In this document: piece by piece, positions 1-64,000 of the stretch
How positions within the stretch are numbered: the stretch's first letter is position 1
Layout: each line of letters opens with the position of its first letter
From: an uncultured Candidatus Saccharibacteria bacterium
GTDB lineage: Bacteria; Patescibacteriota; Minisyncoccia; Phycocordibacterales; UBA2100
Length of the DNA stretch: 64,000 bases
Direction of reading: 5' to 3'
Assembly (NCBI GenBank): GCA_964654205.1
Contig: CAZZHR010000001.1
Coordinates: 1,953 to 65,952 of the forward strand
Program-made: the position numbers and the translations under genes
Notes under the pieces: model-generated
What the model was told of the DNA's origin: nothing
The model's database searches: none
Seen by the model: the letters and a program-made list of their open reading frames with translations, nothing else

Positions 1-171
1 CACCTCAATGCTCTGACCGACTGTTCCCGCATTGCCCTAAGCTTGCGCATGGACTTATCCAGGGAACTCCCAGCTCCAGTTTTGATGGATAGATTTTCTA
101 TCGACCAAAACTGGGGCTGGGGACCGACGCACGGTAAAGCGCATCGATAAGAGAAATGTACAGCACGAAAA
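1..171 (+). CDS. C-terminal fragment of an unidentified CDS (partial at window edge)
   Basis: Frame 1 is open from the window edge to TAA at 169-171 (...MDRFSIDQNWGWGPTHGKAHR*). No homology recognised. Confidence 0.25.
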
Positions 172-333
172 AATGCGCAATTTTAATGAAAAGGACAACT
201 TTCGGGGAATATGGGTGGAAAAGTGTGTGGATAGCGCTGTGCACAAACCCTGCTTTACGGTGGGGATAGGCGTGATTCACTAAAAGGAGCGCGGGGTAGA
301 GCCCCGGAATCACTGGTCGACGGAGAGCACGCC

Positions 334-603
334 ATGGCATCAAAAGATTTCCACAGGCAACTGGCCGGCTATGGACTCACGACGGCGAATATCCTGTATC
401 GCCGTCCAGACCACCCGTGGTTGCTGCAGCAGTACGTCTGGCAGAACTATGACCTCTGCCCGAAGTTCCCGGAGCTGCGAAAGTTCCTGGACTTCTGGGC
501 GCGGGAAATCGAGGGACCGCTGCATTCCGTGCAGGTTGCGCACACGAAGCTCATCAAGCCAGCGGAGCTGAAGCTCGTCGGGACTGAATTCCGCTTGCAC
601 TGA
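334..603 (+). CDS. Usg-like family protein (89 aa)
   Basis: ATG with GGAGAG Shine-Dalgarno 6 nt upstream. Residues DFxxQLxGYGLTTAxILYRxPDHPxLLQxYVWQxYDLxPKFPxLxxFLDFWxxxxEGPLHSVxVAH match my recollection of the Usg-like family (PF06233), typically alphaproteobacterial. Followed by an intrinsic terminator. Confidence 0.6.
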   Translation: MASKDFHRQLAGYGLTTANILYRRPDHPWLLQQYVWQNYDLCPKFPELRKFLDFWAREIEGPLHSVQVAHTKLIKPAELKLVGTEFRLH

Positions 604-633
604 CCGATTCCGGAGCGAATCCCCAGCAAACTT

Positions 634-661
634 GCGGCCGCGAACGCGGCCGCACTTTTTT
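634..661 (+). terminator. rho-independent terminator after the usg-like gene
   Basis: Stem GCGGCCGCG-aac-GCGGCCGC followed by TTTTTTG. Confidence 0.6.
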
Positions 662-708
662 GCATTCTCCCCCTATTCCCTATAACCTAACAACTATCAC
701 CTATCCCT

Positions 709-1239
709 ATGGCCGGTCACAACAAATGGGCGCAGATAAAAAGGCAAAAAGGTGCGGCCGACAAGGCCAAGAGCAACCTCTGGGGAAAGCTGGGGAAGCG
801 CATCTCTGTGGAGAGCAGGCTCGCGAAGGGTGACACGAGCGCGCCGGGGCTGCGCGCGGCGATTGAGCGCGCGAAAAAGGAGAACATGCCGAAAGACACA
901 ATAGACCGTGCGGTCGCAAAGGGTACCGCAGCGGATGCGGCGCAGATGGAAAGCATCCTCTACGAGGCGTACGGCCCGGGCGGCGCGGCGATACTCATCC
1001 AGGTGCTCACCGACTCGCGCAATCGCGCCGCCCAGGAGATAAAACACCTGCTCTCTAAGCATGGCATTGCGCTCGCCTCGCCGGGGAGCGCTGCATGGGC
1101 ATTTGAAAAAACGGCAGAGGGCTACGAGCCCAAGACTACCGTGCAACTGAGTGAAACAGACGATGCGGCACTGATGAAGGTGATGGAAGAGATAGACGAG
1201 TACCCCGACATCGAGGACGTGTACACCAACGCCGTCTAG
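709..1239 (+). CDS. yebC: YebC/PmpR family probable transcriptional regulator, short form (176 aa)
   Basis: N-terminus MAGHNKWAQIKRQKGAADKAKSNLWGKLGKRI and the central EAYGPGGAAILIQVLTDSRNRAAQEIKHLLSKHG match YebC. About 60-70 aa are missing relative to the ~240 aa canonical protein. Confidence 0.8.
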   Translation: MAGHNKWAQIKRQKGAADKAKSNLWGKLGKRISVESRLAKGDTSAPGLRAAIERAKKENMPKDTIDRAVAKGTAADAAQMESILYEAYGPGGAAILIQVLTDSRNRAAQEIKHLLSKHGIALASPGSAAWAFEKTAEGYEPKTTVQLSETDDAALMKVMEEIDEYPDIEDVYTNAV

Positions 1240-1733
1240 CCGAGAAGGAAGCCGGCGGTCGCGCCGACGAGAACGGCGATACCGCCGACGATGCTCATGC
1301 GGAGCGCCGAGCGCAGGATACCCGCACGGGATAGTTTGCCGGTCCACGCGCCGAGCAAGAAGAGCGCGATGATGGAAGCGTATATCGAATATTGAAAAGC
1401 CTGGTCGCCGAGCCAGATGTAGGGTGCAAGCGGCACGAAACCCGCGACGAAGTACGAGGCAAACATGGTGCTCCCCGCTTTGAATGATTCCCCAGGGCTC
1501 GTGCGCTTGCGCGTCTCAAGCTCCTCGACCGAGGCTTCCGAGAGGAAGCTACCGGCCGCCATCGACACCGCCTCCACGAATATGAGGACCACGCCGGTGA
1601 GGATGATGGTCTCACGCGGGACTTCCGCTATCGCGATACCGGAGAGGAGGCCCACGGTCGAGACGAGTCCGTCTTCCACACCAAAAATGAGGTTGCGAAA
1701 ATATATTGAAGTCCATTCTCGAGCCGCGCGCAT
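1236..1733 (-). CDS. VIT1/CCC1 family membrane protein (iron/manganese transporter-like)
   Basis: YFRNLIFGVEDGLVSTVGLLSGIA is the hallmark VIT-family motif, followed by TM helices. Start moved to the internal ATG (MRAAREW...) at 1733 because the ORF-track N-terminus would overlap ruvC. Confidence 0.7.
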   Translation of the reverse strand: MRAAREWTSIYFRNLIFGVEDGLVSTVGLLSGIAIAEVPRETIILTGVVLIFVEAVSMAAGSFLSEASVEELETRKRTSPGESFKAGSTMFASYFVAGFVPLAPYIWLGDQAFQYSIYASIIALFLLGAWTGKLSRAGILRSALRMSIVGGIAVLVGATAGFLLG

Positions 1734-1772
1734 AGCATCATCGTAGCATCCGACGCGGGGTATACTTTCTAT

Positions 1773-2285
1773 ATGAAAGTGCTCGCCATCGACCCCGGGT
1801 ACGGGCGCTGCGGTGTCGCGCTCCTCGAGAGGCAGGGCGGCAAAGACGTGTTGCTCTACTCCGATTGCATCGAGACACCTCCGTCGATGGAATTCACCGA
1901 GCGGTTGAATGTGATTGCTTCGGAGTGCCGCCGACTCATGCGAGAGCATGAGCCCGCGTGCCTCGCGATGGAGAAACTGTATTTTGCCAAGAGCCGCACG
2001 ACGGGACTACGCGTTGCCGAGGTGCGCGGCGCGCTCCTCGCTCTTGCTGGAGAGCATTCGCTCCCCGTTTTCGAGTACTCACCCTCGGAGGTCAAGAGCG
2101 CGGCCGCAGGTCACGGACGCGCCGATAAGAAACAGGTCATCAAGATGCTTCACGCTCTTGTAAAAATCATGAAGCCAATCCGTCTAGACGACGAGTATGA
2201 TGCAATCGCGGTCGCGGTCACTCACCTCTCGATGCACAAGGTGCTCCAGGCGCGGGCACTTCAACCGGAGCCCGAAAAAAGCTAG
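1773..2285 (+). CDS. ruvC: Holliday junction resolvase RuvC
   Basis: MKVLAIDPGYGRCGVALLE... RuvC N-terminal catalytic Asp motif; 170 aa. Confidence 0.9.
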   Translation: MKVLAIDPGYGRCGVALLERQGGKDVLLYSDCIETPPSMEFTERLNVIASECRRLMREHEPACLAMEKLYFAKSRTTGLRVAEVRGALLALAGEHSLPVFEYSPSEVKSAAAGHGRADKKQVIKMLHALVKIMKPIRLDDEYDAIAVAVTHLSMHKVLQARALQPEPEKS

Positions 2286-2300
2286 AATGGGCAGCACGAT

Positions 2301-4709
2301 ATGACCGCCAGACTCTTCAGGCGTACGAGGCGCCTTTTCTCTCGTCTCCCCGAGTGGGTGCGCCTTATCTTCGTAGGCCTCATCGCGCTCGGTTTCTTTA
2401 CGCTCGCGAGCGTGACCGCGTGGGCTGCTTTCACTCCTATCCCATCGATAGACAACTTCGAGAATCGTGCGGTCGCACAGTCGACCAAGATTTTCGACCG
2501 CACCGGCAACATCGTCCTCTACGACGTACACGGGAGCATGCGGCGCACCGCTGTTCCGCTCGACAGCATCTCGCCGAACATCCAGAAAGCAACAATCGCT
2601 ATCGAAGATGCGACATTTTACACGCACTACGGGTTCCGTCCGCTCGCATTTATGCGCGCCGTGTGGACCAACCTCACGACGGGTGACCTCCTCGGCGGCC
2701 AGGGCGGCTCGACAATCACGCAGCAGGTGGTAAAGAACGCACTCCTCACGCAGGACAAAAAGGTTACCCGAAAGATAAAGGAGATTATTCTCGCCATCAG
2801 GCTCGAGCGTGTCTACACGAAAGACCAGATACTCACCACGTACCTCAACGAGAATCCGTACGGTGGGACGATATACGGCGTGCAAGAAGCGAGCCAATAT
2901 TTCTTCGGCGTCGACGCGAAAGATGTGACGCTCGCGCAATCCGCCTACCTCGCGGCGCTCCCGCAAGCGCCCACGCGCTATTCCCCCTACGGCAACAACC
3001 GCGACCTCCTCGAGCGCAGGAAGAACCTTGTGCTCGACAAAATGCTCGAGCATCAGTTCATCACGCAGGAAGAGCACGAACAGGCGAAGGATGAGGTCGT
3101 GCAGTTTAAGGACGAGGCCGATGCGGGTATCAAAGCGCCGCACTTTGTCTTCTACATACGCGAGTACCTCGAGAGTAAATACGGCGTCGATGCAGTGAAT
3201 CGCGAGGGGCTCCGCGCAATCACCACGCTCGACTATGATCTGCAGAAAAAAGCCGAGGAAATCGTGGGTAAATACGCACCAGGCATGGAGGCCAATTTCA
3301 ACGCGAGCAACCAGGGAATGGTCGCCATCGACCCGACATCGGGACAAATCCTCGCGATGGTCGGCTCACGCGGGTATTTCGACGACCGCATCGAGGGCAA
3401 GGTCAACGTCACCACCTCGTACCAACAGCCAGGCTCCGCATTTAAGCCGTTCGTCTACGCTGCCGCACTTGAGAAGGGCTACACGCCAGAGACCGTCCTC
3501 TTCGACGTGCCCACGCAATTCTCCACAGCGTGCCAGCCGTACGAGGTCACGAATTCGACACCGCCATGTTACGCACCCACGAGCTTCGACGGGCAGTTCA
3601 AAGGTCCGGTCACGATACGACAAGCGCTCGCGATGTCGCTCAACGTGCCGGCTGCAAAGGCGATGTACCTCGTCGGCATGGAAGGAGCGCTCAACATGGC
3701 CGAGCGCGTCGGTATCACGACGCTGCAAGACGCGCGCAACTACGGCCTCTCGCTCGTCCTCGGTGGTGGCGACGTGACGCTCCTTGAGCTCACGAGCGCC
3801 TACGGCGTCCTCGCCAACGATGGCGCTCGCAATCCGCACACGGCGGTACTGCGCGTCGAAGACATGCGCGGTAACGTGCTTGAAGAGTACAAGAAGGAGG
3901 AGACGCGTGTACTCGATCCGCAGATCGCGCGGCAGATAAGCGATATCCTCTCCGACAACGAAGCGCGCACGCCGGAGTTCGGGGCCAACTCACCACTCTA
4001 CTTCCCCGGCAAAGACGTGGCCGCAAAGACAGGTACGACCAACGACTATTGGGACGTGTGGATTATGGGGTACACGCCGGGCGTCTCTATCGGTGCGTGG
4101 GCTGGCAACAACGACAACGAACCGCTCGAGAAGCGCATCGCCGCGTTCATCATCGCGCCTATGTGGCACGAGTTCATGGAGTACGCGATGGAGAAGTACC
4201 CCGCCGGGGATTTCCTCGAGCCATCTCCGGATGCAGAGGCTGATTCACTCCACCCAGTGCTACGCGGTCAGTGGAACCCGCCGCCGGGCGAGGGTGTGCA
4301 CGAAATACTCTGGTGGGTCAACAAAGACAACCCGCGGGGCGGTGGAACATCGCGTGGCGATGGCCAGGTGCCGTATTGGGACCTCCCCGTGCAGGCCTGG
4401 GCTTCAGGCCAGCTCCTCGGAGCGACATCGACACCCGGCCAGGGCACGGGCTTCCGCATCCTCACGCCGGGTGCGGGAAGCTTCAATCCGCTGTGGCAAC
4501 CACTCTCCATCTCCGCGTACTACCCGCTTCCGCAAAATGTTGTCCACGTCTCGTACTTCCTCAATGGCGCGCCCATAGGGGCCTCGAGCCAGCCGCCATA
4601 CGCCATCACATACATACCCACCCTCGGCGGGCCCGCGACGCTTCAAGCGGTTGCGCAGACCATCCTCGGCGGTACGGAAGTCACCAGCATCCCGCTTACG
4701 ATTCAGTAA
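2301..4709 (+). CDS. mrcA: class A penicillin-binding protein (PBP1A; transglycosylase/transpeptidase) with C-terminal Pro/Gly-rich extension
   Basis: N-terminal TM anchor; GT51 motifs EDATFYTHYGFRP and RKIKEIILAIRLE; transpeptidase SAFKP and KTGTT motifs. About 170 aa low-complexity C-terminal tail. Confidence 0.85.
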   Translation: MTARLFRRTRRLFSRLPEWVRLIFVGLIALGFFTLASVTAWAAFTPIPSIDNFENRAVAQSTKIFDRTGNIVLYDVHGSMRRTAVPLDSISPNIQKATIAIEDATFYTHYGFRPLAFMRAVWTNLTTGDLLGGQGGSTITQQVVKNALLTQDKKVTRKIKEIILAIRLERVYTKDQILTTYLNENPYGGTIYGVQEASQYFFGVDAKDVTLAQSAYLAALPQAPTRYSPYGNNRDLLERRKNLVLDKMLEHQFITQEEHEQAKDEVVQFKDEADAGIKAPHFVFYIREYLESKYGVDAVNREGLRAITTLDYDLQKKAEEIVGKYAPGMEANFNASNQGMVAIDPTSGQILAMVGSRGYFDDRIEGKVNVTTSYQQPGSAFKPFVYAAALEKGYTPETVLFDVPTQFSTACQPYEVTNSTPPCYAPTSFDGQFKGPVTIRQALAMSLNVPAAKAMYLVGMEGALNMAERVGITTLQDARNYGLSLVLGGGDVTLLELTSAYGVLANDGARNPHTAVLRVEDMRGNVLEEYKKEETRVLDPQIARQISDILSDNEARTPEFGANSPLYFPGKDVAAKTGTTNDYWDVWIMGYTPGVSIGAWAGNNDNEPLEKRIAAFIIAPMWHEFMEYAMEKYPAGDFLEPSPDAEADSLHPVLRGQWNPPPGEGVHEILWWVNKDNPRGGGTSRGDGQVPYWDLPVQAWASGQLLGATSTPGQGTGFRILTPGAGSFNPLWQPLSISAYYPLPQNVVHVSYFLNGAPIGASSQPPYAITYIPTLGGPATLQAVAQTILGGTEVTSIPLTIQ

Positions 4710-4710
4710 G

Positions 4711-5808
4711 TTACCGGTTGAGCGGCATCACGAGGTATGTGAAGCTCGTGTCGGACACACCGCGAATGACGAGTGGCCTTCCCGGACCAGAGAAACCGAG
4801 CACGACCGAGTCCGACTCTATCGAGGATAGGCAATCGGCGAGGTAGCCGATGTGGAAATTTATGTCGAGGTCGTCGCCCGAGAGCGCCGCGTCGATGCTA
4901 TCCGACATCTCACCCACGTCGGCACTGCGCGCGGTCGCGGTGAATATTTTTTTCTTCGGGTAGATGTGAAGCCCGACGTGCATTTCACTGCCCGAGAAAA
5001 CGCGCGCCTTGCGAAGCATCTCTGCGAGGTCGTTCTTCAACATTGTCGCCTCAGAGGTGAATTTTTTTGGGATGATTTCCTTGTAATTCGGAAAGGTCGC
5101 ATCGACAACACGCGATACGAATCTCGTACCACTCCCAACCACCACCAATTGCGCGTCATCGGTCGAGAGCGACACAGTGTCGTCATTGAGCCTCTCGAGG
5201 ACATGGACGAGCTCTAGCGCGTGTTTAAGCGGAATGAGGAGTTCTCCCGATGCGCGCGCGCCTGTCTCAGACACCGTCTTTTCCGCGAGGCGGAATGAAT
5301 CAGTCGCGACACACACCATGGCGCCATCTTGTATGGAAATATAGATGCTCCCGAGGTCAGGACGTATCATCGAGGGAGACGCCGCGTATGAGACTGTTTG
5401 GATACCACGAATAAGTCTCTCACGGGCGAGTTTTATTTCCTTTTTGCCGCCATCACTCGAGAGCACGGGGAATTCTTCGTGCGGGACAGCCTTGATGAGA
5501 GTTTTTGTGCCTCGAGATTCGATAAGGAGATTACCATCTTCACTTGAAAGGGTAACTTTGTCGCCACTAATCGCCCGTATTGTTTGCGATAGGATCGCAG
5601 CGGGTACGGCGACTACACCTTTCTCCTCTACATCCCCCGCGATGGAGACCTCTATACCCGCTTCAAGATTGGTGGCGCGGAGTTTTATATCCTTTCCACT
5701 CTCCACAAGTACGCACGAGAGGATAGGGAGAGACTCCTTTTTTCCTGTAATGCGCTCAGCCATTAGGATTCCGCTTAGGAGTTTTTCTTTTGTTGTTGTT
5801 ATCTTCAT
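4711..5808 (-). CDS. dnaN: DNA polymerase III beta sliding clamp
   Basis: 365 aa; typical beta-clamp N-terminus MKITTTKEKLLSGIL...; lies immediately downstream of dnaA. Confidence 0.9.
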   Translation of the reverse strand: MKITTTKEKLLSGILMAERITGKKESLPILSCVLVESGKDIKLRATNLEAGIEVSIAGDVEEKGVVAVPAAILSQTIRAISGDKVTLSSEDGNLLIESRGTKTLIKAVPHEEFPVLSSDGGKKEIKLARERLIRGIQTVSYAASPSMIRPDLGSIYISIQDGAMVCVATDSFRLAEKTVSETGARASGELLIPLKHALELVHVLERLNDDTVSLSTDDAQLVVVGSGTRFVSRVVDATFPNYKEIIPKKFTSEATMLKNDLAEMLRKARVFSGSEMHVGLHIYPKKKIFTATARSADVGEMSDSIDAALSGDDLDINFHIGYLADCLSSIESDSVVLGFSGPGRPLVIRGVSDTSFTYLVMPLNR

Positions 5809-6117
5809 ATCTCTTTCATCCTATATAAAACTACTATTATTATTAGTCCTGTGTACACCGGGGATAAACAGAAAATATGACGGAAATGCTGGATGAATAG
5901 GTCTTTGCGTGGTTGTTGAAAACTTCTGCGCGAATCATGAACAAGTTGTTGGTAAGTGTGGTGCGTGAATATTTCTTGAAGTTCTCACACCCTTGTTCCG
6001 TGTGTTGTTCGACTGGTTGTACAGTTGTTTCCACAGGATATCCCACACTGTTTTGCACATCATACGCCGCGCCGATCGAGATAGGTACGGCGCGAACAAC
6101 GGAAAGAGAGTACATAT

Positions 6118-7470
6118 TTACGCGTGGATGAGAGAACGGATATGGTCGAGCTCCTGCTCAAGTGCGTTGTTCATCTTTATCTCCTCCTTTATCTTCTCGC
6201 ACGAGTGAATGACGGTCGTGTGGTCGCGTCCACCAAGTTTCTCTCCTATCGAAGGGTATGAGACGCTGAATTCTTCGCGCAGCACGTACATGATGATTTG
6301 CCGAGGCTTCACCACTTCTTTCTTACGCGTCTTTTCGTAGATGCTCTTTTCGGGTACCTCATAGTATTGCGCGATGCGGCGCACTACCTCGTCTATCGAG
6401 ACGCCGCGGTTCGGCTTCACGTTGTGTTTGATAAGAGCGCGTACATCGGCGTGCGAAATGGCCTTACCTTTGAGCTGTGATTTGCAGACAATCATGTTGA
6501 GTACACCCTCGAGTTCGCGGATGTTGCCGCGCACGTTCTCGGCAATGTAGAGGATGATGTCTTCGGGGATGGAAAAGCCATGCTGTTCTATCTTCGCCTT
6601 GATGATGGCGACGCGACTCTCGACATCGGGTTCCGGAATCTCTGCGATGACGCCCGCGGCAAAGCGACCCTTGAGGCGCTCTTCGAATCCTGGGAGGAGA
6701 CTTGGGTGCTTATCACTCGAGAACACAATTTGCTTATTGTTGTCATGGAGTGCGTTGAAGAGATGGAAGAGTTCCTCCTGCGTCTTTTCGGTGTTCGCGA
6801 TGAACTGGATGTCGTCCATGATGAGGACGTCGTACTGCCGGTACTGGTCCTTGAAGCTATTAGCCCTTCCCGCTCGCACTGCATTGATGTAATCCATTGC
6901 GAATCGCTCACTTGTCACATAGAGCACCTTCTTGTTCGCGTGCTGCTTCTTGAAGTGGTTGCCCACCGCTTGGATGAGGTGCGTCTTGCCGTGTCCGGTA
7001 GAGCCGTAGATGAAGAGTGGATTGTAGGTGAGCCCCGGGCGCTCGATGACTGCTTTTGCTGCTGCGTGTGCGAGTTGGTTGAAGGGCCCCACAACAAACG
7101 TCTCAAAGGTGTAGCGCGGGTTGAGGTTGTCGCGCTTGTCTATGTAGAGAGATTGGAGGTCGAAGGAAGCATTTTCCTGCGGCTTCTCGACTCGGGGCGC
7201 CCTCCTCTCCGCACTCGGGGCGCTCCTGTGCACGACGTACTCGACCGTCCGTATGGTGTTGTCGAGGCTGCGGAGCGCCTTGAGGATGAGTTTGTGGTGC
7301 TTTTCAAGGAGCCATTCCTTTACAATCTTCGACGGTACGGCTACCTGCACGGTACCCGAATCGCGATTCGCGATGTCGGTGTTACGAAACCACGTCCGGA
7401 AGGACGCCTGTGACGTTCCGAGCTCTATTTGGACGAGTGCGTTCTGCCATAATTCTCGATTGGTCATCAT
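6118..7470 (-). CDS. dnaA: chromosomal replication initiator DnaA
   Basis: 450 aa; AAA+ Walker A GSTGHGKTHL, box VII, C-terminal DNA-binding domain (...GEKLGGRDHTTVIHSCEKI). Confidence 0.95.
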   Translation of the reverse strand: MMTNRELWQNALVQIELGTSQASFRTWFRNTDIANRDSGTVQVAVPSKIVKEWLLEKHHKLILKALRSLDNTIRTVEYVVHRSAPSAERRAPRVEKPQENASFDLQSLYIDKRDNLNPRYTFETFVVGPFNQLAHAAAKAVIERPGLTYNPLFIYGSTGHGKTHLIQAVGNHFKKQHANKKVLYVTSERFAMDYINAVRAGRANSFKDQYRQYDVLIMDDIQFIANTEKTQEELFHLFNALHDNNKQIVFSSDKHPSLLPGFEERLKGRFAAGVIAEIPEPDVESRVAIIKAKIEQHGFSIPEDIILYIAENVRGNIRELEGVLNMIVCKSQLKGKAISHADVRALIKHNVKPNRGVSIDEVVRRIAQYYEVPEKSIYEKTRKKEVVKPRQIIMYVLREEFSVSYPSIGEKLGGRDHTTVIHSCEKIKEEIKMNNALEQELDHIRSLIHA

Positions 7471-7599
7471 AGATGTGCAGAACGCCTAAAGCTCACGTAT
7501 TATACGCGCGTAGTTTTTCCTGGGAAGCGCCGCTATCATTCCAGACCATGTGTACAACCTGTGTACAACCTGTGCATTAGTGTTCGTCCGGCGCCACTG

Positions 7600-7628
7600 T
7601 TGTCATCCGTCGTTTTTTAGCGTATAGT
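7600..7628 (+). promoter_or_regulatory. sigma-70-type promoter of rpmH (-35 TTGTCA, 17-nt spacer, -10 TATAGT); predicted transcription start only 1-3 nt before the ATG
   Basis: TTGTCA at 7600-7605 and TATAGT at 7623-7628; the ATG is at 7637, implying a leaderless or near-leaderless mRNA. Confidence 0.45.
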
Positions 7629-7636
7629 CCTGACCT

Positions 7637-7777
7637 ATGAGACGAACCTATCAGCCGAAGAAGCGAAAGCGAGCGAAGACGCACGGTTTCCGTTCGCGCA
7701 CGACGACCTCGAAGGGGCGAAAAGTGCTTCGCCGTCGTCGCCAGAAGGGCCGCAAGCGCCTCTCTGCGTCGGTATAA
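7637..7777 (+). CDS. rpmH: 50S ribosomal protein L34
   Basis: Translates to [46 protein letters not shown] (46 aa), a near-consensus L34. Absent from the ORF track because it is under 60 aa. Confidence 0.95.
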
Positions 7778-7784
7778 TTTTTGG

Positions 7785-8111
7785 ATGCCCAAGAAAAATC
7801 GCCTTACGGGCGCTGAGATACAGAGGATACGCGCCCCCCGCCGGGTCTCTTCCGCGCTCTTTTCCCTTTCGTTTTCGTCGTCGAGTGGTGATGGTGCGAG
7901 ATTTGCCTGCGTGGTATCCAAGAAGGTCTCCGGGAAGGCGGTGGTTCGCAACGCGATAAAGAGGAGGTGTCGGGAGATTATCCGGACACATATCGCACGG
8001 CTTCCCGCCGGGACGTACGTCCTGTATGCGAAGAAGGGCGCAGTCACTGCTGCGTATAAAGAGTGCGAGGCTGACATCCTAAAGCTCCTGAGCGGCCTCC
8101 GGGGCGCGTAA
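7785..8111 (+). CDS. rnpA: RNase P protein component
   Basis: 108 aa basic protein directly after rpmH; central motif KKVSGKAVVRNAIKRRCRE matches RnpA; conserved rpmH-rnpA-yidC synteny. Confidence 0.85.
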   Translation: MPKKNRLTGAEIQRIRAPRRVSSALFSLSFSSSSGDGARFACVVSKKVSGKAVVRNAIKRRCREIIRTHIARLPAGTYVLYAKKGAVTAAYKECEADILKLLSGLRGA

Positions 8112-8284
8112 AGCAAGGCGGCGGTACGGCCCGGTAGGACAATTGGGGATTGCCTTGATGCAGACGAGCTGACGTTGTAAAGAATAATGCGCAAGTGGTG
8201 CGGTATACGTGGTATGACGAGCCGACGGCGGCATCTATGCCAAATTGTACTGACCGGGTACAATACGCCGCAACCTACCCGGCT

Positions 8285-9025
8285 ATGATCAGCTCCATCT
8301 TCCATGCTCTCGTCTACGACCCCATATACAATGCGCTCGTCTACTTCGTCGACATCGTGCCGGGACACGATGTCGGAATTGCCGTCATTATCGTGACGAT
8401 AATCGTGCGCATCATCCTCTACCCTCTTTCTAAGAAGGCCATCAAGGCGCAGATGGATATGAAGCGCGTTGCGCCGGAGATAGAAGAGATAAAGAAAAAG
8501 TTCAAGGACAAGCCCGAAGAACAGGGGCGCGCCATATTCGCACTCTACCGGGAGCGCGGCGTGAGTCCCTTTGCCGGGCTCTTCCTGCTCCTCGTCCAGC
8601 TCCCGATACTGCTCGGACTCTATTTCGTGTTCGCACAGGGAGGTCTTCCCAGCATCAACACGGATATTCTCTACGCATTTGTGCCAACGCCGGGGGCGGT
8701 CGACATGGAATTCCTCGGCCTCATCGATATGGGCGGCAAGAGCCTCATCCTCGCGCTCCTCGCGGGCGTCACACAATTCGTATACACACGGCTCTCGATG
8801 GGGCCACGCGGTTCTGCGGTAGCGGCCGAGGCGTCTTTCTCAGCGGAAATGGCGCGCACGTTTGACCTCCAGGCGCGGTATGCGCTCCCCCTTATCGTTG
8901 CGGGCATCGCGTACTTCATCGCCGCTGCCGCTCCTCTCTACTGGCTCACAAGCAATCTTTTCATGATAGGTCAGGAGCTTCTCTCGGGACGTCGGTTCAA
9001 CCCCAAGACCGAAAAGGACTCATAG
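8285..9025 (+). CDS. yidC: membrane protein insertase YidC/Oxa1 family (short form)
   Basis: IAVIIVTIIVRIILYPLSKK...MKRVAPEIEEIKKKFKDKPEE... aligns with the YidC core (60KD_IMP). Start placed at the ATG (MISSIF...) that matches the mature start of Gram-positive YidC; the GTG at 8195 adds a non-hydrophobic 30 aa. Confidence 0.8.
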   Translation: MISSIFHALVYDPIYNALVYFVDIVPGHDVGIAVIIVTIIVRIILYPLSKKAIKAQMDMKRVAPEIEEIKKKFKDKPEEQGRAIFALYRERGVSPFAGLFLLLVQLPILLGLYFVFAQGGLPSINTDILYAFVPTPGAVDMEFLGLIDMGGKSLILALLAGVTQFVYTRLSMGPRGSAVAAEASFSAEMARTFDLQARYALPLIVAGIAYFIAAAAPLYWLTSNLFMIGQELLSGRRFNPKTEKDS

Positions 9026-9238
9026 CCGTACCCTCACAGACGACCTGTACTTAGGGGGCAATCGCGCCCGATATTAGAACACGCGCTCTCTGGCGGCTGT
9101 ATTGCCGAGTGTCTACCTCACGGGGTCTACCCCATGAGATACTCGCTGCGAACGTCCGCTTTCCGATTTTCGCATTACAACATGCGTTTAATGCATTGGT
9201 ATTGCCGATTAACTATCTCACGGGGTATAGTGCCCTCC

Positions 9239-9709
9239 ATGGATTACGCGCCCGAAGTCGAAAAAATCCTCAAGGAGATGCTCCTGACGCTCGGCGTGTC
9301 GTATTCGAAAGTCACGAGGACTGATGTTGCAGGACAGGCTATTTTCACGATAGAGACCGACGACGCGCGCAAGCTCATTGGGATGCACGGAGACACTATC
9401 CATGCGATAGACATGCTCGTAAAGAAGATTCTCGAGAAGCGCATGCCCGTCGCGGAGGGAGCCGCAGCCCCGATGTTTTTGATCGATGTCAACGATTACC
9501 GTGCCAAGCAGATACGCGACCTCCAGACGAAGGCGCTCATGATGGCTGAGCGCGCACGCTCATTTCAATACGATGTAGAGCTCTCCCCCATGAGTGCGTA
9601 CGAGCGCCTCATCGTGCACACAACGCTGCAGGATGCACCAAATGTGAAGACCGAATCGCAGGGCGAAGGCAGGAATCGCCGCGTGGTCATCAAGTACAGC
9701 GCTGATTAG
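9239..9709 (+). CDS. jag: Jag/KhpB-like RNA-binding protein (KH and R3H domains)
   Basis: IGMHGDTIHAID (KH) and a C-terminal R3H region; classic position after yidC. Start moved to the internal ATG (MDYAPEVEKIL...). Confidence 0.75.
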   Translation: MDYAPEVEKILKEMLLTLGVSYSKVTRTDVAGQAIFTIETDDARKLIGMHGDTIHAIDMLVKKILEKRMPVAEGAAAPMFLIDVNDYRAKQIRDLQTKALMMAERARSFQYDVELSPMSAYERLIVHTTLQDAPNVKTESQGEGRNRRVVIKYSAD

Positions 9710-9823
9710 TCATCTCGCTCTCCATGTGGGGTGCCCGCGTTTAGTATGCGATGCACGCGCCGTTGTACCACGAACGCGCGCTATTGCATTGTTCGAGGCT
9801 TGTAATCCCGCACGTCTCTCCGC

Positions 9824-10342
9824 TCATGAAATTGGGATAGCAGTACTGTTGGGCTGTGTAGTACGGGTCGGGTGCCTGGGCTGCTGGAGGGGAGATAGGT
9901 TGGTCGCAGCTGGACGTGCGGGGTTCACGACCTGCACCTGGTTGGCATTGCGGAACACGTCGAGGTTCAAGAGCTGCGGGTTGATTTGACGGAGAATAAG
10001 GTATATCGAAAGCAGGAGGAGGAGGCCGAGAATAACATCGCCTATGACTTGCTTTGCGTGGGATTTTTGGTGGAAGGCGTCGGTCGTCATGTACAGGTAG
10101 CCCGCAAAGGCAAGACGAAGCACGGCAAGTATTGCGCCGACCGCAATCATCGCGACGAAAACTTTATTGAAGAAGTCTGCGAGGGAGGTGGAGCCATACA
10201 GATTTCCGAGGCGCGAGCCCCCTGGCGCAGGAGAGAGCGGCACGAAAGTTTGGGCGCCTGCGATGTCTGCGCCGACAATGAAACATATGCCGGCGACGGT
10301 GGCCGCGAGAAGAAGGTGCGATATGAACTGGGCTCTTCGCAT
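9824..10342 (-). CDS. small secreted two-helix membrane protein, candidate T4SS pilin (VirB2/TrbC-like)
   Basis: Signal peptide (…IAGAQT) then two long hydrophobic helices separated by a short loop; the last gene of the T4SS-like operon. Confidence 0.45.
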   Translation of the reverse strand: MRRAQFISHLLLAATVAGICFIVGADIAGAQTFVPLSPAPGGSRLGNLYGSTSLADFFNKVFVAMIAVGAILAVLRLAFAGYLYMTTDAFHQKSHAKQVIGDVILGLLLLLSIYLILRQINPQLLNLDVFRNANQVQVVNPARPAATNLSPLQQPRHPTRTTQPNSTAIPIS

Positions 10343-10343
10343 A

Positions 10344-11585
10344 TCAATTTTCTAATCGCAACATCCACAGCGTCTTGTCGATTTTGTTTACGAATGCGAT
10401 GTGCGTACCGGAGCTATCGATGCGAGGCTCCTCCACGTCGAGTGCGGTGCTGAACTCCGGCGTAAAAATTTGCTCGGCAGAGTTCGCAGAAACGTCAATG
10501 CGCCACCATGCGTCAGCGGTGTGTGCCGAACCGTCGTACCAGTTGCGGATGAAATCTCGTGCTGGCTGCGTCTGCGGCACCGCGCAGTAGAGAATGAGTC
10601 GTGAATCCGGCGCCCACACACACTTTTCCGCAAGTGTACGGACAGGAAGTGCTATGTCGGAGCTTCCCGAGCTCGTGCGGGCAAAGAGTGCGAGCGCACC
10701 TCCCGAGGAACTGCTGAATGCGATTGCGCTCGAATTGGAGCGCGGTAAGAGCATGAGGCCGGGAATATTGCCAAGGATGCGTTCGAGAGTCCCGGAAGAT
10801 GTAACGCGAAACGCGTGTCCGGCGATGTCGTCGGAAGCCTTCTGTATCACGTACCTCGTGCCATCGGGGAGAACAAGTGCGTGCCAATCGGAAAGCGCTG
10901 AGGCGAGAATCCGTCGCTGCCCCGTACCGAGCCAGTTGGAGACGATGCCTGCAGTGCCCCCGTTCTCGCGAGCCAAAAAGAAGAGCTCTTTCGTGCCCGG
11001 ATGTGCCGCAATCGACACGATGCCGCTCGGCAAGAAGACGCCCTCGAGCTTATGTGGTGTGTCCCCCGCCGCCGGCGACGTGCTTGTCCCAATTGTAGCG
11101 GCGAACGTTGTCACACTACCCGTTTCGTCGAGCGCCCGCAGCACGACAGAGCCGTCGTATGCAAAATGAGCCTCGAGCACCTTGGGTACGAGCGTGTTCG
11201 TGAGCCGCGCGACCTTTGCTTCTCGGGGGTCGGCAGTGAGAATGTTGCCCGATGCGCGCTCGGCGAAGAACACAACGGGGCTGGTCGAGGCGAAGCCGTG
11301 CCCCCCGACGGGCGTGCGCGTTACTCGCCACAGCTGCGGGGCGGCCGCCGAGCCCTCCGGCTCATCGCTCAGTATGTTGCCGACGATGCCACTCACGAGA
11401 TTCGATAAGCCGCTCCCTACACTGCTCCCAAACGACTCGCTTGCGCCAAAGCCGCGCGCCGAGTCCTGCGATTCAGTCGAGGATATCTGCTGATCAACAA
11501 AGAGGTACCAGCCAGCGAGGCCGCCGAGCACCGTCACGATGATGGCTGCGACAGCGAACCGTACCCATGACAAGTTGATTTTCAT
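10344..11585 (-). CDS. membrane-anchored beta-propeller-like protein (TolB/PD40-like), T4SS-associated
   Basis: N-terminal TM helix, then repeated beta-strand-rich segments ending ...THIAFVNKIDKTLWMLRLEN. Stop is 1 nt from the next gene's start. Confidence 0.45.
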   Translation of the reverse strand: MKINLSWVRFAVAAIIVTVLGGLAGWYLFVDQQISSTESQDSARGFGASESFGSSVGSGLSNLVSGIVGNILSDEPEGSAAAPQLWRVTRTPVGGHGFASTSPVVFFAERASGNILTADPREAKVARLTNTLVPKVLEAHFAYDGSVVLRALDETGSVTTFAATIGTSTSPAAGDTPHKLEGVFLPSGIVSIAAHPGTKELFFLARENGGTAGIVSNWLGTGQRRILASALSDWHALVLPDGTRYVIQKASDDIAGHAFRVTSSGTLERILGNIPGLMLLPRSNSSAIAFSSSSGGALALFARTSSGSSDIALPVRTLAEKCVWAPDSRLILYCAVPQTQPARDFIRNWYDGSAHTADAWWRIDVSANSAEQIFTPEFSTALDVEEPRIDSSGTHIAFVNKIDKTLWMLRLEN

Positions 11586-11589
11586 ACGA

Positions 11590-12612
11590 TTATTGTCGTG
11601 GAGCGAACGGGTTTATCCCCTCGATGGAGCCGCCAGTCTGAGAAAATGTTATCTGCCAGGCGGCGTTGGTGCCGAAGAAATAGTTGGTCACGTGCGTCAC
11701 CTCGAGGTCGATGGTCGCGATACCTGTCGAACCCGCGGCGTTGATTGTTATTTGTGAAGGTTTTTTCGCGTCTGACACTATTGAGTTTCGGTCGACGCGC
11801 CATGCGTATTGAAGTCGCGGGTCATTTTCTGTAGTAACGGGGGCAAAGTACGGTATGGCCAGAAAGGTCATCTCGGTTTCGGGCGTGAATGCTGTCGCGC
11901 TGAACGCCCTGTGGTAGAGCGGGCCAAAGAGCGGGTGATTCTCATACAGGCGCAGGCTCGTGTCCGGAGCCGGAATGCGCGCACTTCCCCGAGCGGATAT
12001 CTCCCCGTCTGCGGTTCGCGCGTCGACAGAGAATACTTCTTCGCCGAAAAGCGTCGTGCCGTCTACGACCAGCGTGGAGCGCCCTTTCCCGGAGAGCGAG
12101 CCGAGCACGGTGTTGCCCTTTCGCCACGTGTAGATGAGGTCCTTCTCTGCTATCGGCGCGCCGCCCCTGACGAACGTGGGGTGCGCGACGAGTGTGATGT
12201 TTGCTCCGGGTGATGGCAGAGTTCTGCCTTTGTAGAGAGCGGGTGCGAATCCTTCAGCCTCCCAGAGGAGGTCGAGCGATGCGGGGGTGATGGAGAGAAA
12301 TGCGAGCGCTTCTTCGTCACTCGTTACCACTGAGGCCGAGACATCGGTCGTCTCTCCTGCAGCCTTCACCTGTATCGATACGCTCGTCACTCCCTCTCCT
12401 TCAGTAAGGAGTTCGCCGTCGACTCGCCACGACACGAGCGACTGTGAGAGGTCGAATATTGGGCTCTGGAGCGTGAGCCGCACCGTGCTGTTCGGGACGG
12501 GCTGTGCCGGACTCATCGCTATTGTCACAGCACTCGACGCGCTTGGAAAGTCGGATTGGGCGTACGCAGCCTGCGCAAAAAGTAGCACCATGAGCACTAT
12601 GAGTACCCTCAT
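11590..12612 (-). CDS. secreted hypothetical protein (signal peptide), T4SS-associated
   Basis: MRVLIVLMVLLFAQAAYAQS signal peptide; 4-bp overlap with the VirB4 gene upstream. Confidence 0.5.
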   Translation of the reverse strand: MRVLIVLMVLLFAQAAYAQSDFPSASSAVTIAMSPAQPVPNSTVRLTLQSPIFDLSQSLVSWRVDGELLTEGEGVTSVSIQVKAAGETTDVSASVVTSDEEALAFLSITPASLDLLWEAEGFAPALYKGRTLPSPGANITLVAHPTFVRGGAPIAEKDLIYTWRKGNTVLGSLSGKGRSTLVVDGTTLFGEEVFSVDARTADGEISARGSARIPAPDTSLRLYENHPLFGPLYHRAFSATAFTPETEMTFLAIPYFAPVTTENDPRLQYAWRVDRNSIVSDAKKPSQITINAAGSTGIATIDLEVTHVTNYFFGTNAAWQITFSQTGGSIEGINPFAPRQ

Positions 12613-14588
12613 ACTTCCTTGAGATCCGAACTGGTCAGTGATTTACCGACGGGCGCTGTGTCGGCGCCTGGTGCGGCGGGTACGGGTACGCTCGCGGCGA
12701 CCGGTGGCGGTGCCGTTTGTGATACGGGGCGGATGGCTGCAGCAGCAGCGGCGCCCGCGCTCGACGGCGTGTCGACGGCTTCGAGTTCCTGCTTCGCTTT
12801 CTTTATAGCGAGGATTTGCGAAGGGTCTGACGTGATGATCTGGTCCTCTGTATACGATGCGATGACCTTGATGGCGACGTGCTTGAGCCCGGCGAAAAAT
12901 ATTCCCTCTCCGACATCGCTCTCGAGGAGGAGGTACTTCTCTTCGTCGGAGAGCTTGAATGTCTGCTGCACGAGGTCGACCGATGTTGGCGACTGGCGCA
13001 AGAGGAGCTGGATAGAAGAGTTCGTTATCATCGGGATGCCGTACGGTGAGTTGAGGAAGTCGGAGACGTCCTGCGTGATTGTGGAAATGCCCAGGTAGTA
13101 TTTTCGACCACGCTTCGCAATGGAAAATAGGAAGGATGCGGTGTCTTCACTTCGCATCATCCACCACGCTTCGTCGATGACGAGAAGGCGCTTTCGAAGT
13201 TCTTTGCGTACCGTGTTCCATATGTGGTGCGTGATGATGTACATCGCCACCGGTTTGAGGTCGTCCTCCATGTCGCGCACGGAGAAGACGACGAGCTTCT
13301 TGTTCATGTCTACGTTGGTCGGTCTGTTCATGAATCCCGACCAGGTCCCCTTCGTGTATTTCGAGAGCCGCTGCACGAGGCTCTCGCTCCCCTCCATGCC
13401 GGAGAGGACGAGTTCGAAGTCGGAGAGGAGCGGCGGCTCGACGGCCGCAAAATTCGCCTCAGGGGTAATGTCTTTGAGCGCGTATGTTTCTGTTATCGCC
13501 TTGTCGATAATCGCGTCTTCCTCGGGGGTGAGCCCTCCGAGCATGATACGGAAGAGCCCGACGAGCGTGATGATGTTGTTGCGGAGCACGTCCGAAGGAT
13601 TCTCGTCCTCGCGCGGTATCGCGAGGTCAAATGGATTGATGTGGTGCTCAGAGGAGAGCGAGATGTTGAAGTAGCGGCCGCCCACCGTCTCTGCGAGGTA
13701 TTCGTATTCGCGTTCCGGATCGATGACGATGACTTCCGTGTCGAACATGAGAGAGCGCAGTATTTCGAGCTTCGTCGTGTAGGACTTACCCGCGCCCGAT
13801 TTTGCAAACGTGACACTGTTGTAGTTTTCGAGCGAGAAGCGGTCGAAGAGGATGAGCGAGGAGTTGTGCCGGTTTATCCCGTAGAGGATGCCGCGGTCGG
13901 ATGTGAGGTCGAAAGATATAAACGGGAAGATTGACGAGAGCGGTGCGGAATTGAGCTTGGTATGCACGTCGAGCTCGTCTGTCGCGAGCGGCAGTACCGA
14001 GCGAAAGCCCTGTTCCTGTTGGAAGAGTGCGGGCCGTATGTACACGAGCCTCGCCTCGAGAATCGAGCGTACCTCGCTCTCGACCTTGTCGATCTCCTCC
14101 CTCGTGTTGCCGTAGATGGTGAGGTAGAGGCCTACATCGAAGATGCGCTCCTGCGCTTGCTGGAGGCTGTCGCGCAACTGTTCGAGGTCGGCGTAGGCAG
14201 TGTCGAGCATCGGATCTCGCACCATACCCTTCTCCTCACGGGTCGATATTTGGCTCTGAACCTCCGCGACTTTCTTCTGGAACTTGCGGAGCATTTCATT
14301 GGTATCCATCGGGTGCACGAAAATGGAGATGTCGAGCACCTTGTCCATGTTGATGATGGGTGCGAACCAGCCGGTCGTGAGGAAGCGCGGGTAGGAGATG
14401 ACGAAGAACGTGCGCGCTATTTTCTCGCCGAGGTCGAGTTCGCGCGAATTCACCTTGAGCGCGTGCGGCGCGATGACGTCCTGCAGGTCGAGGACGCCGC
14501 TCTGGTAAATCTCACGCGGCAGGACGGGCAGAATGCCCGGCGAGTCCTCCTTTTTCTTGCCAAACGGAAGTAAATCGGTGAGCGCCAT
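12609..14588 (-). CDS. virB4: VirB4/TraE/PrgJ-family type IV secretion ATPase
   Basis: Walker A FAKSGAGKSYTTK, Walker B LLVIDEAWWMM; the N-terminal region is typical of the CagE/TrbE/VirB4 family. Start set at the internal ATG (MALTDLLPFG...), which abuts the upstream gene's stop; the ORF-track 58-aa extension is a GTG artefact. Confidence 0.8.
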   Translation of the reverse strand: MALTDLLPFGKKKEDSPGILPVLPREIYQSGVLDLQDVIAPHALKVNSRELDLGEKIARTFFVISYPRFLTTGWFAPIINMDKVLDISIFVHPMDTNEMLRKFQKKVAEVQSQISTREEKGMVRDPMLDTAYADLEQLRDSLQQAQERIFDVGLYLTIYGNTREEIDKVESEVRSILEARLVYIRPALFQQEQGFRSVLPLATDELDVHTKLNSAPLSSIFPFISFDLTSDRGILYGINRHNSSLILFDRFSLENYNSVTFAKSGAGKSYTTKLEILRSLMFDTEVIVIDPEREYEYLAETVGGRYFNISLSSEHHINPFDLAIPREDENPSDVLRNNIITLVGLFRIMLGGLTPEEDAIIDKAITETYALKDITPEANFAAVEPPLLSDFELVLSGMEGSESLVQRLSKYTKGTWSGFMNRPTNVDMNKKLVVFSVRDMEDDLKPVAMYIITHHIWNTVRKELRKRLLVIDEAWWMMRSEDTASFLFSIAKRGRKYYLGISTITQDVSDFLNSPYGIPMITNSSIQLLLRQSPTSVDLVQQTFKLSDEEKYLLLESDVGEGIFFAGLKHVAIKVIASYTEDQIITSDPSQILAIKKAKQELEAVDTPSSAGAAAAAAIRPVSQTAPPPVAASVPVPAAPGADTAPVGKSLTSSDLKEV

Positions 14589-14589
14589 A

Positions 14590-15252
14590 CTATTCTTGTG
14601 CGGGCACGGGCATTGGCTTTCCGTCTTCTCCCGGATTGAACATCTTATAGAGCAGCTCAATCGCTTCTTCAGTACCGAGCTGGACGGTGCGAACACCTGT
14701 GCGGACGAGCCCCTGCTGTACGATGGATATGCGCTGCTCGAGCTGGGAGACCTGTTCCTCAAAAGTCCTGTTCTCCGCGGCAGGATCTTTTTTGCTGCGG
14801 CCGAACGGCAGGAGCGAGGCCGCCCCCTTCTTGCCTGCGAGCACGGCGGGGTCGTAGGGCACCACCACGAAGAAGTTCTTGGTCATGATGTTCGCTGCCT
14901 CTGTGAAGCTCCTGATGAATTCGATGTACTCGCGGATCTGGATGCGCATGAGGTCGTCGAGCTGCTGCTTGTACTGTGCCTCGAGCGTCGCGACGTAGGG
15001 GCGGATGTCGAGCATGCGCGACTGCACGAAGATCTGCACGGAAAAATCGAGCGAGTTGAGAAAGTTCTGGAACTGCACGATGAACGCTGTTTGCTCGTCC
15101 TCGCTCTTGAGTGCGAAGTTGATAGAGGACGCGAGGAGTACGGCGCGCAAGCCACCGTTTTTCAGTGCGACGACACCGTCGCGCACCTCGGAGATGGGCA
15201 CGAAGTCCTGTGTCGAACGGGAGACGGAGCGTGTGTTGGCGGTACCGGGCAT
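14590..15252 (-). CDS. T4SS-associated protein (220 aa), possible VirB4-N-domain/PrgJ-partner-like
   Basis: ATG start; translationally coupled to virB4; shares an LLPFG(K/R)xKK(D/E) motif with the VirB4 N-terminus. Confidence 0.5.
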   Translation of the reverse strand: MPGTANTRSVSRSTQDFVPISEVRDGVVALKNGGLRAVLLASSINFALKSEDEQTAFIVQFQNFLNSLDFSVQIFVQSRMLDIRPYVATLEAQYKQQLDDLMRIQIREYIEFIRSFTEAANIMTKNFFVVVPYDPAVLAGKKGAASLLPFGRSKKDPAAENRTFEEQVSQLEQRISIVQQGLVRTGVRTVQLGTEEAIELLYKMFNPGEDGKPMPVPAQE

Positions 15253-15255
15253 AGT

Positions 15256-15771
15256 CTATAGGCGAGGTGCGCTTCTGCGCAGCTGAGTGACGATATCTTC
15301 GGGTACGCGAAGGCCCTGCACGGGGTCTATGTCGCTGCGGTCTCGATCGTCGGTGGTGCCAGCTGCGATGCGCTCGTTGATGTCGAGGCTCCAGGCAAGT
15401 TCGTGAAGCTTACTATCGGAGAGCTTTGGCACGTAGACGCTCGCGCTCCCGTGGCTCGGTTCCGCAGCCTTTTTCACCTGAGGTTTCTTTGAGCGCTCGT
15501 TGTTCCAGAGGTAGAGCTTGGGATGGAGCGCGAAATAGAAGGCATTCTCGAGCGCGAGGAGGAACGGCCGGCCGTTGACCTGCATGAAGGCGAGTGCTGC
15601 CGCGAGCCCGAGTACGCCCACGATGAGGGGTGCGGCAAGAAAAAGCGGCAGTATGCGCCAGGTCACGTACGCGAGACCGAGGCCGCCCGCCACGAAGACG
15701 AATTGCTTAAAGGTCAGAGGCCCTACGATCTTGTCCTCTACCTCGATGAATTGAGGTACTTGGAACTGCAT
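15256..15771 (-). CDS. PrgI/VirB3-like small membrane protein
   Basis: N-terminus QFQVPQFIEVEDKIVGPLTFKQFVFVAGGLGLAYVTW... matches the PrgI-family signature (EDKIIGPLTxRQF) followed by two TM helices. ATG at 15771 preferred over the TTG at 15777. Confidence 0.6.
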   Translation of the reverse strand: MQFQVPQFIEVEDKIVGPLTFKQFVFVAGGLGLAYVTWRILPLFLAAPLIVGVLGLAAALAFMQVNGRPFLLALENAFYFALHPKLYLWNNERSKKPQVKKAAEPSHGSASVYVPKLSDSKLHELAWSLDINERIAAGTTDDRDRSDIDPVQGLRVPEDIVTQLRRSAPRL

Positions 15772-15831
15772 GCTCAATTATTATAACAGCCCGTACCGCG
15801 CGTGCGGGCCACTTTTTCGTACAACGGGGCG

Positions 15832-16413
15832 CTAAATGAGCTGCTCGCGGTATGGATCGCCCTCTATTGCCTTGCGCTCGTGACTCGCGACGCTTTTTGC
15901 ATACGTCGGCGGCAGCTGCGCACGCTCCACTTTCTGTGTGAGTGGCGGAGCGGGTGGGGTCGCGGGTGCAATCGTGGGTGCAGGCGACGCCGGTGCTTGG
16001 TCTGGTGCCGCTGGAGTTTGCGAATTCGCCAGTACTTGCGTGCGCATCTGTTCGACTCCCGTTTCCTTTGTGGCGGCAGCATCGGGATGTTCCAAAAGAC
16101 GTTCGAGTTCTTTTCGGATTGGCTCGAATATCGTTTCCGATATCTGAGACGCAAGAATGGTTGCTACATCACCACTTACACCCACTTCCTTTTGAATGTT
16201 TGCTGCAAGATCTTCAGACCGAAGAATTCCCAAGAGGGTCATCTGGACCTCATTTTCAAGCGTTTCCCACTGATCTATGTGCAAGTTCTGTTTTTCAGCG
16301 AGCTCTCTCATGTGCTTCTGTACGTCGGCGGAAAGAATCGCGTTCCGGACGACCTTCGGCAGTCTTTCGAATCGTTCCTGTATCAATTGTTTAAACTCAG
16401 TGTTCTCGTCCAT
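15832..16413 (-). CDS. hypothetical protein with Pro/Ala-rich C-terminus, T4SS operon
   Basis: ATG start; acidic helical N-half and PAAPDQAPASPAPTIAPATPPAPP linker. Confidence 0.5.
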   Translation of the reverse strand: MDENTEFKQLIQERFERLPKVVRNAILSADVQKHMRELAEKQNLHIDQWETLENEVQMTLLGILRSEDLAANIQKEVGVSGDVATILASQISETIFEPIRKELERLLEHPDAAATKETGVEQMRTQVLANSQTPAAPDQAPASPAPTIAPATPPAPPLTQKVERAQLPPTYAKSVASHERKAIEGDPYREQLI

Positions 16414-16416
16414 ACC

Positions 16417-18840
16417 TTAATGATGTGCCCCACTGCCCCCGTGGTCGTCGTGGGAATCAGCTTTTTGCGTCTTTGTCCCTGTTTCCGACTTCTTTTGCTG
16501 TCCGTGCTGTGCCCCATGATCCTCTTTGTGATCATCGCCGCCCGCAATGTGCTTCAAGTGCTCCATCGCTTCCTTCACGTCATGTTGCTTTTTCCGTTCC
16601 CCCGTTTGCTTGCCCGCGAGCTTTGCAAGTCTGTCGTTGTCCGCACTACTGATACCCGCTGCCTTTGCAATAAGGTTGGTCAACCGGTCGTTAGCCATTT
16701 CAGATGCTCTCTGCGATAGCCTATCACTGGCCTTTTTGTCCAGAGAGTCACTCCATTTGCCCGCTTGTTTCGCGACCTCCGTGAGTGCGGATGTGACCTG
16801 AGCATGCTGTGCTTTTGCTTCTGTAAGCGCTTTATTTGCTTCTTTGATCTTATTGTCCTGTTCTCGAAGCACGTCCTTATGCTCTGATCTCGCGCGCTCA
16901 ATTTGCGCATTTAAGTCACGCGCTCTCGCCTGCTGTTCTTGATCCGAAGGGTTTCTCCCGAGTGAATGCAATGCTTCAGTGTGTTGCTTTTGTAGATCTA
17001 TAATCTTTTCCCCCACGCCCCGAACTGCCTCAACCTGTTCCTTCGTCGCCTTGGCTACACCGCGCGTAGCTGCTTCGACTGCCTCCTCGGACGTTTTGTG
17101 AGCTTTGTCCAAATCTGGATTCGCGGTTTTAATTTCGTCGAGCACTTCTTTCTTCATTTTGTCGCGTTCGGCATCCGATATTGCTTCGTCCTCAGCTCGC
17201 TTTGCGAACTTATCAGCACGTGCTTTCAACGTACCCTCGTAACCTTTCAATGCCTTTCCAGTGAGAGCATCCAACTTCATTCCGGCAGTGTTGGCCACAA
17301 CGCTCCCAAACGGTGAACGCATAGCATTCATGTCGCTCTTTGCCACTCCTTTCAGTGCACGCGCGCCGAAACCAAGTAGCGCTTTCGAGACACGACCCCT
17401 ACCCTCTTGATTGGCTGCGAGCCGTGCTGCGTCGCTCGCGGCGAGACTTGCCCGCCCGAAAGTGTGCCTGCCGGCAAAAGCGGCGACGCGGGCGCCTGCC
17501 GCGAGGCCGAGCGCAGGCACCATAGCAGCGAAGTTGAATCCGCTGATTCCGGATGAGAACGAGCTCGCTATCTTGAACGACGCAAAGAGCATACCGAGGA
17601 GGATGACGTAGTTGAAAAGCGCGCCCACACCTGCGTTGCCGTCGCTCGAAGTCATGAGACCGCCGAGTGTGTCGTTCTGTGTCGCCATCTCTTGGGCAAG
17701 CAAAAGCGTGATCCACAGCAGAATCATGAGAAGCGGTCCGAATATGGCGACGTTGATGAGCGACTTCCACCATGTCGTCCACCCATACTGACTATCGGCA
17801 GCCTTTGGTATGAGGTATGTCGCGAATGCTATGGAAGACGTAATCATGAGAAATACGAGGAGCACAGCGCGGCTGACGATGAGGAGGCACCCGTAGAGCA
17901 TCACTATCGCCACGCCGAGGAGAAATGTGGCACTTAATACGCCGTGTAGGAGGGCGAGTATGCCATCTTGTTGTTTCTCTGCATTCGCACGAATTTTTGT
18001 GTACACATCGCCGATGCCCGTGACGCCCATCGTGCGTATGAACTGACCCGCGATACCGTCTTGCTGCTGTGTTGTCGCAGCCGATGCCCCGGCGCTCACG
18101 AGCGTGTTGATAGGTCTAGGAACGACCGAGCCGCCTGCCGCTGTGTAGAACTGGTATGAGACGAAGTTGGAGGCGTCGATGATGAGCTTCGTGAAGAGGA
18201 GACTGAAGTTCATCAAGACCGCGATGACGAGGACGCGGGCTATCATTTTCTTCTGCCCGAAACTCTCGAGGCCGAGAATGATGGATATTGCGATAAAGAC
18301 GAAGAGGCCGATGATGAGGATGTTGGAGAGGTCGCGGAACACCGTCCATGCGGTATCTATCGCACCGCGTACGTCCGTAGTCAGAAAGCCATTTTGCTGG
18401 TCGCCGAACGCGACAATGGTGTAGTACACGAGCCAATTAAAGAGAAGCCCGACGACTTCGAGCAATTTTGCGGACAGGGTGATCAATATTGTCGCTATGA
18501 CCGCGCCAACGACTCGTCCTACGCAGACGATAGGGCTGAAGAACATGTCACCCCAGCTTTCACAAGTTACTGGACCGCGGTTTCCAATCGTACTGCTATC
18601 GCTGGCACTTGAACCCACGGGTCTGCAATTTCCGGTAGCACTTGGGTTCGTTGGATCTGCCGCGGGCTCGAAAGTTGTTGTTCCCGGGCCGTGCGCCTGA
18701 TCGCAGTCAGCTTGGCTGTATTGGGCGTGTGCGACTGACGGCGTCCACGATACCGCCGCTGCGAAACCTCCTAGAACTACAGGCGCACTTAATTCCGTAA
18801 GCAGAATGATGGCCGCGATAGCTTTTCTGAGTCGAGCCAT
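16417..18840 (-). CDS. VirB6/TrbL-like polytopic membrane protein with ~330 aa coiled-coil, His-rich C-terminal tail
   Basis: Signal peptide MARLRKAIAAIILL..., Cys-containing N-terminal domain, about 7 TM helices, then a long K/E/A-rich coiled coil ending HDDHGGSGAHH. ORF-track start at 19059 rejected because it overlaps the upstream gene. Confidence 0.55.
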   Translation of the reverse strand: MARLRKAIAAIILLTELSAPVVLGGFAAAVSWTPSVAHAQYSQADCDQAHGPGTTTFEPAADPTNPSATGNCRPVGSSASDSSTIGNRGPVTCESWGDMFFSPIVCVGRVVGAVIATILITLSAKLLEVVGLLFNWLVYYTIVAFGDQQNGFLTTDVRGAIDTAWTVFRDLSNILIIGLFVFIAISIILGLESFGQKKMIARVLVIAVLMNFSLLFTKLIIDASNFVSYQFYTAAGGSVVPRPINTLVSAGASAATTQQQDGIAGQFIRTMGVTGIGDVYTKIRANAEKQQDGILALLHGVLSATFLLGVAIVMLYGCLLIVSRAVLLVFLMITSSIAFATYLIPKAADSQYGWTTWWKSLINVAIFGPLLMILLWITLLLAQEMATQNDTLGGLMTSSDGNAGVGALFNYVILLGMLFASFKIASSFSSGISGFNFAAMVPALGLAAGARVAAFAGRHTFGRASLAASDAARLAANQEGRGRVSKALLGFGARALKGVAKSDMNAMRSPFGSVVANTAGMKLDALTGKALKGYEGTLKARADKFAKRAEDEAISDAERDKMKKEVLDEIKTANPDLDKAHKTSEEAVEAATRGVAKATKEQVEAVRGVGEKIIDLQKQHTEALHSLGRNPSDQEQQARARDLNAQIERARSEHKDVLREQDNKIKEANKALTEAKAQHAQVTSALTEVAKQAGKWSDSLDKKASDRLSQRASEMANDRLTNLIAKAAGISSADNDRLAKLAGKQTGERKKQHDVKEAMEHLKHIAGGDDHKEDHGAQHGQQKKSETGTKTQKADSHDDHGGSGAHH

Positions 18841-18841
18841 A

Positions 18842-20503
18842 CTATTGTCGCCACTGCTGCTTCCAGGTATCGAGCGTCGCCTGGTTGTTAACGTTGCACC
18901 AGCCGCTCCCCTCCTTCCAGGCCTGTTCAGTATTCGTGCGGAAGGTCTCCTGATTCGCCTGCACGTCGTCTTTGACTCTCTGGTCAGCCTGGAGTTGCGA
19001 CTCGTTGTTGCGGATGAGGCCGCTGGATACCAGCTCGTCGAGCTGGCGCAGCGCCACACGCTGTGCTTCGAGTGATGCGGTGTTGGTGATGCCTGCGATG
19101 AGTCTGTCCACGCGCTCTATAGCTTGGTTTGCTCGCTGTAGGGATATATCGGTCGAACTTGCCTGCGCGCCGATAGAGCTATTGCGGACGGCCTGCGTGG
19201 AGAACGCAGTGGATGTCGCTACTTTTAGCTTGCCTGCCGAAGGGCAGTTGGTGTTGTCGCCCTCGCCCGTGCAAGTGACCACTTCGGTGCATGTCTTGTC
19301 GGCGGCGAGCGGTCCTGCACACACCTTCTGGATGATTGCCTCCCAGCACGCGGCTTCCTTGCCGCGCAGGTCTGTGATGGTCGCGGCAAGGATACCGAGT
19401 ATCGCCTCGGAGAGTTGCTTGTACCCAAGCTCGACGCGACGCGCACCCGAGAGTATTTGGAGCGCTGCGTTGGTCGCTGCGTCGCGGAGTCCCGCGTTGG
19501 CCTCGCGCACCACTTGGTCGAGGTACGAAGGCTGGCTTCCCGTTTGCTGCATAAGACCCTGGATACCCCTGCTGTCGCCTATGACCTGAGAAATCATTCC
19601 GGAGAAGAGTGAGCCGACCATCTGGTCGATGTCGTTGGAATTTTCGAGCTGTCTGTAGCCTGTCTGTAGAAGCTGGGTGATGTTGTCGCAGACGATGGAG
19701 CCTGGGGTTACCGTGACGCGGTTGCCGTACTCATCGATGCGCTCCACCGGGTGGCAGCCCTGTCCCATCTGCGCGCGCAAGAGCAAGTTGTCGGCAGAAC
19801 TGTTCGCAACACCATTGAGTCTCTCGCTCGCGAGAGTGTACGCGAGTATCGGGTCACAGCCCGGCGTGCCGATGGCATTGAGCGCTGCCCACACCGATCG
19901 GTCGGGTTTTCCACTATGCACGGTCGTGATATTGCCCGCGTAGCCGCAGTCGAGAATGGAGTTTGGCTTGTTGCGAGCGGAAATGTAGCTCTGGACGGTC
20001 GCGCGCGCCACGGCGCTGCGAAGCTCCGGCTTCACTGCATCGAAGAAACCGCGGTTGACCTGTACTCCCACCACTCGGTCTCGCTCGGCTTGTTTTTCTG
20101 CCTCGATATCCTGGGGGAAGAACGGATTTCCATCTCTCCCCGTCAGGAATGTTGCGAGACCCTGCTTTGCAAGACCCGCGCTTGCTGCTTCGCGCTGCCT
20201 GTTCACCACGCCGCGGAGCACGCACTCCTTGTACACGAGGTAACCCGTGTTGAGCGTGACCGCCGCGTCGTTGACCGGCACGTACACGCCGCCGACCGCC
20301 GAGAGCGCGCCGACACTCATTGAGTACGAGCCCTGGAGCGAACACCCGAAGACGCCGTTGCGCTTGAACGCGTACGTGTCCGAGAAGTCGACTTCGCCCG
20401 TACCCGTAACTTCCACATGGCCGGGCTCGTGGTTTGCCGAAGTGAGGTTCGGAAGCAGCAGCGTTGTCGAAAGAAAGAGCGCTATGAAAAATCTGTTCCT
20501 CAT
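18842..20503 (-). CDS. secreted hypothetical protein (553 aa, Cys-containing)
   Basis: ATG start; signal peptide MRNRFFIALFLSTTLLLPNLTSA; multiple Cys pairs; stop abuts the VirB6-like start. Confidence 0.55.
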   Translation of the reverse strand: MRNRFFIALFLSTTLLLPNLTSANHEPGHVEVTGTGEVDFSDTYAFKRNGVFGCSLQGSYSMSVGALSAVGGVYVPVNDAAVTLNTGYLVYKECVLRGVVNRQREAASAGLAKQGLATFLTGRDGNPFFPQDIEAEKQAERDRVVGVQVNRGFFDAVKPELRSAVARATVQSYISARNKPNSILDCGYAGNITTVHSGKPDRSVWAALNAIGTPGCDPILAYTLASERLNGVANSSADNLLLRAQMGQGCHPVERIDEYGNRVTVTPGSIVCDNITQLLQTGYRQLENSNDIDQMVGSLFSGMISQVIGDSRGIQGLMQQTGSQPSYLDQVVREANAGLRDAATNAALQILSGARRVELGYKQLSEAILGILAATITDLRGKEAACWEAIIQKVCAGPLAADKTCTEVVTCTGEGDNTNCPSAGKLKVATSTAFSTQAVRNSSIGAQASSTDISLQRANQAIERVDRLIAGITNTASLEAQRVALRQLDELVSSGLIRNNESQLQADQRVKDDVQANQETFRTNTEQAWKEGSGWCNVNNQATLDTWKQQWRQ

Positions 20504-21327
20504 GGTGTTTTTTGGCTGTAGTAGTTGCCAAGTGCATCGAAAGCGTAAAACATTTTTTGCTCCGCGGTGTTGTAGCTGCGCAGAAGCGCGACGGTCGCGA
20601 ATGCGTCGAGATCTTTCCTTGCCATGGCGTCGAGCGTCGCGTCGAATTGCGAAAGCGCGTTGAGTACATCGAGGTGGTAGTTGAGCGCGTCGCGCGGTAT
20701 GACCACGGAGGACGCGTTCGAGAGCGCCTTCTCATAGTTGAGCGCGACCTGTGTGAGTGTATCCAGGTGGGCATCGTCGCTCGTCTCGATGTAGCGAGCG
20801 AATATATCGAGCTCGGACTCGGTGTTCTCGAGAAGCGGCGCAAGCGCGTCTCGCATGTCGCCGCGGTATTCGAGCATGCGTTCGCGCGAGATGTCGGTGT
20901 CTGTGCGCACGTCGGTCGACGTGTACATCTTGTATGAAATAACAGCCTTGACGTTGCGCGCAATGTCCTCGGCCACGGCGCTCCCTGATTCGGGGGAGTA
21001 CGCGCCGCCCTCGACAAGTCCCGCGTATTGCCCCACGAGCTGCGCGACTACGACGGGTCCTATCATCGCCACGGGGTCGTTTTCAGAATTGCTGCTCGTC
21101 TCCGAGGTCGTCGCGAGTCCGAGCAAAACGAGTTCTTGCTGCCACGAAGCGTCGGTACCCAGAATCGTCTGGTCGGTGTGCGCTTCAGCCTCCACGGCAG
21201 CCGGCCGCACGACGTCTGTGACAAGGAAACGCAATTGGAAGAGAAGCGCACCGATAAGGAGTACGACAGAGAGCGCTGCCGTTACGGTGATGCGAGATTG
21301 AAAGATGAGATGGAATACACGCACGAT
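20500..21327 (-). CDS. N-terminally membrane-anchored hypothetical protein
   Basis: The likely GTG start gives VFHLIFQSRITVTAALSVVLLIGALLFQL as a signal-anchor; the upstream 93 codons of the ORF-track model are R/S-rich and unlikely to be coding. Confidence 0.4.
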   Translation of the reverse strand: MVRVFHLIFQSRITVTAALSVVLLIGALLFQLRFLVTDVVRPAAVEAEAHTDQTILGTDASWQQELVLLGLATTSETSSNSENDPVAMIGPVVVAQLVGQYAGLVEGGAYSPESGSAVAEDIARNVKAVISYKMYTSTDVRTDTDISRERMLEYRGDMRDALAPLLENTESELDIFARYIETSDDAHLDTLTQVALNYEKALSNASSVVIPRDALNYHLDVLNALSQFDATLDAMARKDLDAFATVALLRSYNTAEQKMFYAFDALGNYYSQKTP

Positions 21328-21493
21328 ACAAGTATACCCCGTTGGATACGTGTCGTTCTGTGTTTTACCCACAAAACTAAGGATATTTTGTCGAAACGAA
21401 CTCGTGCGGCGCAGTGCGGGAGGATTTCGAGTGAAATACTCCGCTGTGGCGAACGCTCTGGAGCGGAATTTCCACCGAATTGAGCGGTATTTT

Positions 21494-22363
21494 CTACAAA
21501 CCACCTCCGCCCGAGAAGGTAAATATGCTTCCCGGATCGCCCGTCGAAAATTTGACCCCCGCGAGTGAGAGGGTGGTGGCGAGATCATTGAAATGGCCAA
21601 CCAGATCGTCGGCCTCCGCGTTGTAAGACGTAATCGCCGCTAAAAATGCTTCATCGCCACTGGCATCGGGGACCTTCTCGAGCGCTCTGCCGACGGCGAG
21701 GTAGCTCTCGGCGAGGGCTGTATGTGTGGCGGCAACGCTTGTCGGCACCTCTTCCATGCCGAGAAGGCTCTCCCCTACGGTGCGCAGACCCATCGCGACA
21801 AGTTTTACAGCCTGCCGCTTTTGTGGGTTCTGCCGGTCTTCCGCTTGGTCTCGAAGCGCGACAGGCGCATTTCTGTTGGAGTCCTCGTACGTTTGGACGT
21901 ACGATGCCGCATCATTGCCGTAGTTGAAAAGTGCCTGCTGCTCGGGCGTGCGCGAGACGCCCGCCGTGCTTGTGGCGATAAGCCCGCGCGGTATGAACGA
22001 ATAGGCCAGGCTCGAGTCAGCAGTGATGGTCGTGCTCTTCCCCCCAGCGGGTTCAGCGAGCAAGCTGAGCAGTGATTGAAAATCGAATGCTTCGCTCGAC
22101 TCGGCATCTGTCGAGGTGGTTTGCGACGGCGGAATATAAATCGGCGCTCCGTCGGTCGGGCTGCGTGCGTCTTGCATCGACTGAGAGATATTTTGCGGCG
22201 CGTATGACGTGGGGTTCAGAAGCGGAGCACCTGCGCCGCCCCACACTGAAAGCGGGCCAGGAGTCACGCTCGTGCGGCTCTCCACGACTATCGCGAAAAT
22301 CACGAGCAGGAGTCCGGCTGCCGCGCTCGCTGCGGCGTATGGGTGCATGACAAACCACGACAT
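21494..22363 (-). CDS. N-terminally membrane-anchored hypothetical protein (first gene of the T4SS-like operon)
   Basis: ATG at 22363; TM helix AAASAAAGLLLVIFAIVV then a hydrophilic extracellular domain. Confidence 0.45.
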   Translation of the reverse strand: MSWFVMHPYAAASAAAGLLLVIFAIVVESRTSVTPGPLSVWGGAGAPLLNPTSYAPQNISQSMQDARSPTDGAPIYIPPSQTTSTDAESSEAFDFQSLLSLLAEPAGGKSTTITADSSLAYSFIPRGLIATSTAGVSRTPEQQALFNYGNDAASYVQTYEDSNRNAPVALRDQAEDRQNPQKRQAVKLVAMGLRTVGESLLGMEEVPTSVAATHTALAESYLAVGRALEKVPDASGDEAFLAAITSYNAEADDLVGHFNDLATTLSLAGVKFSTGDPGSIFTFSGGGGL

Positions 22364-22411
22364 GCGCACATGATATCACTGGCGTGCGGAATGCGGTGCT
22401 ACAATTTGCGC

Positions 22412-22732
22412 ATGTTTGCGCGAGCTCTTGTCGCATCCGTGCTTCTCGCATCGCTTGCTGTGCCATCGGTCGCTGCCGCGTTTCCTTTCGGCGGACAAGC
22501 GTTTATCGTGCGTCCCTGTTACAACAATGCAATCTACGTCGGTCTCGGACCCCCGCGCGGCGGCCCGTTCGTATGGACTCCAGGGACACGCACGTACTCG
22601 TTTGGGCCGCCGACACATGCGGGACAATGGCTGCTCGGTCTCGCTGGCATCCCCTACTACTGCATTGTTTCTATCCAACCAGTCATCGTCTGGTCGGGCA
22701 CATACATCAACATGATGGGCTCGAGTAGATAG
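22412..22732 (+). CDS. small secreted hypothetical protein (~106 aa)
   Basis: Internal ATG gives the signal peptide MFARALVASVLLASLAVPSVAAA; followed by a hairpin terminator-like element at 22734-22758. Confidence 0.4.
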   Translation: MFARALVASVLLASLAVPSVAAAFPFGGQAFIVRPCYNNAIYVGLGPPRGGPFVWTPGTRTYSFGPPTHAGQWLLGLAGIPYYCIVSIQPVIVWSGTYINMMGSSR

Positions 22733-22910
22733 AAAAGTGTGCGGCGTACACTTTTCTCCTACTCGAGAGCCGGAACCCTGCGTAAGCAGGGTGAGGCCGG
22801 GCCGGCGCACTTCATATTTTGGAGCACGAAGTGCGAACAAAATATGTTAGTGACGGTGGCGCTCGCGTTAAGAAATTGTGTGTGGCCGAGTAGATAGAAT
22901 TGCGCGGTGT

Positions 22911-23675
22911 TCAAGTCAATGCCTTCGCCACTTCCTTCCACTGCTCGAGCGACATGTCCTCCGCGCGCGCTTTTTCGTGTACGCCTGCGGTCGTGAGTGC
23001 GCGCAGAGACTCGGCTTTCCCGAAGATAATCGTAAGGTTGTTCGCAACAAACTTCCTTTTGGAAGCAAAGCCTGCTTTCACGACGTGAAAGAAGTGCGAT
23101 TCATCTACATCACTGAAGAAGTCCTTAGAGATATTCTCCACCGCAAGAATGGCCGAGTCCACGCTCGGCGGAGGCGAGAAATGTTTCTTTGGAACTTTTT
23201 CGACAAGGCGCGGTGTCCCGTATGCGCGCACCGAAATCGAGAGAATGCTCCCCTTTTTACTTACGATGCGCTGGGCGACCTCCTTTTGAATGAGTAGCGC
23301 CATGGCGCGCGGTTGCGGCTCTGCAGTGAGAAACTTCCGGATAATTTCACCGGTGATGTAGTACGGAATGTTGGCCGCCAGTACATATGTTGTAAGTCCG
23401 AGACTTTCCGGCGTTACGTCGCGCACATCTGCCTCGACGATGCGCAAGCGCCCACTGGCAATTTCCTCGGCAAAACTATCGCCCAACAGTCGTACGAGCT
23501 CAGTATCTTTCTCTATCGCAATGACTTTTCCGAGTGCGAGGAGTTCCTTCGTGAGCGCTCCCTTGCCAGGACCAATTTCGAGTATGGTCTCTCCATCGTG
23601 TGGCCCCGCGGCGTGGGCGAGAGCTCGCGCTGCCCACGCGTGGACGAGGAAATGCTGCCCGAGTCGTTCTCCCAT
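22911..23675 (-). CDS. rsmA: 16S rRNA (adenine1518/1519-N6)-dimethyltransferase KsgA/RsmA
   Basis: LGQHFLVHAWAARALAHAAG...ILEIGPGKGALT SAM-binding motif; 254 aa. Confidence 0.85.
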   Translation of the reverse strand: MGERLGQHFLVHAWAARALAHAAGPHDGETILEIGPGKGALTKELLALGKVIAIEKDTELVRLLGDSFAEEIASGRLRIVEADVRDVTPESLGLTTYVLAANIPYYITGEIIRKFLTAEPQPRAMALLIQKEVAQRIVSKKGSILSISVRAYGTPRLVEKVPKKHFSPPPSVDSAILAVENISKDFFSDVDESHFFHVVKAGFASKRKFVANNLTIIFGKAESLRALTTAGVHEKARAEDMSLEQWKEVAKALT

Positions 23676-23684
23676 TTCTCTACC

Positions 23685-25592
23685 CTAGCGAATGGTGTCG
23701 ATATCGTCGAGGAGACCACGCTTCGGCGGTGTGAGTTGCGTAACGAGTCTCGCATCGATATCGTCGATGAATTCGGAAGGAATCGTGTACTCGCGCGAGC
23801 CATACTTCATGCGTTCGAGCGCGTAGGAAAGAAAGAGTCGCTTCTTTGCACGAGTAAGCGCCACGTAGAAGAGCCGCCTGTCCTCCTCTGGGTCGCGCTT
23901 TTCGTCCTCGCGCGTCGAGGGAAAGAGTCCCTGCTCGAGTCCGGTGACGAACACCGCATCGAATTCGAGGCCTTTCGATGCGTGGACTGTCATGAGGGAT
24001 ACCGCAGGCTTCTCTTCTGCAAGTTCGTCCTGGTCGCTCTGGAGCGCTGCCTCCTCGAGAAGTTTTTCTATGCCCTCAGGTGGGAGTCCGCCGGTTGGCG
24101 GGCTGTCATATTTCGTCGAGACGTTGATGAGCTCTTGGATGTTGCCGAGACGCTCCTCGCCGTCGTCCCGCTCGCGGTACATGCTTTCCATACCGCTCGC
24201 CTCGACAGCGTAGCGCACCGCCTCCGATGCCGGCAGCGTATCAATCGCATGCTTGATTCGCACGAGTGTGTCGCGGAATGCAGCTACCTTCGCGAGCGCA
24301 GCTTTCGGTAGCTCCGCGTCTTTTCCGTCGAGCAACTTGTCGAGCGTGACTTTGCCTATGCCGCGCGGCGGGACCGCGACCACGCGAGAAATATCCACGC
24401 GGCTCTGCGGATTCATCGCGGCGCGCAAATACGAGAGCGTATCTTTGACCTCCTTGCGCTCGAAAAAGCGAGTTCCCAGCACGCGGTACGGGACAGAGAG
24501 GTGGAGCATCGCCTCTTCTATCGCGCGCGACTGGAAATTCTCTCGGTAGAGCACCGCAATCTCGCTTGCGGGGGTGCCTTTTTCGATGAGTTCCATCGCC
24601 TGGCTCGCGATGAACCACGCTTCGTCTATTTCGTTGCGGGCGCCGTAGAGCACGATAGCTTCGCCGGTCTCCTTGTCCGTAAAGAGTTTCTTCGGTCGAC
24701 GGCGGACGTTTTTCTCAATGACGGAGTTTGCCGCAGCGAGGATGGTGTTCGTCGAGCGATAGTTCTGCTCAAGGAGCACGACTTTCGTGCCGGGAAAATT
24801 GTCTTCGAAGCCGAGCAGGTGCTCAATATCGGCGCCGCGCCAGCTGTAAATATTTTGATCGGTGTCACCCACGACGCAGATGTTGCGCTTTTCACCCGCA
24901 AGGTGCCTCGCTATCTCATACTGCGCGCGATTCGTATCTTGATACTCGTCAACCGTGATGTGCGACCAACGGTTCTGCAGAAGCGAGCGCGTGCGCTCGG
25001 AACTATTGAGCAGGCGGAGTGTTCGAAAAAGCAAATCGTCGAAGTCGAGTGCGCCCTCTTCGCGAAGCGCCTTCTCATACGCTGGCCAGACCTGCGCGAT
25101 AGCGCGTTCTCGAAAAGTGCGTGCCTTCGCTGCGTACTCGTCGGGTGATATGCCGTCACCTTTTTCTCGGGAAATGGCGGAGAGGAAGGCGCGCGGTGGC
25201 CAATTCTCGATGCCGAGCTTCTCGACCTCGCCTTTTATTGCGCGGATACTGTCGTCGCGGTCCCAGATGGTAAAGCCACGCGCAAGCCCGGCGTCCTGGT
25301 GGAATTCTCTGAGGAGGCGCACACCGAGCGCGTGAAATGTCGTCATGAGCGGCATCCCCCGCCCTTCGGGGAGGAGGCCGCGCACCCGATCTCGCATCTC
25401 CCCTGCTGCCTTGTTGGTAAACGTGACCGCAAGGATGCGATGGCTCGGAACTCCACTCTCTATTAAATGGACAATGCGGTGGGTGATGGTCTTGGTTTTT
25501 CCTGCCCCAGCCCCGGCGACGATAAGCAGGGGCCCATCAGTGTGAAGAACCGCCTCTTTTTGGCGGTCGTTCAGACCATCGAGATACTTCAT
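23685..25592 (-). CDS. pcrA: ATP-dependent DNA helicase UvrD/PcrA family
   Basis: GPLLIVAGAGAGKTKTITHRIV (motif I), VDEYQDTN (motif II) and C-terminal UvrD motifs; 635 aa. Confidence 0.9.
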   Translation of the reverse strand: MKYLDGLNDRQKEAVLHTDGPLLIVAGAGAGKTKTITHRIVHLIESGVPSHRILAVTFTNKAAGEMRDRVRGLLPEGRGMPLMTTFHALGVRLLREFHQDAGLARGFTIWDRDDSIRAIKGEVEKLGIENWPPRAFLSAISREKGDGISPDEYAAKARTFRERAIAQVWPAYEKALREEGALDFDDLLFRTLRLLNSSERTRSLLQNRWSHITVDEYQDTNRAQYEIARHLAGEKRNICVVGDTDQNIYSWRGADIEHLLGFEDNFPGTKVVLLEQNYRSTNTILAAANSVIEKNVRRRPKKLFTDKETGEAIVLYGARNEIDEAWFIASQAMELIEKGTPASEIAVLYRENFQSRAIEEAMLHLSVPYRVLGTRFFERKEVKDTLSYLRAAMNPQSRVDISRVVAVPPRGIGKVTLDKLLDGKDAELPKAALAKVAAFRDTLVRIKHAIDTLPASEAVRYAVEASGMESMYRERDDGEERLGNIQELINVSTKYDSPPTGGLPPEGIEKLLEEAALQSDQDELAEEKPAVSLMTVHASKGLEFDAVFVTGLEQGLFPSTREDEKRDPEEDRRLFYVALTRAKKRLFLSYALERMKYGSREYTIPSEFIDDIDARLVTQLTPPKRGLLDDIDTIR

Positions 25593-25881
25593 TTGGGGAC
25601 TATACCACGGTGAATCGTTCCATCTTCAGCATGGCTCTGTTGAGCCACATTATGGGTTGACTTTCGTGTTATCCACCGCCCCGCTCGATTATGAATTGAC
25701 GCTGAAGACCCTCCGCCGGTATTGTGTATGGAACGGTGGCACATACCGATAGGAAGTGGCTCCCCTCCGATAGCAAAGAGTAGCGGCCAAGAGAAGCAAA
25801 TCTGCCCGTGCCATCGCCAAATTTAGGCTTATTTCGGGTATACAACGTGATTTTCCGAGGGGTCGCAAGGCCTCTTCGGGA

Positions 25882-26922
25882 ATGAAATATCGCTCAGCAA
25901 AGCTCGTCGCGAGGGCGGTCTCTCTCATTTCACTCATCATCGTTGTGGGTAGCCTCTACCCCGCGGTCGCCAGGGCGTCGGTTCTGAGCGCGATTCTCGC
26001 ATCTATCAAGGGCAACTTCGCGGATGCCGGGAGCGTACCCCAGACCGGCAACGTCCAGACCATGGCCTTCCTGAAGCCCGCCATGAACATCGACCCGACT
26101 CGCGCACGCGGTGGTGGCGACATACAGATAGTCGACGATTCCGCACTCCTCCCGGAGGAGGGTCCGGCGGGAACCATAGCCGATATCGAGAAGCCCAAGA
26201 ATTCGACCATCAGTACCTACACCGTGCGCGAGGGGGATACACTCTCTGGCATCGCGCTCATGTTCGACGTCTCCCCCAACACCATCAAGTGGGCTAACGA
26301 TATCCCGCCGAGCGGGACTATTCGCGTGGGGCAGCAGCTGACCATCTTGCCGGTCACAGGTGTCCGCTACACGGTGAAAAAGGGTGACACACTCGCAACA
26401 ATCGCCAAGAAGTACAGTGCCGATACAAGCGAAATTGCCAACTACAATGGCATCGAGGGAGCGCTCGCCGTCGGCGAAGTGATAATCATCCCCAACGGAG
26501 AGATGCACATCGAGACTCCCGCAAAGACGGTCGCCCGTGCTACCGGAGCGGTCACCTACACCACGGGCACGCAGGTTGGCTACTATGCCTCGCCGGTCGC
26601 GCGCTACGTAAAGACGCAGGGCATCCACGGGTACAACGGTGTTGACTTCGGTGCGGCCGCCGGAACGCCCGTCATGGCCTCGGCTGCTGGCGAAGTCATC
26701 ATTGCCAAAGGCACTGGCTACAACGGTGGCTACGGCATCTACGTCGTCATCCAGCATGGCAACGGCTCGCAGACGCTCTACTCGCACCTCTCGCGTCTTG
26801 CCACGAGCGCCGGCGAGTTCGTCGAGCAGGGTCAGGTCATCGGCTACGTCGGTTCGACAGGTCGCTCGACGGGGCCACACCTGCACTTTGAGATTCGCAA
26901 CGGCATTCGCAATCCGTTCTAA
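25882..26922 (+). CDS. LysM-domain M23-family peptidoglycan endopeptidase
   Basis: Signal anchor, two LysM repeats (YTVREGDTLSGIAL..., YTVKKGDTLATIAKKY), and a C-terminal M23 domain with HxxxD and HLHFE motifs. Confidence 0.85.
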   Translation: MKYRSAKLVARAVSLISLIIVVGSLYPAVARASVLSAILASIKGNFADAGSVPQTGNVQTMAFLKPAMNIDPTRARGGGDIQIVDDSALLPEEGPAGTIADIEKPKNSTISTYTVREGDTLSGIALMFDVSPNTIKWANDIPPSGTIRVGQQLTILPVTGVRYTVKKGDTLATIAKKYSADTSEIANYNGIEGALAVGEVIIIPNGEMHIETPAKTVARATGAVTYTTGTQVGYYASPVARYVKTQGIHGYNGVDFGAAAGTPVMASAAGEVIIAKGTGYNGGYGIYVVIQHGNGSQTLYSHLSRLATSAGEFVEQGQVIGYVGSTGRSTGPHLHFEIRNGIRNPF

Positions 26923-27027
26923 CGTACGTCCAGTATGCACTCATTTTTAAGCGCAGCACTAAACTTCCTTCGCTTTCTGATGTAGCCGGATTTGGCGCAT
27001 CCGCCGCGCCAGTGTATCCTGGGGTAC

Positions 27028-28035
27028 GTGTCGAAACTGACCGTAGATGTGATAGTCGATCTCCAGTACGGGGATTGCGGCAAGGGCAAAGTCTCCCACT
27101 ACCTGAGCAAGAAAAATTCATACACCCACGTGCTCCGCTACAACGGTGGCTGCAATGCAGGGCACACCATTTTTCACAAGGGCAAGAAATTCGTCACACA
27201 CCACATTCCTGCGGGTGTTTTTTTTGGCGTTCGTTCCGTCATCGGCAATGGCTGCGTGCTGGATCCCGAACAATTCTTCCGGGAGATACGCATGCTGGAG
27301 AGCGGCGGCGTTCGAACGAAGGGCAAGATTTTCATCGCCAGTAATGTGCACGTCATCACCGATGCGCACAAGGCGGAAGATAAGAAAAAAGGCGGGAAAA
27401 TCGGCACGACCGGCCGCGGCAACGGGCCTGCGTACCGCGACAAGTACGGTCGGACGGGAGTGCGCGCCACCGAAGTGCAGAGACTCAAGCCTTATATTAT
27501 CGATTTGTACAAGGAGTGGCACGCAGCGAAGAAGCCGGTCGCTATTCTCGCCGAGGGCGCACAGGGGTTTGGGCTCGACATCGATTGGGGCGACTACCCC
27601 TTCGTCACTTCGAGCCACTGCACCACTGCGGGGGCGCTCCTCAACGGACTCCCTGCTTCGGCGGTGCGCGATGTGTGGGGCGTCGCAAAAATTTACGAGA
27701 CGTACGTCGGGAGCAAGAAGTTCCAGCCAAAAGGCGAGGTCTTCGACAAGATTGGTGATATCGGGGAAGAATTCGGCTCGACGACCGGCCGCCGCAGGCA
27801 ATGCAACTGGATGAACATGCAGACGCTTGAGCGGGCAATCCGAGTCAATGGCGTAACGCACCTTGTCTTCAACAAGATGGACGTGCTCCGAGAAGTTGGT
27901 CAATGGGCAGTGATAGACGTCGGTAAAGTCCGGAAGTTCGGCTCAGAGAGAACGATGAAGCAGTTCGTCACGAAACGGCTGAAGCCACTCGGACTCAAAA
28001 GACTCTATTTCTCTGAACACAAGGATCGGATTTAA
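27028..28035 (+). CDS. purA: adenylosuccinate synthetase, short form
   Basis: P-loop DLQYGDCGKGK (canonical QWGDEGKGK), GNGPAYRDKYGR, and a C-terminal GTP-binding region. The GTG start at 27028 aligns with the canonical N-terminus; the TTG-start ORF begins at 26992. Confidence 0.8.
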   Translation: MSKLTVDVIVDLQYGDCGKGKVSHYLSKKNSYTHVLRYNGGCNAGHTIFHKGKKFVTHHIPAGVFFGVRSVIGNGCVLDPEQFFREIRMLESGGVRTKGKIFIASNVHVITDAHKAEDKKKGGKIGTTGRGNGPAYRDKYGRTGVRATEVQRLKPYIIDLYKEWHAAKKPVAILAEGAQGFGLDIDWGDYPFVTSSHCTTAGALLNGLPASAVRDVWGVAKIYETYVGSKKFQPKGEVFDKIGDIGEEFGSTTGRRRQCNWMNMQTLERAIRVNGVTHLVFNKMDVLREVGQWAVIDVGKVRKFGSERTMKQFVTKRLKPLGLKRLYFSEHKDRI

Positions 28036-28092
28036 CCAGTGTACCCGTACACTCGGCAGTGCTTCACGTTCTCGAGACTCATGTCGCAGCGA

Positions 28093-29616
28093 TCAGATAT
28101 CGCGCTGGCGATACTGCAGCGCCTCGAGCATGTGAATCGGCTCGATGGTCTCGCTCTCCGTGAGGTCGGCTATCGTGCGCGCGAGCTTTATTGTGCGGTG
28201 GTAACCGCGCGCGGAGAGTTTCATCTGCCGCGCTGCGTGCATGAGCGTGTCCTCTGCTTTTGATGTGAGTCCCGCGAGTGACTCTATCTCTTTTGGACCC
28301 ATATCCGCATTGGTGGATACATCTTTGATTCCCTTGAATCGCTCACGCTGCTTCCCCCGTGCTCTCGCGATGCGTTCTCGTACGACCTTTGTCTGGTCGT
28401 CCGTCTGCTTTTTCTTTATCGCGAGGCTCTCCGGCGGCATTTCGCCGACCTGAACCCACATATCGATGCGGTCGGCGACAGGACCGGAGATTTTCCGCTT
28501 GTACTTGTCGATAATGTGGGGCATACACCGGCAATCGCGAGTACCGTATTTGCCGCACGGGCAGGGGTTGAGCGCCGCGACGAGCATAAAGTTGGCGGGA
28601 AAGGTCGCGCTGCCTCGCGCACGCGCGACGGAGACGTGCGCGTCCTCCAGGGGTTCGCGAAGTGCGTTGACCACATCGCGATGAAACTCTGGGAACTCGT
28701 CGAGGAAGAGAAGTCCGCGGTGCGCGAGCGTCACTTCGCCAGGGCGCGGAATCGTACCGCCGCCGATGAGCGATGCGTAACTTGAAGTGTGATGCGGTGC
28801 GCGAAACGGCGGACGACGCACGGGCTTGTCGCTCGTCCCCGCGAGCGAGTGAATCGCCGTCACTTCTATCACCTCATCTTCTGATAAGTCGGGGAGAAGC
28901 GAGGATGCGGTGCGCGCGAGCATCGTCTTCCCCGTCCCGGGCGGTCCCCAGAGCGCGATGTTGTGTCTCCCGGCCGCCGCTATTTCAAGACCGCGTTTCG
29001 CGCCCTCCTGGCCGCGGATGTCACTCAGTGAAACTTCCGATTCAGACCACGCCTCTTCCGGACTCCGCGCCACATACGGCTCGACCGTGAAATCCTCGGC
29101 GTCGTTGAGGTGACGAAGCACGTCGGAGAGCGTGTGCACCGGAAAAATGGAAATGCCGGACACGAGCGAGGCCTCCTCAGCATTTTCCTCGGGGATGAAA
29201 AGTTCTCCGAAGTTCTTCTCGCGTGCGAGCAGCGCGATCGAGAGCGCACCTCGCACAGGGCGTATCGTACCGTCGAGCGCGAGTTCTCCGGCGAAGAGTT
29301 TTCCAGTAGGATCAAAATCGAATTCTTCCGACGCGAGTAAGTATGAGAGTGCGACGGGAAGATCGAACGCGGCGCCTTCTTTCTTGAGCTCCGCTGGTGC
29401 GAGCGAAATAACAATCTTCTTGTTCGTGCTTTTGGGCGAGGTGAGTCCGCTGTTCTTTATCGCAGAGGCGACGCGATCGCGCGCTTCCTCGACAGCCTTG
29501 TCGGGGAGTCCCACGACTGAGAATGCGTGGAGACCGCGCGCGATGTCAGCTTCGACTGAAACGAGATGCGCAGAAGGCAGAGATGGTTGCGCACCATATA
29601 TGCGTGCGAAGTTCAT
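28093..29616 (-). CDS. comM: YifB/ComM family Mg-chelatase-like AAA+ ATPase (competence-associated)
   Basis: N-terminal Lon-like domain, Walker A LWGPPGTGKTML, C-terminal Mg-chelatase ChlI-like domain. Start at the internal ATG (MNFARIYGAQ...). Confidence 0.85.
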   Translation of the reverse strand: MNFARIYGAQPSLPSAHLVSVEADIARGLHAFSVVGLPDKAVEEARDRVASAIKNSGLTSPKSTNKKIVISLAPAELKKEGAAFDLPVALSYLLASEEFDFDPTGKLFAGELALDGTIRPVRGALSIALLAREKNFGELFIPEENAEEASLVSGISIFPVHTLSDVLRHLNDAEDFTVEPYVARSPEEAWSESEVSLSDIRGQEGAKRGLEIAAAGRHNIALWGPPGTGKTMLARTASSLLPDLSEDEVIEVTAIHSLAGTSDKPVRRPPFRAPHHTSSYASLIGGGTIPRPGEVTLAHRGLLFLDEFPEFHRDVVNALREPLEDAHVSVARARGSATFPANFMLVAALNPCPCGKYGTRDCRCMPHIIDKYKRKISGPVADRIDMWVQVGEMPPESLAIKKKQTDDQTKVVRERIARARGKQRERFKGIKDVSTNADMGPKEIESLAGLTSKAEDTLMHAARQMKLSARGYHRTIKLARTIADLTESETIEPIHMLEALQYRQRDI

Positions 29617-29781
29617 CCCGTTGGAGAGCACCCAGGAGTGAGGTCCCCAAGTGTTCGATTAGTGGAGCGGTACTCCGTGCTTGTAATCGCACATGACCCG
29701 CGATCTCTAACGGGGTTCATTGGCGCTCATTGTAGCAAGACGCGCGCCGTACGGCGCGCGTCTTGTGAGTATGTGTTCCTC

Positions 29782-30165
29782 CTAGGCTTCATCCGCGTGC
29801 TCGAGAAGCGTTCGGGCTGACGGATTCGCCTTGAGGCGCTCAAGCGGAATCGGCTCGTTGCTCACTTCGCAGATACCGTAGACACCCTCGTCCATTTTCT
29901 CCAGCGCATCCACGACGTCCCGATGACGCTCCTCGAGCTCTTCGACGAGTGGCACGTTTGTGGCGAGTTCCTCTATCTGGTCAGCCACATCGTTCGGATC
30001 TGCCTCTTCCCCCTCGAAGCCCGTGCCTGCGCCAGTCCAATCTCCCGTCTCATCCTGCACACGCCCGTGGCTTGAGAGCTCTTCTTCGAGCTCTTCTTTT
30101 TCGGACTCGAGCCGTGCGCGGAGTTCCTCGAGGTCTGCTTGGGCAATTTTCGGTACGTTGGCCAT
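29782..30165 (-). CDS. DksA/TraR-family C4-type zinc-finger protein (acidic, 127 aa)
   Basis: C-terminal ...GVYGICEVSNEPIPLERLKANPSARTL matches the DksA/TraR zinc-finger region; strongly acidic coiled-coil N-half. Confidence 0.55.
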   Translation of the reverse strand: MANVPKIAQADLEELRARLESEKEELEEELSSHGRVQDETGDWTGAGTGFEGEEADPNDVADQIEELATNVPLVEELEERHRDVVDALEKMDEGVYGICEVSNEPIPLERLKANPSARTLLEHADEA

Positions 30166-30251
30166 AGGTGTACAGATTAGTGATGGTACGTGTTAAAGAT
30201 GTGCTTTCGATGAGCGAACGCACGCATGATACATGAGAGAATCGGCTCTCG

Positions 30252-31412
30252 CTAGAGTTGCCTTTGCGCCTGGAGACGCGAAAGCAGTTCCGTGAACGTA
30301 TACGGACTCTCCGCGATGATGAGAATGTTTCTCGTGGGGAATGAATAGTAGAGCGCTATTGCACCGCTGTCGTCGGTAAGAGCACGGACGTCGTAGTTGC
30401 GCATCACGACGTCGCTAAACGCGCGCGTCTGCACGAGTCCATCGTCTCCCACCGTGAGGTCTGGCACACGAACGAACACGGGAGCGAGCTCCGCATTGAT
30501 GGAGTCTTCCCAGGCAAGCATACCGGCGAAAGCGCGGTCGTACGAAAGTACGGGGATGACGAGAAGCGGCGCGTTCTTGTCGACTGTGTGCAAACCGAAA
30601 AAGTAGTCTGGCGCGAGCGCTCGCACAAGTTCTTCGGGCGGACGCGCGCCAAGTGCCGAGAAAAATTCCTGCAGTGTCGCGATTCGTGTGACCTCTCCTT
30701 CGGGCGTGAAATTTGTTGACAGTGGTGCGATACGGGTAATGGAACCGAGCGATGCGCTAGATCCGTTGCGTGCTTCCGCGAGCACGCTCTTCAGCTGCGT
30801 GGGAGATTGGCCGTCGAGCGGAAGCGAGACAGTCTGTTCTGCGAAAACGAGTGAAGTTGTCGGCTGCTCCGGGAGCGGGGCGACTCGCCCTTGTACGACG
30901 AGGTACACACCTCCGAGCGCCGCGCTTCCGAGAAAGAGCAACAACAGGCCTGCGAAGACTACGTTTTTTGCGGTGCTCGACCGCTTGGTGGTCGCGAACA
31001 CTGGGGGCTTCGCCTTGTCTTGCTCGAGCGCAGCGGCCTTTACGATAGATATCTTTTGATCGTGCACGACCTGCTGAAGATCCTGCTTTATCGTGCGCAT
31101 GCTCTGCACAGCATCCTTCGGAGGCGGCGCGGACGGTGCTGCGTGTCCCTGGTCCTCCTCGGGCATCGGCTGAACCTGTAGGAGTGCGTTGATATCGGTT
31201 TGAGTCACTTGTTTTTTGTGTGGCTGCTCCACGTCACGGCGTTCTGGCAACTTCGCATCTTGGAGTATTTTCGCTACGTCCTCTCGGATCGGGACGGACG
31301 CGGGCGCACCCTGCTGAGAGGGTGCGCCCGTCGGATGTGCCGGAGAGGCCTGAGGAGGCTGAAAATTAGATGCGTCTGCGCGGTCTGTCTTCCCTTCCAT
31401 CTCGTCTACCAT
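30252..31412 (-). CDS. hypothetical bitopic membrane protein with Pro/Gln-rich N-terminal region
   Basis: Single central TM (VVFAGLLLLFLGSAALGGVYLVV). Start uncertain; set to the internal ATG to limit overlap with pnp. Confidence 0.4.
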   Translation of the reverse strand: MVDEMEGKTDRADASNFQPPQASPAHPTGAPSQQGAPASVPIREDVAKILQDAKLPERRDVEQPHKKQVTQTDINALLQVQPMPEEDQGHAAPSAPPPKDAVQSMRTIKQDLQQVVHDQKISIVKAAALEQDKAKPPVFATTKRSSTAKNVVFAGLLLLFLGSAALGGVYLVVQGRVAPLPEQPTTSLVFAEQTVSLPLDGQSPTQLKSVLAEARNGSSASLGSITRIAPLSTNFTPEGEVTRIATLQEFFSALGARPPEELVRALAPDYFFGLHTVDKNAPLLVIPVLSYDRAFAGMLAWEDSINAELAPVFVRVPDLTVGDDGLVQTRAFSDVVMRNYDVRALTDDSGAIALYYSFPTRNILIIAESPYTFTELLSRLQAQRQL

Positions 31413-33546
31413 GGTTATCTGAGCCCTGTGCCGGGGTAAGGCCTTTCTTCGTGGCCCACTCCGGATCAGCTGCTTTGATAGAGAGATTATAGCGTCCTTT
31501 CTCGTCGATTTCCTTGAGTACAACCGGAACAACGTCGCCGATTTTCACCGCGTCCGCAATCGATGCGATGCGGAACGGCGCGACTTCGGAGACGTGGACG
31601 AGGCCATCGGTGTTCGGGCCAATCTTCACGAATGCGCCGAAGTCCATCATGCGCACTACTTCGCCTTCGAACGTGTCCCCCACCATGTATTCACGGGTGA
31701 GGTCGACGATTTCTTTCATCGCGGCTTCCGCAGCGCCATTGCGACCAGTGACGTACACTGTGCCGTCATCCTCAATCGTAATGTCGTCGGCCTTGGTGCG
31801 TTCGCGAATGCCGTTGATTGTCTTGCCACCGGGACCGATGACGAGGCCTATCTGGTCGACTTTCACCTTCGTTGTGAGAATCTTCGGCGCGCGAACGCTG
31901 ATATCCGCTCGCGGCTCGGGAATTGCTTTGAGAATGACGTCGAGAATCTGGAGGCGCGCCTTTTTTGCCTGCTCGAAAGCTTGCGCGAGCACGTTGAGCG
32001 GCACACCCTCAACTTTCACGTCCATCTGCACCGCGGTTACACCTTCGGATGTGCCAGCGACCTTGAAGTCCATGTCGCCATGGTGGTCTTCGGGGCCCTG
32101 GATGTCGGTCAGCACCTTAAAGACGCCGGACTTTGCATCCGACATCATGCCCATCGCGATGCCGGCGACAGGGCGCGTGATGGGAACGCCAGCGTCCATG
32201 AGCGCGAGCGTACCTGCACACACTGTACCCATTGAGGTTGAGCCGTTGGACGCGAGGCACTCGGATACGATGCGCACCGTGTACGGAAAGATGTCCTTTT
32301 TCGGTTGTACTGCGCGGAGCGCTTTTTCCGCGAGCGCACCGTGTCCTGTCATGCGACGGTTCATGCCACCCACCCGGCCAGTCTCGCCCACGGAAAATGG
32401 TGGGAAGTTGTAGTGAAGCATGAATGCCTTCTTGGTGTCCTGATACTCAATCGTGTCGATGAGCTGCGCATCGCCGGGGCCGCCGAGTGTGAGCGCCGCG
32501 AGCACGTGCGTCTCGCCGCGGTAAAAGAGACCGCTGCCGTGAATGACCGGCGAGAGGCCACCCGCTTGGGCGTAGAGCGGCCGTATCTCATCCATCGCGC
32601 GGCCATCGACACGCTTGCCTTCTTTGATGGCGAGCTCGTGTACGTACTCGTCTACTGCGTGCTCATAGTGCGCATCAAAGCGCGCAGGGGGCACGTCGGG
32701 AAGTCGCTCCTTTGCCGTCTTCATCCATTCCGATTTGAAATCATTGATGTGGTGTTTGGTGAGTGCGCCCTTAGTCTCGAGGAGTTTCGGTGTGACGGTC
32801 TCTTCGAAGAGTGCGACGACTTCGGCCGGTGTCTCTGGTGGCGTGTATGGCATTTTCTCCTTGCCGATTTCAGACGCAATCTGCTTCTGCCATGCCTGTA
32901 TTTTCTCGATTTCTTCAGACGCCTTCGCGAGCGCTTTCTCGAGTGTGCTTTCGCTCACTTCGTTCGCACCAACCTCAATCATGTTGATGAGGCCATCCTT
33001 ACCGCACGCGAGGAGATCCATGCGCATTCCTTCGGCCTCACGCTCTTTGTACGTGGGGTTCACGATGAATGAATCTGCTTCGGGTCCAAGCTCGACGCGC
33101 ACCGCCGATGCCGGTCCGTTCCACGGGATGTCAGAGCACGCGAGTGCGAGCGATGCTGCATTAATCGCGAGGACGTCGGTGTCGTAGTCCTCTATCGAGA
33201 GCACGGTGATGATGACCTGCACTTCGCGCTTCATCCCCTTGGGGAAGAGCGGGCGAATCGTGCGGTCGACCATGCGGCCTGAGAGAATTGCCTCGTCGGA
33301 GGGCCTCCCCTCGCGGCGCATAAAGCGGCTGCCGAGAATCGCACCTGCTGCGTAAAACTTCTCTTCGTACTCGACAGAGAGCGGGAAGTAATCCTTGTCG
33401 CTCTCGCGGCCGAGGACCACTGTCGCGAGGACGGCGCTGTTCCCCAGTCGCATCAAGACCGACCCATTCGTCTGGTTAGCCCAGTCGTTGAATTCAGCTG
33501 TTAAAGTCTGTCCCCCGATAGGGAGAGAAAATTCTTTCTTCTGCAT
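31366..33546 (-). CDS. pnp: polynucleotide phosphorylase
   Basis: 726 aa; two RNase PH-like domains, KH (GPGGKTINGI) and S1 domains; basic R/D-rich C-terminal tail. Confidence 0.9.
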   Translation of the reverse strand: MQKKEFSLPIGGQTLTAEFNDWANQTNGSVLMRLGNSAVLATVVLGRESDKDYFPLSVEYEEKFYAAGAILGSRFMRREGRPSDEAILSGRMVDRTIRPLFPKGMKREVQVIITVLSIEDYDTDVLAINAASLALACSDIPWNGPASAVRVELGPEADSFIVNPTYKEREAEGMRMDLLACGKDGLINMIEVGANEVSESTLEKALAKASEEIEKIQAWQKQIASEIGKEKMPYTPPETPAEVVALFEETVTPKLLETKGALTKHHINDFKSEWMKTAKERLPDVPPARFDAHYEHAVDEYVHELAIKEGKRVDGRAMDEIRPLYAQAGGLSPVIHGSGLFYRGETHVLAALTLGGPGDAQLIDTIEYQDTKKAFMLHYNFPPFSVGETGRVGGMNRRMTGHGALAEKALRAVQPKKDIFPYTVRIVSECLASNGSTSMGTVCAGTLALMDAGVPITRPVAGIAMGMMSDAKSGVFKVLTDIQGPEDHHGDMDFKVAGTSEGVTAVQMDVKVEGVPLNVLAQAFEQAKKARLQILDVILKAIPEPRADISVRAPKILTTKVKVDQIGLVIGPGGKTINGIRERTKADDITIEDDGTVYVTGRNGAAEAAMKEIVDLTREYMVGDTFEGEVVRMMDFGAFVKIGPNTDGLVHVSEVAPFRIASIADAVKIGDVVPVVLKEIDEKGRYNLSIKAADPEWATKKGLTPAQGSDNHGRRDGREDRPRRRI

Positions 33547-33823
33547 TTGCTTGAGTGATGTGCGGACTTGCCCCGTCGTGAGTCCAGCTTCCCCGGAGAA
33601 ATCTCAATTCCTGATTGCGTTGCCCGATGCGAACGGACGACAGAATCAAAAATTGAGGACTCTACTACGGGGTTTCAGTCGCCTACTTCGAAACCCATCA
33701 ACGCACCACAATTAATACTAAGAGCTCCACTATGCCATATGCTGATATGTTTCGCCACGAACCCAGCATAACGGCCGACTGGAAAGTCGGCCGTTCCTGT
33801 TTCCTCATTGCCGTAGCGAATCT

Positions 33824-34438
33824 TTATTCGACGCCGGTTATCTTCGAGATGTCGCGGATTTGATTCTGCACGTCTTTTTCCGACGTGTCTGCGGGCGCCG
33901 TCATTGCTCGGGGGCGACGCGCACCGGCACGGTAGTTGAGAAGGTATCGTTTCGGGTCTTGATCGAGGTCGAGGAAGTGATCGGCATGCTCCTTAAGCCG
34001 GCTCGAAGTCGAGCGGCCAAAAGATACCACTTCCACCTGGCAACCCGCGTGCGTGCGGAGGTACTCGACGAGCGGGATGAAGTCGCCGTCCCCGGTGAAA
34101 AGTATCACCGTGTCGAGCTTGGGGGCCATCGTGATCGCGTCGACCGCCATACCGACGTCCCAATCAGCCTTTTTCGCGCCGCCGAAGAAAACTTGGAGGT
34201 CTTTCGTGCGCGTCTCGATGCCGATTTTCGCGAGCGCTTCGAAAAAACCCTTTTCTTCGCCGCTCTCCGTGGTGACCACGTAGGCGCGAGCGCGAATGAG
34301 TCGGCGTCCTGCGACGGCATCTTTGAGGAGATTGCCGAAGTTTACACGCGCGTGATAGAGATTCTTTGCGCTGTGATAGAGATTTTGCGTGTCGATAAAG
34401 ACTCCGACGCGCTGCTCTGGGTGTTTAATAATAGCCAT
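33824..34438 (-). CDS. NYN-domain (LabA-like) predicted RNase
   Basis: VGVFIDTQNLYHSAK ... TGDGDFIPLVEYLR matches PIN-like NYN/LabA motifs. Start moved to the internal ATG (MAIIKHPEQ...). Confidence 0.7.
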   Translation of the reverse strand: MAIIKHPEQRVGVFIDTQNLYHSAKNLYHARVNFGNLLKDAVAGRRLIRARAYVVTTESGEEKGFFEALAKIGIETRTKDLQVFFGGAKKADWDVGMAVDAITMAPKLDTVILFTGDGDFIPLVEYLRTHAGCQVEVVSFGRSTSSRLKEHADHFLDLDQDPKRYLLNYRAGARRPRAMTAPADTSEKDVQNQIRDISKITGVE

Positions 34439-34570
34439 AAAGAATAGCTTGTAGCTTATAGTTGTTAGCTTATAGAAAAATACGCATACTTTGTAAAAGA
34501 CTTCGACCAGTCTAGCTCCGAAGCGATACGCAGGCAAAACTCCTGCAAGCTGCCAGCTTCAAGCTGATAG

Positions 34571-34837
34571 CTATTTTTTGAGGCCGAGTTTCTTGACGAG
34601 CGTGCCGTATGCGCGCTTGTTCGTCTCCTCAAGATACTTGAGGTGCCTGCGGCGGTCTGCAACGAGACCCAAAAGCCCGCGGCGAGAGTGCGTATCCTTG
34701 CGATTCTTATCCAAATGAGCGGACAGCTCTTCAATGCGGCGCGTCAAAATAGCCACCTGCACCTCCGGAGAGCCAGTATCCGTGTCGTGCCGGCGCGTCT
34801 TGCCTATCTCATTCTGCTTCTTACGCTTCGTGAGCAT
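34571..34837 (-). CDS. rpsO: 30S ribosomal protein S15
   Basis: MLTKRKKQNEIGKTRRHDTDTGSPEVQVAILTRRIEELSAHLDKNRKDTHSRRGLLGLV... is a clear S15; ATG at 34837. Confidence 0.9.
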   Translation of the reverse strand: MLTKRKKQNEIGKTRRHDTDTGSPEVQVAILTRRIEELSAHLDKNRKDTHSRRGLLGLVADRRRHLKYLEETNKRAYGTLVKKLGLKK

Positions 34838-34951
34838 GGCAAAAGGATAGCACAACAAAGCCATATTTGCAAGGCCTCACCGTATGAAGACTCTCTCATG
34901 GGACGAGCACAACCTTCTCCTTGGGAGGGCGAAAGTGGCTCAAAACAAGGA

Positions 34952-35449
34952 TTATTCGGTGATTGTTGCAGTCGGCTGCTTCACTGATACGAGGCGGACG
35001 TTGAAGATTATCGTCGAGTTGGCCGGGATAATGACCTTCCCCGAAGCATCCTTTATCTCCTGGGCGCCGTATCCCAAGGACGGCGGAATAGCGATGAGGC
35101 GCTCGCCGCCCTCCTTCATACCGTTGACGCCAATTTGGAAGCCCGGAATCATACCCTCATTGCCCAAGATAAAGGTGAGCGGCTCGTTGCCGTGTGCGGC
35201 GGAGCTGTCGAAGACCGTGCCGTCTGGGAGTTGTCCCACATAGAGCACAGACACCTCCGAGCCGGGCACAGCCTGCGCGCCGGTGCCCTCTGTTACCTCC
35301 TGCGCCTGTACCTGATCCGACGTTTGCTGCTGATTCTCTTGGTTCGCTTGATCACCAGTTGATGGGGTACTGCTCATAGATGCGTAAATAAAGTATCCAC
35401 CGATGGCGAGCGCGCCGATTACAACTGCGCCGATTAGGTATTTCATCAT
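34952..35449 (-). CDS. FKBP-type peptidyl-prolyl cis-trans isomerase, membrane-anchored
   Basis: N-terminal TM (MMKYLIGAVVIGALAIGGYFIYA) then an FKBP domain (VLYVGQLPDGTVFDSS...GMKEGGERLIAIPPSLGYG). Confidence 0.75.
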   Translation of the reverse strand: MMKYLIGAVVIGALAIGGYFIYASMSSTPSTGDQANQENQQQTSDQVQAQEVTEGTGAQAVPGSEVSVLYVGQLPDGTVFDSSAAHGNEPLTFILGNEGMIPGFQIGVNGMKEGGERLIAIPPSLGYGAQEIKDASGKVIIPANSTIIFNVRLVSVKQPTATITE

Positions 35450-35608
35450 ACCGATAGAATACAGCCTTGCTGAGATGCTGCAAGCGTGTGGACGGTCGAT
35501 ATTGGTACAGTGGCGCCATGAGGATCGCCTACCTGCTTTCTGCGGGGACAAGTGCGCCCGTCGCGACCCCTCTCAAAGGAAGGGGAGGCTTGAGGCCTCC
35601 CCTGGATT

Positions 35609-35920
35609 CTAGGCGAGCTCCCGTGCGGCGCTCGGACTGAATTCGTTGCCCCCGCTCTCAACGCGCTTCCCAGTGCGCTGCTCGAAGTAGAGCTTCGGGA
35701 GCGCGTACGATGTGACTGGATTCGTAGCTGAGGCGAGGTCGCGAATCGCAAAGAGCAGCTCGGGCGTCGGACGCTCGAAGCCGGCGTCCTGAGCAGCTTT
35801 CTGCAAAACGCCGACGAAGTCTCGCCCGCAGACTGGGAGTGTGGGGACGACTCCGCCATTGAGCGCGAGTACGCCGCGCGCCGCTCCGTTCATCTTTTTT
35901 CGAAACAACTCGAATTCCAT
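35609..35920 (-). CDS. hypothetical small protein (103 aa)
   Basis: Internal ATG preceded by a strong Shine-Dalgarno site (AAAGGAGG + 4 nt). No recognised family. Confidence 0.45.
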   Translation of the reverse strand: MEFELFRKKMNGAARGVLALNGGVVPTLPVCGRDFVGVLQKAAQDAGFERPTPELLFAIRDLASATNPVTSYALPKLYFEQRTGKRVESGGNEFSPSAARELA

Positions 35921-36024
35921 GACGCCTCCTTTCAGTGGATACGATGAATGTCCCGCAGGAAGTATATTCCACCTCCGAGCCCGATGCCGCACGTGAGCGC
36001 GCATAACCTGTGGATTTTTTTGTA

Positions 36025-38121
36025 TCAGGATGAATCACGTTCGGGAAGAATGATATTCCACAAGAACGAGAACAGGTTCTTGAGTTCTTTTGCGCCGTTG
36101 GTCACTACGAGCTCGAGGAACGACGGTCCCGATGGACGGTCTTCTCGGGGTTCGGGGACTGGAATGACATTGGGGTACACCTTTGCGCCGTCGACACGTG
36201 CGACCCGGGGTACGGTGGGAGTGCGTTCGAACACCCACGCGGGACCTTGTCTAACTACATTGTCGAAAACGTGCGGGCTCGGTACGGGCGGTTGTGAAAC
36301 AATTCTCTCGCCGGCCGAAGGATCTGTGGCGACGGGGCGAGTTGGTGCACTCGTGCCCGGAACATCGGCGGACGCATCGCCGAACGAGGGATTGGCGGCT
36401 GTCGGCAGCGGGAGCACGCGTTCCGCAGGTCTTCGCGTTTCCACAACTTTCTTGTCGGGTTGAATGCGCGCGAAGAACTTTCGAATGGCGTCGATAGACC
36501 CCTGCCCTATCACTTCGAGGAGCTCCGGTATTGGCACGGCGAAAAAGTTTTCGACTATCGAGACAGTGCGCCTGTCCGATGTCGCGATTCGGAAGTCTGC
36601 AGTGTGTATTGGCGTGGAAGTGGGCGTGAGCGCAAACGTTTGCTTTGCGACATCGGGCGCCGCCGCATCCTCCGGGAGCAGCGCGCCGACGTTCGATTGC
36701 GAGACGCCCGGCGCGCCTGTCTGCACGTGCGTCGATGAAACGCTGTTGCCCGAAATCGGCGTTGGCATCGGGGCACCATCAGCAAATTCACGCGCGAGCT
36801 GTTGAAGTACGTCGGTGCGCACGAGACTGCCGACAGTGCGCGTCTCACCCTCGCCGAGCGGGAATGTCGAGAAACGTGTACTCGATGTTGCGTTGATGAC
36901 GTAGTTTTCCGAGAGTGTGGGTACGAACACGAGTTGCTGAGTCGGCTGCTGCAGTTGTGGCGTCTGCACGACCACGATGACTGGCGGTGAAACAGGCCGC
37001 GTGGTTTGTACGATAGTATCGTGCGCGGGGGGTTGTCGGATCACGACGGCGTCCGCAACTCGCGCAATTGAGGACACGAGTGAGCCGAAGAGGGACTGCG
37101 ATCCGAACGTGCGGTCGATGGTGCTTCGGAAAAAAGATGGTCGCGATGCACTCGGCGGTTGCGGCTGCTGCGGCAATTGCGGACGCGGATTCGAGATGCT
37201 GCCGGGCTGCAAGACGGGATTGGGTGTAGCGCCCGGCCGGAATGTGTTCTGCAGCGTCGGCGACGGCGAGGGTGCAGCGATAGGGCCGGTGGGGAATGCG
37301 GGTCTCGGTACGCCGGTAGGTAAGGTGGGTACGGGACCGGTATTAAGCGGAGAGCCGGGAGCGATGCTTTGGGACAGTCCAGGATTGAGTCCGAACCTCT
37401 GTGATTGTTGTCCCGGCGTAGGGACATTAGAAACCGCGGGAGCCGTTCCTTGTCCTGAAAAATTCTCAAGTCTATCTATAGAATTGGGCGCAGAACGAGA
37501 TGCAGCAACCGCTGCGCGGATATCCGCTGGCGAACCTTGGGCGTTCGTACCGAGCGCTTCGTTAGTGATGTGGCTACCGGGCATGCTTCCTACCGATGGT
37601 GTCTGTGCGGGCTGTTGACCCAGCTGACTTGCTGCCGATCCAATTGGAGAGGCGTCCGATTGTACGGTACGAACAGACGCTTCACGTATGTTGTCCGGTG
37701 TCTTGCAGTCTTGCCATGCGCCATTGATTCGGCACTTGGCACCAGCTGCCTTTTCATTGCAGTCATTTGGTGCGACGCATGAGGAAATCACAAGTGGGCC
37801 CTCGCATTTTTTCCCATACAAATTTCGATATATACGATTGTTTTCTACGTACGTAGTGTTCTGTGGTTTATCCGCCCGATACACCTCTTGTATCCCGCCG
37901 CGACTCTGCGGCTCGGGGCACTCTTTGTTTGCAATGTCTGGCGAAACGATACTCGACGCGCTAGGCAAGGTCGCACCAGACCCGAACGAACTAGATGGCA
38001 ATCCTACTGTCGGGTTTGTGGCGGCCACCAAAGAGATGGCGTTACTGTCATTTGGTGCAGAGTAGTGAACGGCAAGTGAAAGGCTCGCAACGAGAAGAGC
38101 GGCTCCGAGGTACGGCATCAC
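36025..38121 (-). CDS. large secreted Pro-rich hypothetical protein (698 aa)
   Basis: Signal peptide MMPYLGAALLVASLSLAVHYSA; long P/S/G/T-rich low-complexity central region; Cys-rich segment near the N-terminus. Confidence 0.5.
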   Translation of the reverse strand: MMPYLGAALLVASLSLAVHYSAPNDSNAISLVAATNPTVGLPSSSFGSGATLPSASSIVSPDIANKECPEPQSRGGIQEVYRADKPQNTTYVENNRIYRNLYGKKCEGPLVISSCVAPNDCNEKAAGAKCRINGAWQDCKTPDNIREASVRTVQSDASPIGSAASQLGQQPAQTPSVGSMPGSHITNEALGTNAQGSPADIRAAVAASRSAPNSIDRLENFSGQGTAPAVSNVPTPGQQSQRFGLNPGLSQSIAPGSPLNTGPVPTLPTGVPRPAFPTGPIAAPSPSPTLQNTFRPGATPNPVLQPGSISNPRPQLPQQPQPPSASRPSFFRSTIDRTFGSQSLFGSLVSSIARVADAVVIRQPPAHDTIVQTTRPVSPPVIVVVQTPQLQQPTQQLVFVPTLSENYVINATSSTRFSTFPLGEGETRTVGSLVRTDVLQQLAREFADGAPMPTPISGNSVSSTHVQTGAPGVSQSNVGALLPEDAAAPDVAKQTFALTPTSTPIHTADFRIATSDRRTVSIVENFFAVPIPELLEVIGQGSIDAIRKFFARIQPDKKVVETRRPAERVLPLPTAANPSFGDASADVPGTSAPTRPVATDPSAGERIVSQPPVPSPHVFDNVVRQGPAWVFERTPTVPRVARVDGAKVYPNVIPVPEPREDRPSGPSFLELVVTNGAKELKNLFSFLWNIILPERDSS

Positions 38122-38195
38122 TGAATGATAACTATGTATTGTGCGACCAGAGGCAGAGTTAGTAGGAATTTGTGAACAGTGATATACACAAGTAC

Positions 38196-38224
38196 TTGCT
38201 CTCGTCTAGAATATGTGATATAAT
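38196..38224 (+). promoter_or_regulatory. sigma-70-type promoter (-35 TTGCTC, 17 nt, -10 TATAAT) for the downstream secreted-protein gene
   Basis: TTGCTC at 38196-38201 and TATAAT at 38219-38224 in an AT-rich island; AGGAGGG Shine-Dalgarno before the ATG at 38274. Confidence 0.5.
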
Positions 38225-38273
38225 GAAGTAAGAATGAAGTGCCGCATTCGCGGGACTCGCAGGAGGGCAAAAG

Positions 38274-38756
38274 ATGAAGGCTTTTCTCGCCGCTATGTTC
38301 CTGCTCGGTCTGCTGCGTGCAGCATCCGCGCAGGAGATGGTCTACACAATTAACAAAACATGGGCTGACGGGTACAGCTTTATGTTGAACTTGGCGGATT
38401 CGATGAAGTCAATGTGCAGCGAACCGCGCGCACATACCCCGCAGCGGTGCGCCGACGACTTCAACGCGGTGCACTTTCGCGCCGCGTACGCCGGTGGACT
38501 GCAGCTTCAGTTCCTGGGAGCGAGAGCCCTGGGCAACCTGGCCGAAGCCGCTGAGATTGAGAAGAGGTGGCTTCCTGCACGAGAGGAGTTTGTGAGGATG
38601 GCTCACGAACTGGACCGAGTTTACGGTCCACCGCAAACCACGTCGCAGGCACCGGCCACGTCGCCGACGCTCGCGGGCGACGGCAAGCCCGTCGGCAAGC
38701 GGCCTCCGCGCATCGACACCAATCCCCGGCGCGTCCCGACAGGGGCGCGGCAGTAG
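38274..38756 (+). CDS. small secreted hypothetical protein (160 aa)
   Basis: Signal peptide MKAFLAAMFLLGLLRAASAQE; own promoter and Shine-Dalgarno site. Confidence 0.5.
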   Translation: MKAFLAAMFLLGLLRAASAQEMVYTINKTWADGYSFMLNLADSMKSMCSEPRAHTPQRCADDFNAVHFRAAYAGGLQLQFLGARALGNLAEAAEIEKRWLPAREEFVRMAHELDRVYGPPQTTSQAPATSPTLAGDGKPVGKRPPRIDTNPRRVPTGARQ

Positions 38757-38851
38757 CTCGGCCGCAATGAAAGTTCTTTCAGGCGCACATCGCGAGATGT
38801 GCGCCTGATTGCTTTCAATATTGTGCGACGTGCGGCTGCTAGAATAGGTGC

Positions 38852-39766
38852 ATGGCAGGCGACCTCAAATCTCTCAAGTCACAATTCCTCGAATATTTGG
38901 AAATCGAAAAGGGTCGCGGCGTGAAGACCGTCGAAAATTACGACCGCTATCTCAATCGCTACCTCTCTTTTGCAAAAGCTACGAAGCCCTCACAGATTAC
39001 CGAGAGTTCGGTGCGCGAATTCCGCATCCACCTCAATCGTTCCGGGGGCGTGAGTGGCACGATGAAAAAGAACACGCAGAATTACCACCTCATCGCGCTC
39101 CGCGCGTTTCTCAAATTCCTCCGCAAGCGCGATGTCGAGAGTCTCAACCCGGAGCGTATCGAACTCGCGAAGACTGCGGGGCGCGACCTCGACCTCATCA
39201 CGGCGCAAGAGCTCGAGCGGCTCATGCGAGGGCCCAAAGGTGAAACGCTCCATGCGCTGCGCGACCGCGCGATTCTCGAGCTCCTTTTCTCTACGGGGCT
39301 GCGCGTCTCCGAGCTGTGCAACCTCAACCAAGACCTCGACCTCACACGCGACGAGTTCTCGGTGCGCGGCAAGGGGGACAAGGTGCGTGTCGTCTTTCTC
39401 TCGCAAAGTGCCAAAAAAGCAGTGGCTGAGTACCTCAAGAAACGCGGCGATTTTTCCGATGCACTCTTTGTGAGCTACGGTCGCGCTGGCAAGACCAAGG
39501 GCAAAGACCTCGCGCGCATCACTCCCCGCTCGATCGAGCGCATTGTGAAACAGTACGCAATAGAGGCAGGCATCACGCGCAAGGTCACGCCGCACGTGAT
39601 TCGCCACAGCTTCGCGACCGACCTTCTCAGCAACGGTGCCGACCTGCGCAGCGTGCAGGCGATGCTCGGCCACGCCAATATCGCGACGACGCAAGTGTAC
39701 ACGCACGTGACCGATTCGCACCTGCGCGATGTGCACAAACAATTCCACGGCAGGCGCAGAAAGTGA
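38852..39766 (+). CDS. xerC: tyrosine site-specific recombinase XerC/XerD
   Basis: 304 aa; N-terminal SAM-like core-binding domain, catalytic R...HxxRH...Y (HVIRHSFATDLL, LGHANIATTQVYTHV). Chromosomal dif-recombinase size and organisation. Confidence 0.85.
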   Translation: MAGDLKSLKSQFLEYLEIEKGRGVKTVENYDRYLNRYLSFAKATKPSQITESSVREFRIHLNRSGGVSGTMKKNTQNYHLIALRAFLKFLRKRDVESLNPERIELAKTAGRDLDLITAQELERLMRGPKGETLHALRDRAILELLFSTGLRVSELCNLNQDLDLTRDEFSVRGKGDKVRVVFLSQSAKKAVAEYLKKRGDFSDALFVSYGRAGKTKGKDLARITPRSIERIVKQYAIEAGITRKVTPHVIRHSFATDLLSNGADLRSVQAMLGHANIATTQVYTHVTDSHLRDVHKQFHGRRRK

Positions 39767-40280
39767 CTTGTTTATAGTCCGCCATGGCGAGCTATAAGCA
39801 ATGACAATGAATAGCGCCGTGATGCGTGTAAAAAGGGAAGAGCCGGCAAATCGTACCGACTTTGATCGTTGCTCCGTGCATATGGCGCGCGCAAAGAGTC
39901 TACACGTGAGCATGAACCGCGCGGGTTATTCGGACGAAGGCAGAAAAGATTAGTGCGCGGGTTTCGGGAAGAGCTGATGCGGTTTCTTATACTTCCTCGT
40001 TGACACTACCGAGGCCTTGCCCGAGACAACGTGTTTGGGCGGCGGAGCGACACGGAACATACCCGTCTTCGCCTCGCGGACTGTGTTGAGAGCGCTCCAC
40101 TCGGCGCTCCCCTTTTCCTGCGGCCTACCGAAGAGAGATTCTTGCGTATTCATACGCGTGTTGATTTGAAGATTCCTAATTCGCAGCGGCATGCGCTCCG
40201 CCGCGTACGCTTTTTATACCCCCGCGCCTGTGTCGAAAGGGTGAAGAAATTATTGCAACACAGCGTGGTATGGTGTCCGC

Positions 40281-41078
40281 ATGAAACTCGTCTCGTGGAA
40301 CGTCAATGGTATCCGGGCGGTGCACAAAAAGGGGCTCTTCGTGCCATTCGTTGAGAAACAGAGGCCCGACGTCATTTGTCTGCAGGAGACGAAAGCGGAG
40401 CAGGGGCAGGCGGAAATAGACCTCTCGGACTACGAGGAGTACTGGAATTCGGCTCGAAAGAAGGGCTACAGCGGTACTGCGATATTCAGCAAGGTGAAAC
40501 CGCATGCCGTGCTGCTGGACCTGCCAGAGGATATAGCGAAGAAGTACGACATGGCGGGTGACGGCTACGGGAATCCCAACGAGGAAGGCCGCATCATAGC
40601 GGCGGAATTCGATGATTTTTACGTCGCGACCGTCTATACGCCCAATTCAAAGGACGATCTCAGCCGTATTCCCCTCCGGCACACGCTGTGGGACCCGGCT
40701 TTCTTGGAGTACATGAAACGCCTCGAGGAGGAGAAACCGGTCGTATTTTGCGGGGACCTGAACGTCGCGCATACGCCAGATGACCTGGCCAACGACAAGC
40801 AGAACGAGGGCAAGAAAGGCTTTACTAAAGAGGAGCGCGAGGGTATCGACAATCTAATAGAAGCCGGATTTGTCGATACGTTCCGCGTGTTCACCCAAGG
40901 TAAGGGCCACTACACCTGGTGGAGTCACTTTTCAGCGGCGCGGGAGCGCAATATCGGTTGGCGCATAGACTACTTCTTTGTGAGCGAGGCGCTCGTACCG
41001 CACGTCAAACGGGCAAGGATACATGCAGACATATTCGGTTCCGACCACTGCCCCGTTTCCCTCGAGCTGGACATCTGA
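40281..41078 (+). CDS. xthA: exodeoxyribonuclease III (AP endonuclease)
   Basis: MKLVSWNVNGIRA..., QETK, WWSH and SDHCPV motifs of the ExoIII/APE1 family; 265 aa. Confidence 0.9.
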   Translation: MKLVSWNVNGIRAVHKKGLFVPFVEKQRPDVICLQETKAEQGQAEIDLSDYEEYWNSARKKGYSGTAIFSKVKPHAVLLDLPEDIAKKYDMAGDGYGNPNEEGRIIAAEFDDFYVATVYTPNSKDDLSRIPLRHTLWDPAFLEYMKRLEEEKPVVFCGDLNVAHTPDDLANDKQNEGKKGFTKEEREGIDNLIEAGFVDTFRVFTQGKGHYTWWSHFSAARERNIGWRIDYFFVSEALVPHVKRARIHADIFGSDHCPVSLELDI

Positions 41079-41081
41079 TCT

Positions 41082-41111
41082 GGGGAGATACGTTCTCCCC
41101 GTATTTCCTCT
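41082..41111 (+). terminator. rho-independent terminator of xthA
   Basis: GGGGAGA-tacgt-TCTCCCC then GTATTTCCTCT, 4 nt after the stop codon. Confidence 0.5.
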
Positions 41112-41470
41112 ATAGGACATAGTGAAGCACTAGATATCCACAGCCCTGTCCTTTACGAATGTCCGTTAGGGATTATCATGAACCTCAGTAGTCCTTTGAG
41201 CAAACTTGTTGTTCACATTCAACGAGTTCATATCGTACAAGAACTTTCATTCACAACATTGTAAGGAGTGCCTCTGTACTCCATTGAGAAAAAAAGTACT
41301 TGTAGACATGCAATTCGCGCTCTTTTTGAGCAACGAAAGATTGCTATGTAAAGTCGCCTGACGCAGGCGGCCCACAGTTGTTGAGAAACAAATGCTAGGC
41401 CACCCCGTCAGGCGATTTTTCTATTTGCGAAGCACATAGCCCTTCGTAGCTTTAGCGAAGAAGGGCGGAG

Positions 41471-42940
41471 TCAATCCACGTGGTGCTTCTGTCGCAATTT
41501 GGCCACTTCGGCCTTGTCTGCCTCCTCCTTTTTATCTTTCCCCTGCTCACCGAGCGCTTTGAGGTCCTTCTCCGGCATTGCCATGAGTTCCCCTACCCGC
41601 TTTTCGAGATATTCGGGGGTGTTTCGGGCGGGGTCGTCGAGGACTTCCTCAAGAAGTGCGTGGAGCGTCCAGCCATAGCGGGGCCCCGGCTGGTAGCCGA
41701 GTTGCTGGAGGCGTGCCCCATCGATTTTGAGCATGGATACCGAGATAGGGTCGCGCAATGCTTCGTCTATCATCGACATGTACTTGCGCAGGCGGAACGG
41801 GTGCTCTTTGGGCCTCCCTGTGCCGATGCGGTCGCAGACGCGGAGATTCACCAGGTCGTTGATGTTTTCAGTACCGACCCGCACGAGCAGACGCCGCACT
41901 GCGGAGAGCGTGACGAGGTCTGGGTCGGAGAAGAACATGTGCCAGCGGACGAGTGAAGCGACGGCATCGATAGTCTCCCTCGGAAATTTGAGATTGGCGA
42001 GGATTTTCTTGGTCATGCGCGCCGATACGACGTCGTGGCCGTGGAACGTCCAGTCGTTCTTGTCGTCAGACCACTCGCGCGTCGCGGGTTTGCCGATGTC
42101 GTGCAGCAGCGCTGCGAGGCGGACTTCGAGCGACCACTCCTTATCTGCCGCGTGTTGGAGACTCCGGAGCAAGTGCTCGAACACATCGAAGCTGTGCGCC
42201 TGATTCTGCGCGCAGCCGATGCCGTCCTCGAGTTCTGGGATGATGTGCTTCACGATACCGAGCTTCTGGGCTACGAAAATTGCCTGCATTGGTCGGGGGC
42301 TGAGGATTACGCGCTGGAACTCATCGCGTACGCGCTCTCGCGATATCTTGCTCAGCTGCGACGCTTGCGCTGCTGTCGCGGAAAGAGCTCCTGCGTCAAG
42401 AGCGAAATCGAGTTCGGCGGAAAGGCGAATGCCGCGGAGCATACGGAGTGCGTCTTCTTCAAAGCGCGCGGATGCGTCCCCCACCGTCCGCAGAATTTTC
42501 CACTGCAGGTCTTCTTGACCTCCGTGTTTGTCGACGAGTTCCCCCGTCGTCGCATCGTACGCAATCGCGTTGACGGTGAAGTCGCGTCGGTCGAGGTCGT
42601 CTTGCAGTGTGTCGCTAAAGCGCACCTCGTCGGGATGTCGCGCGTTGCTGTACTTCCCTTCGATACGGTACGGTGTCACCTCTATCACCTTCGTCCGCAT
42701 GTCCCCGGATTCGGTGACGACGCCGACAGTTCCGAAATCGTTCTCATAGAACGTCTCGGGAAAGAGCGCTTGAACCTGCTCCGGTCGCGCGTTGGTCGTG
42801 ATATCCCAGTCTTTCGGCTCTTTGCCGAGGAGAAGATCGCGCACGCAGCCGCCCACGAGGTACGCTTCGTACCCCGCTTTCTTGAGCGTATCGCTCACTT
42901 CGCGAACGACGGGAGGGACCGTCAGTTCTTTTTTTGTCAT
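41471..42940 (-). CDS. cca: CCA-adding tRNA nucleotidyltransferase with HD domain
   Basis: GGCVRDLLLGKEPKDWDITT (pol-beta nucleotidyltransferase head) and an HD domain (LLHDIGKP); 489 aa. Confidence 0.85.
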   Translation of the reverse strand: MTKKELTVPPVVREVSDTLKKAGYEAYLVGGCVRDLLLGKEPKDWDITTNARPEQVQALFPETFYENDFGTVGVVTESGDMRTKVIEVTPYRIEGKYSNARHPDEVRFSDTLQDDLDRRDFTVNAIAYDATTGELVDKHGGQEDLQWKILRTVGDASARFEEDALRMLRGIRLSAELDFALDAGALSATAAQASQLSKISRERVRDEFQRVILSPRPMQAIFVAQKLGIVKHIIPELEDGIGCAQNQAHSFDVFEHLLRSLQHAADKEWSLEVRLAALLHDIGKPATREWSDDKNDWTFHGHDVVSARMTKKILANLKFPRETIDAVASLVRWHMFFSDPDLVTLSAVRRLLVRVGTENINDLVNLRVCDRIGTGRPKEHPFRLRKYMSMIDEALRDPISVSMLKIDGARLQQLGYQPGPRYGWTLHALLEEVLDDPARNTPEYLEKRVGELMAMPEKDLKALGEQGKDKKEEADKAEVAKLRQKHHVD

Positions 42941-42971
42941 AGCGCTATTGTATACCGCTCGTAATGCTCTG

Positions 42972-43043
42972 TGCTCCCGGAGGGATTCGAACCCCCAATA
43001 ACAGTTCCGAAGACTGTCGTGATATCCGTTTCACTACGGGAGC
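42972..43043 (-). tRNA. tRNA-Arg (anticodon TCG)
   Basis: Reverse complement folds as a 72-nt cloverleaf GCTCCCG/CGGGAGC acceptor, D-arm GTGA/TCAC, anticodon stem ACAGT/ACTGT with loop CTTCGGA, T-arm GGGGG-TTCGAAT-CCCTC. Confidence 0.8.
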
Positions 43044-43328
43044 ATCGCTGGCTATCTTACTTCTTTTTTTGCTATGCGGATATGGGTATCTCCCGCGCCT
43101 CTCCGCCCGTACCGAACGGTACGTTCGGGCGGGTCGCGTCGCCGTCGCTCAATACGTTATCGGGGAATCGGTCAAGCGCTCGTCCTGTCACCGTCGTGAC
43201 AAGACTCCGCCTGACCACGCTCGCGTCGTCCCGCCTGCTGGCGGGTCCTGCGACGCTCACCTTCGATTCCCCGTCTCCGCTACAAAAACATAGTCGCCCG
43301 ACGCGGCGCGTCGTTCTCGTTGTTTTTG

Positions 43329-43399
43329 TGCGGATACGGGGAATCGAACCCCGATCTCCACCTTGGCAAGGTGGCGTTCTACCACTAAACCATATCCGC
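43329..43399 (-). tRNA. tRNA-Gly (anticodon GCC)
   Basis: GCGGATA...CCACC-TTGCCAA-GGTGG...CGGGG-TTCGATT-CCCCG-TATCCGC-A; 71 nt. Confidence 0.85.
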
Positions 43400-43445
43400 G
43401 CAATCAAACGCGCTGATTATACAGCACCTCGTCTCTCCGGCAACG

Positions 43446-44441
43446 CTACTTCCCTTTCTTTTGTTCCACCTTCGAGTCCGCGGATTTACTCACCACAGCT
43501 GGCGTGTTGCTCGACGGCTTGGCGGCAGGAAGAGGGATTATCTTTACGCCCGGATTTTGCTCTCTGTATGCCACCAGGAGTGACGCAGTCGCGATGATTA
43601 TCGCTGCGACCGGTACCCAGCCGGTCGTACGGCACGTCGGAAACACGACCCAAAAACTGAGCAAGAGCACGAGCGGCACAAGTACGAGGCCAAACGGCAG
43701 CCAGTAATTCCTTTCCGCGAGCGGGGGCTTTGAGAGTGCGGTGAGGGCAGCGATAACTACGTAGATAGCGAGCAGCAGGAACCAGAGCTGGATAGCCCCA
43801 TTGCCCTCGCAAAGGCCGCGAATCGGCGAGACGACTCCCCCGTCTATTGAGCCACCATTTGTGGTCGAGGTGCTCGGCGCGGTCGGAGCGACTGGTTTCA
43901 CGGGTGCCGACGGCTGTGCGGGCGTACCTGATCCCCCGTCGCTTCCACCAGAATTGCCGGTCGGACTGGTCGGAACGGGTGCCGTGACTGCGCCCGGGGC
44001 GTGGATGCTTCCGTCCGCCGCGACCGTAAATGAAATTACGGTCATGCAGGTCGGACTTGCCGGAGGTGACGAAAGAAGCGTTAGAGACACGGGAACACCC
44101 GTACCGATGCGCGTAGTCTCCACGTCCACATGGTGGCGTAAGAATCCGCCGCCATGGTTGAAGCGGGTCATGTAGCGGAACGGAACCCCCTCGCTTCCCA
44201 CCTGGCCGAGTACGGCAACGTACGTGGGGTCTGCGATAGTTACATCAAATGAGTGCAATTCCCCATCGCGCACATGAGCGACGACGCCTTGTGTGACCAC
44301 AAGCGGGCAGTTGTTGCTACCGAGTGGCAACAATTGAAGAGTTTGCACCGACGCCTGTGCTGCCGCAAAAGACGGCGCAGCAAAAGCAAGGATGGAGACG
44401 AGGCCTACGACGAACGCCTTGCGCGCTGCGACCTGTTTCAT
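43446..44441 (-). CDS. secreted hypothetical surface protein with C-terminal TM anchors
   Basis: Signal peptide MKQVAARKAFVVGLVSILAFAAPSFAAAQA; Pro/Ser/Thr-rich linker; C-terminal hydrophobic helices. Confidence 0.5.
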   Translation of the reverse strand: MKQVAARKAFVVGLVSILAFAAPSFAAAQASVQTLQLLPLGSNNCPLVVTQGVVAHVRDGELHSFDVTIADPTYVAVLGQVGSEGVPFRYMTRFNHGGGFLRHHVDVETTRIGTGVPVSLTLLSSPPASPTCMTVISFTVAADGSIHAPGAVTAPVPTSPTGNSGGSDGGSGTPAQPSAPVKPVAPTAPSTSTTNGGSIDGGVVSPIRGLCEGNGAIQLWFLLLAIYVVIAALTALSKPPLAERNYWLPFGLVLVPLVLLLSFWVVFPTCRTTGWVPVAAIIIATASLLVAYREQNPGVKIIPLPAAKPSSNTPAVVSKSADSKVEQKKGK

Positions 44442-44812
44442 ATGGATAGCTGCACGCTAGTACAGCGCCGCCGTAGCCGTCAAGTAATATATGTTGTGTA
44501 GAATGGCTCAACAAAGCCATTTTAAAGGACATGAAACATTACACTATCGGACAACTGACTCATTTACTGCGTAGATGCTTCCCGTGGAATCCTACGAAAG
44601 TGGCTTAAAGTATGCATAACTGTGGATAAACAAGTGGATATGTGGATAAAGGACATGTCTGAGAGATGGCATTGAATGCATATACATGTGCGCAATGTCT
44701 ATATTTTGAGCCATATTATCAGCATTCCGAGGTCCAATACGACCCATTACATCATTAAAGTTACTAAGTAACGTGGGTGGGGGGTTTTCACGTGAAAAGC
44801 TATACTGTAGGT

Positions 44813-45208
44813 ATGGCGGAGAAGTACTCTGCAAAGCGCCGATTAGGAAACGTGGGCGAGGATATTGCCGCCACCTTCCTCGAATCGAGGGGTTTCCAGA
44901 TTCTTGAGCGCAACTACCTGCGCACCTGGGGAGAGATAGACATTGTTGCTGTAAAGGGGGATTCGGTGCGGTTTGTAGAGGTAAAAGCTGTTTCACGTGA
45001 AAGCCTAGGCAGCATTTCACGTGAAAAGGAGGGGTACAGGCCGGAGGAACAGGTCCACCCGGCCAAGCTCAGACGGCTCTGCCGTACGGCGGAAATGTAT
45101 ATGAATGAGAAGGGCGACGAAAGGGACTTCCAGATAGACGTGGTCACGGTGTATATGGACACAAAGAGGCGAGTTGCCCGCTGCCGGCTCTACGAGCAGG
45201 TCTTGTGA
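44813..45208 (+). CDS. yraN: YraN/UPF0102 family endonuclease-like protein
   Basis: RRLGNVGEDIAATFLESRGFQILERNYLRTWGEIDIVA...VRFVEVKA...FQIDVVTV matches the UPF0102 (YraN) signature. ATG at 44813 preferred to the GTG at 44777. Confidence 0.7.
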   Translation: MAEKYSAKRRLGNVGEDIAATFLESRGFQILERNYLRTWGEIDIVAVKGDSVRFVEVKAVSRESLGSISREKEGYRPEEQVHPAKLRRLCRTAEMYMNEKGDERDFQIDVVTVYMDTKRRVARCRLYEQVL

Positions 45209-45373
45209 GCTCATCTGAGACGCGTACAGGTGGAGGAGACGCGTGGACGGTGCTGTGTGGGCGCAGAGGGCGTATAGGACAGTTTAAAGGACAATAATGT
45301 CCTTTATACACAATACGACGACTCGATCGGTAGAATCGCAGAACTGCCGAGCATAAGGTATCTAGCTTATTTG

Positions 45374-45444
45374 TCGGGCCGCCCAGAATCGAACTGGGTC
45401 TACTTGGTCCCAAACCAAGCGTACTACCGGTATACGACGGCCCG
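45374..45444 (-). tRNA. tRNA-Pro (anticodon TGG)
   Basis: CGGGCCG acceptor, anticodon stem CTTGG/CCAAG with loop TTTGGGA, T-arm CCCAG-TTCGATT-CTGGG; 71 nt. Confidence 0.85.
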
Positions 45445-45466
45445 CAGACGTTGGCATCCTATCACG

Positions 45467-46621
45467 TTATCGTGAGAGGTGAGATAGAAGTTTGTCGACG
45501 AGTGATGGGGCGGTGTTCGACCTGAACTCGGAAACCTGCACCTGTGGGTCCCGGCTGAGCATGGCCGTGAGCGAGCGGCCTGACTGCGCAGCCATGTCGC
45601 GTTCAATATAACTGAGTGAAATCGCGCGGAGTCGGCGCTCACCCGTGGTTTTTCCATCGCTCGTGGTGGTGATGATGCCGATGAGGCGCCCCCACGCGTT
45701 GAGGACGGCTCCGCCCGATGAGCCGCTCTGCGCTCCGATGACGCTTCCTACGGAGAGTACATCGACGGTGTTAGACCCATCAAGGGTGAAGAGCTCGTCC
45801 ACGGTCGTTATGCTTGTCACGGGGTAGAGGCTCATGCTGGCAGTTATCGCTCCGAGAAATTCCGCCGGATAGCTTGCGGTGAGTACGGCATCGTCGACAA
45901 AACCTATAGCCTCGCGAGTGTCCGGCTGAACGGCGGGAAAGGAGATGGGTCGTAGGCCTCCGTCGAGCGGGGAACCAATGTAGAGGAGGGAATAGTCGTG
46001 CTTGCCGGTACCAATCGGCCGCTCCTGCAGGAGCTCTGCTGCGTGCTCCTCAACCCAGCGTGGTGGGAGGTAGAGCACGTGCGCCTGCCAGCTCGATTTC
46101 GCTGGGGAGCCTGAGCGCAAGCGGCACTGGAGGTTGACTCTGCCGCTCTCTGCGAGCAGGACGTACTGCGCCACGTGCGCGTTCGTGAGTATGATGCCGC
46201 GAGGGTCGATGATTACACCACTACCGGATATCGGACGTATCGTGCCGTTCGTCGGCATGCAGAATATGTTGACGAGCGCGCTTCTGCCGATGACGTTGGT
46301 CTGCTCGAAAGGGAGTGGATTCGTGAAGTAGGGGTTCTCGATGCGGCGGACTTGATTGGGATTATCGGTCGTGGCCGCCGTGGCCTCCGACACCGTCTCT
46401 GACGTTTGCTCAACAGTCGCGCTCGCTGTTTGTATGACTTCGGTCGATTGCTCGGTAGGAAGGGAACTCGTCGCCGCTGTCGCGGCTGCGGACGCGCCGA
46501 CGTTGGCTGTCTCTTGGGGAGCGCTCGGCAGCGGGGGAGCGATATGAATGATAAGGAAAAGCCCACCGAGGAGAATGGCGAGCACTCCTATTTGCATAGC
46601 TATCGAAGGTCTGCCGTTCAT
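45467..46621 (-). CDS. trypsin-like (S1/HtrA-like) serine protease, membrane-anchored
   Basis: Signal-anchor start MNGRPSIAMQIGVLAILLGG...; catalytic-serine context GSSGGAVLNAWGRLIGI and the HVAQY/TNAHV His region. Confidence 0.65.
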   Translation of the reverse strand: MNGRPSIAMQIGVLAILLGGLFLIIHIAPPLPSAPQETANVGASAAATAATSSLPTEQSTEVIQTASATVEQTSETVSEATAATTDNPNQVRRIENPYFTNPLPFEQTNVIGRSALVNIFCMPTNGTIRPISGSGVIIDPRGIILTNAHVAQYVLLAESGRVNLQCRLRSGSPAKSSWQAHVLYLPPRWVEEHAAELLQERPIGTGKHDYSLLYIGSPLDGGLRPISFPAVQPDTREAIGFVDDAVLTASYPAEFLGAITASMSLYPVTSITTVDELFTLDGSNTVDVLSVGSVIGAQSGSSGGAVLNAWGRLIGIITTTSDGKTTGERRLRAISLSYIERDMAAQSGRSLTAMLSRDPQVQVSEFRSNTAPSLVDKLLSHLSR

Positions 46622-46772
46622 GTGCGGGCAACAGGAAGGAGAATCGCCCGCGACTCTCGGCATCTCCGTCGAGATGCCCCGGTCTGGGCACAGGCTCGCG
46701 GTTCGGCCTGCTGGCCTCACAACGCTCCGCCGTTCGATTCCCCCCGCATGCCTACGCATGCGCGAATCCTGG

Positions 46773-46843
46773 TGCGGGATGGGGGAATCGAACCCCCGAC
46801 CGCGGTTTGGAAAACCGCCGTTTTACCATTAAACTAATCCCGC
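46773..46843 (-). tRNA. tRNA-Gly (anticodon TCC)
   Basis: GCGGGAT-TA-GTTT-AATGGTA-AAAC-G-GCGGT-TTTCCAA-ACCGC-GGTC-GGGGG-TTCGATT-CCCCC-ATCCCGC-A; 71 nt. Confidence 0.85.
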
Positions 46844-46989
46844 CTCCACTCGCTGCGCGAGTTTCGGCGGGCACGCCCGCTAAAATCCGCGACGAGTCGC
46901 TCACACTGTACAGCATTCCTCTCTCAAAACAAAAACCGCCCCTCGGATGCCTCGGGACGGTCTTTGCAATATACTCGTTGGCCAACGAA

Positions 46990-47265
46990 TTATTTCACTG
47001 CGTCTTTCAAAGTCTTGGATGCGCGGAATTTCGGGACGCGCATAGACTTTATCTGTATCGTCTCGCCGGTACGCGGATTGCGGCCTGTCCGGCCAGCGCG
47101 AGTCTTCGCCTCGAAGATTCCGAGGCCGGCGACGGACACCTCCTTGCCCTCCTTGAGGCTCTCCGTAATCATCGCTATCACTGCTTCCACAGCACGTTCT
47201 GCATCCGCCTTGGTGCAGCCAATGGTCTGATGCACGCGATCAATCAGATCAGTTTTATTCGCCAT
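46990..47265 (-). CDS. hup: DNA-binding protein HU
   Basis: MANKTDLIDRVHQ...GLGIFEAKTRAGRTGRNPRTGETIQI...KFRASKTLKDAV is a canonical HU; 91 aa from the internal ATG. Confidence 0.85.
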   Translation of the reverse strand: MANKTDLIDRVHQTIGCTKADAERAVEAVIAMITESLKEGKEVSVAGLGIFEAKTRAGRTGRNPRTGETIQIKSMRVPKFRASKTLKDAVK

Positions 47266-47390
47266 AAAAATGTAGCTTTGATAATAAATAGGGCTCTGCC
47301 CCTTGCTATTTCGACCTACTGGCCATTGTGACCCCTCAGAAAGAGCTGTCAATTGGCTCAAAATGGACTATCCACAGGGGAGTCCATAAC

Positions 47391-47418
47391 AAAAAAAGGG
47401 GGGGTGCTACCCCCCCCA
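47391..47418 (-). terminator. strong rho-independent terminator (minus strand) after the 47937 gene
   Basis: On the minus strand: GGGGGGG-tagca-CCCCCCC followed by TTTTTTT. Confidence 0.65.
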
Positions 47419-47427
47419 GCCATTCGC

Positions 47428-47937
47428 TCAGTTCATTGATGACTTCGCGAGTGCACCCACATAGGCATTCTCGATTGCTTTGCGGAAGTTTTCCGCCCGC
47501 GCTTCATCGCGGATCGACAGCGCCTCGGACACCAGGCTCATTCGCATCGCGTCCACCTTGTACGAGAGTGCCGTCCAGACGTCCTCTGGAAAGTCGCCTC
47601 CAGTAATCGTATGGAGGAAAAGAGCGACAGGTTTCCGACGGCGCGCCATCGCAATCACGACGCCGGGTAGAGCTTTTTGCTCCGCCCCGTTAATGGTTAG
47701 CAGCAGCCGTCTGGGTGCGAGGTAGATGCACCACTCGTCCCGATACTCGAGAGCGGCTTCGAAAGCAGCACGTGCCCCCTCTTCGAGAGACGGAGGAACC
47801 GCAAAATTGTGCTTCGGCTCGACGACGCACTCGATGCCCACACGGCTTACGTCGAGGGTGCGTATCAGGCTCTCGACGAGTTTCGTGCCCGACCGGTCTT
47901 GCTTTAGTAATTCGACGACAACTCGTGCTTGTGACAT
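47428..47937 (-). CDS. hypothetical protein (~169 aa)
   Basis: Internal ATG with GGAGG Shine-Dalgarno 7 nt upstream (MSQARVVVELLKQDR...). Family not recognised. Confidence 0.45.
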   Translation of the reverse strand: MSQARVVVELLKQDRSGTKLVESLIRTLDVSRVGIECVVEPKHNFAVPPSLEEGARAAFEAALEYRDEWCIYLAPRRLLLTINGAEQKALPGVVIAMARRRKPVALFLHTITGGDFPEDVWTALSYKVDAMRMSLVSEALSIRDEARAENFRKAIENAYVGALAKSSMN

Positions 47938-48034
47938 GCTCCTGCCTCCACAGACTCCCAGAAACAATACTGCCGAAAAAAGAGAAAAGCCGCAATCCGT
48001 CGGCTGACGGAGCGGCTTTTTTCGGAAAGAGATT

Positions 48035-49564
48035 CTATTTGGCGTATTCAATCACCCGGGTCTCGCGGATGACTGAGACCTTGATTTCACCTGGGTACTG
48101 AAGCTCCTTTTCTATCTTGTCCGCGATATCGCGTGCGAGCTTACGGGCTGCGAGATCGTCGAGCGCCTCGGGCTTTACGATGACGCGCAGCTCTCTGCCA
48201 GCGGAGATCGCGAAGCTCCTATCGACGCCGGGCTCGTTGTTGGCTATTGCTTCGAGTTCTTCAAGGCGCTTGATGTAATTTTCCACCGAGTCGCGGCGAG
48301 CGCCCGGGCGGCCGCCGGAAATCGCGTCGGCGACCTGGACTATCATGCTCTCTGGCGTCTCGTACGGGTACTCTTCGTGGTGCGCCTGCATCGCTTTCAC
48401 GACAGCTTCGTCGATGCCGAACTTCTGCAAGATGCGGCGGCCAATCTCGACGTGTGTGCCGGGCACCTCATGGTCGACTGCTTTGCCGATGTCGTGGAAG
48501 AGCGCACCGGCACGCGCCACTGCGACGTCGGCACCGAGTTCTTCGGCGAGCATGCCGGCGAGGTGCGCGACCTCTACCGAGTGATCCAGTACATTCTGTC
48601 CGTATGAAGTGCGGAAATAGAGGCGACCGAGGATCATGATGAGCTTCGGGTCGAGGTTGGGGACTTTCGCCTCGTACGCGGCCTCCGCGCCCTTCTTCTT
48701 GATGATGTTGTTGATCTCTTGTTCCGCCTTCTGCACGGCCTCTTCTATTTTGGCCGGCTGGATGCGGCCGTCGAGAATGAGGTTCTCGAGCGCGATGCGC
48801 GCTATCTGGCGGCGAATCGGGTCATAGCTCGAGAGCGTGAGGGTGCCTGGCGTGTCGTCGATGATGACGTCGACACCCGTCGCCCGTTCAAATGAGCGGA
48901 TATTGCGGCCTTCCTTGCCGATTATCTTGCCTTTTATCTCGTCGTTCGGCAGGCTGATTGTCGTTGCGAGCACGTCGGAGACGACGCTGTTGCCGAGGCG
49001 GTGCACGGCTGTCGTGAGGATCTCGTTGGCTCGCTGCTCGAGCCTCTCATTGCTCGCGATTTCGAGTTTGCGCATCCTGTTCTCAAGGTCGGTGGAGTAC
49101 TGTTTTTCTACGGATTCGAGAAGATCCTTCTTTGCTTCGTCGGCGGTGAGTCCGGCGACCTTCTCAAGCTTCTCCTGTTGCTCAGCGATAAGCTTTTCCG
49201 ACTCTTCACGAGCGGCCTGAAGCTCCTCCATCTTCTTGTTGATATTTTCCTGCTCCGAATCTATCGCCCCTTGCCGTTTGTCGAGAAGCTCTTCCTTGCG
49301 CACGAGTCGCTCTTCAGTCGCCCTGAGGTCACGCTCTCTCGATTTGTACTCGGTCGTGAGCTGGTCGACCTTCTCCTGGCCTTTCCTCTCCGCATCCTCG
49401 ATAACTTTCTTCGCACGCTCTTCTGCATCGAGCATCATCTTGCGAATCTGGAGCTCCATCGAGCCTTTTTTGCCCAGGGAGATGATGTAACGCAGGAAAT
49501 ATCCCACGCCAATACCGACTACGCCTGCGATGGCGAGAAGGATGAATACGAATTGTAATGACAT
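48035..49564 (-). CDS. rny: ribonuclease Y
   Basis: N-terminal TM, coiled coil, KH domain (IGKEGRNIRSFERATGVDVII), HD domain (FHDIGKAVDHE); 509 aa. Confidence 0.9.
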   Translation of the reverse strand: MSLQFVFILLAIAGVVGIGVGYFLRYIISLGKKGSMELQIRKMMLDAEERAKKVIEDAERKGQEKVDQLTTEYKSRERDLRATEERLVRKEELLDKRQGAIDSEQENINKKMEELQAAREESEKLIAEQQEKLEKVAGLTADEAKKDLLESVEKQYSTDLENRMRKLEIASNERLEQRANEILTTAVHRLGNSVVSDVLATTISLPNDEIKGKIIGKEGRNIRSFERATGVDVIIDDTPGTLTLSSYDPIRRQIARIALENLILDGRIQPAKIEEAVQKAEQEINNIIKKKGAEAAYEAKVPNLDPKLIMILGRLYFRTSYGQNVLDHSVEVAHLAGMLAEELGADVAVARAGALFHDIGKAVDHEVPGTHVEIGRRILQKFGIDEAVVKAMQAHHEEYPYETPESMIVQVADAISGGRPGARRDSVENYIKRLEELEAIANNEPGVDRSFAISAGRELRVIVKPEALDDLAARKLARDIADKIEKELQYPGEIKVSVIRETRVIEYAK

Positions 49565-49791
49565 ACGCGTCGTGAGACGCGCATCTTTTTACGCTCGGGA
49601 AAGTCTAGAAAATGGCTTAACTGCGCTGATTCTGACAAGTTCCATACGCATATTCGGATGCGCGTTTGTGTTGAATTGCATAAATACTAAGGTGTAGGTG
49701 CACTATATCACCAGCTGAGGTGGTAGGGAATAGGTGATAGGTTGTAGATATGAGAGGGTCAAACTATTCCCTATAACCTACTCCCTACAAC

Positions 49792-50364
49792 CTAGTTCAG
49801 GACTTTGTCGATGATGCCGTACTTGACGGACTCTTCTGCATCCATGAAGAAGTCGCGGTCCACATCTTTCTCGATACGGTCGAGCTTCTGGCCGGTGTTC
49901 TTGGCGAGGATTTTGTTGAGGCGCTCGCGCATCTTGAGGATTTGCTTGGCCGTGATTTCGATGTCCGCCGCCTGACCCTCCGCGCCGCCGTGTGGCTGGT
50001 GAATCATGACTTCGGCATTGGGAAGCGCGAAGCGCTTGCCCTTTTCGCCGGCAGAGAGCAGGACCGCGGCCATAGAGGCCGCCATACCGACGCACACCGT
50101 CGATACATTGGGCTGGATGTGGTTCATAGTGTCGAGTATCGCGAAGCCGGCTGAGACCTGCCCGCCGGGGGAGTTGATGTAGAAGGAGATGTCCTTCTTC
50201 GGGTCTTCGGATGCGAGGAAGAGGAACTGTGCGACCACGAGGTTGGCCACATCGCCGTCTATCGGACCGCCGAGGAAGACGATGCGCTCTTTGAGGAGGC
50301 GTGAGTAAATATCGTATGCGCGCTCGCCCATGGAAGTCTTCTCGACAACCATCGGCACGAGCAT
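49792..50364 (-). CDS. clpP: ATP-dependent Clp protease proteolytic subunit
   Basis: From the internal [53 protein letters not shown]...INSPGG aligns colinearly with ClpP; catalytic Ser context GMAASMAA, His in MIHQPHGG. Confidence 0.85.
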
Positions 50365-50603
50365 CTGCGCCCGAATGTCGAGCGAGGAAGTACTGAGGTC
50401 AGTAGACCGAACGTGGGCTTTGATGTCATTCATATTGAGTGGAGTGTACCCCATGGGATACCCACACTCAAGATTCCACCGACGCGCCGTATTTCCGAGT
50501 GGGTCTCGATTTCGCCATAAAATTCCGCGCTTCTATCCCACGGGGTGTAGCAAAGTCTTTCCGCTCCGCGCAAATCGGATAGCCGAGATGCTATTATTGC
50601 CGC

Positions 50604-51356
50604 ATGGAAAAAGAGCTGCAGGACCTCGGACTTTCGGAAAAAGAAGCGAAAGTGTATCTTGCCGCTCTTGAGATAGGCCGCGCTACTGCAGACCAGCTAT
50701 CGAAACACTCGAAGATCAAACGCCCGACCACGTACGTGCAGCTGGAGTCGCTGATGAAAATGGGGCTCATGAGTACGTACGAGGAAGACCACAAGACGTA
50801 CTTCGCGCCAGAATCCCCCGAGCTTCTCAAGCGCCTGCTCGCCCGTCAACAAGAATCGCTCCGTACAAAAGAGTCCGAACTCACGGCGCTTCTGCCCGAA
50901 CTCCTGCGTCAGTACGAAAGCGCTGGCGAGCGTCCTGTCGTACGATTTTTCCCGGGGAAGGAAGGAATAAAATTAGCTAGGGAAGAATTGTTGACCACCA
51001 AGGACAAAAGTATAGATGCTGTTTTTTCGTACGAACATCTGCTCAATATTTATACGGAGCAGGAGCTTGATGAGTACTCACACAAGCGTAAGGGGTTGGG
51101 GATTCACTCCCGTGCAATCTATATGAATAAGGAGTTCTTTTCGAGAGCGGAGTTGGATTCGCTTACTGAGCGGAAATTTATCCCTCCGCAACTATTATCA
51201 CTCAACATCCACATTCACGTGTGTGATACGAGGACGACCCTATTCCCAATGGAGGGGTCACTATTTGCAATCATTATCGATAGCGCACAAATCGCGTCAG
51301 GTGTTAAAGCAATATTCAATTATCTTTGGATGAACGCGTCTGCAGGGCAAAAATAA
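50604..51356 (+). CDS. TrmB-family transcriptional regulator
   Basis: N-terminal winged HTH LGLSEKEAKVYLAALEIGRATADQLSKHSKIKRPTTYVQLESLMKMGL typical of TrmB; 250 aa. Confidence 0.7.
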   Translation: MEKELQDLGLSEKEAKVYLAALEIGRATADQLSKHSKIKRPTTYVQLESLMKMGLMSTYEEDHKTYFAPESPELLKRLLARQQESLRTKESELTALLPELLRQYESAGERPVVRFFPGKEGIKLAREELLTTKDKSIDAVFSYEHLLNIYTEQELDEYSHKRKGLGIHSRAIYMNKEFFSRAELDSLTERKFIPPQLLSLNIHIHVCDTRTTLFPMEGSLFAIIIDSAQIASGVKAIFNYLWMNASAGQK

Positions 51357-51358
51357 AA

Positions 51359-51396
51359 CCGGGGGCGATGGTGCCGCCCCCGGCAGTCGTTGTTTG
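51359..51396 (+). terminator. hairpin terminator after the TrmB-like gene (could act bidirectionally)
   Basis: CCGGGGGCG-atggtg-CCGCCCCCGG followed by CAGTCGTTGTTTG; 2 nt after the stop codon. Confidence 0.5.
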
Positions 51397-52548
51397 ACCT
51401 GAAGTGGTCCAGAGACCCTCCAGGTGTCAGCACGAGGGTTCGGCTGACTTTCCAATCAAGCACGAATTGCCCTTTGGTCGTCTCGACCAGCTAGCAACCG
51501 TCGCCTTTGAGCAGCCTCCGCATGGAGGTCCTCCGTGAAGTATGCCCCAAAGAACGGGTAGGGCAGGGGCGTTTGAGCCCTAACCCGAGTGGGAAAGCGG
51601 ACGCTTCCCCATCTGTCGAGATACTAGCATAGTCAAAATGATTCGTCAAGACAATTTCGTGCAGGAGCCGAATCATGTCAAATTCATTTGTCAGTATATA
51701 GCAGTGAAATGGCTCTAATTAACGGCCTTTTCTAATGTGGATGGTTGATATGTCAGAAACACTTGACAAAATAGAAACGGCAGTATAGACTCGCGTTGTC
51801 AGCTTCGGTTGACTTGTTCTGCGAAGCTTTATGCGAAGCAGAACGCCCGCTTTAAGGAGCCTGTCTGCCGGATGGCAGAGCCCGCAAGGAGAAGCGGTCG
51901 TTGAAAACTAAATAGAGAACAATTCGAATCTTGAACGTCTGGCGGCATGGAATGGCCGACAGACGCTAGAAACCGGCGAGCGTGTCCTGCGCCTCCCCCC
52001 TGAAGAGCAATCTTTCGGGGGGCGGGCGCAGGGCGCACTCGCGATTCCTTGCCCGCGCATCAGTGCGACTTCGCTACCAATAGAAGGCACACATTCGCCA
52101 ACATTTTTCGTACGCGAAGCTTTCTCACGGTGCGTGGCAAAGGGATCCCCTTCGGGGTCCTTGTGGGTTGCCATCGACAACCTTCTCACCGCTCCAGGCG
52201 GCATTGGAGAGAAGAAACAGTAGGGCGCGCGGCATACGCTGCGTGTGTACGCTGTTTTCGAGAATCCTGGTGTGACCATGACGGTTGCATTGGGTGCGGA
52301 ATGGAGCTCCGTGCGTGCTAGTGGGCGACGGCCCGGCATGCAAAGGGGGACGGCGGGCTGCGCAGCTTGTCGTCACAACCCCAGCTCCTGCAATTCCGGT
52401 GCGGCTCATGAGAATGGGTCTGGCGCACCGATGAGGGCGGCTGGCGCGCGAAAGCGCGACGCCGCCCGACCAATGTTCTTCGTTTGTGAATGGCGGTGTA
52501 TGTCGCGCGACCGCGAAAACGGTGCGACACCACAACAAGGGAGGTTCC

Positions 52549-52680
52549 ATGAAGGAACTCTTCAAGGCCCTTCGGGGTGCCCGCATCATTGCGGAGGGTG
52601 TGGAGGGTGGTCGCAAGATCATTCACTACCTCCTCACCGATGGGCGGGTGGTCGAAATCGTCAGCACGCTGGCGAAGTAG
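52549..52680 (+). CDS. tiny ORF (43 aa) with strong Shine-Dalgarno site
   Basis: AAGGGAGG + 4 nt + ATG; MKELFKALRGARIIAEGVEGGRKIIHYLLTDGRVVEIVSTLAK. Nested in a longer GTG-start ORF-track entry. Confidence 0.4.
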   Translation: MKELFKALRGARIIAEGVEGGRKIIHYLLTDGRVVEIVSTLAK

Positions 52681-53097
52681 ACCGCAACAAATCCTACAGC
52701 TATGCCTCGCGGCTGAGAGTGCGGGGAAGTCGACACAAATGTCGGCGGATGTGGAGGGTCACCCATGGCCTACTACATTGTTGCCGGTGTCGTCTACCGG
52801 TCTTTAAAAGACGCACAGCAGGCTCAGCGCTCGAAGTAGCGCGGCTCTGTGTCACCGCCCTGAAAACCAGCGCAAGCTGAACAAGGGGTTGCCGGTTTGA
52901 GCGATGTGCGACGGCGGCGAGCCGAAAGAGCGCACGCGAAGGTCTCCGGCGTAAAAGCATGGCCGAGTGGTACTCGCTAAAAACCCGAGGCCGGGGGGAC
53001 TCGACCATCCTCCTCTTTCTTGAGCCCGCGATTCGCCCGCCGGCGAAGTCGCGGGTTCATAAAGTTCTCACAACCTTCACAACCCAGGGAGATGGAC

Positions 53098-53295
53098 ATG
53101 AAGGATTACGTTCTGGGCTTTGCGGTCGCGTGTGTGCTGTTCCTCGGGTACGAGGTGTACGAGGCGAAGCGGGTGCAAACCCCGCAGACCGGGTACTCCT
53201 ACCTCGAGGGGTGGCTGGACTACGGATCGGAGACCGACTTCTCCGACTTCGGGTACGACTTTTACGTAGACGTACCCGACGAAATCCCGACGTAA
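53098..53295 (+). CDS. small membrane protein (~65 aa) with acidic/aromatic C-terminus
   Basis: AGGGAG + 7 nt + ATG; one TM (VLGFAVACVLFLGY) then a D/E/Y/F-rich tail. The ATG at 53092 lies too close to the Shine-Dalgarno site. Confidence 0.45.
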   Translation: MKDYVLGFAVACVLFLGYEVYEAKRVQTPQTGYSYLEGWLDYGSETDFSDFGYDFYVDVPDEIPT

Positions 53296-53317
53296 CCGCA
53301 GGGCGACGGACTTCGCC

Positions 53318-53363
53318 CACTCATTTCAGCTCGCGAATGGTCGTGGGTCGATAGAGATAGGAG
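53318..53363 (+). repeat. direct repeat copy 1 (~40-46 bp) containing a Shine-Dalgarno-like GGAG
   Basis: TTTCAGCTCGCGAATGGTCGTGGGTCGATAGAGATAGGAG; 37/40 identical to copy 2 at 54279-54318. Confidence 0.7.
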
Positions 53364-53454
53364 ATGCCCGATAAAAATTCTCAACCTCACCCAACATGCT
53401 GCGACTGCCGACCAGGCGGCGGCCGGTGTCTACGAGCCCACCGATAAAAAGCTC

Positions 53455-53829
53455 GTGCAGGCGCTCATTACGTTTGATGAGTTGCCGAGTGCTGACCTCA
53501 TCCGTCAGCGCGCCGAGGAGCTTGCTCGGTTCGCAAAAGCGACCGATGCTGAGGCCGTCATGGTTGGCGGCGCGCCCTTCTTCATGGCGCCCCTTGAGGC
53601 CGCACTGCGTGCGGTGAACATCATTCCGGTCTATGCATTCTCCAAGCGCGAAAGCGTGGAAGAGAAGCAGCCGGACGGGTCGGTCAAAAAGACCCAGGTG
53701 TTCAAACACGCAGGGTTCGTGCCCGCTTGCGATTGCGGCGGTGCGACCGGTTCTTTCCCGAGCGAAGAACTCGGGACTCTTTTTCAGGACATCGTTGGAG
53801 TCGGACAGACGTCCGGCGCGGTGTGCTGA
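53455..53829 (+). CDS. hypothetical protein; N-terminus unresolved (frame opens at 53296; an ATA at 53371 follows a Shine-Dalgarno site)
   Basis: Protein-like composition extends upstream of the GTG at 53455 back to ...KILNLTQHAATADQAAAGVYEPTDKK... without any ATG/GTG/TTG. AGGAG at 53359-53363 with ATA 7 nt downstream. Confidence 0.35.
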   Translation: MQALITFDELPSADLIRQRAEELARFAKATDAEAVMVGGAPFFMAPLEAALRAVNIIPVYAFSKRESVEEKQPDGSVKKTQVFKHAGFVPACDCGGATGSFPSEELGTLFQDIVGVGQTSGAVC

Positions 53830-53841
53830 TAGGAGGGAAGC

Positions 53842-54138
53842 ATGGACGATCGAATGATTGCCGAAATCTACTGCCTGCAAGAGGGCGGTACCGTGTACGC
53901 GCGCGTCGGATGGGACGATGCCGTGGAAACATGCAGCCAAGTAATTCGGAGTTCGGTCCACTGGACGCGCGACGAAAAGTCCCCGCGCGAGCGCAATTTC
54001 CGGTGTGACGTCTCGGCTCTCTGGGTCAAAAAATATGCGGACAGGAAAGTCCCGCCAAAGGGTGCCGAACGCATGTTCGCGTTCGTGACGGTCGACAAAG
54101 TCACGGGCAAAATCAGAACATTGGAGGTGATGAGATGA
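53842..54138 (+). CDS. hypothetical protein (98 aa)
   Basis: TAGGAGGG Shine-Dalgarno + 5 nt + ATG; stop overlaps the next start (ATGA), indicating translational coupling. Confidence 0.45.
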   Translation: MDDRMIAEIYCLQEGGTVYARVGWDDAVETCSQVIRSSVHWTRDEKSPRERNFRCDVSALWVKKYADRKVPPKGAERMFAFVTVDKVTGKIRTLEVMR

Positions 54139-54551
54139 GAATCGAAATCGTGGCCCCGAAGCGCCGCAGCGATGCGGCGCGCGTTCTCGCCGATCGACGG
54201 TATCACCACCGCGTCGCGCGCAACAAGAAGACGTACTCCCGCAAAGGGAGAATCTCCTCGAAGAAATTCGAGGACTCTTTTCAGCTCGCGAATGGTCGTG
54301 GGTTGATAGAGATGGAGGCGTGTCATACGCACCGCATTCGGACTGTTCCTTATCGCCCTCTGGGCGTTCTACGCGGAATACATGGTCGACATGTATCCGC
54401 GCTACGCAGCGTCGCCGTACGGCTGGCCTTCGCTGGTCTTGTGGTGGGCCAACTTCGTCGGCGTCACCGGCGGATGCCTTTACGCCTCGTACATCTTTCT
54501 TCGCCCCCGGTCACACCGGGGGTGATTTTTTATGGCACAGATAATGTTTGA
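54135..54551 (+). CDS. hypothetical basic protein; C-terminal extent doubtful
   Basis: GGAGGTGA + 4 nt + ATG. The N-half (MRIEIVAPKRRSDAARVLADRRYHHRVARNKKTYSRKGR...) is protein-like; after the direct repeat the frame reads as low-quality sequence while a membrane-protein-like frame (+1) opens. Confidence 0.3.
   Translation: MRIEIVAPKRRSDAARVLADRRYHHRVARNKKTYSRKGRISSKKFEDSFQLANGRGLIEMEACHTHRIRTVPYRPLGVLRGIHGRHVSALRSVAVRLAFAGLVVGQLRRRHRRMPLRLVHLSSPPVTPGVIFYGTDNV
54273..54318 (+). repeat. direct repeat copy 2
   Basis: TTTCAGCTCGCGAATGGTCGTGGGTTGATAGAGATGGAGG; 955 bp downstream of copy 1. Confidence 0.7.
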
Positions 54552-54609
54552 AAAGAAAACGCGGCTGGTCGGGAGACCAGCCGCGTGAAGCGTCGAGAAC
54601 ATGAGAACT

Positions 54610-55710
54610 TTAAGCGCGCTTTTTGGCGTCTTCGCGCGCCTGCCTACGGCGAATCATGAGGAGTGCCCAGTGCCCCGCTCGATACGTGTATCGGAGCGGG
54701 TACGTGACATACCGAACGATGCGCCAGAGGATTTCAAGGACGACCATGACAGGCCACGCGACAATCATCGCGAGAACGAGCACGCCGACCCATCCCCACA
54801 TACCGATTTGTTCTGCGACCCACGCCGCGCCCGAGAGCACGAAGAGGGGGTCGTAGACGAGCATCGCGAGTGTCGCGAACGCGCCTGCGGTAAGCGTGAT
54901 TTTGCCCACCGTGTGCACGGTGCTCGTGGCCGCCTTGACCTTGGTCCACAGTGCCACGCCCTTGGTAGCCTTCGCAACTTTGAGCGAGCGAGTGATAAGG
55001 CTCGTCGCCCCGAAGACGATGATGCCCACATCGAGTGTCGCGTGTGCAACTTCGCCCCACGTCGGTCGCTCGCCGCGCACGATGCGCTCCTCGAGGTCGG
55101 TGATGCCACCCGTGAAGAGTCGGATGCCGACGCCGAGGGAACTGCGAATCGGATTGCGACGCATCACGCCGTCAACAAGCTCGAAGCGTGCGAGGAGTTC
55201 GTGCCCCAAGCGCTTGAGTTCTTTGATGGCGATGACTCCGTACTCATCTTTCGTGAGTGCCGGAACTCCTGGCTTGCCGCGCAGTCTCTCCATGATGCTC
55301 TGAAACCCGGCATACATGTCGAATGCGGCGGAGCCGTTGGTGCGGTAGTACTCGATGAGCGGAAGTGCCTCGTGCGGATGTTGCGCGAGAACCTCGTGGA
55401 ACTCTTTCATGTCGCCGTAGGCTCTGAAGAGTTCCGCGGCGATTTTCGGGTACCGTTTCGCCGCGAGGTAAGACTCCAGGCCGAACGTGCTGCAGATCGA
55501 GAGTGTGTCCGGAGCTACCGCACGCTTGGCCTCGGGCGCGAGAGGGCAGTGGTCGGCGGTATTACCAGCAAGTGCGGTCGTAATTGCCAGGAGCTCGAAG
55601 TCTTGCTTGCCACGCAGCTGCCAGAAAAATGTAGCTGCGAGGGCGATGATGAGCGCGTAGACGGAGACGCGTCCAAGCGTCTCGCCGGATACTTTCAAGC
55701 GCAGACGCAT
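54610..55710 (-). CDS. hypothetical polytopic membrane protein
   Basis: Several TM helices (YALIIALAATFFW..., GIIVFGATSLI..., GWVGVLVLAMIVAWPVMVVLEILW). Start set at the internal ATG (MRLRLKVSG...). Confidence 0.45.
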   Translation of the reverse strand: MRLRLKVSGETLGRVSVYALIIALAATFFWQLRGKQDFELLAITTALAGNTADHCPLAPEAKRAVAPDTLSICSTFGLESYLAAKRYPKIAAELFRAYGDMKEFHEVLAQHPHEALPLIEYYRTNGSAAFDMYAGFQSIMERLRGKPGVPALTKDEYGVIAIKELKRLGHELLARFELVDGVMRRNPIRSSLGVGIRLFTGGITDLEERIVRGERPTWGEVAHATLDVGIIVFGATSLITRSLKVAKATKGVALWTKVKAATSTVHTVGKITLTAGAFATLAMLVYDPLFVLSGAAWVAEQIGMWGWVGVLVLAMIVAWPVMVVLEILWRIVRYVTYPLRYTYRAGHWALLMIRRRQAREDAKKRA

Positions 55711-55891
55711 AGCGTCCTCCTTTTGCTGAATGTCGATGATCAACCGGCCTACCTTATGCAATATTTCTCTTAAAGAGTCAATGAACGGTCCTGCGAGTGT
55801 CATTTACTTTTCATCAGATTGTGCTATAATTGAAGGAGTGGTTGTTGCGTGTAGCGTTTGCGTCCCACAGAAACATCCAACAAAGGGACTC

Positions 55892-56167
55892 ATGATGAAT
55901 ATTGCAAGGCATGACATAGACTCCATGCTCGAGCGTGGTGCGGCGGAACTGCGCCGCCGCGTTCCCGATGCGTCGCGACTGACCGACAACGACTTTTTGC
56001 ATGTCGCGGACATGTTTGACCTCCCGCTCGACGAGCGGGTCACGAACTGTCCGGTTCGTCGCGTTCTCTTCGTGCGCGCTTACCGCGCAGAGGAGAACGT
56101 GGATTTCACGCTGCTTCACAGCTTGGTGTGGCAGCGCTACGAAATGCTTGGCGCACTGGCGGCGTGA
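55892..56167 (+). CDS. hypothetical protein (~91 aa)
   Basis: Internal ATG pair (MMNIARHDIDSMLERG...); the upstream part of the ORF-track model is overlapped by the divergent gene. Weak support. Confidence 0.3.
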   Translation: MMNIARHDIDSMLERGAAELRRRVPDASRLTDNDFLHVADMFDLPLDERVTNCPVRRVLFVRAYRAEENVDFTLLHSLVWQRYEMLGALAA

Positions 56168-56223
56168 CATCGTTCTTGTGGCGTAAGCGCGTAGGGGCTC
56201 CCAGCTGGGAGCCTTTTGCTTTT

Positions 56224-57351
56224 TTAGTGCTCGTGGTTGTGGCCGTGCGAGATGGGTTCGGGGTTGCCTTCGAGGAAGCGCAGCACCATCTCGTTGCGCA
56301 TCATGTGCACGATGTGGGTACGAAGCGTCGCGGGATTAGCCTTGGGGTAATGCTCGCGTGCATGCATAAGCTCGTGCTCGACATCTTTATCACTCGGCTC
56401 GATTTTTTCCGCCTGCGCGATTTTGCCGAGGATGAGACGCACCTTTGCGCGCTTGTCGGCACCCTCTTTCCAGCTCTCGCGGATTTCTTCGCGAGTTTTT
56501 TTCGTCTGCGCGAGGTAGCTTTCAAATGTCTGACCGATGCGCGCGAGATCATCGGTCATGCGCGCTTCCATGTCGGCGAGTTCGTAGTCGAGGAGCGTTT
56601 TGGGGTAGTGAATCGTAGATTTCTCGACGAGTTCGTCGAGGATTGCCGTACGCTTCTTCTCCTGCGCGCGTGTTTTTTTCTCCTGGCCGAGGTTCTTACG
56701 CACGGCGTCGGAGAATGCAGCGGCATCGGGGTAGCCGAGCGACTGGACGAACGCGTCGTCGAGCTCCGGCAAATCTTTCACCTCGGCGGCGCGCGACTCT
56801 TCGGCAGCTTTCTGCGGCTCGGCGCCCTTCTCCACCTTATCTATACGGTGCCTTTCACGGCGCAGGTGCGTGAGCGCGTCCTCGTGCTCCTTGTCTGTGA
56901 CCTCGGTGTCTTCGAGGATTGAGCGATGCGTTTCAGAAATCTTCTTGTAGTCGGCCAGCTGTATCTCGGGAGCGAGCGCAGCACGAGCGGTAAATGTGAG
57001 CGGCTTACCGCTCTCTGGCTCACTTGTTGTGACTCGTGGTGTGTCCACAATCGAGAAATCCTGCTTCGCGAGAAGTTCGGGGAGTTCATTCTGAATCGCT
57101 TCTTCCGCGGCGGCGCGCATGATGGCGGCCTCCCCGTACACCCGGACGATTGCGTCTACCGGTGCTTTGCCTTTGCGAAAGCCGTCGAGTGACGCGTCGC
57201 GCTGGATGTTTTTGAGCGCGCTTGCGCGGTAGTTCTGCACTGTCTCCGCCGAGAGCTCCGCACTGAGCTCGACTTCCCACGCCGACTCATCGCGCGAGAC
57301 CCTTATGTTCGTAGCGTTTGACCCCAGACCTTTCTCATCAGTTTTAGACAT
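56224..57351 (-). CDS. tig: trigger factor, short form (375 aa)
   Basis: N-terminal ribosome-binding signature GFRKGKAP and a C-terminal helical arm domain. About 60 aa shorter than canonical, suggesting a reduced or absent PPIase domain. Confidence 0.85.
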   Translation of the reverse strand: MSKTDEKGLGSNATNIRVSRDESAWEVELSAELSAETVQNYRASALKNIQRDASLDGFRKGKAPVDAIVRVYGEAAIMRAAAEEAIQNELPELLAKQDFSIVDTPRVTTSEPESGKPLTFTARAALAPEIQLADYKKISETHRSILEDTEVTDKEHEDALTHLRRERHRIDKVEKGAEPQKAAEESRAAEVKDLPELDDAFVQSLGYPDAAAFSDAVRKNLGQEKKTRAQEKKRTAILDELVEKSTIHYPKTLLDYELADMEARMTDDLARIGQTFESYLAQTKKTREEIRESWKEGADKRAKVRLILGKIAQAEKIEPSDKDVEHELMHAREHYPKANPATLRTHIVHMMRNEMVLRFLEGNPEPISHGHNHEH

Positions 57352-57439
57352 TGGGAATTCTTACCACACACTTGTGACAAATCATAATTCGCTGCGCAGT
57401 CAGCCGGCGGTAAGGCCAAGACCGCGACAAGTATGTACG

Positions 57440-57658
57440 CTACGAAGCGGATGACTCCGCAGGAATCAGTGGAAGCGGTTGCACCTCTGTCTCGTTGAGC
57501 TCGGCTCCCCAGAAGTAGAGTGCGCCCACGATCAAGAGTACGACGATGATAGAAACACCGACGATGGGACCGGATCCGGAACGGCGTATTTGCGCCGTGT
57601 GCTCCGGAATCATGCGGGATGCATCGGCTACGGGAGTGTTCTGAGGAGTTGGTGGCAT
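57440..57658 (-). CDS. small single-TM protein (72 aa), paralog A
   Basis: MPPTPQNT... then TM IVGVSIIVVLLIVGALYFWGAEL. Paralogous to the 57784-58095 gene (shared G(A/G)LY(F/L)W motif after the TM). Confidence 0.35.
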   Translation of the reverse strand: MPPTPQNTPVADASRMIPEHTAQIRRSGSGPIVGVSIIVVLLIVGALYFWGAELNETEVQPLPLIPAESSAS

Positions 57659-57783
57659 GACTGTAGTGTACCGTGCGCGTGCCACTGCACCTACTGATCT
57701 GTGTACTGTGGACAAGTGCGTAGAGAAACGCCCGGTCCGCAAGCTTGCGGACCGGGCGCCTCGTGAATCCAAAAGAGAGGAAG

Positions 57784-58095
57784 TTAGAGGCTCGAAGCCG
57801 AAGCTTCCGCGTCGGCGTTCATGTTGCTCTCGAATTCCGCCATGTTGGTCGCTTCAAGTTCGGCAAGAATCGACGCCGCGTCATCATTGCCGCCCGTCTG
57901 CGGCATCCACGATTCGCTATCGACATCGGAATACGCGCTTTCCATCGTATCGCGCGATGTGCTCGTTCCTTGCCACAAGTACAGACCACCGAACATGAGC
58001 AGGATGACCGCAGCGGCACCGATGAGGAGCGGCCCCGTGAGACTCGAACCTGGTCCCTGCGAGACCTGATTGTTGCCTGGCATAGTTGGTTCCAT
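57784..58095 (-). CDS. small single-TM protein (~103 aa), paralog B
   Basis: TM LLIGAAAVILLMFGGLYLWQG then an acidic C-terminal tail; tandem to paralog A. Confidence 0.35.
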   Translation of the reverse strand: MEPTMPGNNQVSQGPGSSLTGPLLIGAAAVILLMFGGLYLWQGTSTSRDTMESAYSDVDSESWMPQTGGNDDAASILAELEATNMAEFESNMNADAEASASSL

Positions 58096-58105
58096 GGTAT
58101 CGAGG

Positions 58106-58855
58106 TTAGTTGCTAGTTTCTGCATCAGCATCGACTGTCACGGTGGCCGACAGCTGTGCGAGCGAGCGAGCCGTCGAGAGGAGTGATGCGTGTGCAGCCT
58201 TGATGCTCGCAGTCACCTTCGCCACCGCAGCGCGCAGCTGGGCTCTCACTGCTTCCGTGTCGCTCGATTCTCGCACCGATGCGACGAGGTCTTTGAGCGC
58301 CTCCAGATCGGCTTCTGCCGCAGCGACGAGTGAGAGCGATGCATCGAGCGACGCCTCGACCGACGCTGTGTTGGCACCGACCGCCTGTAGTTTATCAATA
58401 CGCATCTCCATTCGTTCTGCGAGATTCGCGAACATGTTGATGGCGTTCTCGGCTCGTCGGATGATAGCGCCAACGTGCGTGCGCACGAGCATCTCGATAC
58501 GCTCTTTAACATTGCCGCGTATCTCAACCGCTCGGTCGCGCCTCTCTTCGGCGCTCTCGCGGGCTTCGCGGATAATATTGCGTCGCTCATCTGCCGTCGT
58601 CGCATGTTGCATCTCAGCGCGCACTTCGAGTCGCTGCTCCACCATGCCGTCGCGCAGCTGCATGAGGCGCATCTCTGCCTCCTCGCGCAGTTCGATGAGT
58701 GGTCTCGCAGGAAGCGGACGACTCGTGGTCGCACGCACCTGCACATTCACATCGGCACTTCCTGAGACCGTCTGTGCGGAAGCTGAGCTGAAGACGCCGA
58801 AGCCGAGAAGGCCTGCAAGTCCGGCGGCCAGATACTTATTAAGAGTGCCATTCAT
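58106..58855 (-). CDS. secreted coiled-coil hypothetical protein
   Basis: Signal peptide MNGTLNKYLAAGLAGLLGFGVFSSASAQT followed by long A/E/R-rich helical repeats. Confidence 0.5.
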   Translation of the reverse strand: MNGTLNKYLAAGLAGLLGFGVFSSASAQTVSGSADVNVQVRATTSRPLPARPLIELREEAEMRLMQLRDGMVEQRLEVRAEMQHATTADERRNIIREARESAEERRDRAVEIRGNVKERIEMLVRTHVGAIIRRAENAINMFANLAERMEMRIDKLQAVGANTASVEASLDASLSLVAAAEADLEALKDLVASVRESSDTEAVRAQLRAAVAKVTASIKAAHASLLSTARSLAQLSATVTVDADAETSN

Positions 58856-58932
58856 ATGAATAGTATTCGCTATGGGTAATACCTGCGGCCTATTGTACCG
58901 CTTACCTTCATGACGAATGAATCGTCGGGGGA

Positions 58933-59463
58933 TTACCGAGCGAACTTGTTCTTGTAGAGATCGAGCGATTTGTTGAATGCGTCCGCCGCCTCCTTTTTGC
59001 CATAGATGCCGCGTATTTCTACCGGTGCGGGCTTACCCTTGAGCTGCTTGTAGGTCTCGAGGAAGTGTTGATACTCCTTCAGGTTGTGTTTGTTGACATC
59101 GGATATGTCCTGGACATCGTCCCAGCGCTTGTCCTCGGTCGGCACAGCGATGACTTTATAGTCGGAATCGCCGTCGTCCACCATGTCAATCACGGCGACA
59201 GGCCGCGCCGTGACGAGAATGCCAGGCGTGAGAGGAAACGTGGTGAGAACAATGACATCGAGCGGGTCGCCGTCTTCCCAGAGAGTCTGCGGGACGAAGC
59301 CGTAGTCGTAAGGGAACGCTGCGGAAGAGTAGTTGGCTCTGTCGAGTTTGATGAGCCCTGTTTCCTTATCGATTTCGTACTTATTGCATGAGCCGCGAGG
59401 TATCTCGATGATAACGTTCATTTCATCCGCGGAGCCCGCGGGTATGTCGTGCCAGAGGTTCAT
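58933..59463 (-). CDS. ppa: inorganic pyrophosphatase (family I)
   Basis: From the internal ATG: MNLWHDIPAG...EIPRGSCNKYEID...DGDPLDVIV...DDGDSDYKVIAV, the canonical family I PPase motifs. Confidence 0.85.
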   Translation of the reverse strand: MNLWHDIPAGSADEMNVIIEIPRGSCNKYEIDKETGLIKLDRANYSSAAFPYDYGFVPQTLWEDGDPLDVIVLTTFPLTPGILVTARPVAVIDMVDDGDSDYKVIAVPTEDKRWDDVQDISDVNKHNLKEYQHFLETYKQLKGKPAPVEIRGIYGKKEAADAFNKSLDLYKNKFAR

Positions 59464-59898
59464 ATAGTAGGACAGTTTACAGTGAAGAGTTGGCAGTAGC
59501 AATCGGGAAGCGTTAACTGCTGCGCAGTGGGCATTTGCCTCGGGAGAGCCAGCTATGAAAAAATCAGAGTTCCTGCATCAGATCGTGCTCGCGGGCGACA
59601 AGCTACTTCAGCAGTGCGGACCAAAGCCGCGCAATCTTGATTTGAATGACGACCAAGTCCTGGCGGCCGCCGTCGACGTTGACTCGCGTGCGGCCGTTGC
59701 AGAGGGCGCGCCCATGCTCGTTCTGGCACTCTATGCGGCCGCCTTTGAGCGTGACAATCCGCTTCGCGTCTTCGCAACCGCAGAAGCTGCATGGGAAGAA
59801 TCCCTGGCAGCACGACCTGGCGGAGGGTGAGTTGGTCTGGAGAAGAAAAACAGCGGGGGCTGCGCACGCAGCCCCCGCTGAAAGTTTTCTGGGGACGC

Positions 59899-61257
59899 TT
59901 ATGCAGCGTCTTTTTCTTTGCTTTCGTCTGTTTCTCCCTGCTCCTCCTCTACTTTCTCGTCGGCGACGTCGCGGTCCTGTGCGACAGGCTCGAGGTTCTC
60001 TTCTCCGTCGGCCTTATCCTCTGCAGCGATATCGGTTTTCGTCTCCTCGAAGGCATCTTCTTTGGCGCTTACGTTCTCGACGTCGGTCGGTTGAGCCTCC
60101 TGAGGTGCAGCGCCGTCTTCAGAGACGACCTCGCCGCCCATCGAGCGGATATCTATCTTCCAGCCGGTGAGGCGTGCTGCGAGGCGCACGTTTTGCCCGC
60201 CGCGGCCGATAGCGAGCGACTGCTGGTCTTCAGCTACTTGCACGACAGCACGGTTTTCATTCTCGAAAAGTTCGATGCCGAGCACTTGTGCGGGCTTCAG
60301 GGCTTCTTTCACGTAATCACCCGCATTTTCGCTCCACTCGACGACATCGATTTTCTCGCCGCCGAGTTCCGAGGTTACGACAGCGACGCGTACGCCGCGC
60401 TGACCTACGAGCGCACCCACCGGGTCGACGTGGTCGTCATTGGAAAAGACGGCAATCTTGGCGCGGCTGCCCGGCTCGCGGACGATACCCTTGACCTCGA
60501 CAATGCCTTGCGCCATCTCAGGGACTTCCGCCTCGAAGAGTTTTGTGAGGAATTTGGGGTGCGAACGAGAAAGACGGATGAACGTGCCGCGGACGCCTTC
60601 ATCGACGCGGAGGAGGAGTGCGCGCACGCGCTCGCCCTGGCGGTATCTCTCGCCCGGTATTTGTTCGTCGTAGGGAAGGATTGCGGTCGCACGACCGAGG
60701 TCGATGAAGAGGTTCCCGCGCTCGAAGCGCTGTACATGTCCGGTGACTATCTCGCCCTCGCGCTCGCCGTATTCTTGGATGATGCTCGCGCGCTCCGCCT
60801 CGCGGACCTTTTGCATGATGACTTGCTTCGCAGCCTGCGCGGCGATGCGGCCGAAGTCTTCCTGCGATTCAAGCGGGAACGAAATCTCTTCGTCGAGCTG
60901 CGCGTCGCGCTTAATGCGTCGCGCGTCTTCTATCATGATGTGCTGCTCGGGGTTGAAACGCGAGCGGTGGTCCTCCTTCGCCGAGGCTTCGGAGGACGCG
61001 TCGTTTTCGTTCTCCACCTCCTCAGGAGTTTTTACCAAAGTATTGTCGACGACAATTTTCGCCTGGCGGAATTCGAGGTCGCCCGTTTCTGGGTTGAAGG
61101 TCGAGCGGATGATTTGTCCGCGCTTGCCGTACTCGCGTCGATATGCCGCTGCGAGCGCGGTAGCTATCGCGTCGATGACGCTGTCGCGCGAGATGCCGCG
61201 CTCTGCCTGGAGTTCATCGAGGGCTGAGTTGAGCGATTTGAGGTCGAAGAGTGCCAT
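59899..61257 (-). CDS. nusA: transcription termination/antitermination factor NusA with acidic C-terminal extension
   Basis: N-terminal domain, S1, and KH1/KH2 (GxxG) region; ~90 aa E/D-rich tail. Confidence 0.9.
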   Translation of the reverse strand: MALFDLKSLNSALDELQAERGISRDSVIDAIATALAAAYRREYGKRGQIIRSTFNPETGDLEFRQAKIVVDNTLVKTPEEVENENDASSEASAKEDHRSRFNPEQHIMIEDARRIKRDAQLDEEISFPLESQEDFGRIAAQAAKQVIMQKVREAERASIIQEYGEREGEIVTGHVQRFERGNLFIDLGRATAILPYDEQIPGERYRQGERVRALLLRVDEGVRGTFIRLSRSHPKFLTKLFEAEVPEMAQGIVEVKGIVREPGSRAKIAVFSNDDHVDPVGALVGQRGVRVAVVTSELGGEKIDVVEWSENAGDYVKEALKPAQVLGIELFENENRAVVQVAEDQQSLAIGRGGQNVRLAARLTGWKIDIRSMGGEVVSEDGAAPQEAQPTDVENVSAKEDAFEETKTDIAAEDKADGEENLEPVAQDRDVADEKVEEEQGETDESKEKDAA

Positions 61258-61413
61258 ATGGATTATGTTGTAGGTCCTTTCTAAAAAAACGTCCGCCCCA
61301 AGGGCGGTACTAATAGGTTCAGTATAGTCCTTTCTTCACGAAAGTCAAGCAGGCCGCTCGGAGCGGCCTGCCTCGGATTCCTTAGAGGTGTCACCTCTAG
61401 GTAGCATCTCGAC

Positions 61414-61695
61414 TCAGGAACTCATGAATCGCGCTGGCCGCCACGATTTGCCCATCTTACGTCGCGATAGGGCGTTGCTCGCCCGGAGAAAGGCGATGCT
61501 CGCGCAGAGCGCCTCAAACTGCGGAGTCCAGTACGAGGATTGGAAATGCTTCCCGAGCAGCTCCTTCGCTTCGGCGACGGTGACGACATAAAATTCATCC
61601 GCAGCCGCCTCGAGGAATTGGCGATCGGCGTCGGCGCCGAGAACACCGTCAAGATGGTCATCGATAAGTCCCCGAATCACTCCGTGCAAGGCCAT
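61414..61695 (-). CDS. hypothetical protein upstream of nusA (RimP position, not recognisably RimP)
   Basis: Internal ATG start MALHGVIRGLIDDHLDG...; no family match. Confidence 0.3.
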   Translation of the reverse strand: MALHGVIRGLIDDHLDGVLGADADRQFLEAAADEFYVVTVAEAKELLGKHFQSSYWTPQFEALCASIAFLRASNALSRRKMGKSWRPARFMSS

Positions 61696-61842
61696 GGTGG
61701 CCTCCTCTGTTCGGATTGCGGATGGGTTTGTCCCGCGGCAGTCATAGCATGGACGCAATTGTTCGTCTACGAATGCTATATAATGAGTCCATCCGGTATG
61801 AGTTCCTCTGTAAACTGTCACCTGTAAACTGTCAGCTGTTTT

Positions 61843-63573
61843 ATGTACATCTCCGACACGCACCTCAAATCATTTCTCGCCGACGCGGGGCTTGTCTCGC
61901 AAAAAGATTTCGATGCCGCCGAGACTGAGGCCAAAGCGAGCGGGCAGCCCGTGGGCGATATCCTTATCGCAAAGAGTGCGATAGGCGAAGACGAACTCCG
62001 CCGTACCTACGCGTACATTCTCGGCATACCCTTTGTCTCGCTCATGGGGACCAACATCAAGTACGAGACGCTTAGCCTCATCCCCGAGCCGGTCGCACGT
62101 CGCAACAACATCATCGCGTACAACCACCGCGGCGACGAGCTGGAAGTCGCGATGCTCGATACCGATGACCTCGCGGCGATTGATTTCATAAAAAAGAAGA
62201 CGCACCTGAAGATTCTCCCGCGCCTCACCGACGCGGCATCAGTCAAGCACGCGCTCAAGCTCTACCAGCAATCGCTCAAGAATGATCTCGGCGAGGTAAT
62301 AAAGCAGGAGACGGAGGCGCTCGCGCAGCACTCGGGGGAAACAGATGAGAAGGAAATGGCCGAGGGTGTACCGGCGGTACGCATCATCGACACGCTCTTG
62401 CGCCATGCCAACGCGCAGGGAGCTTCCGACATCCACATCGAACCGCTCGAGGAGTCGCTGCTCATCAGGTATCGCATCGACGGGCTTCTTCACGACGCGA
62501 TGGAATTGCCGAAGCATGCAGCTGCGGCGATAACAGCACGCATCAAGGTGCTCTCCAACATGAAGCTCGACGAAAAGCGCCTGCCGCAAGATGGCCGATT
62601 CGGCATCGAGAACGGCGGCGAGCGCGTCTCCTTCCGCGTGTCCGTGCTGCCGACCTATTATGGAGAGAAGATCGTCATGCGACTCCTCCGCGACTCCATC
62701 TCGGGCTTCACGCTCGAGAGTATCGGCTTCCATGGTACCGCGCTCGAGCGCATGCACGACGCAATCAGAAAGACCACCGGCATGATTCTGACGACGGGTC
62801 CTACCGGCGCCGGTAAATCCACAACGCTCTATACGCTTCTCGACCTCGTGAACACACCGGATGTCAACATCTCGACCGTCGAAGACCCGATTGAGTACCA
62901 AATGGCACGCGTCAACCAGACGCAGGTGCGTCCGGAAATAGGATTTACGTTTGCCAACGGTCTGCGCACGCTCGTGCGCCAGGACCCGGATATCATCATG
63001 GTCGGCGAAATCCGCGACAAAGAAACCGCGTCACTCGCGGTCAACGCTTCGCTCACCGGCCACCTCGTGCTCTCTACACTCCACACGAATTCCGCTGCGG
63101 GCGCCATCGCGCGCCTCCTCGACATGGGCATCGAGCCTTTCCTCCTCGTTTCTACTCTCCGTGTCGTCATCGGCCAGCGCTTGGTGCGCCGACTCGCACC
63201 CGACAGGGAAGCGTACGAGCTCTCGCGTGACGAACAGACGCAGCTCGAGCGCATCGTCGATGCAGGTACGGTGCTGAAGGCGCTCAAGGATGAAAAGGCG
63301 GTCAAGGCGGACGCCACCTGGAACAAAATTCCGTTCTATAAGCCGAAAGAAAATGGACAGACCCCGAGCGGCTACTCCGGGCGCGTCGGTATCTACGAAG
63401 TAATGCCCGTCACGAGCACGATAAAGGAGCTCATTATGAAAAATGCCACGGGCGACGAGATAGAAGCGCAGGCGAAGAAAGAAGGCATGCTCTCGATGAG
63501 CGAAGACGGCATCTTCCGGGCTGCTCAAGGCATGACCACTATTGAGGAGGTTTTGAGGGTCGTGGCAGAGTAA
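61843..63573 (+). CDS. pilB: type IV pilus assembly ATPase PilB (GspE family)
   Basis: N-terminal T2SSE_N-like domain, Walker A TGPTGAGKSTTLY, Asp box, Walker B IIMVGEIRD, His box HLVLSTLHTNSA; 576 aa. Confidence 0.9.
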   Translation: MYISDTHLKSFLADAGLVSQKDFDAAETEAKASGQPVGDILIAKSAIGEDELRRTYAYILGIPFVSLMGTNIKYETLSLIPEPVARRNNIIAYNHRGDELEVAMLDTDDLAAIDFIKKKTHLKILPRLTDAASVKHALKLYQQSLKNDLGEVIKQETEALAQHSGETDEKEMAEGVPAVRIIDTLLRHANAQGASDIHIEPLEESLLIRYRIDGLLHDAMELPKHAAAAITARIKVLSNMKLDEKRLPQDGRFGIENGGERVSFRVSVLPTYYGEKIVMRLLRDSISGFTLESIGFHGTALERMHDAIRKTTGMILTTGPTGAGKSTTLYTLLDLVNTPDVNISTVEDPIEYQMARVNQTQVRPEIGFTFANGLRTLVRQDPDIIMVGEIRDKETASLAVNASLTGHLVLSTLHTNSAAGAIARLLDMGIEPFLLVSTLRVVIGQRLVRRLAPDREAYELSRDEQTQLERIVDAGTVLKALKDEKAVKADATWNKIPFYKPKENGQTPSGYSGRVGIYEVMPVTSTIKELIMKNATGDEIEAQAKKEGMLSMSEDGIFRAAQGMTTIEEVLRVVAE

Positions 63574-63611
63574 CCACTGTTCTGTACTGTTCGTCGCACA
63601 AGGCTAAAACG

Positions 63612-63640
63612 CTGCAGTGCAGCGTTTTGAGGACGCAGGC
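63612..63640 (+). terminator. hairpin after pilB (possible attenuator/terminator)
   Basis: AAAACGCTGCA-gtg-CAGCGTTTT followed by GAGG; a second hairpin AAAAGCGCG-tcttct-CGCGCTTTT lies at 63750-63778. Confidence 0.35.
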
Positions 63641-63796
63641 GCGTCGGCGCCGAGTCGGGGTCGCGCGCATTTTCAGGAGAAATTATGTGTGACTGACGGC
63701 GATTGAAGGGACGCTCCGTGTCGTTGCCGAGTGATTTGTATACATCGAATACGAAAAGCGCGTCTTCTCGCGCTTTTGCAAGATATACTTGAGTTG

Positions 63797-64000
63797 ATGT
63801 CGCACTTTATTTACACGGCCGAGAAAACCGACGGCGAGGTCTACAAAGGCATGGCCGAGGCCGCTGACCGATTTGAGCTCTATCAGATCGTGCGCCGCGA
63901 GGGCGGGAAAATCATCTCGGTGACTGAGGAGCGCTCGAATAGTTGGCTAAGCATCCACTACTGGAACTCCAAATTTACGACGATAAAGGAGTACGACAAG
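63797..64000 (+). CDS. pilC: type IV pilus assembly platform protein PilC (GspF family), N-terminal fragment
   Basis: MSHFIYTAEKTDGEVYKGMAEAADRFELYQIVRREGGKIISV matches the PilC/GspF N-terminal pattern. Runs off the window. Confidence 0.6.
   Translation, partial: MSHFIYTAEKTDGEVYKGMAEAADRFELYQIVRREGGKIISVTEERSNSWLSIHYWNSKFTTIKEYDK

Follow-up and report, generated by a model that had tools for sequence, protein, structure and literature searches.

The gene run and its surroundings

Eleven co-directional genes, here called g1 to g11, lie on the minus strand at positions 9824-22363 of the window, the 64-kb stretch of DNA analysed, which belongs to a Candidatus Kaiserbacteria/Paceibacteria (CPR) bacterium. 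Our own gene calls and an independent call on the identical public contig agree on this layout, and the run is flanked at both ends by genes of the opposite strand, one for a secreted protein (22391-22732, +) and the other being jag (9239-9709, +), which bears out the eleven-gene run proposed in an earlier, sequence-only reading. The tight junctions described there were also found, with spacings of -4 to +4 bp at eight of the ten boundaries; the two remaining gaps are wider (121 bp between g1 and g2, 60 bp between g5 and g6). Promoter and terminator scans returned site numbers not above those of shuffled sequence; the single-operon structure is therefore presumed, and this point and the two internal gaps weigh against the interpretation developed below.

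The locus sits in an oriC-proximal housekeeping cluster, between uvrD-ksgA and jag-yidC-rnpA-dnaA-dnaN. A comparison of synteny had been suggested from the sequence alone, and the uvrD-ksgA/jag-dnaN order indeed recurs among the best 80 of 569 matching Paceibacteria species loci. The gene divergent from g1 (22391-22732, +) encodes a secreted protein of 106-113 amino acids with 2 Cys; its frame is present in the independent gene call, is 51-87% identical beside g1 in at least 17 loci and runs co-directionally with the operon in locus L010, and its adjacency suggests a possible tie to the T4SS (type IV secretion system) described here. Located 3.5 kb upstream of the operon, a second plus-strand gene (25882-26922) encodes a peptidoglycan hydrolase with LysM and M23 domains (matching PF01551, PF01476 and NCBIfam endopeptidase models) that could possibly serve as a VirB1 analogue; VirB1-like proteins with M23/LysM domains have been reported, and virB4-associated VirB1 homologues are found mainly in Paceibacteria (PMC12102498). 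The same genome also carries a PilB-like type IV pilus ATPase at 61843-63573.

Core secretion subunits

The product of g8 (12609-14588, 659 aa) corresponds to the C-terminal two thirds of a VirB4 ATPase. It matches NF045971 (conju_CD1110) over profile positions 182-733 with 365.6 bits, clearing the cut-off of 325 (NCBIfam), as well as PF19044 with 85 bits (Pfam), and retains intact NTPase motifs, with Walker A (AKSGAGKS) at residues 262-269, encoded at 13782-13805, and Walker B (LLVIDEAW) at residues 468-475, encoded at 13164-13187, in agreement with its first description as a VirB4-family ATPase with both motifs. Among VirB4 models, the CD1110 family of Gram-positive systems and the family of Mycoplasma ICEs come nearest, while the nearest plasmid homologues come from Actinobacteria and Firmicutes (29-36% identity); we assign g8 to the VirB4 ATPases of MPF-FATA ancestry, and these models and monoderm plasmid homologues uphold the main claim of the sequence-only reading, a Gram-positive-style T4SS in a CPR bacterium. 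In pairwise comparisons g8 is 75-98% identical to the VirB4 proteins of the best 80 of 569 matching Paceibacteria loci, whereas plasmid VirB4 proteins reach at most 36%; these values serve as a proxy for its putative place in the monophyletic Patescibacteria clade of VirB4.

Judged by its family matches, the neighbouring g7 (14590-15252, 220 aa) is a TrsD-like gene of its own for what is elsewhere the N-terminal domain of VirB4. Within VirB4 models its matches fall at the N-terminal end (VirB4_plasma, positions 98-233, E 3e-10; CD1110, positions 2-117; NCBIfam); it also matches the TrsD/TraD model NF041427 (E 2.5e-6; NCBIfam) and is assigned to PF26593 (TraC-like), so that the initial view of this 220-aa product as a protein without family was mistaken. 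Hydropathy analysis shows neither a signal peptide nor a membrane segment, indicating a cytoplasmic protein, and in 77 loci among the best 80 of 569 its counterpart likewise forms an ORF of its own, 209-227 aa long. Adjacent to it, g6 (15256-15771, 171 aa) encodes a PrgI/VirB3-family membrane protein, confirming its first assignment: it scores 39 bits against PF12666 (PrgI; cut-off 27), contains two overlapping hydrophobic windows within residues 33-61 and has a counterpart at 77 of the 80 best loci (of 569).

Two further subunits were assigned through their positional orthologues. The g4 product (16417-18840, 807 aa) has a signal/anchor segment, about 7 further hydrophobic stretches (about 7-8 in all) and, at the C-terminus, a coiled-coil domain of ~340 aa that is hydrophilic, a hydropathy profile compatible with a polytopic VirB6/TrbL protein; PDB matches of the C-terminal region are of coiled-coil type only. 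Although g4 itself gave no direct family match in Pfam or NCBIfam, 7 of its 45 positional orthologues match TrbL/VirB6 (PF04610, best E 6.5e-7), and it is through these that the assignment as an 'extended' VirB6 is supported; the VirB6-like protein of the sequence-only reading is thus a putative one, with a compatible topology and support from orthologues. Similarly, g11 (9824-10342, 172 aa) has the hydropathy profile of a signal peptide followed by two hydrophobic helices and scores 22.3 bits against T4SS_pilin (PF18895), under the cut-off of 26.6, but 33 of its 36 orthologues match this family (best E 7.4e-11) and 6 of the 36 match TrbC/VirB2, which supports its identification as a VirB2-like T4SS pilin and, via orthologues, the pilin candidate proposed earlier. 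HMM support for the first assignments was therefore obtained above cut-off for VirB4 and PrgI and via orthologues for VirB6 and the pilin. The sub-cut-off status of g4 and g11 themselves weighs against our interpretation, as does the failure to find a VirB8-like or VirB1-like subunit among the operon products.

Accessory proteins and the DPYRE family

The run begins with two related genes. The g1 protein (21494-22363, 289 aa) is anchored in the membrane by its N-terminus, where residues 4-33 are hydrophobic, and ends in a helical domain of ~140 aa; it has no match in Pfam or NCBIfam and was detected in 18 related loci (tblastn). Its neighbour g2 (20500-21372, 290 aa) has an ambiguous start, with GTG codons at 21372 or 21324, the independent gene call giving 290 aa. 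Profile-profile alignment of the two (hhalign, 98.4% probability, E 5e-15) identifies them as paralogues, a tandem pair of predicted membrane-anchored helical proteins. The secreted 553-aa product of g3 (18842-20503) is predicted to form an elongated helical bundle with 12 Cys; neither a known family nor a specific fold match was found, as the first description of a Cys-rich secreted protein without family had it, and the gene is confined to Kaiserbacteria/Paceibacteria. Downstream, g9 (11590-12612, 340 aa) encodes a secreted protein with a signal peptide and Ig-like/PKD-like beta-sandwich domains: its profile matches T4 Hoc (3shs, E 2e-4), and its orthologues match BiPBP_C (8/45), Ig_3 (5/45) and PKD. 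The g10 protein (10344-11585, 413 aa) is N-terminally anchored and probably a TolB-like beta-propeller, its profile matching TolB structures at E 0.003-0.01 and PD40 being matched by 2 of 45 orthologues; the protein first proposed as propeller-like does have an anchor segment, and its propeller signals (TolB/PD40) are weak.

The sequence-only reading counted five secreted or anchored proteins of unknown function and suggested that the secreted ones might be cargo. Only four products of unknown function (g1, g2, g3 and g9) are secreted or anchored; g5 and g7 are cytoplasmic. The cargo suggestion found no support: these proteins carry Sec-type signals or anchors and keep their position class-wide, and therefore fit structural parts of the machine better than its cargo.

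The remaining gene, g5 (15832-16413, 193 aa), encodes a protein whose N-terminal domain of six helices is followed by a disordered linker rich in Pro and Ala and, in the alignment, by an invariant C-terminal DPYRE. AlphaFold2 models residues 11-100 with a pLDDT of ~90, and the predicted structure gave no Foldseek match in the PDB with E < 1. Of the best 80 of 569 loci, 65 each contain a single C-terminal DPY[RH]E, and the family comprises 6,001 representative clusters at E <= 1e-3, to which no Pfam family is assigned. Consistent with its first description, the 193-aa protein belongs to no recognised family; it is cytoplasmic, hydropathy showing neither a signal peptide nor a membrane segment.

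A vertically inherited secretion machine and its possible work

Across 55 genomes the median identity of VirB4 is 78%, against 56% for DnaA and 40% for DnaN, and in 52 of them conservation is higher for VirB4 than for DnaA. This conservation and the recurring gene order identify a vertically inherited, very strongly conserved machine of the core genome and not a mobile element, and the fixed oriC-proximal synteny among 80 retrieved species-level genomes excludes a recent mobile element. None of the 41 ORFs scanned with Pfam in the 64-kb window belongs to the relaxase or VirD4/TraG families, and no conserved inverted repeat was found; the lack of a relaxase, a coupling ATPase and an oriT-like repeat had already been noted from the sequence. 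Neither integrase, repeats nor element borders were found at the locus, which occupies one chromosomal site in the retrieved species genomes. The statement that the window lacks an integrase was nevertheless incorrect, as a full-length XerC/XerD-type tyrosine recombinase, the only recombinase in the window, is encoded at 38852-39766 (+); as the integrase of an element this candidate was rejected, being 16 kb from an operon whose site is shared by the retrieved species genomes. As neither a relaxase nor a coupling protein (T4CP) turned up among the 41 scanned ORFs of the window and the core position is fixed, the view that this is not a classical conjugative element holds.

We consider it very probable that the locus is a T4SS of the Patescibacteria type, carried on the chromosome, inherited vertically and arranged as in Paceibacteria, a minimised MPF-FATA descendant that has lost conjugation. 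This interpretation was already put forward by Wang et al. in 2023 (PMC10633639) and by Quinonero-Coronel et al. in 2025 (PMC12102498), and the locus is one more member of the relaxase-less, pilus-encoding kind of T4SS, beside the replication origin, described between 2023 and 2025. The published Patescibacteria systems equal it in composition and oriC-proximal position (PMC12102498), sharing VirB4 beside a TrsD-like protein of its own, PrgI/VirB3, a VirB6 (putative here) and a VirB2-like pilin (PF18895/PF04956; PF18895 here), the lack of a nearby relaxase and a chromosomal site beside dnaA, dnaN, ksgA and rnpA; from their Paceibacteria arrangement it shows no essential difference. That study names no role for the other operon genes, whereas g1/g2, g3, g5, g9 and g10 are described here. 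The locus of Ca. Southlakia epibionticum ML1 (SEML1_0006-0019; PMC10633639) is likewise monoderm-type, encodes VirB4, TrsD, PrgI, VirB6 and VirB2-like pilins, all of them essential there, lacks a recognisable relaxase or coupling protein and lies near the chromosome start. Saccharimonadia systems differ, however, in an array of six divergent pilins and in genes for peptidase and lysozyme downstream of virB4, where the present locus has one pilin and other accessory genes. Epibiotic growth of S. epibionticum requires the T4SS genes, including the pilin array, and comEC is dispensable (PMC10633639, PMC12857230); that essentiality is known only from this Saccharibacterium, with its differently arranged locus, is a point against our interpretation.

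More distant systems share some of these parts. The Trs system of Staphylococcus pGO1/pSK41 (MPF-FATA; TrsC, TrsD, TrsE) also has a small TrsD, equivalent to the VirB4 N-domain, beside the ATPase and a VirB3-like protein upstream, but it is plasmid-borne, has a relaxase, T4CP and oriT, and lacks a VirB2 pilin; the pGO1 subclass is without a recognisable VirB6 (PMC12102498), for which the present locus has a candidate. CTn2/CD1110-family elements and pCF10 Prg/Pcf of Firmicutes share the PrgI-family VirB3 and, with the candidate g4, a polytopic VirB6 analogue, and CD1110 is the top VirB4 family of g8, but they are carried by mobile elements and have an unsplit VirB4, a VirB8-like PrgL, a VirB1-like PrgK, adhesins, T4CP and relaxase, and no pilin. 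Bordetella Ptl, Brucella VirB and Helicobacter ComB, which imports DNA, are also non-conjugating systems without a dedicated coupling protein; they are diderm machines with VirB7/9/10 outer-membrane cores and, VirB4 aside, no closer in sequence to the locus than monoderm systems.

What such a machine transports may be read in several ways. One possibility, rather less likely than not, is an effector translocator through which proteins enter the host bacterium and manipulate it or make it permeable (protein export was suggested by Wang et al. 2023, PMC10633639), on the model of T4CP-less Ptl and Brucella VirB or the bacteria-killing T4SS of Xanthomonas. T4CP-less protein-secreting T4SSs are known (PMC12857230, PMC12102498) and several secreted proteins are encoded in the operon, but the latter have Sec signals or anchors and, like machine parts, a conserved position, none of the operon products showed a recognisable toxin or enzyme domain (Pfam, NCBIfam) and no effector-immunity pairs were seen nearby. 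We find it rather doubtful that the machine imports DNA or nucleotides, a sub-case of our interpretation in which host or environmental DNA would feed a cell unable to make nucleotides, as in ComB of Helicobacter pylori or Ced of Crenarchaeota. Import has been proposed (PMC11665869, PMC12102498) and would fit both the dispensable comEC beside an essential T4SS in S. epibionticum and a window without relaxase or T4CP; the CedB model does match g8, but with 34.6 bits over ~70 residues, far under its cut-off of 700, and among the operon products neither ComB- or Ced-specific subunits nor, in Pfam and NCBIfam, a DNA-binding or nuclease domain were found. That the locus builds a VirB2-type pilus for host adhesion and transports nothing seems improbable: a VirB2-like pilin is unusual for monoderm systems (PMC12857230), VirB4 powers pilus biogenesis (PMC12102498) and the surface proteins g9 and g10 could act as adhesins, but the PilB-like ATPase of this genome belongs to the type IV pilus system, which already gives adhesion and motility in relatives, and the retained putative extended VirB6 and extreme VirB4 conservation suggest transport. 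Least probable by our estimate is a working conjugation or chromosome-transfer system with its coupling protein and an unrecognised relaxase encoded elsewhere, since, for all its descent from conjugative MPF-FATA systems and the VirD4-like homologues reported from 2,918 of the 3,035 Patescibacteria genomes surveyed, most of them remote from virB4, relaxases occur in only 103 of these (about 3%), the t4cp homologue of S. epibionticum is non-essential while its T4SS genes are essential (PMC12102498), the locus keeps one chromosomal site without integrase, repeats or borders, and VirB4 evolves more slowly than DnaA, unlike mobile-element genes. A VirD4-like protein may nonetheless be encoded elsewhere in the genome, and DNA transfer may then persist, a point against our interpretation.

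What the data show are the genes present, their families, their place in the core genome and a very strong conservation; the roles of the unassigned subunits in assembly, any pilus, and what is transported and in which direction are our inferences for the Patescibacteria-type T4SS that we favour. In this machine g6 (PrgI/VirB3) and g7 (the TrsD-like N-domain) would keep the VirB4 ATPase g8 at the membrane, the extended VirB6 g4 would form the channel, and the VirB2-like pilin g11 would polymerise into a pilus or conduit; the Sec-exported or anchored g1/g2, the helical Cys-rich g3, the Ig-like g9 and the TolB-like g10 would make up the extracellular and cell-wall part, and the cytoplasmic g5 may dock by its C-terminal DPYRE peptide. 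Most likely the T4SS would pass macromolecules between the bacterium and the host cell that carries it while the two are in contact, either inward (host material) or outward (proteins). The accessory subunits g1/g2, the putatively disulfide-rich g3 and g5 may not have been described in any study, and the remaining novelty lies chiefly in the DPYRE family. It is unlikely on present evidence that g5 stands in for the missing coupling protein, as a docking adaptor or as a receptor for substrates; if it did, its DPYRE tail would link cargo or a partner to the VirB4/TrsD/VirB6 platform.

Gene run and VirB4 core

The locus consists of eleven minus-strand genes within 9824-22363, from g1 (21494-22363) down to g11 (9824-10342), in a window with a G+C content of about 58%. 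Our own gene calls coincide exactly with an independent call on an identical public contig (289, 290, 553, 807, 193, 171, 220, 659, 340, 413 and 172 aa for the products of g1 to g11, respectively). The sequence-only reading had described this run as type IV secretion-like, and the assignment is upheld by family matches for g8, g7 and g6 and, through their orthologues, for g4 and g11. At its center lies g8 (12609-14588, minus strand), a VirB4 ATPase that matches both NCBIfam NF045971 (CD1110 family; 365.6 bits against a cut-off of 325, profile positions 182-733) and PF19044 (85 bits), and that carries the Walker A and Walker B motifs AKSGAGKS and LLVIDEAW. The window belongs to the chromosome of a Candidatus Kaiserbacteria bacterium (class Paceibacteria, CPR/Patescibacteria): a 187-kb NCBI contig encodes a protein 100% identical to g8, and the many g8 homologues at 88-100% identity are labelled, where a source is named, as Kaiserbacteria, Paceibacterota or Patescibacteria.

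The adjacent 220-aa protein, g7 (14590-15252, minus strand), had been considered to have no recognisable family, but it matches the TrsD/TraD family, PF26593 (TraC-like) and, in VirB4 models, the N-terminal portions (CD1110 positions 2-117; VirB4_plasma positions 98-233, E 3e-10). VirB4 is therefore split into two co-linear genes, g7 and g8; the g7 orthologue is likewise a separate ORF (209-227 aa) in 77 related loci. The remaining core components comprise g6, a PrgI/VirB3 protein (PF12666, 39 bits against a cut-off of 27), and two membrane proteins identified mainly through their relatives. The g4 product has a signal/anchor segment and about seven further hydrophobic segments, and ends in a coiled-coil tail some 340 aa long; the window protein has no direct family match, while seven of 45 positional orthologues match TrbL/VirB6 (PF04610, best E 6.5e-7), and its predicted layout fits the "extended VirB6" type (PMC12857230). 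Similarly, g11 has a signal peptide followed by two hydrophobic helices and scores just under the cut-off for the T4SS_pilin family PF18895 (22.3 bits against 26.6), which is matched by 33 of 36 orthologues (best E 7.4e-11), with TrbC/VirB2 found in six.

A small gene that diverges from the run (22391-22732, plus strand) borders it upstream, and the convergent jag (9239-9709, plus strand) borders it downstream. The junctions within the run, previously reported as mostly tight, are so in eight of ten cases (-4 to +4 bp), but not at g1/g2 (121 bp) or g5/g6 (60 bp). The g5/g6 gap (15772-15831, minus strand) contains a TATAAT box 8 nt ahead of the g6 ATG, and in the g1/g2 gap (21325-21493, minus strand) a -10-like TATACT precedes the GTG at 21324; both boxes are very near the start codons. 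For g1, g2, g4, g6 and g8, the 20 nt preceding the candidate starts showed no prominent Shine-Dalgarno-like motif. Internal promoters or leaderless transcripts are possible at the wider gaps. That g1-g11 form one operon is plausible and no firmer, because scans for sigma-70 consensus promoters and for terminators returned sites no commoner than in shuffled sequence. Rfam and tRNA scans gave no hits in or beside the genes.

Accessory products

The sequence-only reading listed five secreted or anchored proteins of unknown function; two products of the run, g5 and g7, are in fact cytoplasmic, and the secreted or anchored unknowns number four (g1, g2, g3 and g9). The proposal that the co-encoded secreted proteins are cargo proved the weakest part of the sequence-only reading: since they bear Sec signals or membrane anchors and their positions are conserved, they fit better as parts of the machine. 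The g1 and g2 products are membrane-anchored paralogues with a common C-terminal domain of about 140 aa (hhalign 98.4%, E 5e-15). We considered them as VirB8 analogues; however, the shared domain looks helical from its sequence, in contrast to the NTF2-like alpha+beta fold of VirB8, and we tentatively set this assignment aside. The secreted g3 contains 12 cysteines; its 390 homologues are without exception hypothetical proteins, and their sources are all Kaiserbacteria/Paceibacteria. AlphaFold2 models g3 as an elongated bundle of helices (pLDDT 76.8) with no specific structural match. Downstream of the ATPase, g9 is secreted and made of Ig/PKD-like domains, and g10 is anchored and shows weak TolB/PD40 propeller signals.

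In the cytoplasmic g5 (15832-16413, minus strand), a six-helix N-domain that is modelled with confidence is followed by a disordered Pro/Ala linker and, at the C-terminus, by an invariant DPYRE; the protein has no Pfam family and no Foldseek match in the PDB at E <1. Of the 80 related loci, 65 have exactly one C-terminal DPY[RH]E each. The family is large: at E up to 1e-3 it numbers 6,001 representative clusters, some with two to three tandem domains, and of the top 148, 114 end in the motif.

An ORF at 22376-22840 (minus strand), first considered a twelfth upstream gene, turned out to be spurious, the conserved frame being on the plus strand. This frame (22391-22732) encodes a small secreted protein (106-113 aa, signal peptide, two cysteines) divergent from g1; at least 17 related loci keep the gene beside g1, and in the locus L010 it runs in the same direction as the operon. 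Its product may be a twelfth component.

Chromosomal setting and conservation

The locus is a core, vertically inherited machine and not a mobile element. It sits among housekeeping genes, with ksgA (22911-23675) and uvrD (23685-25592) upstream and yidC (8237-9025, plus strand), rnpA (7785-8111, plus strand), dnaA (6118-7467, minus strand) and dnaN (4711-5808) downstream. When each GTDB species was represented by a single genome, at least 569 loci matched, of which the best 80 were kept. Among these, uvrD-ksgA-(operon)-jag-...-dnaA-dnaN is a recurrent gene order, and their records include ones labelled Kaiserbacteria, Nomurabacteria, Taylorbacteria, Campbellbacteria, Adlerbacteria and Wolfebacteria. 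Among these 80, g4-g11 are detectable in most loci (56-80), and g1-g3 in the closer ones only. Across the 55 genomes with all markers present, identity to the window protein has a median of 78% for g8, 63% for g7, 56% for DnaA and 40% for DnaN. The loci were chosen by g8 similarity, which inflates the absolute identity of g8, but the within-genome comparison, in which g8 exceeds DnaA in 52 of 55 genomes, still stands, and the constraint on the C-terminal part of VirB4 is unusually strong for a secretion ATPase. The nearest plasmid VirB4s, in Streptomyces, Embleya, Bacillus and Clostridium, share 29-36% identity with g8.

Comparison of the 41 window ORFs with Pfam revealed no relaxase, no VirD4/TraG coupling protein and no element integrase, supporting the earlier non-conjugative reading. 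The accompanying statement that the window lacks an integrase holds for element integrases, but a full-length XerC/XerD-type enzyme, the sole tyrosine recombinase, is encoded at 38852-39766 (plus strand), 16 kb from the operon. It scores below the equivalog cut-off with the XerD model (251 bits) as well as with the XerC model (244 bits), and looks like a housekeeping gene rather than an element integrase. No conserved inverted repeat was found. A repeat at 22360-22415 (20-nt arms, 80% complementary, 16-nt spacer), whose arms include the start codons of g1 and the divergent small gene, was dropped as an operator or oriT because it is missing in the closest relative (L001) and is not common to the other related loci compared.

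Elsewhere in the window, 61843-63573 (plus strand) encodes a PilB/GspE-type ATPase that matches T2SSE at 402 bits and also has an MshEN domain, and a type IV pilus system therefore shares the window with the T4SS. Just past uvrD, 25882-26922 (plus strand) encodes a LysM + M23 peptidoglycan endopeptidase, which could serve the T4SS, since some VirB1-like proteins in a published census have M23/LysM domains (PMC12102498), and could equally be a cell-division hydrolase. Five sizeable ORFs, each either a putative gene or an antisense ORF, have no Pfam or NCBIfam family: 36025-38121 (minus strand, 698 aa), 59791-61227 (plus, 478 aa), 54610-55803 (minus, 397 aa), 30252-31532 (minus, 426 aa) and 43446-44441 (minus, 331 aa). 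A further ORF at 7577-8776 (minus strand, 399 aa) looked conserved in 40 loci by tblastn, but it is no more than an antisense shadow cast by rnpA and yidC; this genome, at 58% G+C, has many long antisense ORFs, and these can mislead.

Relation to published Patescibacteria systems

The locus agrees point by point with the published Patescibacteria T4SS, so the non-conjugative interpretation is right but already published. In the census, the Patescibacteria VirB4 clade is nested in MPF-FATA; the commonest VirB4 companion is TrsD, with PrgI/VirB3, VirB6 and VirB2-like pilins ranking next. Just 103 of the 3,035 genomes have a relaxase, most VirD4-like genes lie at a distance from virB4, and the Paceibacteria T4SS adjoins dnaA, dnaN, ksgA and rnpA (PMC12102498). 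In the Saccharibacterium Ca. Southlakia epibionticum, growth on the host requires the T4SS genes and the array of pilins, while comEC is dispensable; the authors of that work noted that coupling and relaxase proteins are lacking and proposed that the system exports proteins or has some other role (PMC10633639, PMC12857230). The other current hypothesis is that host material is imported (PMC11665869).

The window holds a clean, complete case of the Paceibacteria arrangement and not a novel type of system. It is useful as a reference list of the accessory genes that always accompany VirB4 (g4, g5, g9, g10 and g11), among which the DPYRE-tailed g5 is a conserved cytoplasmic candidate for interaction studies, in one of the few large machines retained by ultra-small, host-dependent CPR bacteria.

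Follow-up and report, generated by a model that had tools for sequence, protein, structure and literature searches.

Within the 64,000 nucleotides analysed here (the window), the segment 51397-52548 lies between a TrmBL2-like regulator gene and an operon of small ORFs. It is conserved in about 20 related loci, next to the regulator gene, and as judged from these comparisons it is a control region at a CPR/Patescibacteria (Paceibacteria-type) locus. A preliminary description had treated it as a single GC-rich element dense in stable hairpins. All four hairpins named there are present where it placed them and fold stably. Its GC content is however 56.4% versus 57.2% across the whole window, and it includes an AT-rich block of 196 bp (51601-51796) with 40% GC. 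Nor is it one element: only 51797-52488 on the + strand corresponds to a large RNA, and 51397-51650 is a separate unit of the - strand. Four parts were distinguished, i.e. a bidirectional terminator, a leftward unit, the 196-bp AT-rich promoter region and a rightward RNA of about 690 nt. The features are distributed as follows:

50604-51356, + strand: gene of a TrmBL2-like regulator of 250 aa, only the N-terminal part matching Pfam TrmB (E 1e-14)
51358-51385, both strands: bidirectional intrinsic terminator, 11-bp stem with 9 G-C pairs
51386-51490, - strand: 3' untranslated tail of the leftward transcript, hairpin-rich, sequence not conserved
51491-51523, - strand: micro-ORF, MRRLLKGDGC plus stop (ATG 51523-51521, TAG 51493-51491)
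51524-51614, - strand: micro-ORF leader, with a GGAGG ribosome-binding site at 51534-51530
51621-51649, - strand: leftward promoter P- (TTGACG, 17-nt spacer, TAGTAT)
51751-51768, no strand assigned: palindrome O1, TGTCA-N8-TGACA, overlapping the -35 box of P+
51763-51791, + strand: rightward promoter P+ (TTGACA, 17-nt spacer, TAGACT; 10 of 12 consensus positions)
51797-51813, + strand: palindrome O2, TGTCA-N8-TGAC, at +1 of P+
51814-51844, + strand: 31-nt hairpin module with loop AGCUUUAUGCGA, an optional insertion (-14.5 kcal/mol)
51841-51902, + strand: helix H1, GAACGCCCGCUU with AAGCGGUCGUU (RNAalifold; 86% of cells paired)
51936-51965, + strand: hairpin H2 with the conserved loop GGAAU (z -4.4)
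51976-52042, + strand: long hairpin H3, 67 nt, 27 pairs
52043-52147, + strand: core or P1 domain, a closing helix (GAUUCCUUGCC... with ...GGCAAAGGGAUC) plus an inner helix
52143-52160, + strand: hairpin hp, GGAUCCC-CUUC-GGGGUCC
52161-52434, + strand: 3' domain helices 52165-52183, 52184-52210, 52214-52258 (enclosing 52223-52248) and 52266-52294
52295-52307 with 52384-52392, + strand: long-range helix of the 3' domain (RNAalifold)
52435-52488, + strand: terminator-like hairpin, GGGCGGC...GCCGCCC around GCGCG-GAAA-CGCGC, with the tail GACCAAUGUUCUUCGUUUGUG
52549-52680, + strand: first ORF of the downstream operon, 43 aa, ribosome-binding site GGGAGG

The upstream gene was characterized at the sequence and structure levels. 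Its product combines a winged helix-turn-helix, a long coiled-coil helix and a C-terminal alpha/beta domain, the three-part fold of the archaeal TrmB/TrmBL2 regulators. The AlphaFold model (pLDDT 85) matches TrmBL2 over its full length (Foldseek, E 3e-14), whereas sequence similarity to TrmB/TrmBL2 is limited to the N-terminal winged helix. We found 432 homologues at E<1e-30; among the minority with a named source, all are from Patescibacteria-group MAGs except one labelled only "[bacterium]". Judged by relatives and by the flanking genes, the window is from a MAG of the Paceibacteria/Kaiserbacteria type. The regulator gene is the constant upstream neighbour of the control region, even where all other neighbours differ. 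Metagenomes were also scanned with a DNA pattern of three conserved blocks that makes no use of the regulator gene: four loci were recovered, and the gene was upstream in the three with enough sequence. Since only four loci were obtained, two of them duplicating L004, this pattern is too strict to widen the family much. The regulator is 88% identical in the closest relative (L019) and 71% identical in L001, where tig and RNase Y are 67% and 87% identical, respectively; its divergence appears roughly in step with that of the neighbouring housekeeping genes. The clpP-regulator-...-tig position is common to several lineages, which argues for long vertical residence. The terminator that follows the gene shows T-runs on both strands, the weaker one on the + strand, and is predicted to end both the regulator gene (+) and the micro-ORF transcript (-).

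The leftward unit would be transcribed from P-, whose predicted start site is near 51614, about 113 nt of DNA separating the promoter from the rightward -35 box; a pattern search found P- in 13 of 16 loci. The predicted transcript of about 255 nt would consist of a structured leader, a 10-codon ORF and a tail stopping at the terminator of the regulator. Alignments to relatives obtained with nhmmer begin only at about 51479, inside this tail. The ORF belongs to a family of 10-32 codons, all relatives ending in G-D-G-x-stop, e.g. MRDTHWRFGDGE, MRLLACRGDGQ, MTPRLMIGDGQ, MMRLNFGGDGC and MRPHFKGGDGN. G-D-G-x-stop is kept in 18 loci while the G-D-G codons vary synonymously (GGC/GGT/GGA/GGG and GAC/GAT). 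A GGAGG ribosome-binding site is located 6 nt upstream of the ATG. When the pattern of a ribosome-binding site and start followed by GDGx-stop was searched in 558 kb of non-redundant loci, both strands counted, it gave 18 matches, all 18 at the micro-ORF position. Ribosome-binding site, start and stop position are thus conserved as in coding sequences, and conservation is at the amino-acid level rather than the nucleotide level. On these grounds the micro-ORF is a predicted conserved gene of 10 codons that had remained unannotated. The longer micro-peptides of the family were compared to Pfam and NCBIfam and matched no family of either.

It had been stated previously that the segment contains no credible ORF. 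This stands for the long ORFs, which overlap each other on both strands: no ORF of 44-211 codons inside the stretch has a Pfam match, and tblastn of these ORFs against loci with clearly homologous DNA (70-80% identical) revealed no similarity. It does not stand for the - strand, where the conserved 10-codon ORF with its GGAGG site occupies 51523-51491. Similarly, CCUCCGCAUGGAGG (51516-51529) had been listed as a hairpin; the hairpin exists, and the sequence is really the ribosome-binding and start-codon region of the micro-ORF. The left third of the segment as a separate, oppositely transcribed unit with a conserved ORF was overlooked in the preliminary description.

In the micro-ORF leader two alternative hairpins, GGAGG-A-CCUCC and CCUCC-AUGC-GGAGG, cover the ribosome-binding site and the start codon. 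In L019 GGAGG/CCUCC is replaced by GGAGA/UCUCC, i.e. both sides are changed. Further upstream in the leader are a G+C-rich block forming a hairpin or pseudoknot (51589-51544) and a 5'-terminal hairpin (51611-51591); L001 and L019 have almost the same block ATGCCCCAAAGAACGGGTAGGGCAGGGGC in the leader. The putative pseudoknot was seen by eye. RNAalifold returned one weak helix of 7 pairs for the leader, because the sequences align poorly. Pairing between leftward and rightward transcripts was evaluated with RNAduplex against shuffled sequences: z values were near 0 (-1.2 to +1.4), which gives no support to such pairing.

The AT-rich block 51601-51796 carries the two divergent promoters and two palindromes of the form TGTCA-N8-TGAC(A). 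That this middle part is a region of divergent promoters and probable operators, linked to the TrmB-like gene upstream, had also gone unnoticed. P+ is a sigma-70-type promoter with a predicted start site near 51797-51799. Among the related loci examined, the pattern search missed it, in the form TTGACA-N17-TATACT/TATAAT, only in L005, L013 and L014; L013 and L033 carry it as TATATA/TATACA. O1 lies in DNA that is not transcribed from P+ and is conserved in nearly all related loci. O2, in its RNA form, is the 5'-terminal hairpin GUCAGC-UUCG-GUUGAC. Its half-sites are invariant and its spacer is free, and the two natural variants (TGGC and TGAT) would leave a G-U pair in the RNA. The UUCG hairpin of 51797-51813 is present, and at the DNA level it is a palindrome that occurs twice, its second copy being in untranscribed DNA. 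In the 64 kb of the window TGTCA-N8-TGAC has 3 matches versus 0.37 expected, all at the P+ region, and the two palindromes are unique in the window. The TrmB/TrmBL2 family of archaea binds palindromic DNA, and O1 and O2 are probably operators, although the candidate site TGTCA-N8-TGACA is not the archaeal TGM motif.

The rightward unit was examined for conserved secondary structure. On comparative evidence 51797-52488 (+) is a structured RNA of about 690 nt without match in catalogued RNA families: sequence conservation extends to at least 12 distinct related loci, and at least a dozen helices are supported by compensatory changes. The + strand of 51798-52548 folds at -366 kcal/mol with a z-score of -6.6, compared to -3.6 for the - strand; together with the covariance model scores given below, this favours the + strand. 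The proposal of a large structured RNA is thus retained for this part of the segment only, where a promoter, conservation in at least 12 loci and compensatory changes beyond controls are found together. L025, L026 and L027, which have an identical regulator protein, differ at two sites by the presence or absence of the 31-nt module (next to O2 in the window). The window and the loci were searched for further copies, as would be expected of a mobile repeat, and none was found outside this RNA. H1 encloses a hairpin specific to the window (51861-51881). All 10 homologues fold H2, with stems of differing sequence (CGUCUG/CAGACG, CACCCG/CGGGUG, CUCUCG/CGAGAG, CCGCAGG/CCUGCGG); it was detected by folding each homologue alone and was missed by RNAalifold because of register shifts in the MAFFT alignment. 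H3, previously noted as a CGCCUCCCCCC...GGGGGGCGGGCG helix, has 95% of cells paired and 9 pairs changed on both sides (-57.6 kcal/mol, z -7.6). Altogether the 5' half (60 pairs) has 93.3% of cells paired versus 41-54% in slid controls and 22 pairs with compensatory changes versus 4-10 in controls (0/500 shuffles on all five measures), these structures, like those below, being counted on the same small alignments (6-13 sequences) from which they were derived.

The P1 domain, of about 105 nt, is the sole part of the RNA common to the long and short forms of the leader. The helix of this domain counted with the 5' half is 96% paired, with compensatory changes at 7 of 16 pairs and up to 4 pair types, and the domain itself has a z-score of -5.2; across long and short forms the core is 78% paired versus 35-50% in controls. 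The covariance model R1 built on it scores 48-106 bits on the + strand of 15 full-length loci and at most 28 bits on the reverse strand. L006, which is cut at a contig end, scores 40.7 bits. No further copies of the core were found with R1 in the window or in loci of a divergent regulator subfamily. The closing strands GAUUCCUU/AAAGGGAUC are almost invariant, so that this part of the putative switch has little covariation of its own; in 3 of the 13 sequences the terminal pair is disrupted. The hairpin hp, already known from the preliminary description as a UUCG hairpin (GGAUCCCC-UUCG/CUUC-GGGGUCC), folds at -14 kcal/mol (z -3.1). Over 13 sequences 90% of its cells are paired; one position shows four pair types, and in L013 a C-G pair has become U-A. 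The strand that closes the P1 domain on the 3' side (GGGAUC) also supplies the 5' strand of hp, so that the two structures would exclude each other. Both are conserved, and hp itself is no terminator.

In the 3' domain RNAalifold on 6 sequences gave 54 pairs, 29 of them with compensatory changes versus 9-14 in controls; 88.2% of cells are paired versus 41-54% in slid alignments. The covariation score is 0.55 versus at most 0.22 in controls, and none of 500 shuffles reached 0.55. The predicted RNA ends with the terminator-like hairpin, in which GCGCG-GAAA-CGCGC is the inner part of a larger hairpin (52435-52467, -28 kcal/mol). The stem is changed on both sides in relatives, with GGGUGGCC/GGCCACCC in L001 and GGGUGGCUCG/CGAGCCACCC in L025. 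The tail is merely U-rich, and a simple terminator scan made no call at 52435-52488 because the U-run is interrupted. A canonical terminator is found shortly after this hairpin in L001 and L017. Conservation with L019 stops right after it, and a different gene follows. The hairpin is likely to be the 3' end of the RNA or an attenuator.

Known RNA families were searched over several ranges. In the whole window cmscan with Rfam 15 at gathering thresholds reported 4 tRNAs only; GOLLD, ROOL, HEARO, OLE, raiA and the group I/II introns, which had been put forward as candidates, did not reach threshold. At E<=10 the only matches in the region 51000-53200 were sub-threshold chance ones, of the long hairpin with hairpins of eukaryotic miRNAs and snoRNAs, and six related loci gave only tRNAs. 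ARAGORN detected no tmRNA. The earlier remark that signatures of RNase P RNA, tmRNA and SRP RNA are lacking agrees with these covariance model and ARAGORN results. A CsrB-like sponge, considered for the GGA motifs, was dropped in view of the lack of a model match or partner gene, as were 6S RNA, RNase P and the guide RNAs of transposon nucleases. Our literature searches turned up neither this RNA nor the micro-ORF, nor any account of TrmB-type regulators in Patescibacteria.

In all loci having the RNA (about 12), it is followed by ORFs on the same strand with ribosome-binding sites, and the terminator-like hairpin is 60-110 nt upstream of the first small gene of what is a hypervariable operon. 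The 43-aa ORF has relatives at the same position in L015 (53% identity by tblastn), L020 and L029; a different first ORF takes this position in L019, the closest relative. There are at least 4 unrelated families of first ORF after the RNA; none could be assigned in Pfam, PHROG or NCBIfam, and searches of PHROGs, NCBIfam, Pfam and PDB sequences with the island proteins and the ORFs of the stretch gave no assignments. In the short-form loci L009, L013 and L033 the core is located well under 100 nt (about 17-50) before the ORF start, with no terminator between. In L032 the promoter and the first ORF are present and the RNA is absent. Terminator-like sites are not more frequent in the operon than in shuffled sequences (7 versus 4.2 +/- 2.3).

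Taken as a whole, the locus is best explained by two back-to-back transcription units directly after the regulator gene, the rightward one starting with a structured leader or non-coding RNA under TrmBL2-like control that would gate the downstream operon. We hold this reading to be probable, if only somewhat so. A dimer of the regulator would bind both palindromes and shut P+; upon its release the long RNA would be made from P+. The core of about 105 nt, closed by GAUUCCUU/AAAGGGAUC, would then compete with the downstream hairpin for the GGGAUC strand and would act in cis, as a conformational switch or as a platform for a binding factor. It would thereby decide whether RNA polymerase or ribosomes pass the terminator-like hairpin into the operon, the remaining helices being lineage-specific elaborations. 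The RNA is located in the 5' untranslated region, as a cis-regulatory leader is, and is promoter-proximal. Like riboswitches, attenuators and protein-binding leaders, it has a domain closed by a long helix whose 3' strand could alternatively pair in a neighbouring hairpin, and a terminator-like hairpin before the first gene. It differs from them in that the competing hairpin is not itself a terminator, and it has no known ligand or binding protein. One functionally coherent set of downstream genes, as expected for a riboswitch, was not found; since these genes differ between loci, a metabolite-sensing riboswitch for one pathway is unlikely. With about 690 nt and about a dozen helices, the RNA is also far larger than known cis-regulatory leaders (3-6 times the typical length). 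Moreover, a discrete unit that ends at a terminator-like hairpin suits a stand-alone RNA equally well, and the U-tract after that hairpin is the interrupted one on which the terminator scan made no call.

Another possibility, in our view rather less probable, is a stand-alone, trans-acting "ornate" RNA serving as ribonucleoprotein scaffold, sponge or ribozyme, the small ORFs being expressed by incidental read-through. The size, the many helices and strong covariation along the full length are those of such RNAs (OLE, ROOL, GOLLD, raiA, HEARO), which are several hundred nt long with many covarying helices, conserved loop sequences, optional peripheral hairpins and a distribution restricted to one lineage. 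Here too peripheral modules come and go, the promoter is strong and conserved, and the 3' boundary is discrete, at a conserved hairpin beyond which the closest relative diverges. However, the RNA resembles none of the Rfam models of these families, and it invariably lies between the regulator-controlled promoter and same-strand ORFs, with no instance lacking either. The universal core amounts to only 105-130 nt, the rest being present in some lineages only: related loci keep about 130 nt directly before an ORF, and one locus has no RNA at all. No conserved neighbouring partner protein gene was found besides the regulator.

The layout, with a repressor-like gene, back-to-back promoters, palindromic operators and a run of small ORFs, also resembles a phage switch, and the segment could belong to a mobile element that has integrated, such as a prophage remnant, a satellite or an island; it would then be its immunity or early region, and the RNA would serve the element, for example in antitermination, replication or packaging. 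Some loci have proteins with sigma-70 region 4, RNA polymerase alpha-CTD or HTH_3 domains in the run, the cargo differs between close relatives, and one small ORF has a weak PHROG match. We nevertheless consider this quite improbable: neither integrase, structural or replication genes nor flanking repeats were seen, and the regulator diverges roughly in step with housekeeping genes at a clpP-regulator-...-tig position found in several lineages. IMG/VR, searched with the protein profile and the RNA-core pattern, yielded neither relatives of the regulator nor copies of the core, and blastn against phage (INPHARED) and plasmid (PLSDB) collections gave no match. Least of all do we believe in a decayed protein-coding gene or in chance hairpins of non-coding DNA. 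Several overlapping ORFs of 90-211 codons with Arg/Pro/Cys-rich translations could suggest a decayed gene, and the preliminary description had offered a decayed element as an alternative. But these ORFs have no match in Pfam or, by tblastn, in loci that are 70-80% identical, and there is no conserved frame. In the RNA helices, whose pairing is conserved, substitutions are compensatory, and indels are not multiples of three (e.g. the 31-nt hairpin module). A conserved promoter drives the region, and fold z-scores range from -5 to -7.6. We regard this reading as highly improbable.

The locus was also compared with two other types of known systems. Processive antitermination RNAs are exemplified by put of phage HK022, EAR of Bacillus and the LoaP-associated leaders. 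Like them, the RNA is promoter-proximal, independent of the cargo and placed before a multi-gene operon with hairpin or terminator-like sites. Unlike them, it has no Rfam match at either threshold, a difference that applies only if Rfam holds models of the put, EAR or LoaP type, and the terminator-like sites of the operon are not enriched. Peptide switches include the phage arbitrium system AimR-AimP-aimX, Rgg/SHP and ComR/ComS. They share with the locus a DNA-binding regulator, an adjacent tiny ORF with a conserved C-terminus and, next to these, a long non-coding RNA expressed from a promoter that has palindromic sites. The regulator has however a TrmBL2 fold without the TPR peptide-binding domain of the RRNPP/arbitrium type. 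The peptides have 10-32 residues and no signal sequence and are not in phages, and no export or import genes were seen at the locus. A bolder interpretation, which we put forward as a speculation and think improbable, is that regulator, GDGx peptide (10-32 residues) and RNA of about 690 nt constitute one CPR-specific regulatory device: the peptide would set the state of the regulator, as a ligand or as a sensor of ribosome arrest, and the RNA would be the output that licenses fast-changing small proteins of an episymbiotic lifestyle. If true, this would be a factor-peptide-RNA switch like that of phage arbitrium, made of unrelated parts, at a locus that is chromosomal and inherited vertically.

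A large share of bacterial diversity belongs to CPR/Patescibacteria, which are almost uncultured, and very little of their regulation or non-coding RNA has been described. The locus gives a new class of large structured RNA with strong comparative support, a new family of conserved micro-genes missed by gene callers, and a candidate regulator-operator pair that is concrete and testable. The downstream hypervariable island of small proteins is a plausible site of host-interaction or conflict functions. Even if the RNA is "only" a leader, it is an unusually elaborate one, and its natural short and long forms delimit the core, which makes it a multi-domain target for RNA structure groups. As for the micro-ORF family, its shortest members, of 10 codons, are to our knowledge among the shortest conserved ORFs.

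The organization of the 51397-52548 stretch and of its surroundings was analyzed. The following features were placed on the window:

48035-49564, minus strand: RNase Y
49792-50454, minus strand: ClpP
50604-51356, plus strand: TrmB-family gene (the regulator)
51358-51385: strong bidirectional terminator, between the regulator gene and the stretch
51523-51491, minus strand: micro-ORF, ATG CGG AGG CTG CTC AAA GGC GAC GGT TGC TAG
51649-51621, minus strand: leftward promoter P-, TTGACG-17-TAGTAT
51763-51791, plus strand: rightward promoter P+, TTGACA-17-TAGACT
starting at 52549: small ORFs with good ribosome-binding sites, 3' of the stretch
52549-56200 (~3.6 kb): island between the RNA and trigger factor, with small ORFs and one of 390 codons
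56224-57351, minus strand: trigger factor (tig)

The four hairpins named in the preliminary description were all found, and all are stable when folded. The stretch was said there to be GC-rich; its GC content is 56.4%, against 57.2% for the genome, and it includes a 196-bp block at 40% GC. It was also said to lack a credible ORF: its overlapping ORFs (44-211 codons) gave no Pfam match, but a conserved 10-codon ORF is present on the minus strand (51523-51491), and CCUCCGCAUGGAGG, listed as a hairpin, covers the start of this micro-ORF. Folding of 51798-52548 gave -366 kcal/mol (z -6.6) on the plus strand and -303 kcal/mol (z -3.6) on the minus strand. The proposal of a large structured RNA is supported for the right two-thirds of the stretch, on the plus strand, by covariation in relatives.

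This RNA, from its predicted start at ~51797 to a terminator-like hairpin at 52435-52467, could be aligned with at least 12 distinct relatives among the related loci from other genomes and metagenomes (L001 to L033). In the 5' half (RNAalifold, n=10 sequences) 60 pairs were obtained, 22 of them with compensatory changes, the structures of both halves being derived from the same small alignments used for counting. There, 93.3% of cells are paired; sliding the partners by 1-3 columns lowers this to 41-54%, and both sides are changed in 22 pairs compared to 4-10 in the slid controls. None of 500 shuffles matches the observed values on any of five measures, a test inflated by sequence relatedness, which the slid controls preserve while still scoring far lower. 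In the 3' half (n=6 sequences), 29 of the 54 pairs show compensatory changes; the fraction of paired cells is 88.2% (41-54% in slid controls) and the covariation score is 0.55, versus at most 0.22 in controls. The hairpin H2 (GGAAU loop, 51936-51965) was missed in the alignment, yet it folds in 10 out of 10 homologues with differing stems. Both stem sides of the terminator-like hairpin are changed in L001 and in L025.

A genome search with the TrmB-family protein led to eight Patescibacteria MAGs, with Paceibacteria, Kaiserbacteria and Adlerbacteria among their labels. Using nhmmer with the flagged DNA, ~700-1000 nt were aligned 3' of a homologous regulator gene in L001, L004 and L006, and L008 and L002 were added by profile search. 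Regulator homologues at E<1e-30 number 432. In every contig retrieved, 0.5-2 kb devoid of credible genes lies 3' of the regulator gene, also where its other neighbours all differ. A DNA-pattern scan of metagenomes, for which the protein was not used, yielded 4 loci; the regulator gene is upstream in all 3 that have upstream sequence. Divergence of the regulator roughly parallels that of the flanking ClpP, RNase Y and tig proteins.

The AT-rich 196-bp block, in the middle of the stretch, contains the two sigma-70-type promoters, back-to-back. Pattern searches indicate that P+ recurs at the same spacing in all related loci except L005, L013 and L014, and P- in 13 of 16. TGTCA-N8-TGACA palindromes flank P+: one copy lies over the -35 box (51751-51768), and the other starts from ~+1 (51797-51813), where it also forms the UUCG hairpin at the RNA 5' end. 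A search of the 64-kb window for TGTCA-N8-TGAC(A) gave 3 matches (0.37 expected), exclusively at P+; the half-sites do not change across related loci, and the spacers vary freely. Because the first copy is outside the P+ transcript, we read the pair as putative operators. The structure model of the regulator (pLDDT 85; winged helix, coiled coil and PLD-like domain) matches TrmBL2 over its full length, with a Foldseek E of 3e-14, which makes the regulator the obvious candidate for the presumed palindrome-binding protein. In a divergent regulator-locus subfamily (L007 3718-4030 and L011 7234-7571) the second palindrome is TGTTTAT...ATAACA, not TGTCA...TGAC, and within ~230-270 nt downstream of the homologous promoter there is a tRNA gene in place of the structured RNA.

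The leader is just 200-500 nt in L002, L009, L010, L013, L030 and L033. Short and long forms have in common a core domain of ~105-130 nt, closed by GAUUCCUU.../...AAAGGGAUC (52043-52147). A covariance model of this core scores 48-106 bits in 15 full-length loci, on the plus strand only, 40.7 bits on L006, which is cut at the contig end, and at most 28 bits on the reverse strand. Directly 3' of the core, GGGAUC pairs with a GAUUCC-like downstream strand (52143-52160); in this competing hairpin 90% of cells are paired, and one position has four pair types. In L013 a C-G pair of the competing hairpin has changed on both sides, to U-A, with no matching compensation in the closing helix. As the closing helix and the competing hairpin are mutually exclusive, their arrangement is, on the predicted pairings, that of a switch. 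In L009, L013 and L033 an ORF starts well within 100 nt of the core, and L032 has the promoter, palindromes and first ORF and lacks the RNA domain. The GGAAU loop of H2 is complementary to AUUCC of the closing-helix 5' strand (52043-52048) and, in most relatives, also to the 3' strand of the competing hairpin (52154-52160); such a loop-strand contact could possibly take part in the switch.

Peripheral parts of the RNA are fluid between loci. L025 (5177-5600), L026 (4901-5330) and L027 (4645-5110), whose regulator proteins are identical, differ at two RNA sites in whether they carry a 31-nt hairpin with loop AGCUUUAUGCGA (51814-51844 in the window). This structured module looks as if it was gained or lost recently, and no copies of it were found elsewhere in the window or the loci. 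The Kaiserbacteria contig L015 has a ~60-nt tandem duplication in the RNA 5' domain (6130-6260, minus strand).

The left third of the stretch is a separate unit on the minus strand, starting at P-. It opens with a 5' hairpin, followed by a G+C-rich hairpin/pseudoknot block nearly identical between L001 and L019, then GGAGG, six nucleotides and the ATG of the micro-ORF. At the same place, related loci have a ribosome-binding site, a start codon and 5-32 codons with Gly-Asp-Gly-x-stop as their end, with synonymous differences in the Gly and Asp codons; among those examined the micro-ORF is absent from L005, L007 and L008, and L017 is too short to judge. Searching the non-redundant loci (558 kb, both strands) for a ribosome-binding site and start followed by GDGx-stop gave 18 matches, all 18 at the micro-ORF position. 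The changes in L019, on both sides (GGAGA/UCUCC), leave intact two alternative hairpins that cover the ribosome-binding site; RNAalifold support for the micro-ORF leader is weak. The transcript should stop at the shared terminator, ~105 nt past the stop codon; otherwise only the antisense of the regulator gene lies 3' on this strand. The longer micro-peptides match no Pfam or NCBIfam family. For the peptide, we considered either a role as regulator ligand or partner, or that of an arrest peptide. Base-pairing between the leftward and rightward transcripts was tested and is unsupported.

Conservation between the window and L019, its closest relative (88% identity of the regulator), ends just past the terminator-like hairpin. 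The next ORF of the window (43 codons) has relatives in L015, L020 and L029; an unrelated ORF of ~70 codons takes its place in L019, L001, L004 and L025, and island content differs even among closest relatives. Because conservation stops at this point and the following genes differ, promoter, putative operators and RNA constitute a constant head, and the genes a variable tail. The 390-codon island ORF is overlapped by an antisense ORF of 397 codons. Island ORFs have no Pfam match and no PHROGs assignment, and in PHROGs only one of their proteins gave a weak match.

We lean towards a conserved leader RNA controlled by the regulator; the core of this RNA would act in cis to gate the variable operon, and the micro-ORF unit would serve the regulator/RNA switch as a second output or a second input. 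The large size of the RNA, its covariation along the full length and its discrete 3' end would also suit the main alternative, a stand-alone ornate RNA; short forms directly 5' of ORFs and a strict promoter/ORF context speak against this, and we hold it possible but rather doubtful. A mobile-element immunity region, which the layout of the locus fits, seems improbable: mobile-element genes are absent, the viral and plasmid collections searched do not contain the locus, and chromosomal position is shared among loci. A decayed gene, which the preliminary description had allowed for as a decayed element, or chance hairpins are effectively excluded. No Rfam family was matched, whether gathering thresholds or E<=10 were applied, and the literature searched holds no description of the RNA, the micro-ORF or the Patescibacteria regulator. 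The leader or ornate RNA is a new class of structured RNA, together with a new micro-gene family.

The only island protein kept across several loci is a basic peptide of ~55-60 residues (MRIEIVAPKRRSDAARVLADRRYHHRVARNKK...), found at 54135-54310 in the window, L009 7104-7289, L004 13614-13814, L010 8513-8662, and in L015 and L016. It weakly matches PHROG 20887, a family of no known function, and in L009 its gene is 5' of a sigma-70 region 4 protein; the 138-codon ORF of the window is probably longer than the actual gene. Between small island ORFs lies a direct repeat of 55 nt with 85% identity (53304-53358 and 54259-54313; core UUCAGCUCGCGAAUGGUCGUGGGUYGAUAGAGAU). A similar motif lies just 5' of ORF starts at ~12226-12262 in L001 and 5000-5050 in L032, and the repeat is possibly a second non-coding element conserved in the operon. 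Past the first small ORF, L013 has ~1.5 kb (7585-9096) poor in ORFs and rich in hairpins that look stable, without an Rfam match or likeness to the window RNA; this may be another structured RNA. Upstream of the locus, four single tRNA genes (Arg-TCG, Gly-GCC, Pro-TGG and Gly-TCC) are scattered among protein genes on the minus strand (42971-46843), and similarly scattered tRNAs are found in related loci.

Follow-up and report, generated by a model that had tools for sequence, protein, structure and literature searches.

Why should seven very small genes, each preceded by a strong Shine-Dalgarno (SD) site, lie side by side in a genome whose other genes have weak ones? The question arises from a 64-kb stretch of DNA (the window), in which seven same-strand ORFs, A to G, span 52549-54525. 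The reading we favour, with a probability of about 55%, is that they form a regulator-linked operon of exchangeable small-gene cassettes, whose RNA junctions determine where transcripts end and drive translation. The genes are as follows (SD energies in kcal/mol).

52549-52680, + strand: ORF A, 43 aa; SD AAGGGAGG at 52537-52544, -12.2
52765-52839, + strand: micro-ORF B, a conserved peptide of 24 aa; SD GGAGGG, -9.8
53098-53295, + strand: ORF C, 65 aa, one TM helix and a Y/D/E-rich tail; SD -8.0
53371-53829, + strand: ORF D, Csx20-like / PF27247 (MJ1673) protein by profile matches, with ATA at the start position; SD -7.3
53842-54138, + strand: ORF E, 98 aa, orphan; SD TAGGAGGG, -10.7
54135-54284, + strand: ORF F, conserved part of an ArfA-like (DUF7230) small basic protein by profile evidence; SD GGAGGTGA, -10.6
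54325-54525, + strand: ORF G, 66 aa, 2-TM protein with ATA at the start position; SD GGAGG, -9.3

SD strength was expressed as the energy of the duplex with the anti-SD, and the reference was a set of 63 greedily chosen window ORFs of at least 90 aa. The median of this set is -2.4 kcal/mol when the first start is used and -4.7 kcal/mol when the best of the starts in the first 50 codons is taken, with just 9.5% reaching -8 or lower. All seven cluster starts (-7.3 to -12.2 kcal/mol) fall within the window's top ~10%. An earlier note on this DNA had set the strong sites of these tiny ORFs against weak sites in the other genes of the window; the ORFs and their SD motifs all lie where it put them, and the contrast holds, the strength being atypical against the 63 long ORFs. 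Its description of the cluster as distinct from the surrounding genome is borne out by SD strength, but base composition is not distinct (G+C 0.59-0.61 vs about 0.58 across the window). The ATGA overlap that it reported at 54135-54138 is real and consists of the stop of E (TGA, 54136-54138) and the start of F (ATG, 54135-54137), and its 1-TM peptide with an acidic or aromatic tail at 53098 is ORF C. The 2-TM protein G, which it took to be truncated, is not cut short at its canonical start and neither is D: their strong sites belong to in-frame ATA codons, at 53371 for D (SD 7 nt upstream) and at 54325 for G (SD 6 nt upstream), whereas the canonical starts have no SD (-0.3 and -3.5, respectively). 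The ORF list gives D as 124 aa from GTG 53455, and G loses its first TM helix when read from ATG 54382. With ATA at the start, D and G may be on their way to loss or scarcely expressed.

The surroundings of the array are conserved. A TrmB-family regulator gene stands on one side of it and tig on the other, an arrangement shared with related Paceibacteria genomes, and the order RNase Y - ClpP - TrmB - array - tig is kept in several CPR genomes.

50604-51356, + strand: TrmB-family regulator gene (PF01978, E = 1.1e-14)
51763-51791, + strand: sigma-70-like promoter, TTGACA-17-TAGACT, 10/12 consensus matches; candidate promoter of the array
54501-54533, + strand: strong intrinsic terminator at the array end, an 11-bp stem (8 GC pairs) and then TTTTTTAT

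Among related loci, the TrmB-like gene adjoins the arrays in L003, L006, L013, L071, L094, L097 and L167 and is the only neighbour common to most longer arrays; it is present in L150 too, but in a different chromosomal context. The sequence at 51763-51791 would function as the array promoter; it sits within a patch conserved with L003/L004 and has an equivalent in L167 (TTGACA-N17-TATACT). The arrays of L008 and L009 end in the same kind of terminator. The relatives' ordinary genes have TTGNNN-17-TATAAT promoters and T-rich terminators, neither of which was found at the array junctions.

What is found at the junctions is a composite element, with four copies here (before C, D, E and G) and 78 in related loci, all on the gene strand. 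It consists of (i) a variable GC-rich hairpin, H1, (ii) a pyrimidine tract, CTYTWTTCAG (CUYUWUUCAG in RNA), (iii) a long hairpin, in which a conserved internal loop separates P1 (about 3 bp) from P2 (10 bp) and the tip varies freely, and (iv) YTGATWGAG (YUGAUWGAG in RNA), which is followed by the strong SD and the start codon. The repeated element, like the identities of D and F, had been overlooked in the earlier note.

52993-53064, + strand: copy a, upstream of C; H1 52993-53014, long hairpin 53015-53064 with an extra hairpin in its loop
53301-53362, + strand: copy b, upstream of D; H1 53301-53318, P1-P2 hairpin 53320-53356; covariance model (CM) 64.1 bits
53756-53837, + strand: copy c, divergent, upstream of E; H1 53756-53776, long hairpin 53777-53837 with an inserted inner hairpin
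54255-54317, + strand: copy d, upstream of G; H1 54255-54274, P1-P2 hairpin 54275-54311; CM 66.3 bits

The CM recovers three of the window copies and 2-12 per related locus. Copies b and d share a 35-nt direct repeat (53324-53358 and 54279-54313, 34/35 identical), the strongest of the window. Copy a scores lower (CM R1 28.9 bits, E = 5e-6), and copy c rests on manual alignment and folding because the CM gives it only 4 bits; it keeps the CAG/CUG base and the flanks CTCTTTTTCAG ... CTGATAGGAGGG, and its MFE is -43.7 kcal/mol (z = -4.6, vs -2.65 for copy a and -4.0 for copy d). All four window copies adopt the two-hairpin fold. In P2, 95.2% of cells are paired and 7/10 pairs have changed on both sides; no shuffle out of 500 did as well, and slid controls reached 27-42%. 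At two of the ten positions the commonest pair is G-U, and at three more U-G is a frequent minority. P1 covaries as well (CTC/GAG, TTC/GAA, ATT/GAT). H1, found in 75/78 instances, is terminator-like in copies a and c, with tails (CTCTTTTCAG) that are poor U-tracts beside the genome's canonical terminators. Masking of the SD by the hairpin is not general (mean paired probability 0.53). The element matches no Rfam family. Its hairpin base and flanks are strongly conserved in sequence from genus to genus, which points to a putative specific trans-acting partner.

There is turnover among the genes that follow these elements. Gene content 3' of the elements is hypervariable between relatives, and a set of 63 proteins, made up of the products of 59 genes that follow junction elements and of ORFs A, C, E and G, contains 41 singletons. 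L008 and L009 are 98.7% identical up to the junction TTCAG and unrelated directly past it, the order D ... F is kept among relatives with different insertions between the two, and L167, the closest relative by TrmB and tig, has neither D nor F. ORF E finds no homologue in 1.84 billion representative proteins, save itself and one spurious repeat protein. These observations agree with the earlier note's view of an accessory cassette rather than housekeeping genes; orthologues of D, F, A and B in the same context count, by the note's own standard, against the phage or integrated-element origin that it proposed. ORF A has a 40-aa orthologue in L003/L004 (72% identical) and no family match in Pfam, PHROG, NCBIfam or PADLOC, and the B peptide, M[AT]YY[IV][VI][AN]GVVYR..KDA, recurs in L006 and L003, its codons differing by synonymous changes. 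Downstream of B lies one further structure.

52891-52950, + strand: conserved 60-nt RNA hairpin, 3' of B (RNAalifold)

Eight of its pairs survive two-sided changes in an alignment of three sequences, and it has no Rfam match. Elsewhere it is the type of protein that recurs: peptides built like C (N-terminal TM/signal segment and Y/D/S-rich tail) follow junction elements in L004, L006, L015 and L126 with no detectable sequence homology to it, and 2-TM proteins come after F in L008, L095 and L145, to which G shows no similarity by BLAST.

ORF D is probably a CARF-derived Csx20-like protein, a cyclic-oligoadenylate ring nuclease, as judged from its sequence. It matches Csx20 models at E about 1e-9 (NCBIfam CAS_Csx20, NF040559, E = 3.3e-9; PADLOC Csx20, E = 2e-9), with a bit score of 37 that is under the curated NCBIfam cut-off of 70, and it has a precomputed match to PF27247 (MJ1673). 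Its homologues start M-[KR]-I-L-N-L-T-Q-H, in register with the ATA of D, and D retains every family-invariant residue. The domain comprises residues 1-120, predicted by AlphaFold as a confident alpha/beta fold (pLDDT >93), and the next junction element encodes a tail that begins at residue 121 (pLDDT <50 for 124-152). A fold search returned only weak matches, all to CARF proteins (Cam1, Csm6, Crn1/Sso2081, E of 0.04 or worse). As with AcrIII-1, members of the D family are known from phages, Rhodothermus phage RM378 (47% identity, full length) and Pasteurella phage Pm86. Csx20 has been shown by experiment to be a cA4 ring nuclease (10.1101/2024.09.24.614671), and a preprint places a csx20 homologue in an anti-defence operon. 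Unlike type III CRISPR-associated Csx20, D lies in a window with no visible CRISPR array or type III locus, adjoins housekeeping genes at a conserved CPR position and has ATA in place of its start codon.

ORF F resembles the alternative ribosome-rescue factor ArfA in sequence and gene anatomy, and its rescue activity and RF2 dependence are putative. The top PDB matches of the F-family profile are all ArfA, hhalign against E. coli ArfA gives a probability of 64%, and the profile also finds proteins annotated as ArfA or containing PF03889 (E = 3e-5 to 5e-3). It is DUF7230, and not Pfam ArfA, to which the relatives of F belong, with matches in 6/10 of them; the window's own F, searched singly, matches neither Pfam ArfA nor DUF7230, so that the link stands on profile-level evidence. 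The conserved part (about 47-50 aa, near the size of active truncated ArfA) has the motif L.D..[FY]..RV..NKK..[ST]Y.RKG[KR] and lacks the GKG insert. The F frame is open for 138 codons (54135-54551), has no conserved stop and passes through the next gene, and H1 (54255-54274) lies inside it, ahead of any conserved stop, so F is probably made from a stop-less mRNA. The first in-frame stop is a non-conserved site past H1 in 9/12 loci, and in 2/12 it is a TAG arising from TTTAG within the tract. The genes of ArfA and BrfA also have a hairpin or terminator within the ORF, which truncates their mRNAs, and ArfA has been described only from some beta- and gamma-proteobacteria (PMC8012679), whereas F occurs in CPR and its hairpin belongs to a repeated element common to unrelated genes. 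F would thus be an ArfA-like factor limited by trans-translation in the manner of ArfA and BrfA.

Could the junctions act as DNA rather than RNA? They might be recombination sites, attC-like single-stranded hairpins in an integron-like platform (integrase-less CALIN clusters included) with secondary RNA effects, a view to which several features lend themselves: near-identical strains part exactly past TTCAG, the small cassettes are hypervariable, co-oriented, promoterless and mostly of unknown function, the build is attC-like (conserved paired base, unpaired spacer, stem and variable tip that tolerates inserted hairpins) and one L009 junction resembles the element minus its hairpin. We nevertheless consider it unlikely, since none of the 12-kb loci has an integrase or other recombinase in it or nearby, there is neither intI nor attI nor a match to the R''/R' core motifs (RYYYAAC / GTTRRRY), the gene associated with the array encodes a TrmB-family regulator and the hairpin moves with the downstream gene, at its 5' end beside the SD and not 3'. 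Moreover, the complementary strand of a stem so rich in G-U and U-G would fold poorly, the G-U-rich covariation points to sense-strand RNA, ordinary homologous recombination would also give breakpoints at the sole conserved sequence, and within-locus homogenisation is weak (0.72 vs 0.67 identity, p = 0.06). Distinctly improbable is that the element is a DNA operator/promoter, each cassette being its own transcription unit (terminator, then promoter) with a TrmB-like regulator bound to the TTCAG...CTGAT inverted repeat. The outer flanks do form such a repeat, a terminator-like hairpin lies directly 5' of each element, a TrmB-like gene neighbours most longer arrays, and the layout recalls phage morons, which are self-contained promoter-gene-terminator insertions, in its autonomous small expression units between operon genes. 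However, the SD lies 0-8 nt past YTGATWGAG in many copies, so that a -10 box there would begin transcripts downstream of the SD; no workably spaced -35/-10 pair is present, in genomes that use canonical TTGNNN-17-TATAAT elsewhere; and a protein-DNA site leaves the stem covariation and the 13-20-nt loop insertions unexplained. Unlike a moron, the unit has a conserved structured RNA and neither a recognisable promoter nor a phage context.

The latter point bears on the origin that the earlier note had proposed, namely that the cassette derives from a phage, is of a toxin/immunity kind or is left over from an integrated element, which is very improbable and largely refuted by synteny. The D-family genes in a few phages and the anti-defence csx20 homologue would suit it, as would small membrane peptides and basic proteins as products and the weak match of F to phrog_20887 (E = 5e-4), a value that no other PHROG match betters and that F alone reaches. 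But the chromosomal position is conserved across genera, the cluster shows neither a composition shift nor a flanking integrase, tRNA or att-like boundary, and phage structural genes were not identified. A search of 2.9 million viral contigs did not confirm the element, 50,697 phage genomes yielded no match to F, and Pfam, NCBIfam and PADLOC revealed no toxin or immunity family. An ordinary small operon with some spurious ORFs, chance SDs and two pseudogenes (D and G) is hardly credible: the non-canonical starts of D and G, the orphan E and the F frame that crosses the next gene could be read so, but not the rank of all seven SDs, the conservation of A, B, D and F at the protein level, the intact invariant residues of D or a conserved, covarying junction element.

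An operon of exchangeable cassettes with RNA junctions has parallels in intercistronic elements of mRNA processing and stability, such as phage T7 RNase III sites and REP/BIME. Conserved hairpins again lie between the cistrons of one operon, with a single-stranded linker between an upstream 3' hairpin and a downstream 5' hairpin. In the S. aureus sae operon, a downstream hairpin guides RNase Y cleavage (PMC5449607), and an RNase Y gene lies just upstream in the conserved neighbourhood of the array. The array element differs in matching no described family in sequence and structure, in its close coupling to a strong SD and in its conservation from genus to genus, and cleavage at the array junctions is putative. 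On this model, transcription would start at the sigma-70-like promoter 3' of the TrmB-family gene and run across the seven small genes to the terminator at 54501-54533. At each junction, H1 and the tract would act as a leaky terminator or 3'-end protector for the upstream cistron, 3' ends arising in the single-stranded tract by termination or endonuclease cleavage, and the long hairpin and strong SD would give the downstream cistron a protected, efficiently translated 5' end. Several observations weigh against this picture: the poor U-tracts of the H1 tails, the conservation that hints at a trans-acting partner, an SD that the hairpin does not generally mask, the sub-threshold Csx20 score and weak fold matches of D in a window with no visible CRISPR or type III locus, the want of a direct Pfam match for F, and the ATA starts of D and G.

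In conclusion, this type of array, in which a previously undescribed two-hairpin RNA element precedes most genes, is characteristic of a clade of Paceibacteria, ultra-small bacteria of the Candidate Phyla Radiation. Every small cassette would be expressed on its own, regardless of its neighbours, and such self-reliance would account for the contrast between strong SDs at this locus and weak ones in the rest of the genome.

Seven small ORFs (A to G) lie on the plus strand between a TrmB-family regulator gene and tig, where the earlier note had described a cluster of tiny genes, and all of them were located there together with their Shine-Dalgarno (SD) motifs and an ATGA overlap.

Small ORFs of the cluster, with start or extent, strand and SD duplex energy
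52549 (start), plus strand: ORF A, SD -12.2 kcal/mol
52765 (start), plus strand: ORF B, SD -9.8 kcal/mol
53098 (start), plus strand: ORF C, SD -8.0 kcal/mol
53371-53829, plus strand: ORF D, SD -7.3 kcal/mol; PF27247; its matches to Csx20 models (E near 1e-9) fall short of the curated cut-off
53842 (start), plus strand: ORF E, SD -10.7 kcal/mol
54135 (start), plus strand: ORF F, SD -10.6 kcal/mol
54325 (start), plus strand: ORF G, SD -9.3 kcal/mol

The SD anomaly of this cluster is real. SD strength was taken as the energy of pairing with a generic anti-SD. By this measure, 63 ORFs of 90 aa or more, chosen greedily, have a median of -2.4 kcal/mol at their first start, and of -4.7 kcal/mol even when the best start within the first 50 codons is taken, whereas A to G range from -7.3 to -12.2 kcal/mol, and an energy of -8 is attained by only 9.5% of the 63. 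The claim that the cluster is distinct from the surrounding genome thus holds for SD strength but not for base composition, which is not anomalous. The further suggestion of a phage remnant or a toxin/immunity cassette is unsupported, since contigs with homologues of D (from Candidatus Paceibacterota, Kaiserbacteria and others, by their source names) show the same neighbourhood of HU, RNase Y, ClpP, TrmB-family regulator, small-gene cluster, trigger factor and NusA, and in the window the cluster has no tRNA, integrase or att-like boundary on either side. Those source names suggest that the window belongs to the Paceibacteria/CPR. The locus is a variant on the theme of cassette arrays with intercistronic elements, in which the RNA motif is new and two of the cargo genes are informative. 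The descriptive model of a cassette operon with RNA junctions and a linked regulator is well supported, and so are the identities of D and F.

The strongest repeat of the 64-kb window is a 35-nt direct repeat (53324-53358 and 54279-54313, 34 of 35 positions identical), which was first noticed as spurious N- and C-terminal extensions of D homologues and which is also found upstream of genes in other genomes. Aligned copies display a junction element composed of a GC-rich variable hairpin (H1), the pyrimidine tract CTYTWTTCAG, a 10-bp stem and YTGATWGAG, with an SD and a start codon 0-40 nt further on. A covariance model (CM) built from 10 copies finds three in the window and 2-12 per related locus, all on the gene strand. 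H1 was found in 75 of 78 element instances, and the two-hairpin fold in all four window copies (before C, D, E and G), including the divergent one before E that scores poorly with the CM. In one related locus (L009, 6900-6960), H1, a T-rich tract and CTGATAGAC are kept without the P2 hairpin, which may represent an element that lost its hairpin.

Over 32 distinct sequences, 95.2% of stem cells are paired and both sides change at seven of the ten stem pairs; none of 500 shuffles reaches the observed values, and controls with a slid alignment are 27-42% paired. The outer helix P1 (CUC/GAG) covaries too (TTC/GAA, ATT/GAT, CTGTT/AACAG), and the loop of the long hairpin accommodates whole inserted hairpins. 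Because G-U pairs are abundant (they are the commonest at two positions of the stem and frequent at further ones), the opposite strand would fold poorly, and a sense-strand RNA is favoured. The motif has no counterpart in Rfam 15, as a CM search of the window gave no match at gathering score and, at E <= 1 over 51000-55000, only a chance-level match to Pab91 outside the elements. In viral contigs, a degenerate DNA pattern produced three loose matches, none of them confirmed by the CM.

Several familiar identities were considered for the element and rejected. CUGAUWGAG resembles the hammerhead box CUGANGA, but a self-cleaving ribozyme is contradicted by an extra base, the missing GAAA box and the lack of any Rfam ribozyme match. 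A K-turn in the internal loop would require a G-A that, on inspection, is missing opposite the 3-nt loop, and a CRISPR-like repeat or solitary repeat unit does not fit a 955-nt spacing with genes inside the units and no array. General sequestration of the SD is not seen (mean paired probability of 0.53, only 24% strongly paired), although the SD of E pairs with the pyrimidine tract in the minimum free energy structure. Concerted evolution of copies within a genome is weak (0.72 vs 0.67 identity, p = 0.06), and covariation of the W in GATWGAG with the base two positions before TTCAG is inconsistent.

In related genomes, the neighbouring genes have canonical TTGNNN-17-TATAAT promoters and T-rich terminators, the array junctions have neither, and a strong terminator closes each array (54501-54533 in the window). 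Three of the four window H1 hairpins pass a terminator consensus scan, with tails (CTCTWTT) weaker than the canonical T-runs of the genome. Cargo is highly variable. Two strains that are 98.7% identical over 2.4 kb split exactly after the TTCAG of a junction, the genes beyond being unrelated, and when 59 genes downstream of junction elements were clustered together with A, C, E and G of the window, 41 of the 63 proteins were singletons. The recurrent neighbour of the arrays is a TrmB-like gene, also where loci were identified only through the DNA motif and, in one case (L150), in a different chromosomal setting, in which TyrRS-YebC-TrmB precede the array and RuvB follows it. The largest array seen, on the minus strand of contig C687J35174_10012181 (L094, 2657-7266), spans 4.6 kb and contains 12 junction elements; most are followed by a different SD-led ORF at a distance of no more than about 50 nt. 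It has an F-like gene at its promoter-proximal end and a TrmB-like gene upstream, and its cargo includes two putative receiver-domain-like proteins (judged from N-terminal sequences only) and a Cys-rich protein that L015 has too.

Of the remaining ORFs, two (A and B) are conserved in relatives, C belongs to a recurring type of transmembrane (TM) peptide with a Y/D-rich tail, and E is an orphan for which no homologues were found. G is a 2-TM protein; where F is followed by 2-TM proteins at other loci, BLAST detects no similarity of these to G. A conserved covarying hairpin of 60 nt (52891-52950, eight compensatory pairs among three sequences) lies 3' of B, as does the invariant stretch GUAAAAGCAUGGCCGAG (52765-52990 region, plus strand); with the 24-aa B, this looks like a leader-peptide/attenuator arrangement at the head of the array. 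Further upstream on the same strand, a sigma-70-like site (TTGACA-17-TAGACT, 51763-51791) lies within a patch conserved with L003 and L004, has an equivalent in L167, and is directly followed by a small hairpin (51798-51813) and then by some 750 nt, to 52548, without an SD-led ORF. Patches conserved with L167, L006 and L003 in this region and nearby are 51519-51637, 51699-51802 and 51893-52062; the plus-strand stretch 51763-52548, which has no Rfam match, could be a long leader or a non-coding RNA.

On the other side, a 397-aa membrane protein gene with no family match (54610-55803, minus strand) is convergent with the array and has a separate terminator (54559-54586). The strongest SD of this gene (-11.8 kcal/mol) precedes an internal start that gives the 366-aa form called on L001, and since L009 yielded the only homologue found (39% identity), the gene too belongs to the variable region. 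Between this gene and tig, a small plus-strand gene (55730-56216; 145-aa ORF, 91-aa form on L001, no family match) comes with a TATAAT promoter-like site (55803-55830) and a terminator (56193-56216) of its own. Elsewhere in the window, a pyrimidine-rich repeat starting with CTATTCCCTATAACCTA occurs just 3' of minus-strand genes at 673-703 and 49764-49794 (81% identical), with a 14-nt tandem at 49760-49794.

D is a Csx20-like protein and a putative ring nuclease. It matches NCBIfam NF040559 (Csx20) with 37.2 bits (E = 3.3e-9), short of the curated cut-off of 70 bits, and PADLOC Csx20 models at E = 2e-9 and 1.4e-7, while PF27247 (the MJ1673 family) is the precomputed Pfam match of the window's own protein, on contigs L001/L002, and of 120 of 120 listed homologues. 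AlphaFold models residues 1-120 with pLDDT >93 and the tail encoded by the next junction as disordered; fold neighbours are weak matches, CARF proteins among them. Csx20 proper is a demonstrated cA4 ring nuclease (10.1101/2024.09.24.614671). There is no CRISPR array in the 64-kb window and no type III CRISPR-Cas was seen beside D, which is surrounded by TrmB, ClpP, RNase Y and tig. A few phages have relatives of D, and a reported anti-defence operon contains one of the csx20-homologue type.

An ATA occupies the expected start of both D (53371-53373) and G (54325-54327), each behind a strong SD and one copy of the near-identical 35-nt repeat. For G it is supported by SD spacing, and for D by homology as well, as its homologues begin M-[KR]-I-L-N-L-T-Q-H exactly at this ATA and the GTG chosen by ORF callers would leave out seven residues that are invariant in the family. 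The sequence is 100% identical in two independent assemblies (SRR15237806 and SRR15237804, by exact-protein look-ups), which rules out assembly errors as the source of the unusual start codons. They are either low-efficiency starts or a recent start-codon loss in both genes. ATA is not a general initiator in the window, where it is no commoner after strong SDs than other non-start codons, and a programmed frameshift from ATG 53364 into the D frame was discarded, there being no SD-ATG spacing and no slippery site.

F can be aligned with nine relatives along some 50 residues. Pfam ArfA (PF03889) does not match F of the window at E <= 1, nor directly any of the ten aligned proteins, but the top five PDB matches of their profile are all ArfA (E = 0.08-0.15), hhalign against ArfA gives a probability of 64% (E = 6.7e-5) with the motif paired residue for residue, and the family keeps the C-terminal basic motif ..RV..NKK..SY.RKGK. 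Against 5.8e9 sequences, the profile finds, at E = 2.8e-5 to 5e-3, proteins that bear the name ArfA or contain PF03889. DUF7230 (PF23876) matches six of the ten (best E = 2e-7), the window's own copy being without match. F is an ArfA-like protein with predicted rescue activity.

H1 (54255-54274) and the following CTCTTTT form codons 41-49 of F, whose next in-frame stop is codon 139, and the F-frame H1 of the following junction encodes SS[MT]RKFED. In nine of 12 loci, the frame runs on far beyond H1 before its first stop, whose position is not conserved; in two, it is closed by a TAG created by TTTAG within the tract. That H1 sits inside the F frame with no conserved stop is an independent argument for the formation of RNA 3' ends at H1. 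The arrangement is like that of arfA and brfA, where a hairpin or terminator inside the ORF, ahead of the stop codon, yields stop-less mRNAs (PMC8012679). The H1 before D (53304-53329) aligns with the F-type H1 (54259-54284) at 19 of 26 positions. Some of the differences compensate each other in the two arms (CCT/AGG to GGG/CCC), and the H1 before D looks as though it came from an F-like gene's 3' end.

For the junction as a whole, we infer and favour a combined role in transcript ends/stability and in translation, in which (i) H1 would be a 3' protector of the transcript, (ii) the pyrimidine tract a termination or cleavage site, (iii) the long hairpin a 5' protector and (iv) the fused strong SD a translation module. 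Such a combined role would suit an organism with RNase Y. The main rival is a role in recombination at the DNA level, which could coexist with the RNA role. Like integron cassette arrays, these arrays contain co-oriented cassettes without their own promoters and with variable content, but they differ in the absence of intI/attI (the gene calls of the 12-kb loci L006 and L008-L010 and those of L150 include no recombinase, and none adjoins the cluster in the window) and of attC R''/R' cores (RYYYAAC ... GTTRRRY), the consensus CTYTWTTCAG-stem-loop-stem-YTGATWGAG having no AAC/GTT cores. A DNA operator or promoter is unlikely, as geometry and covariation speak against it; sigma-70, sigma-28 or sigma-54 promoters inside the element would have unsuitable spacings and would leave the SD outside the transcript.

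A much bolder picture, which we consider improbable, would combine these roles in an unrecognised CPR cassette platform, composed of an array and a TrmB-type regulator, in which the junction is both RNA punctuation and cassette exchange point, with integron-like capture in the absence of integron integrase, and in which the Csx20-like ring nuclease and the first ArfA-type rescue factor to be described outside Proteobacteria would form a module for recovery from nuclease-inflicted mRNA damage. Outside the clade, the pairing of D and F was not seen at 26 other loci with D homologues.

The array model accounts for the local anomaly in SD usage, and suggests a way for organisms of minimal genome size to retain very small accessory genes as a rotating set and to express them. 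Its junction is a new RNA motif with strong covariation and a clear, testable anatomy, and it comes from a bacterial branch (CPR/Paceibacteria) in which gene regulation is almost unexplored. If true, the link between DUF7230 and ArfA and the conserved hairpin before the stop would extend release-factor-dependent rescue, and its feedback with trans-translation, far beyond Proteobacteria and Bacillus, while a Csx20-like protein with phage relatives at a conserved non-CRISPR locus raises the question of which cyclic-nucleotide signalling these symbionts face.
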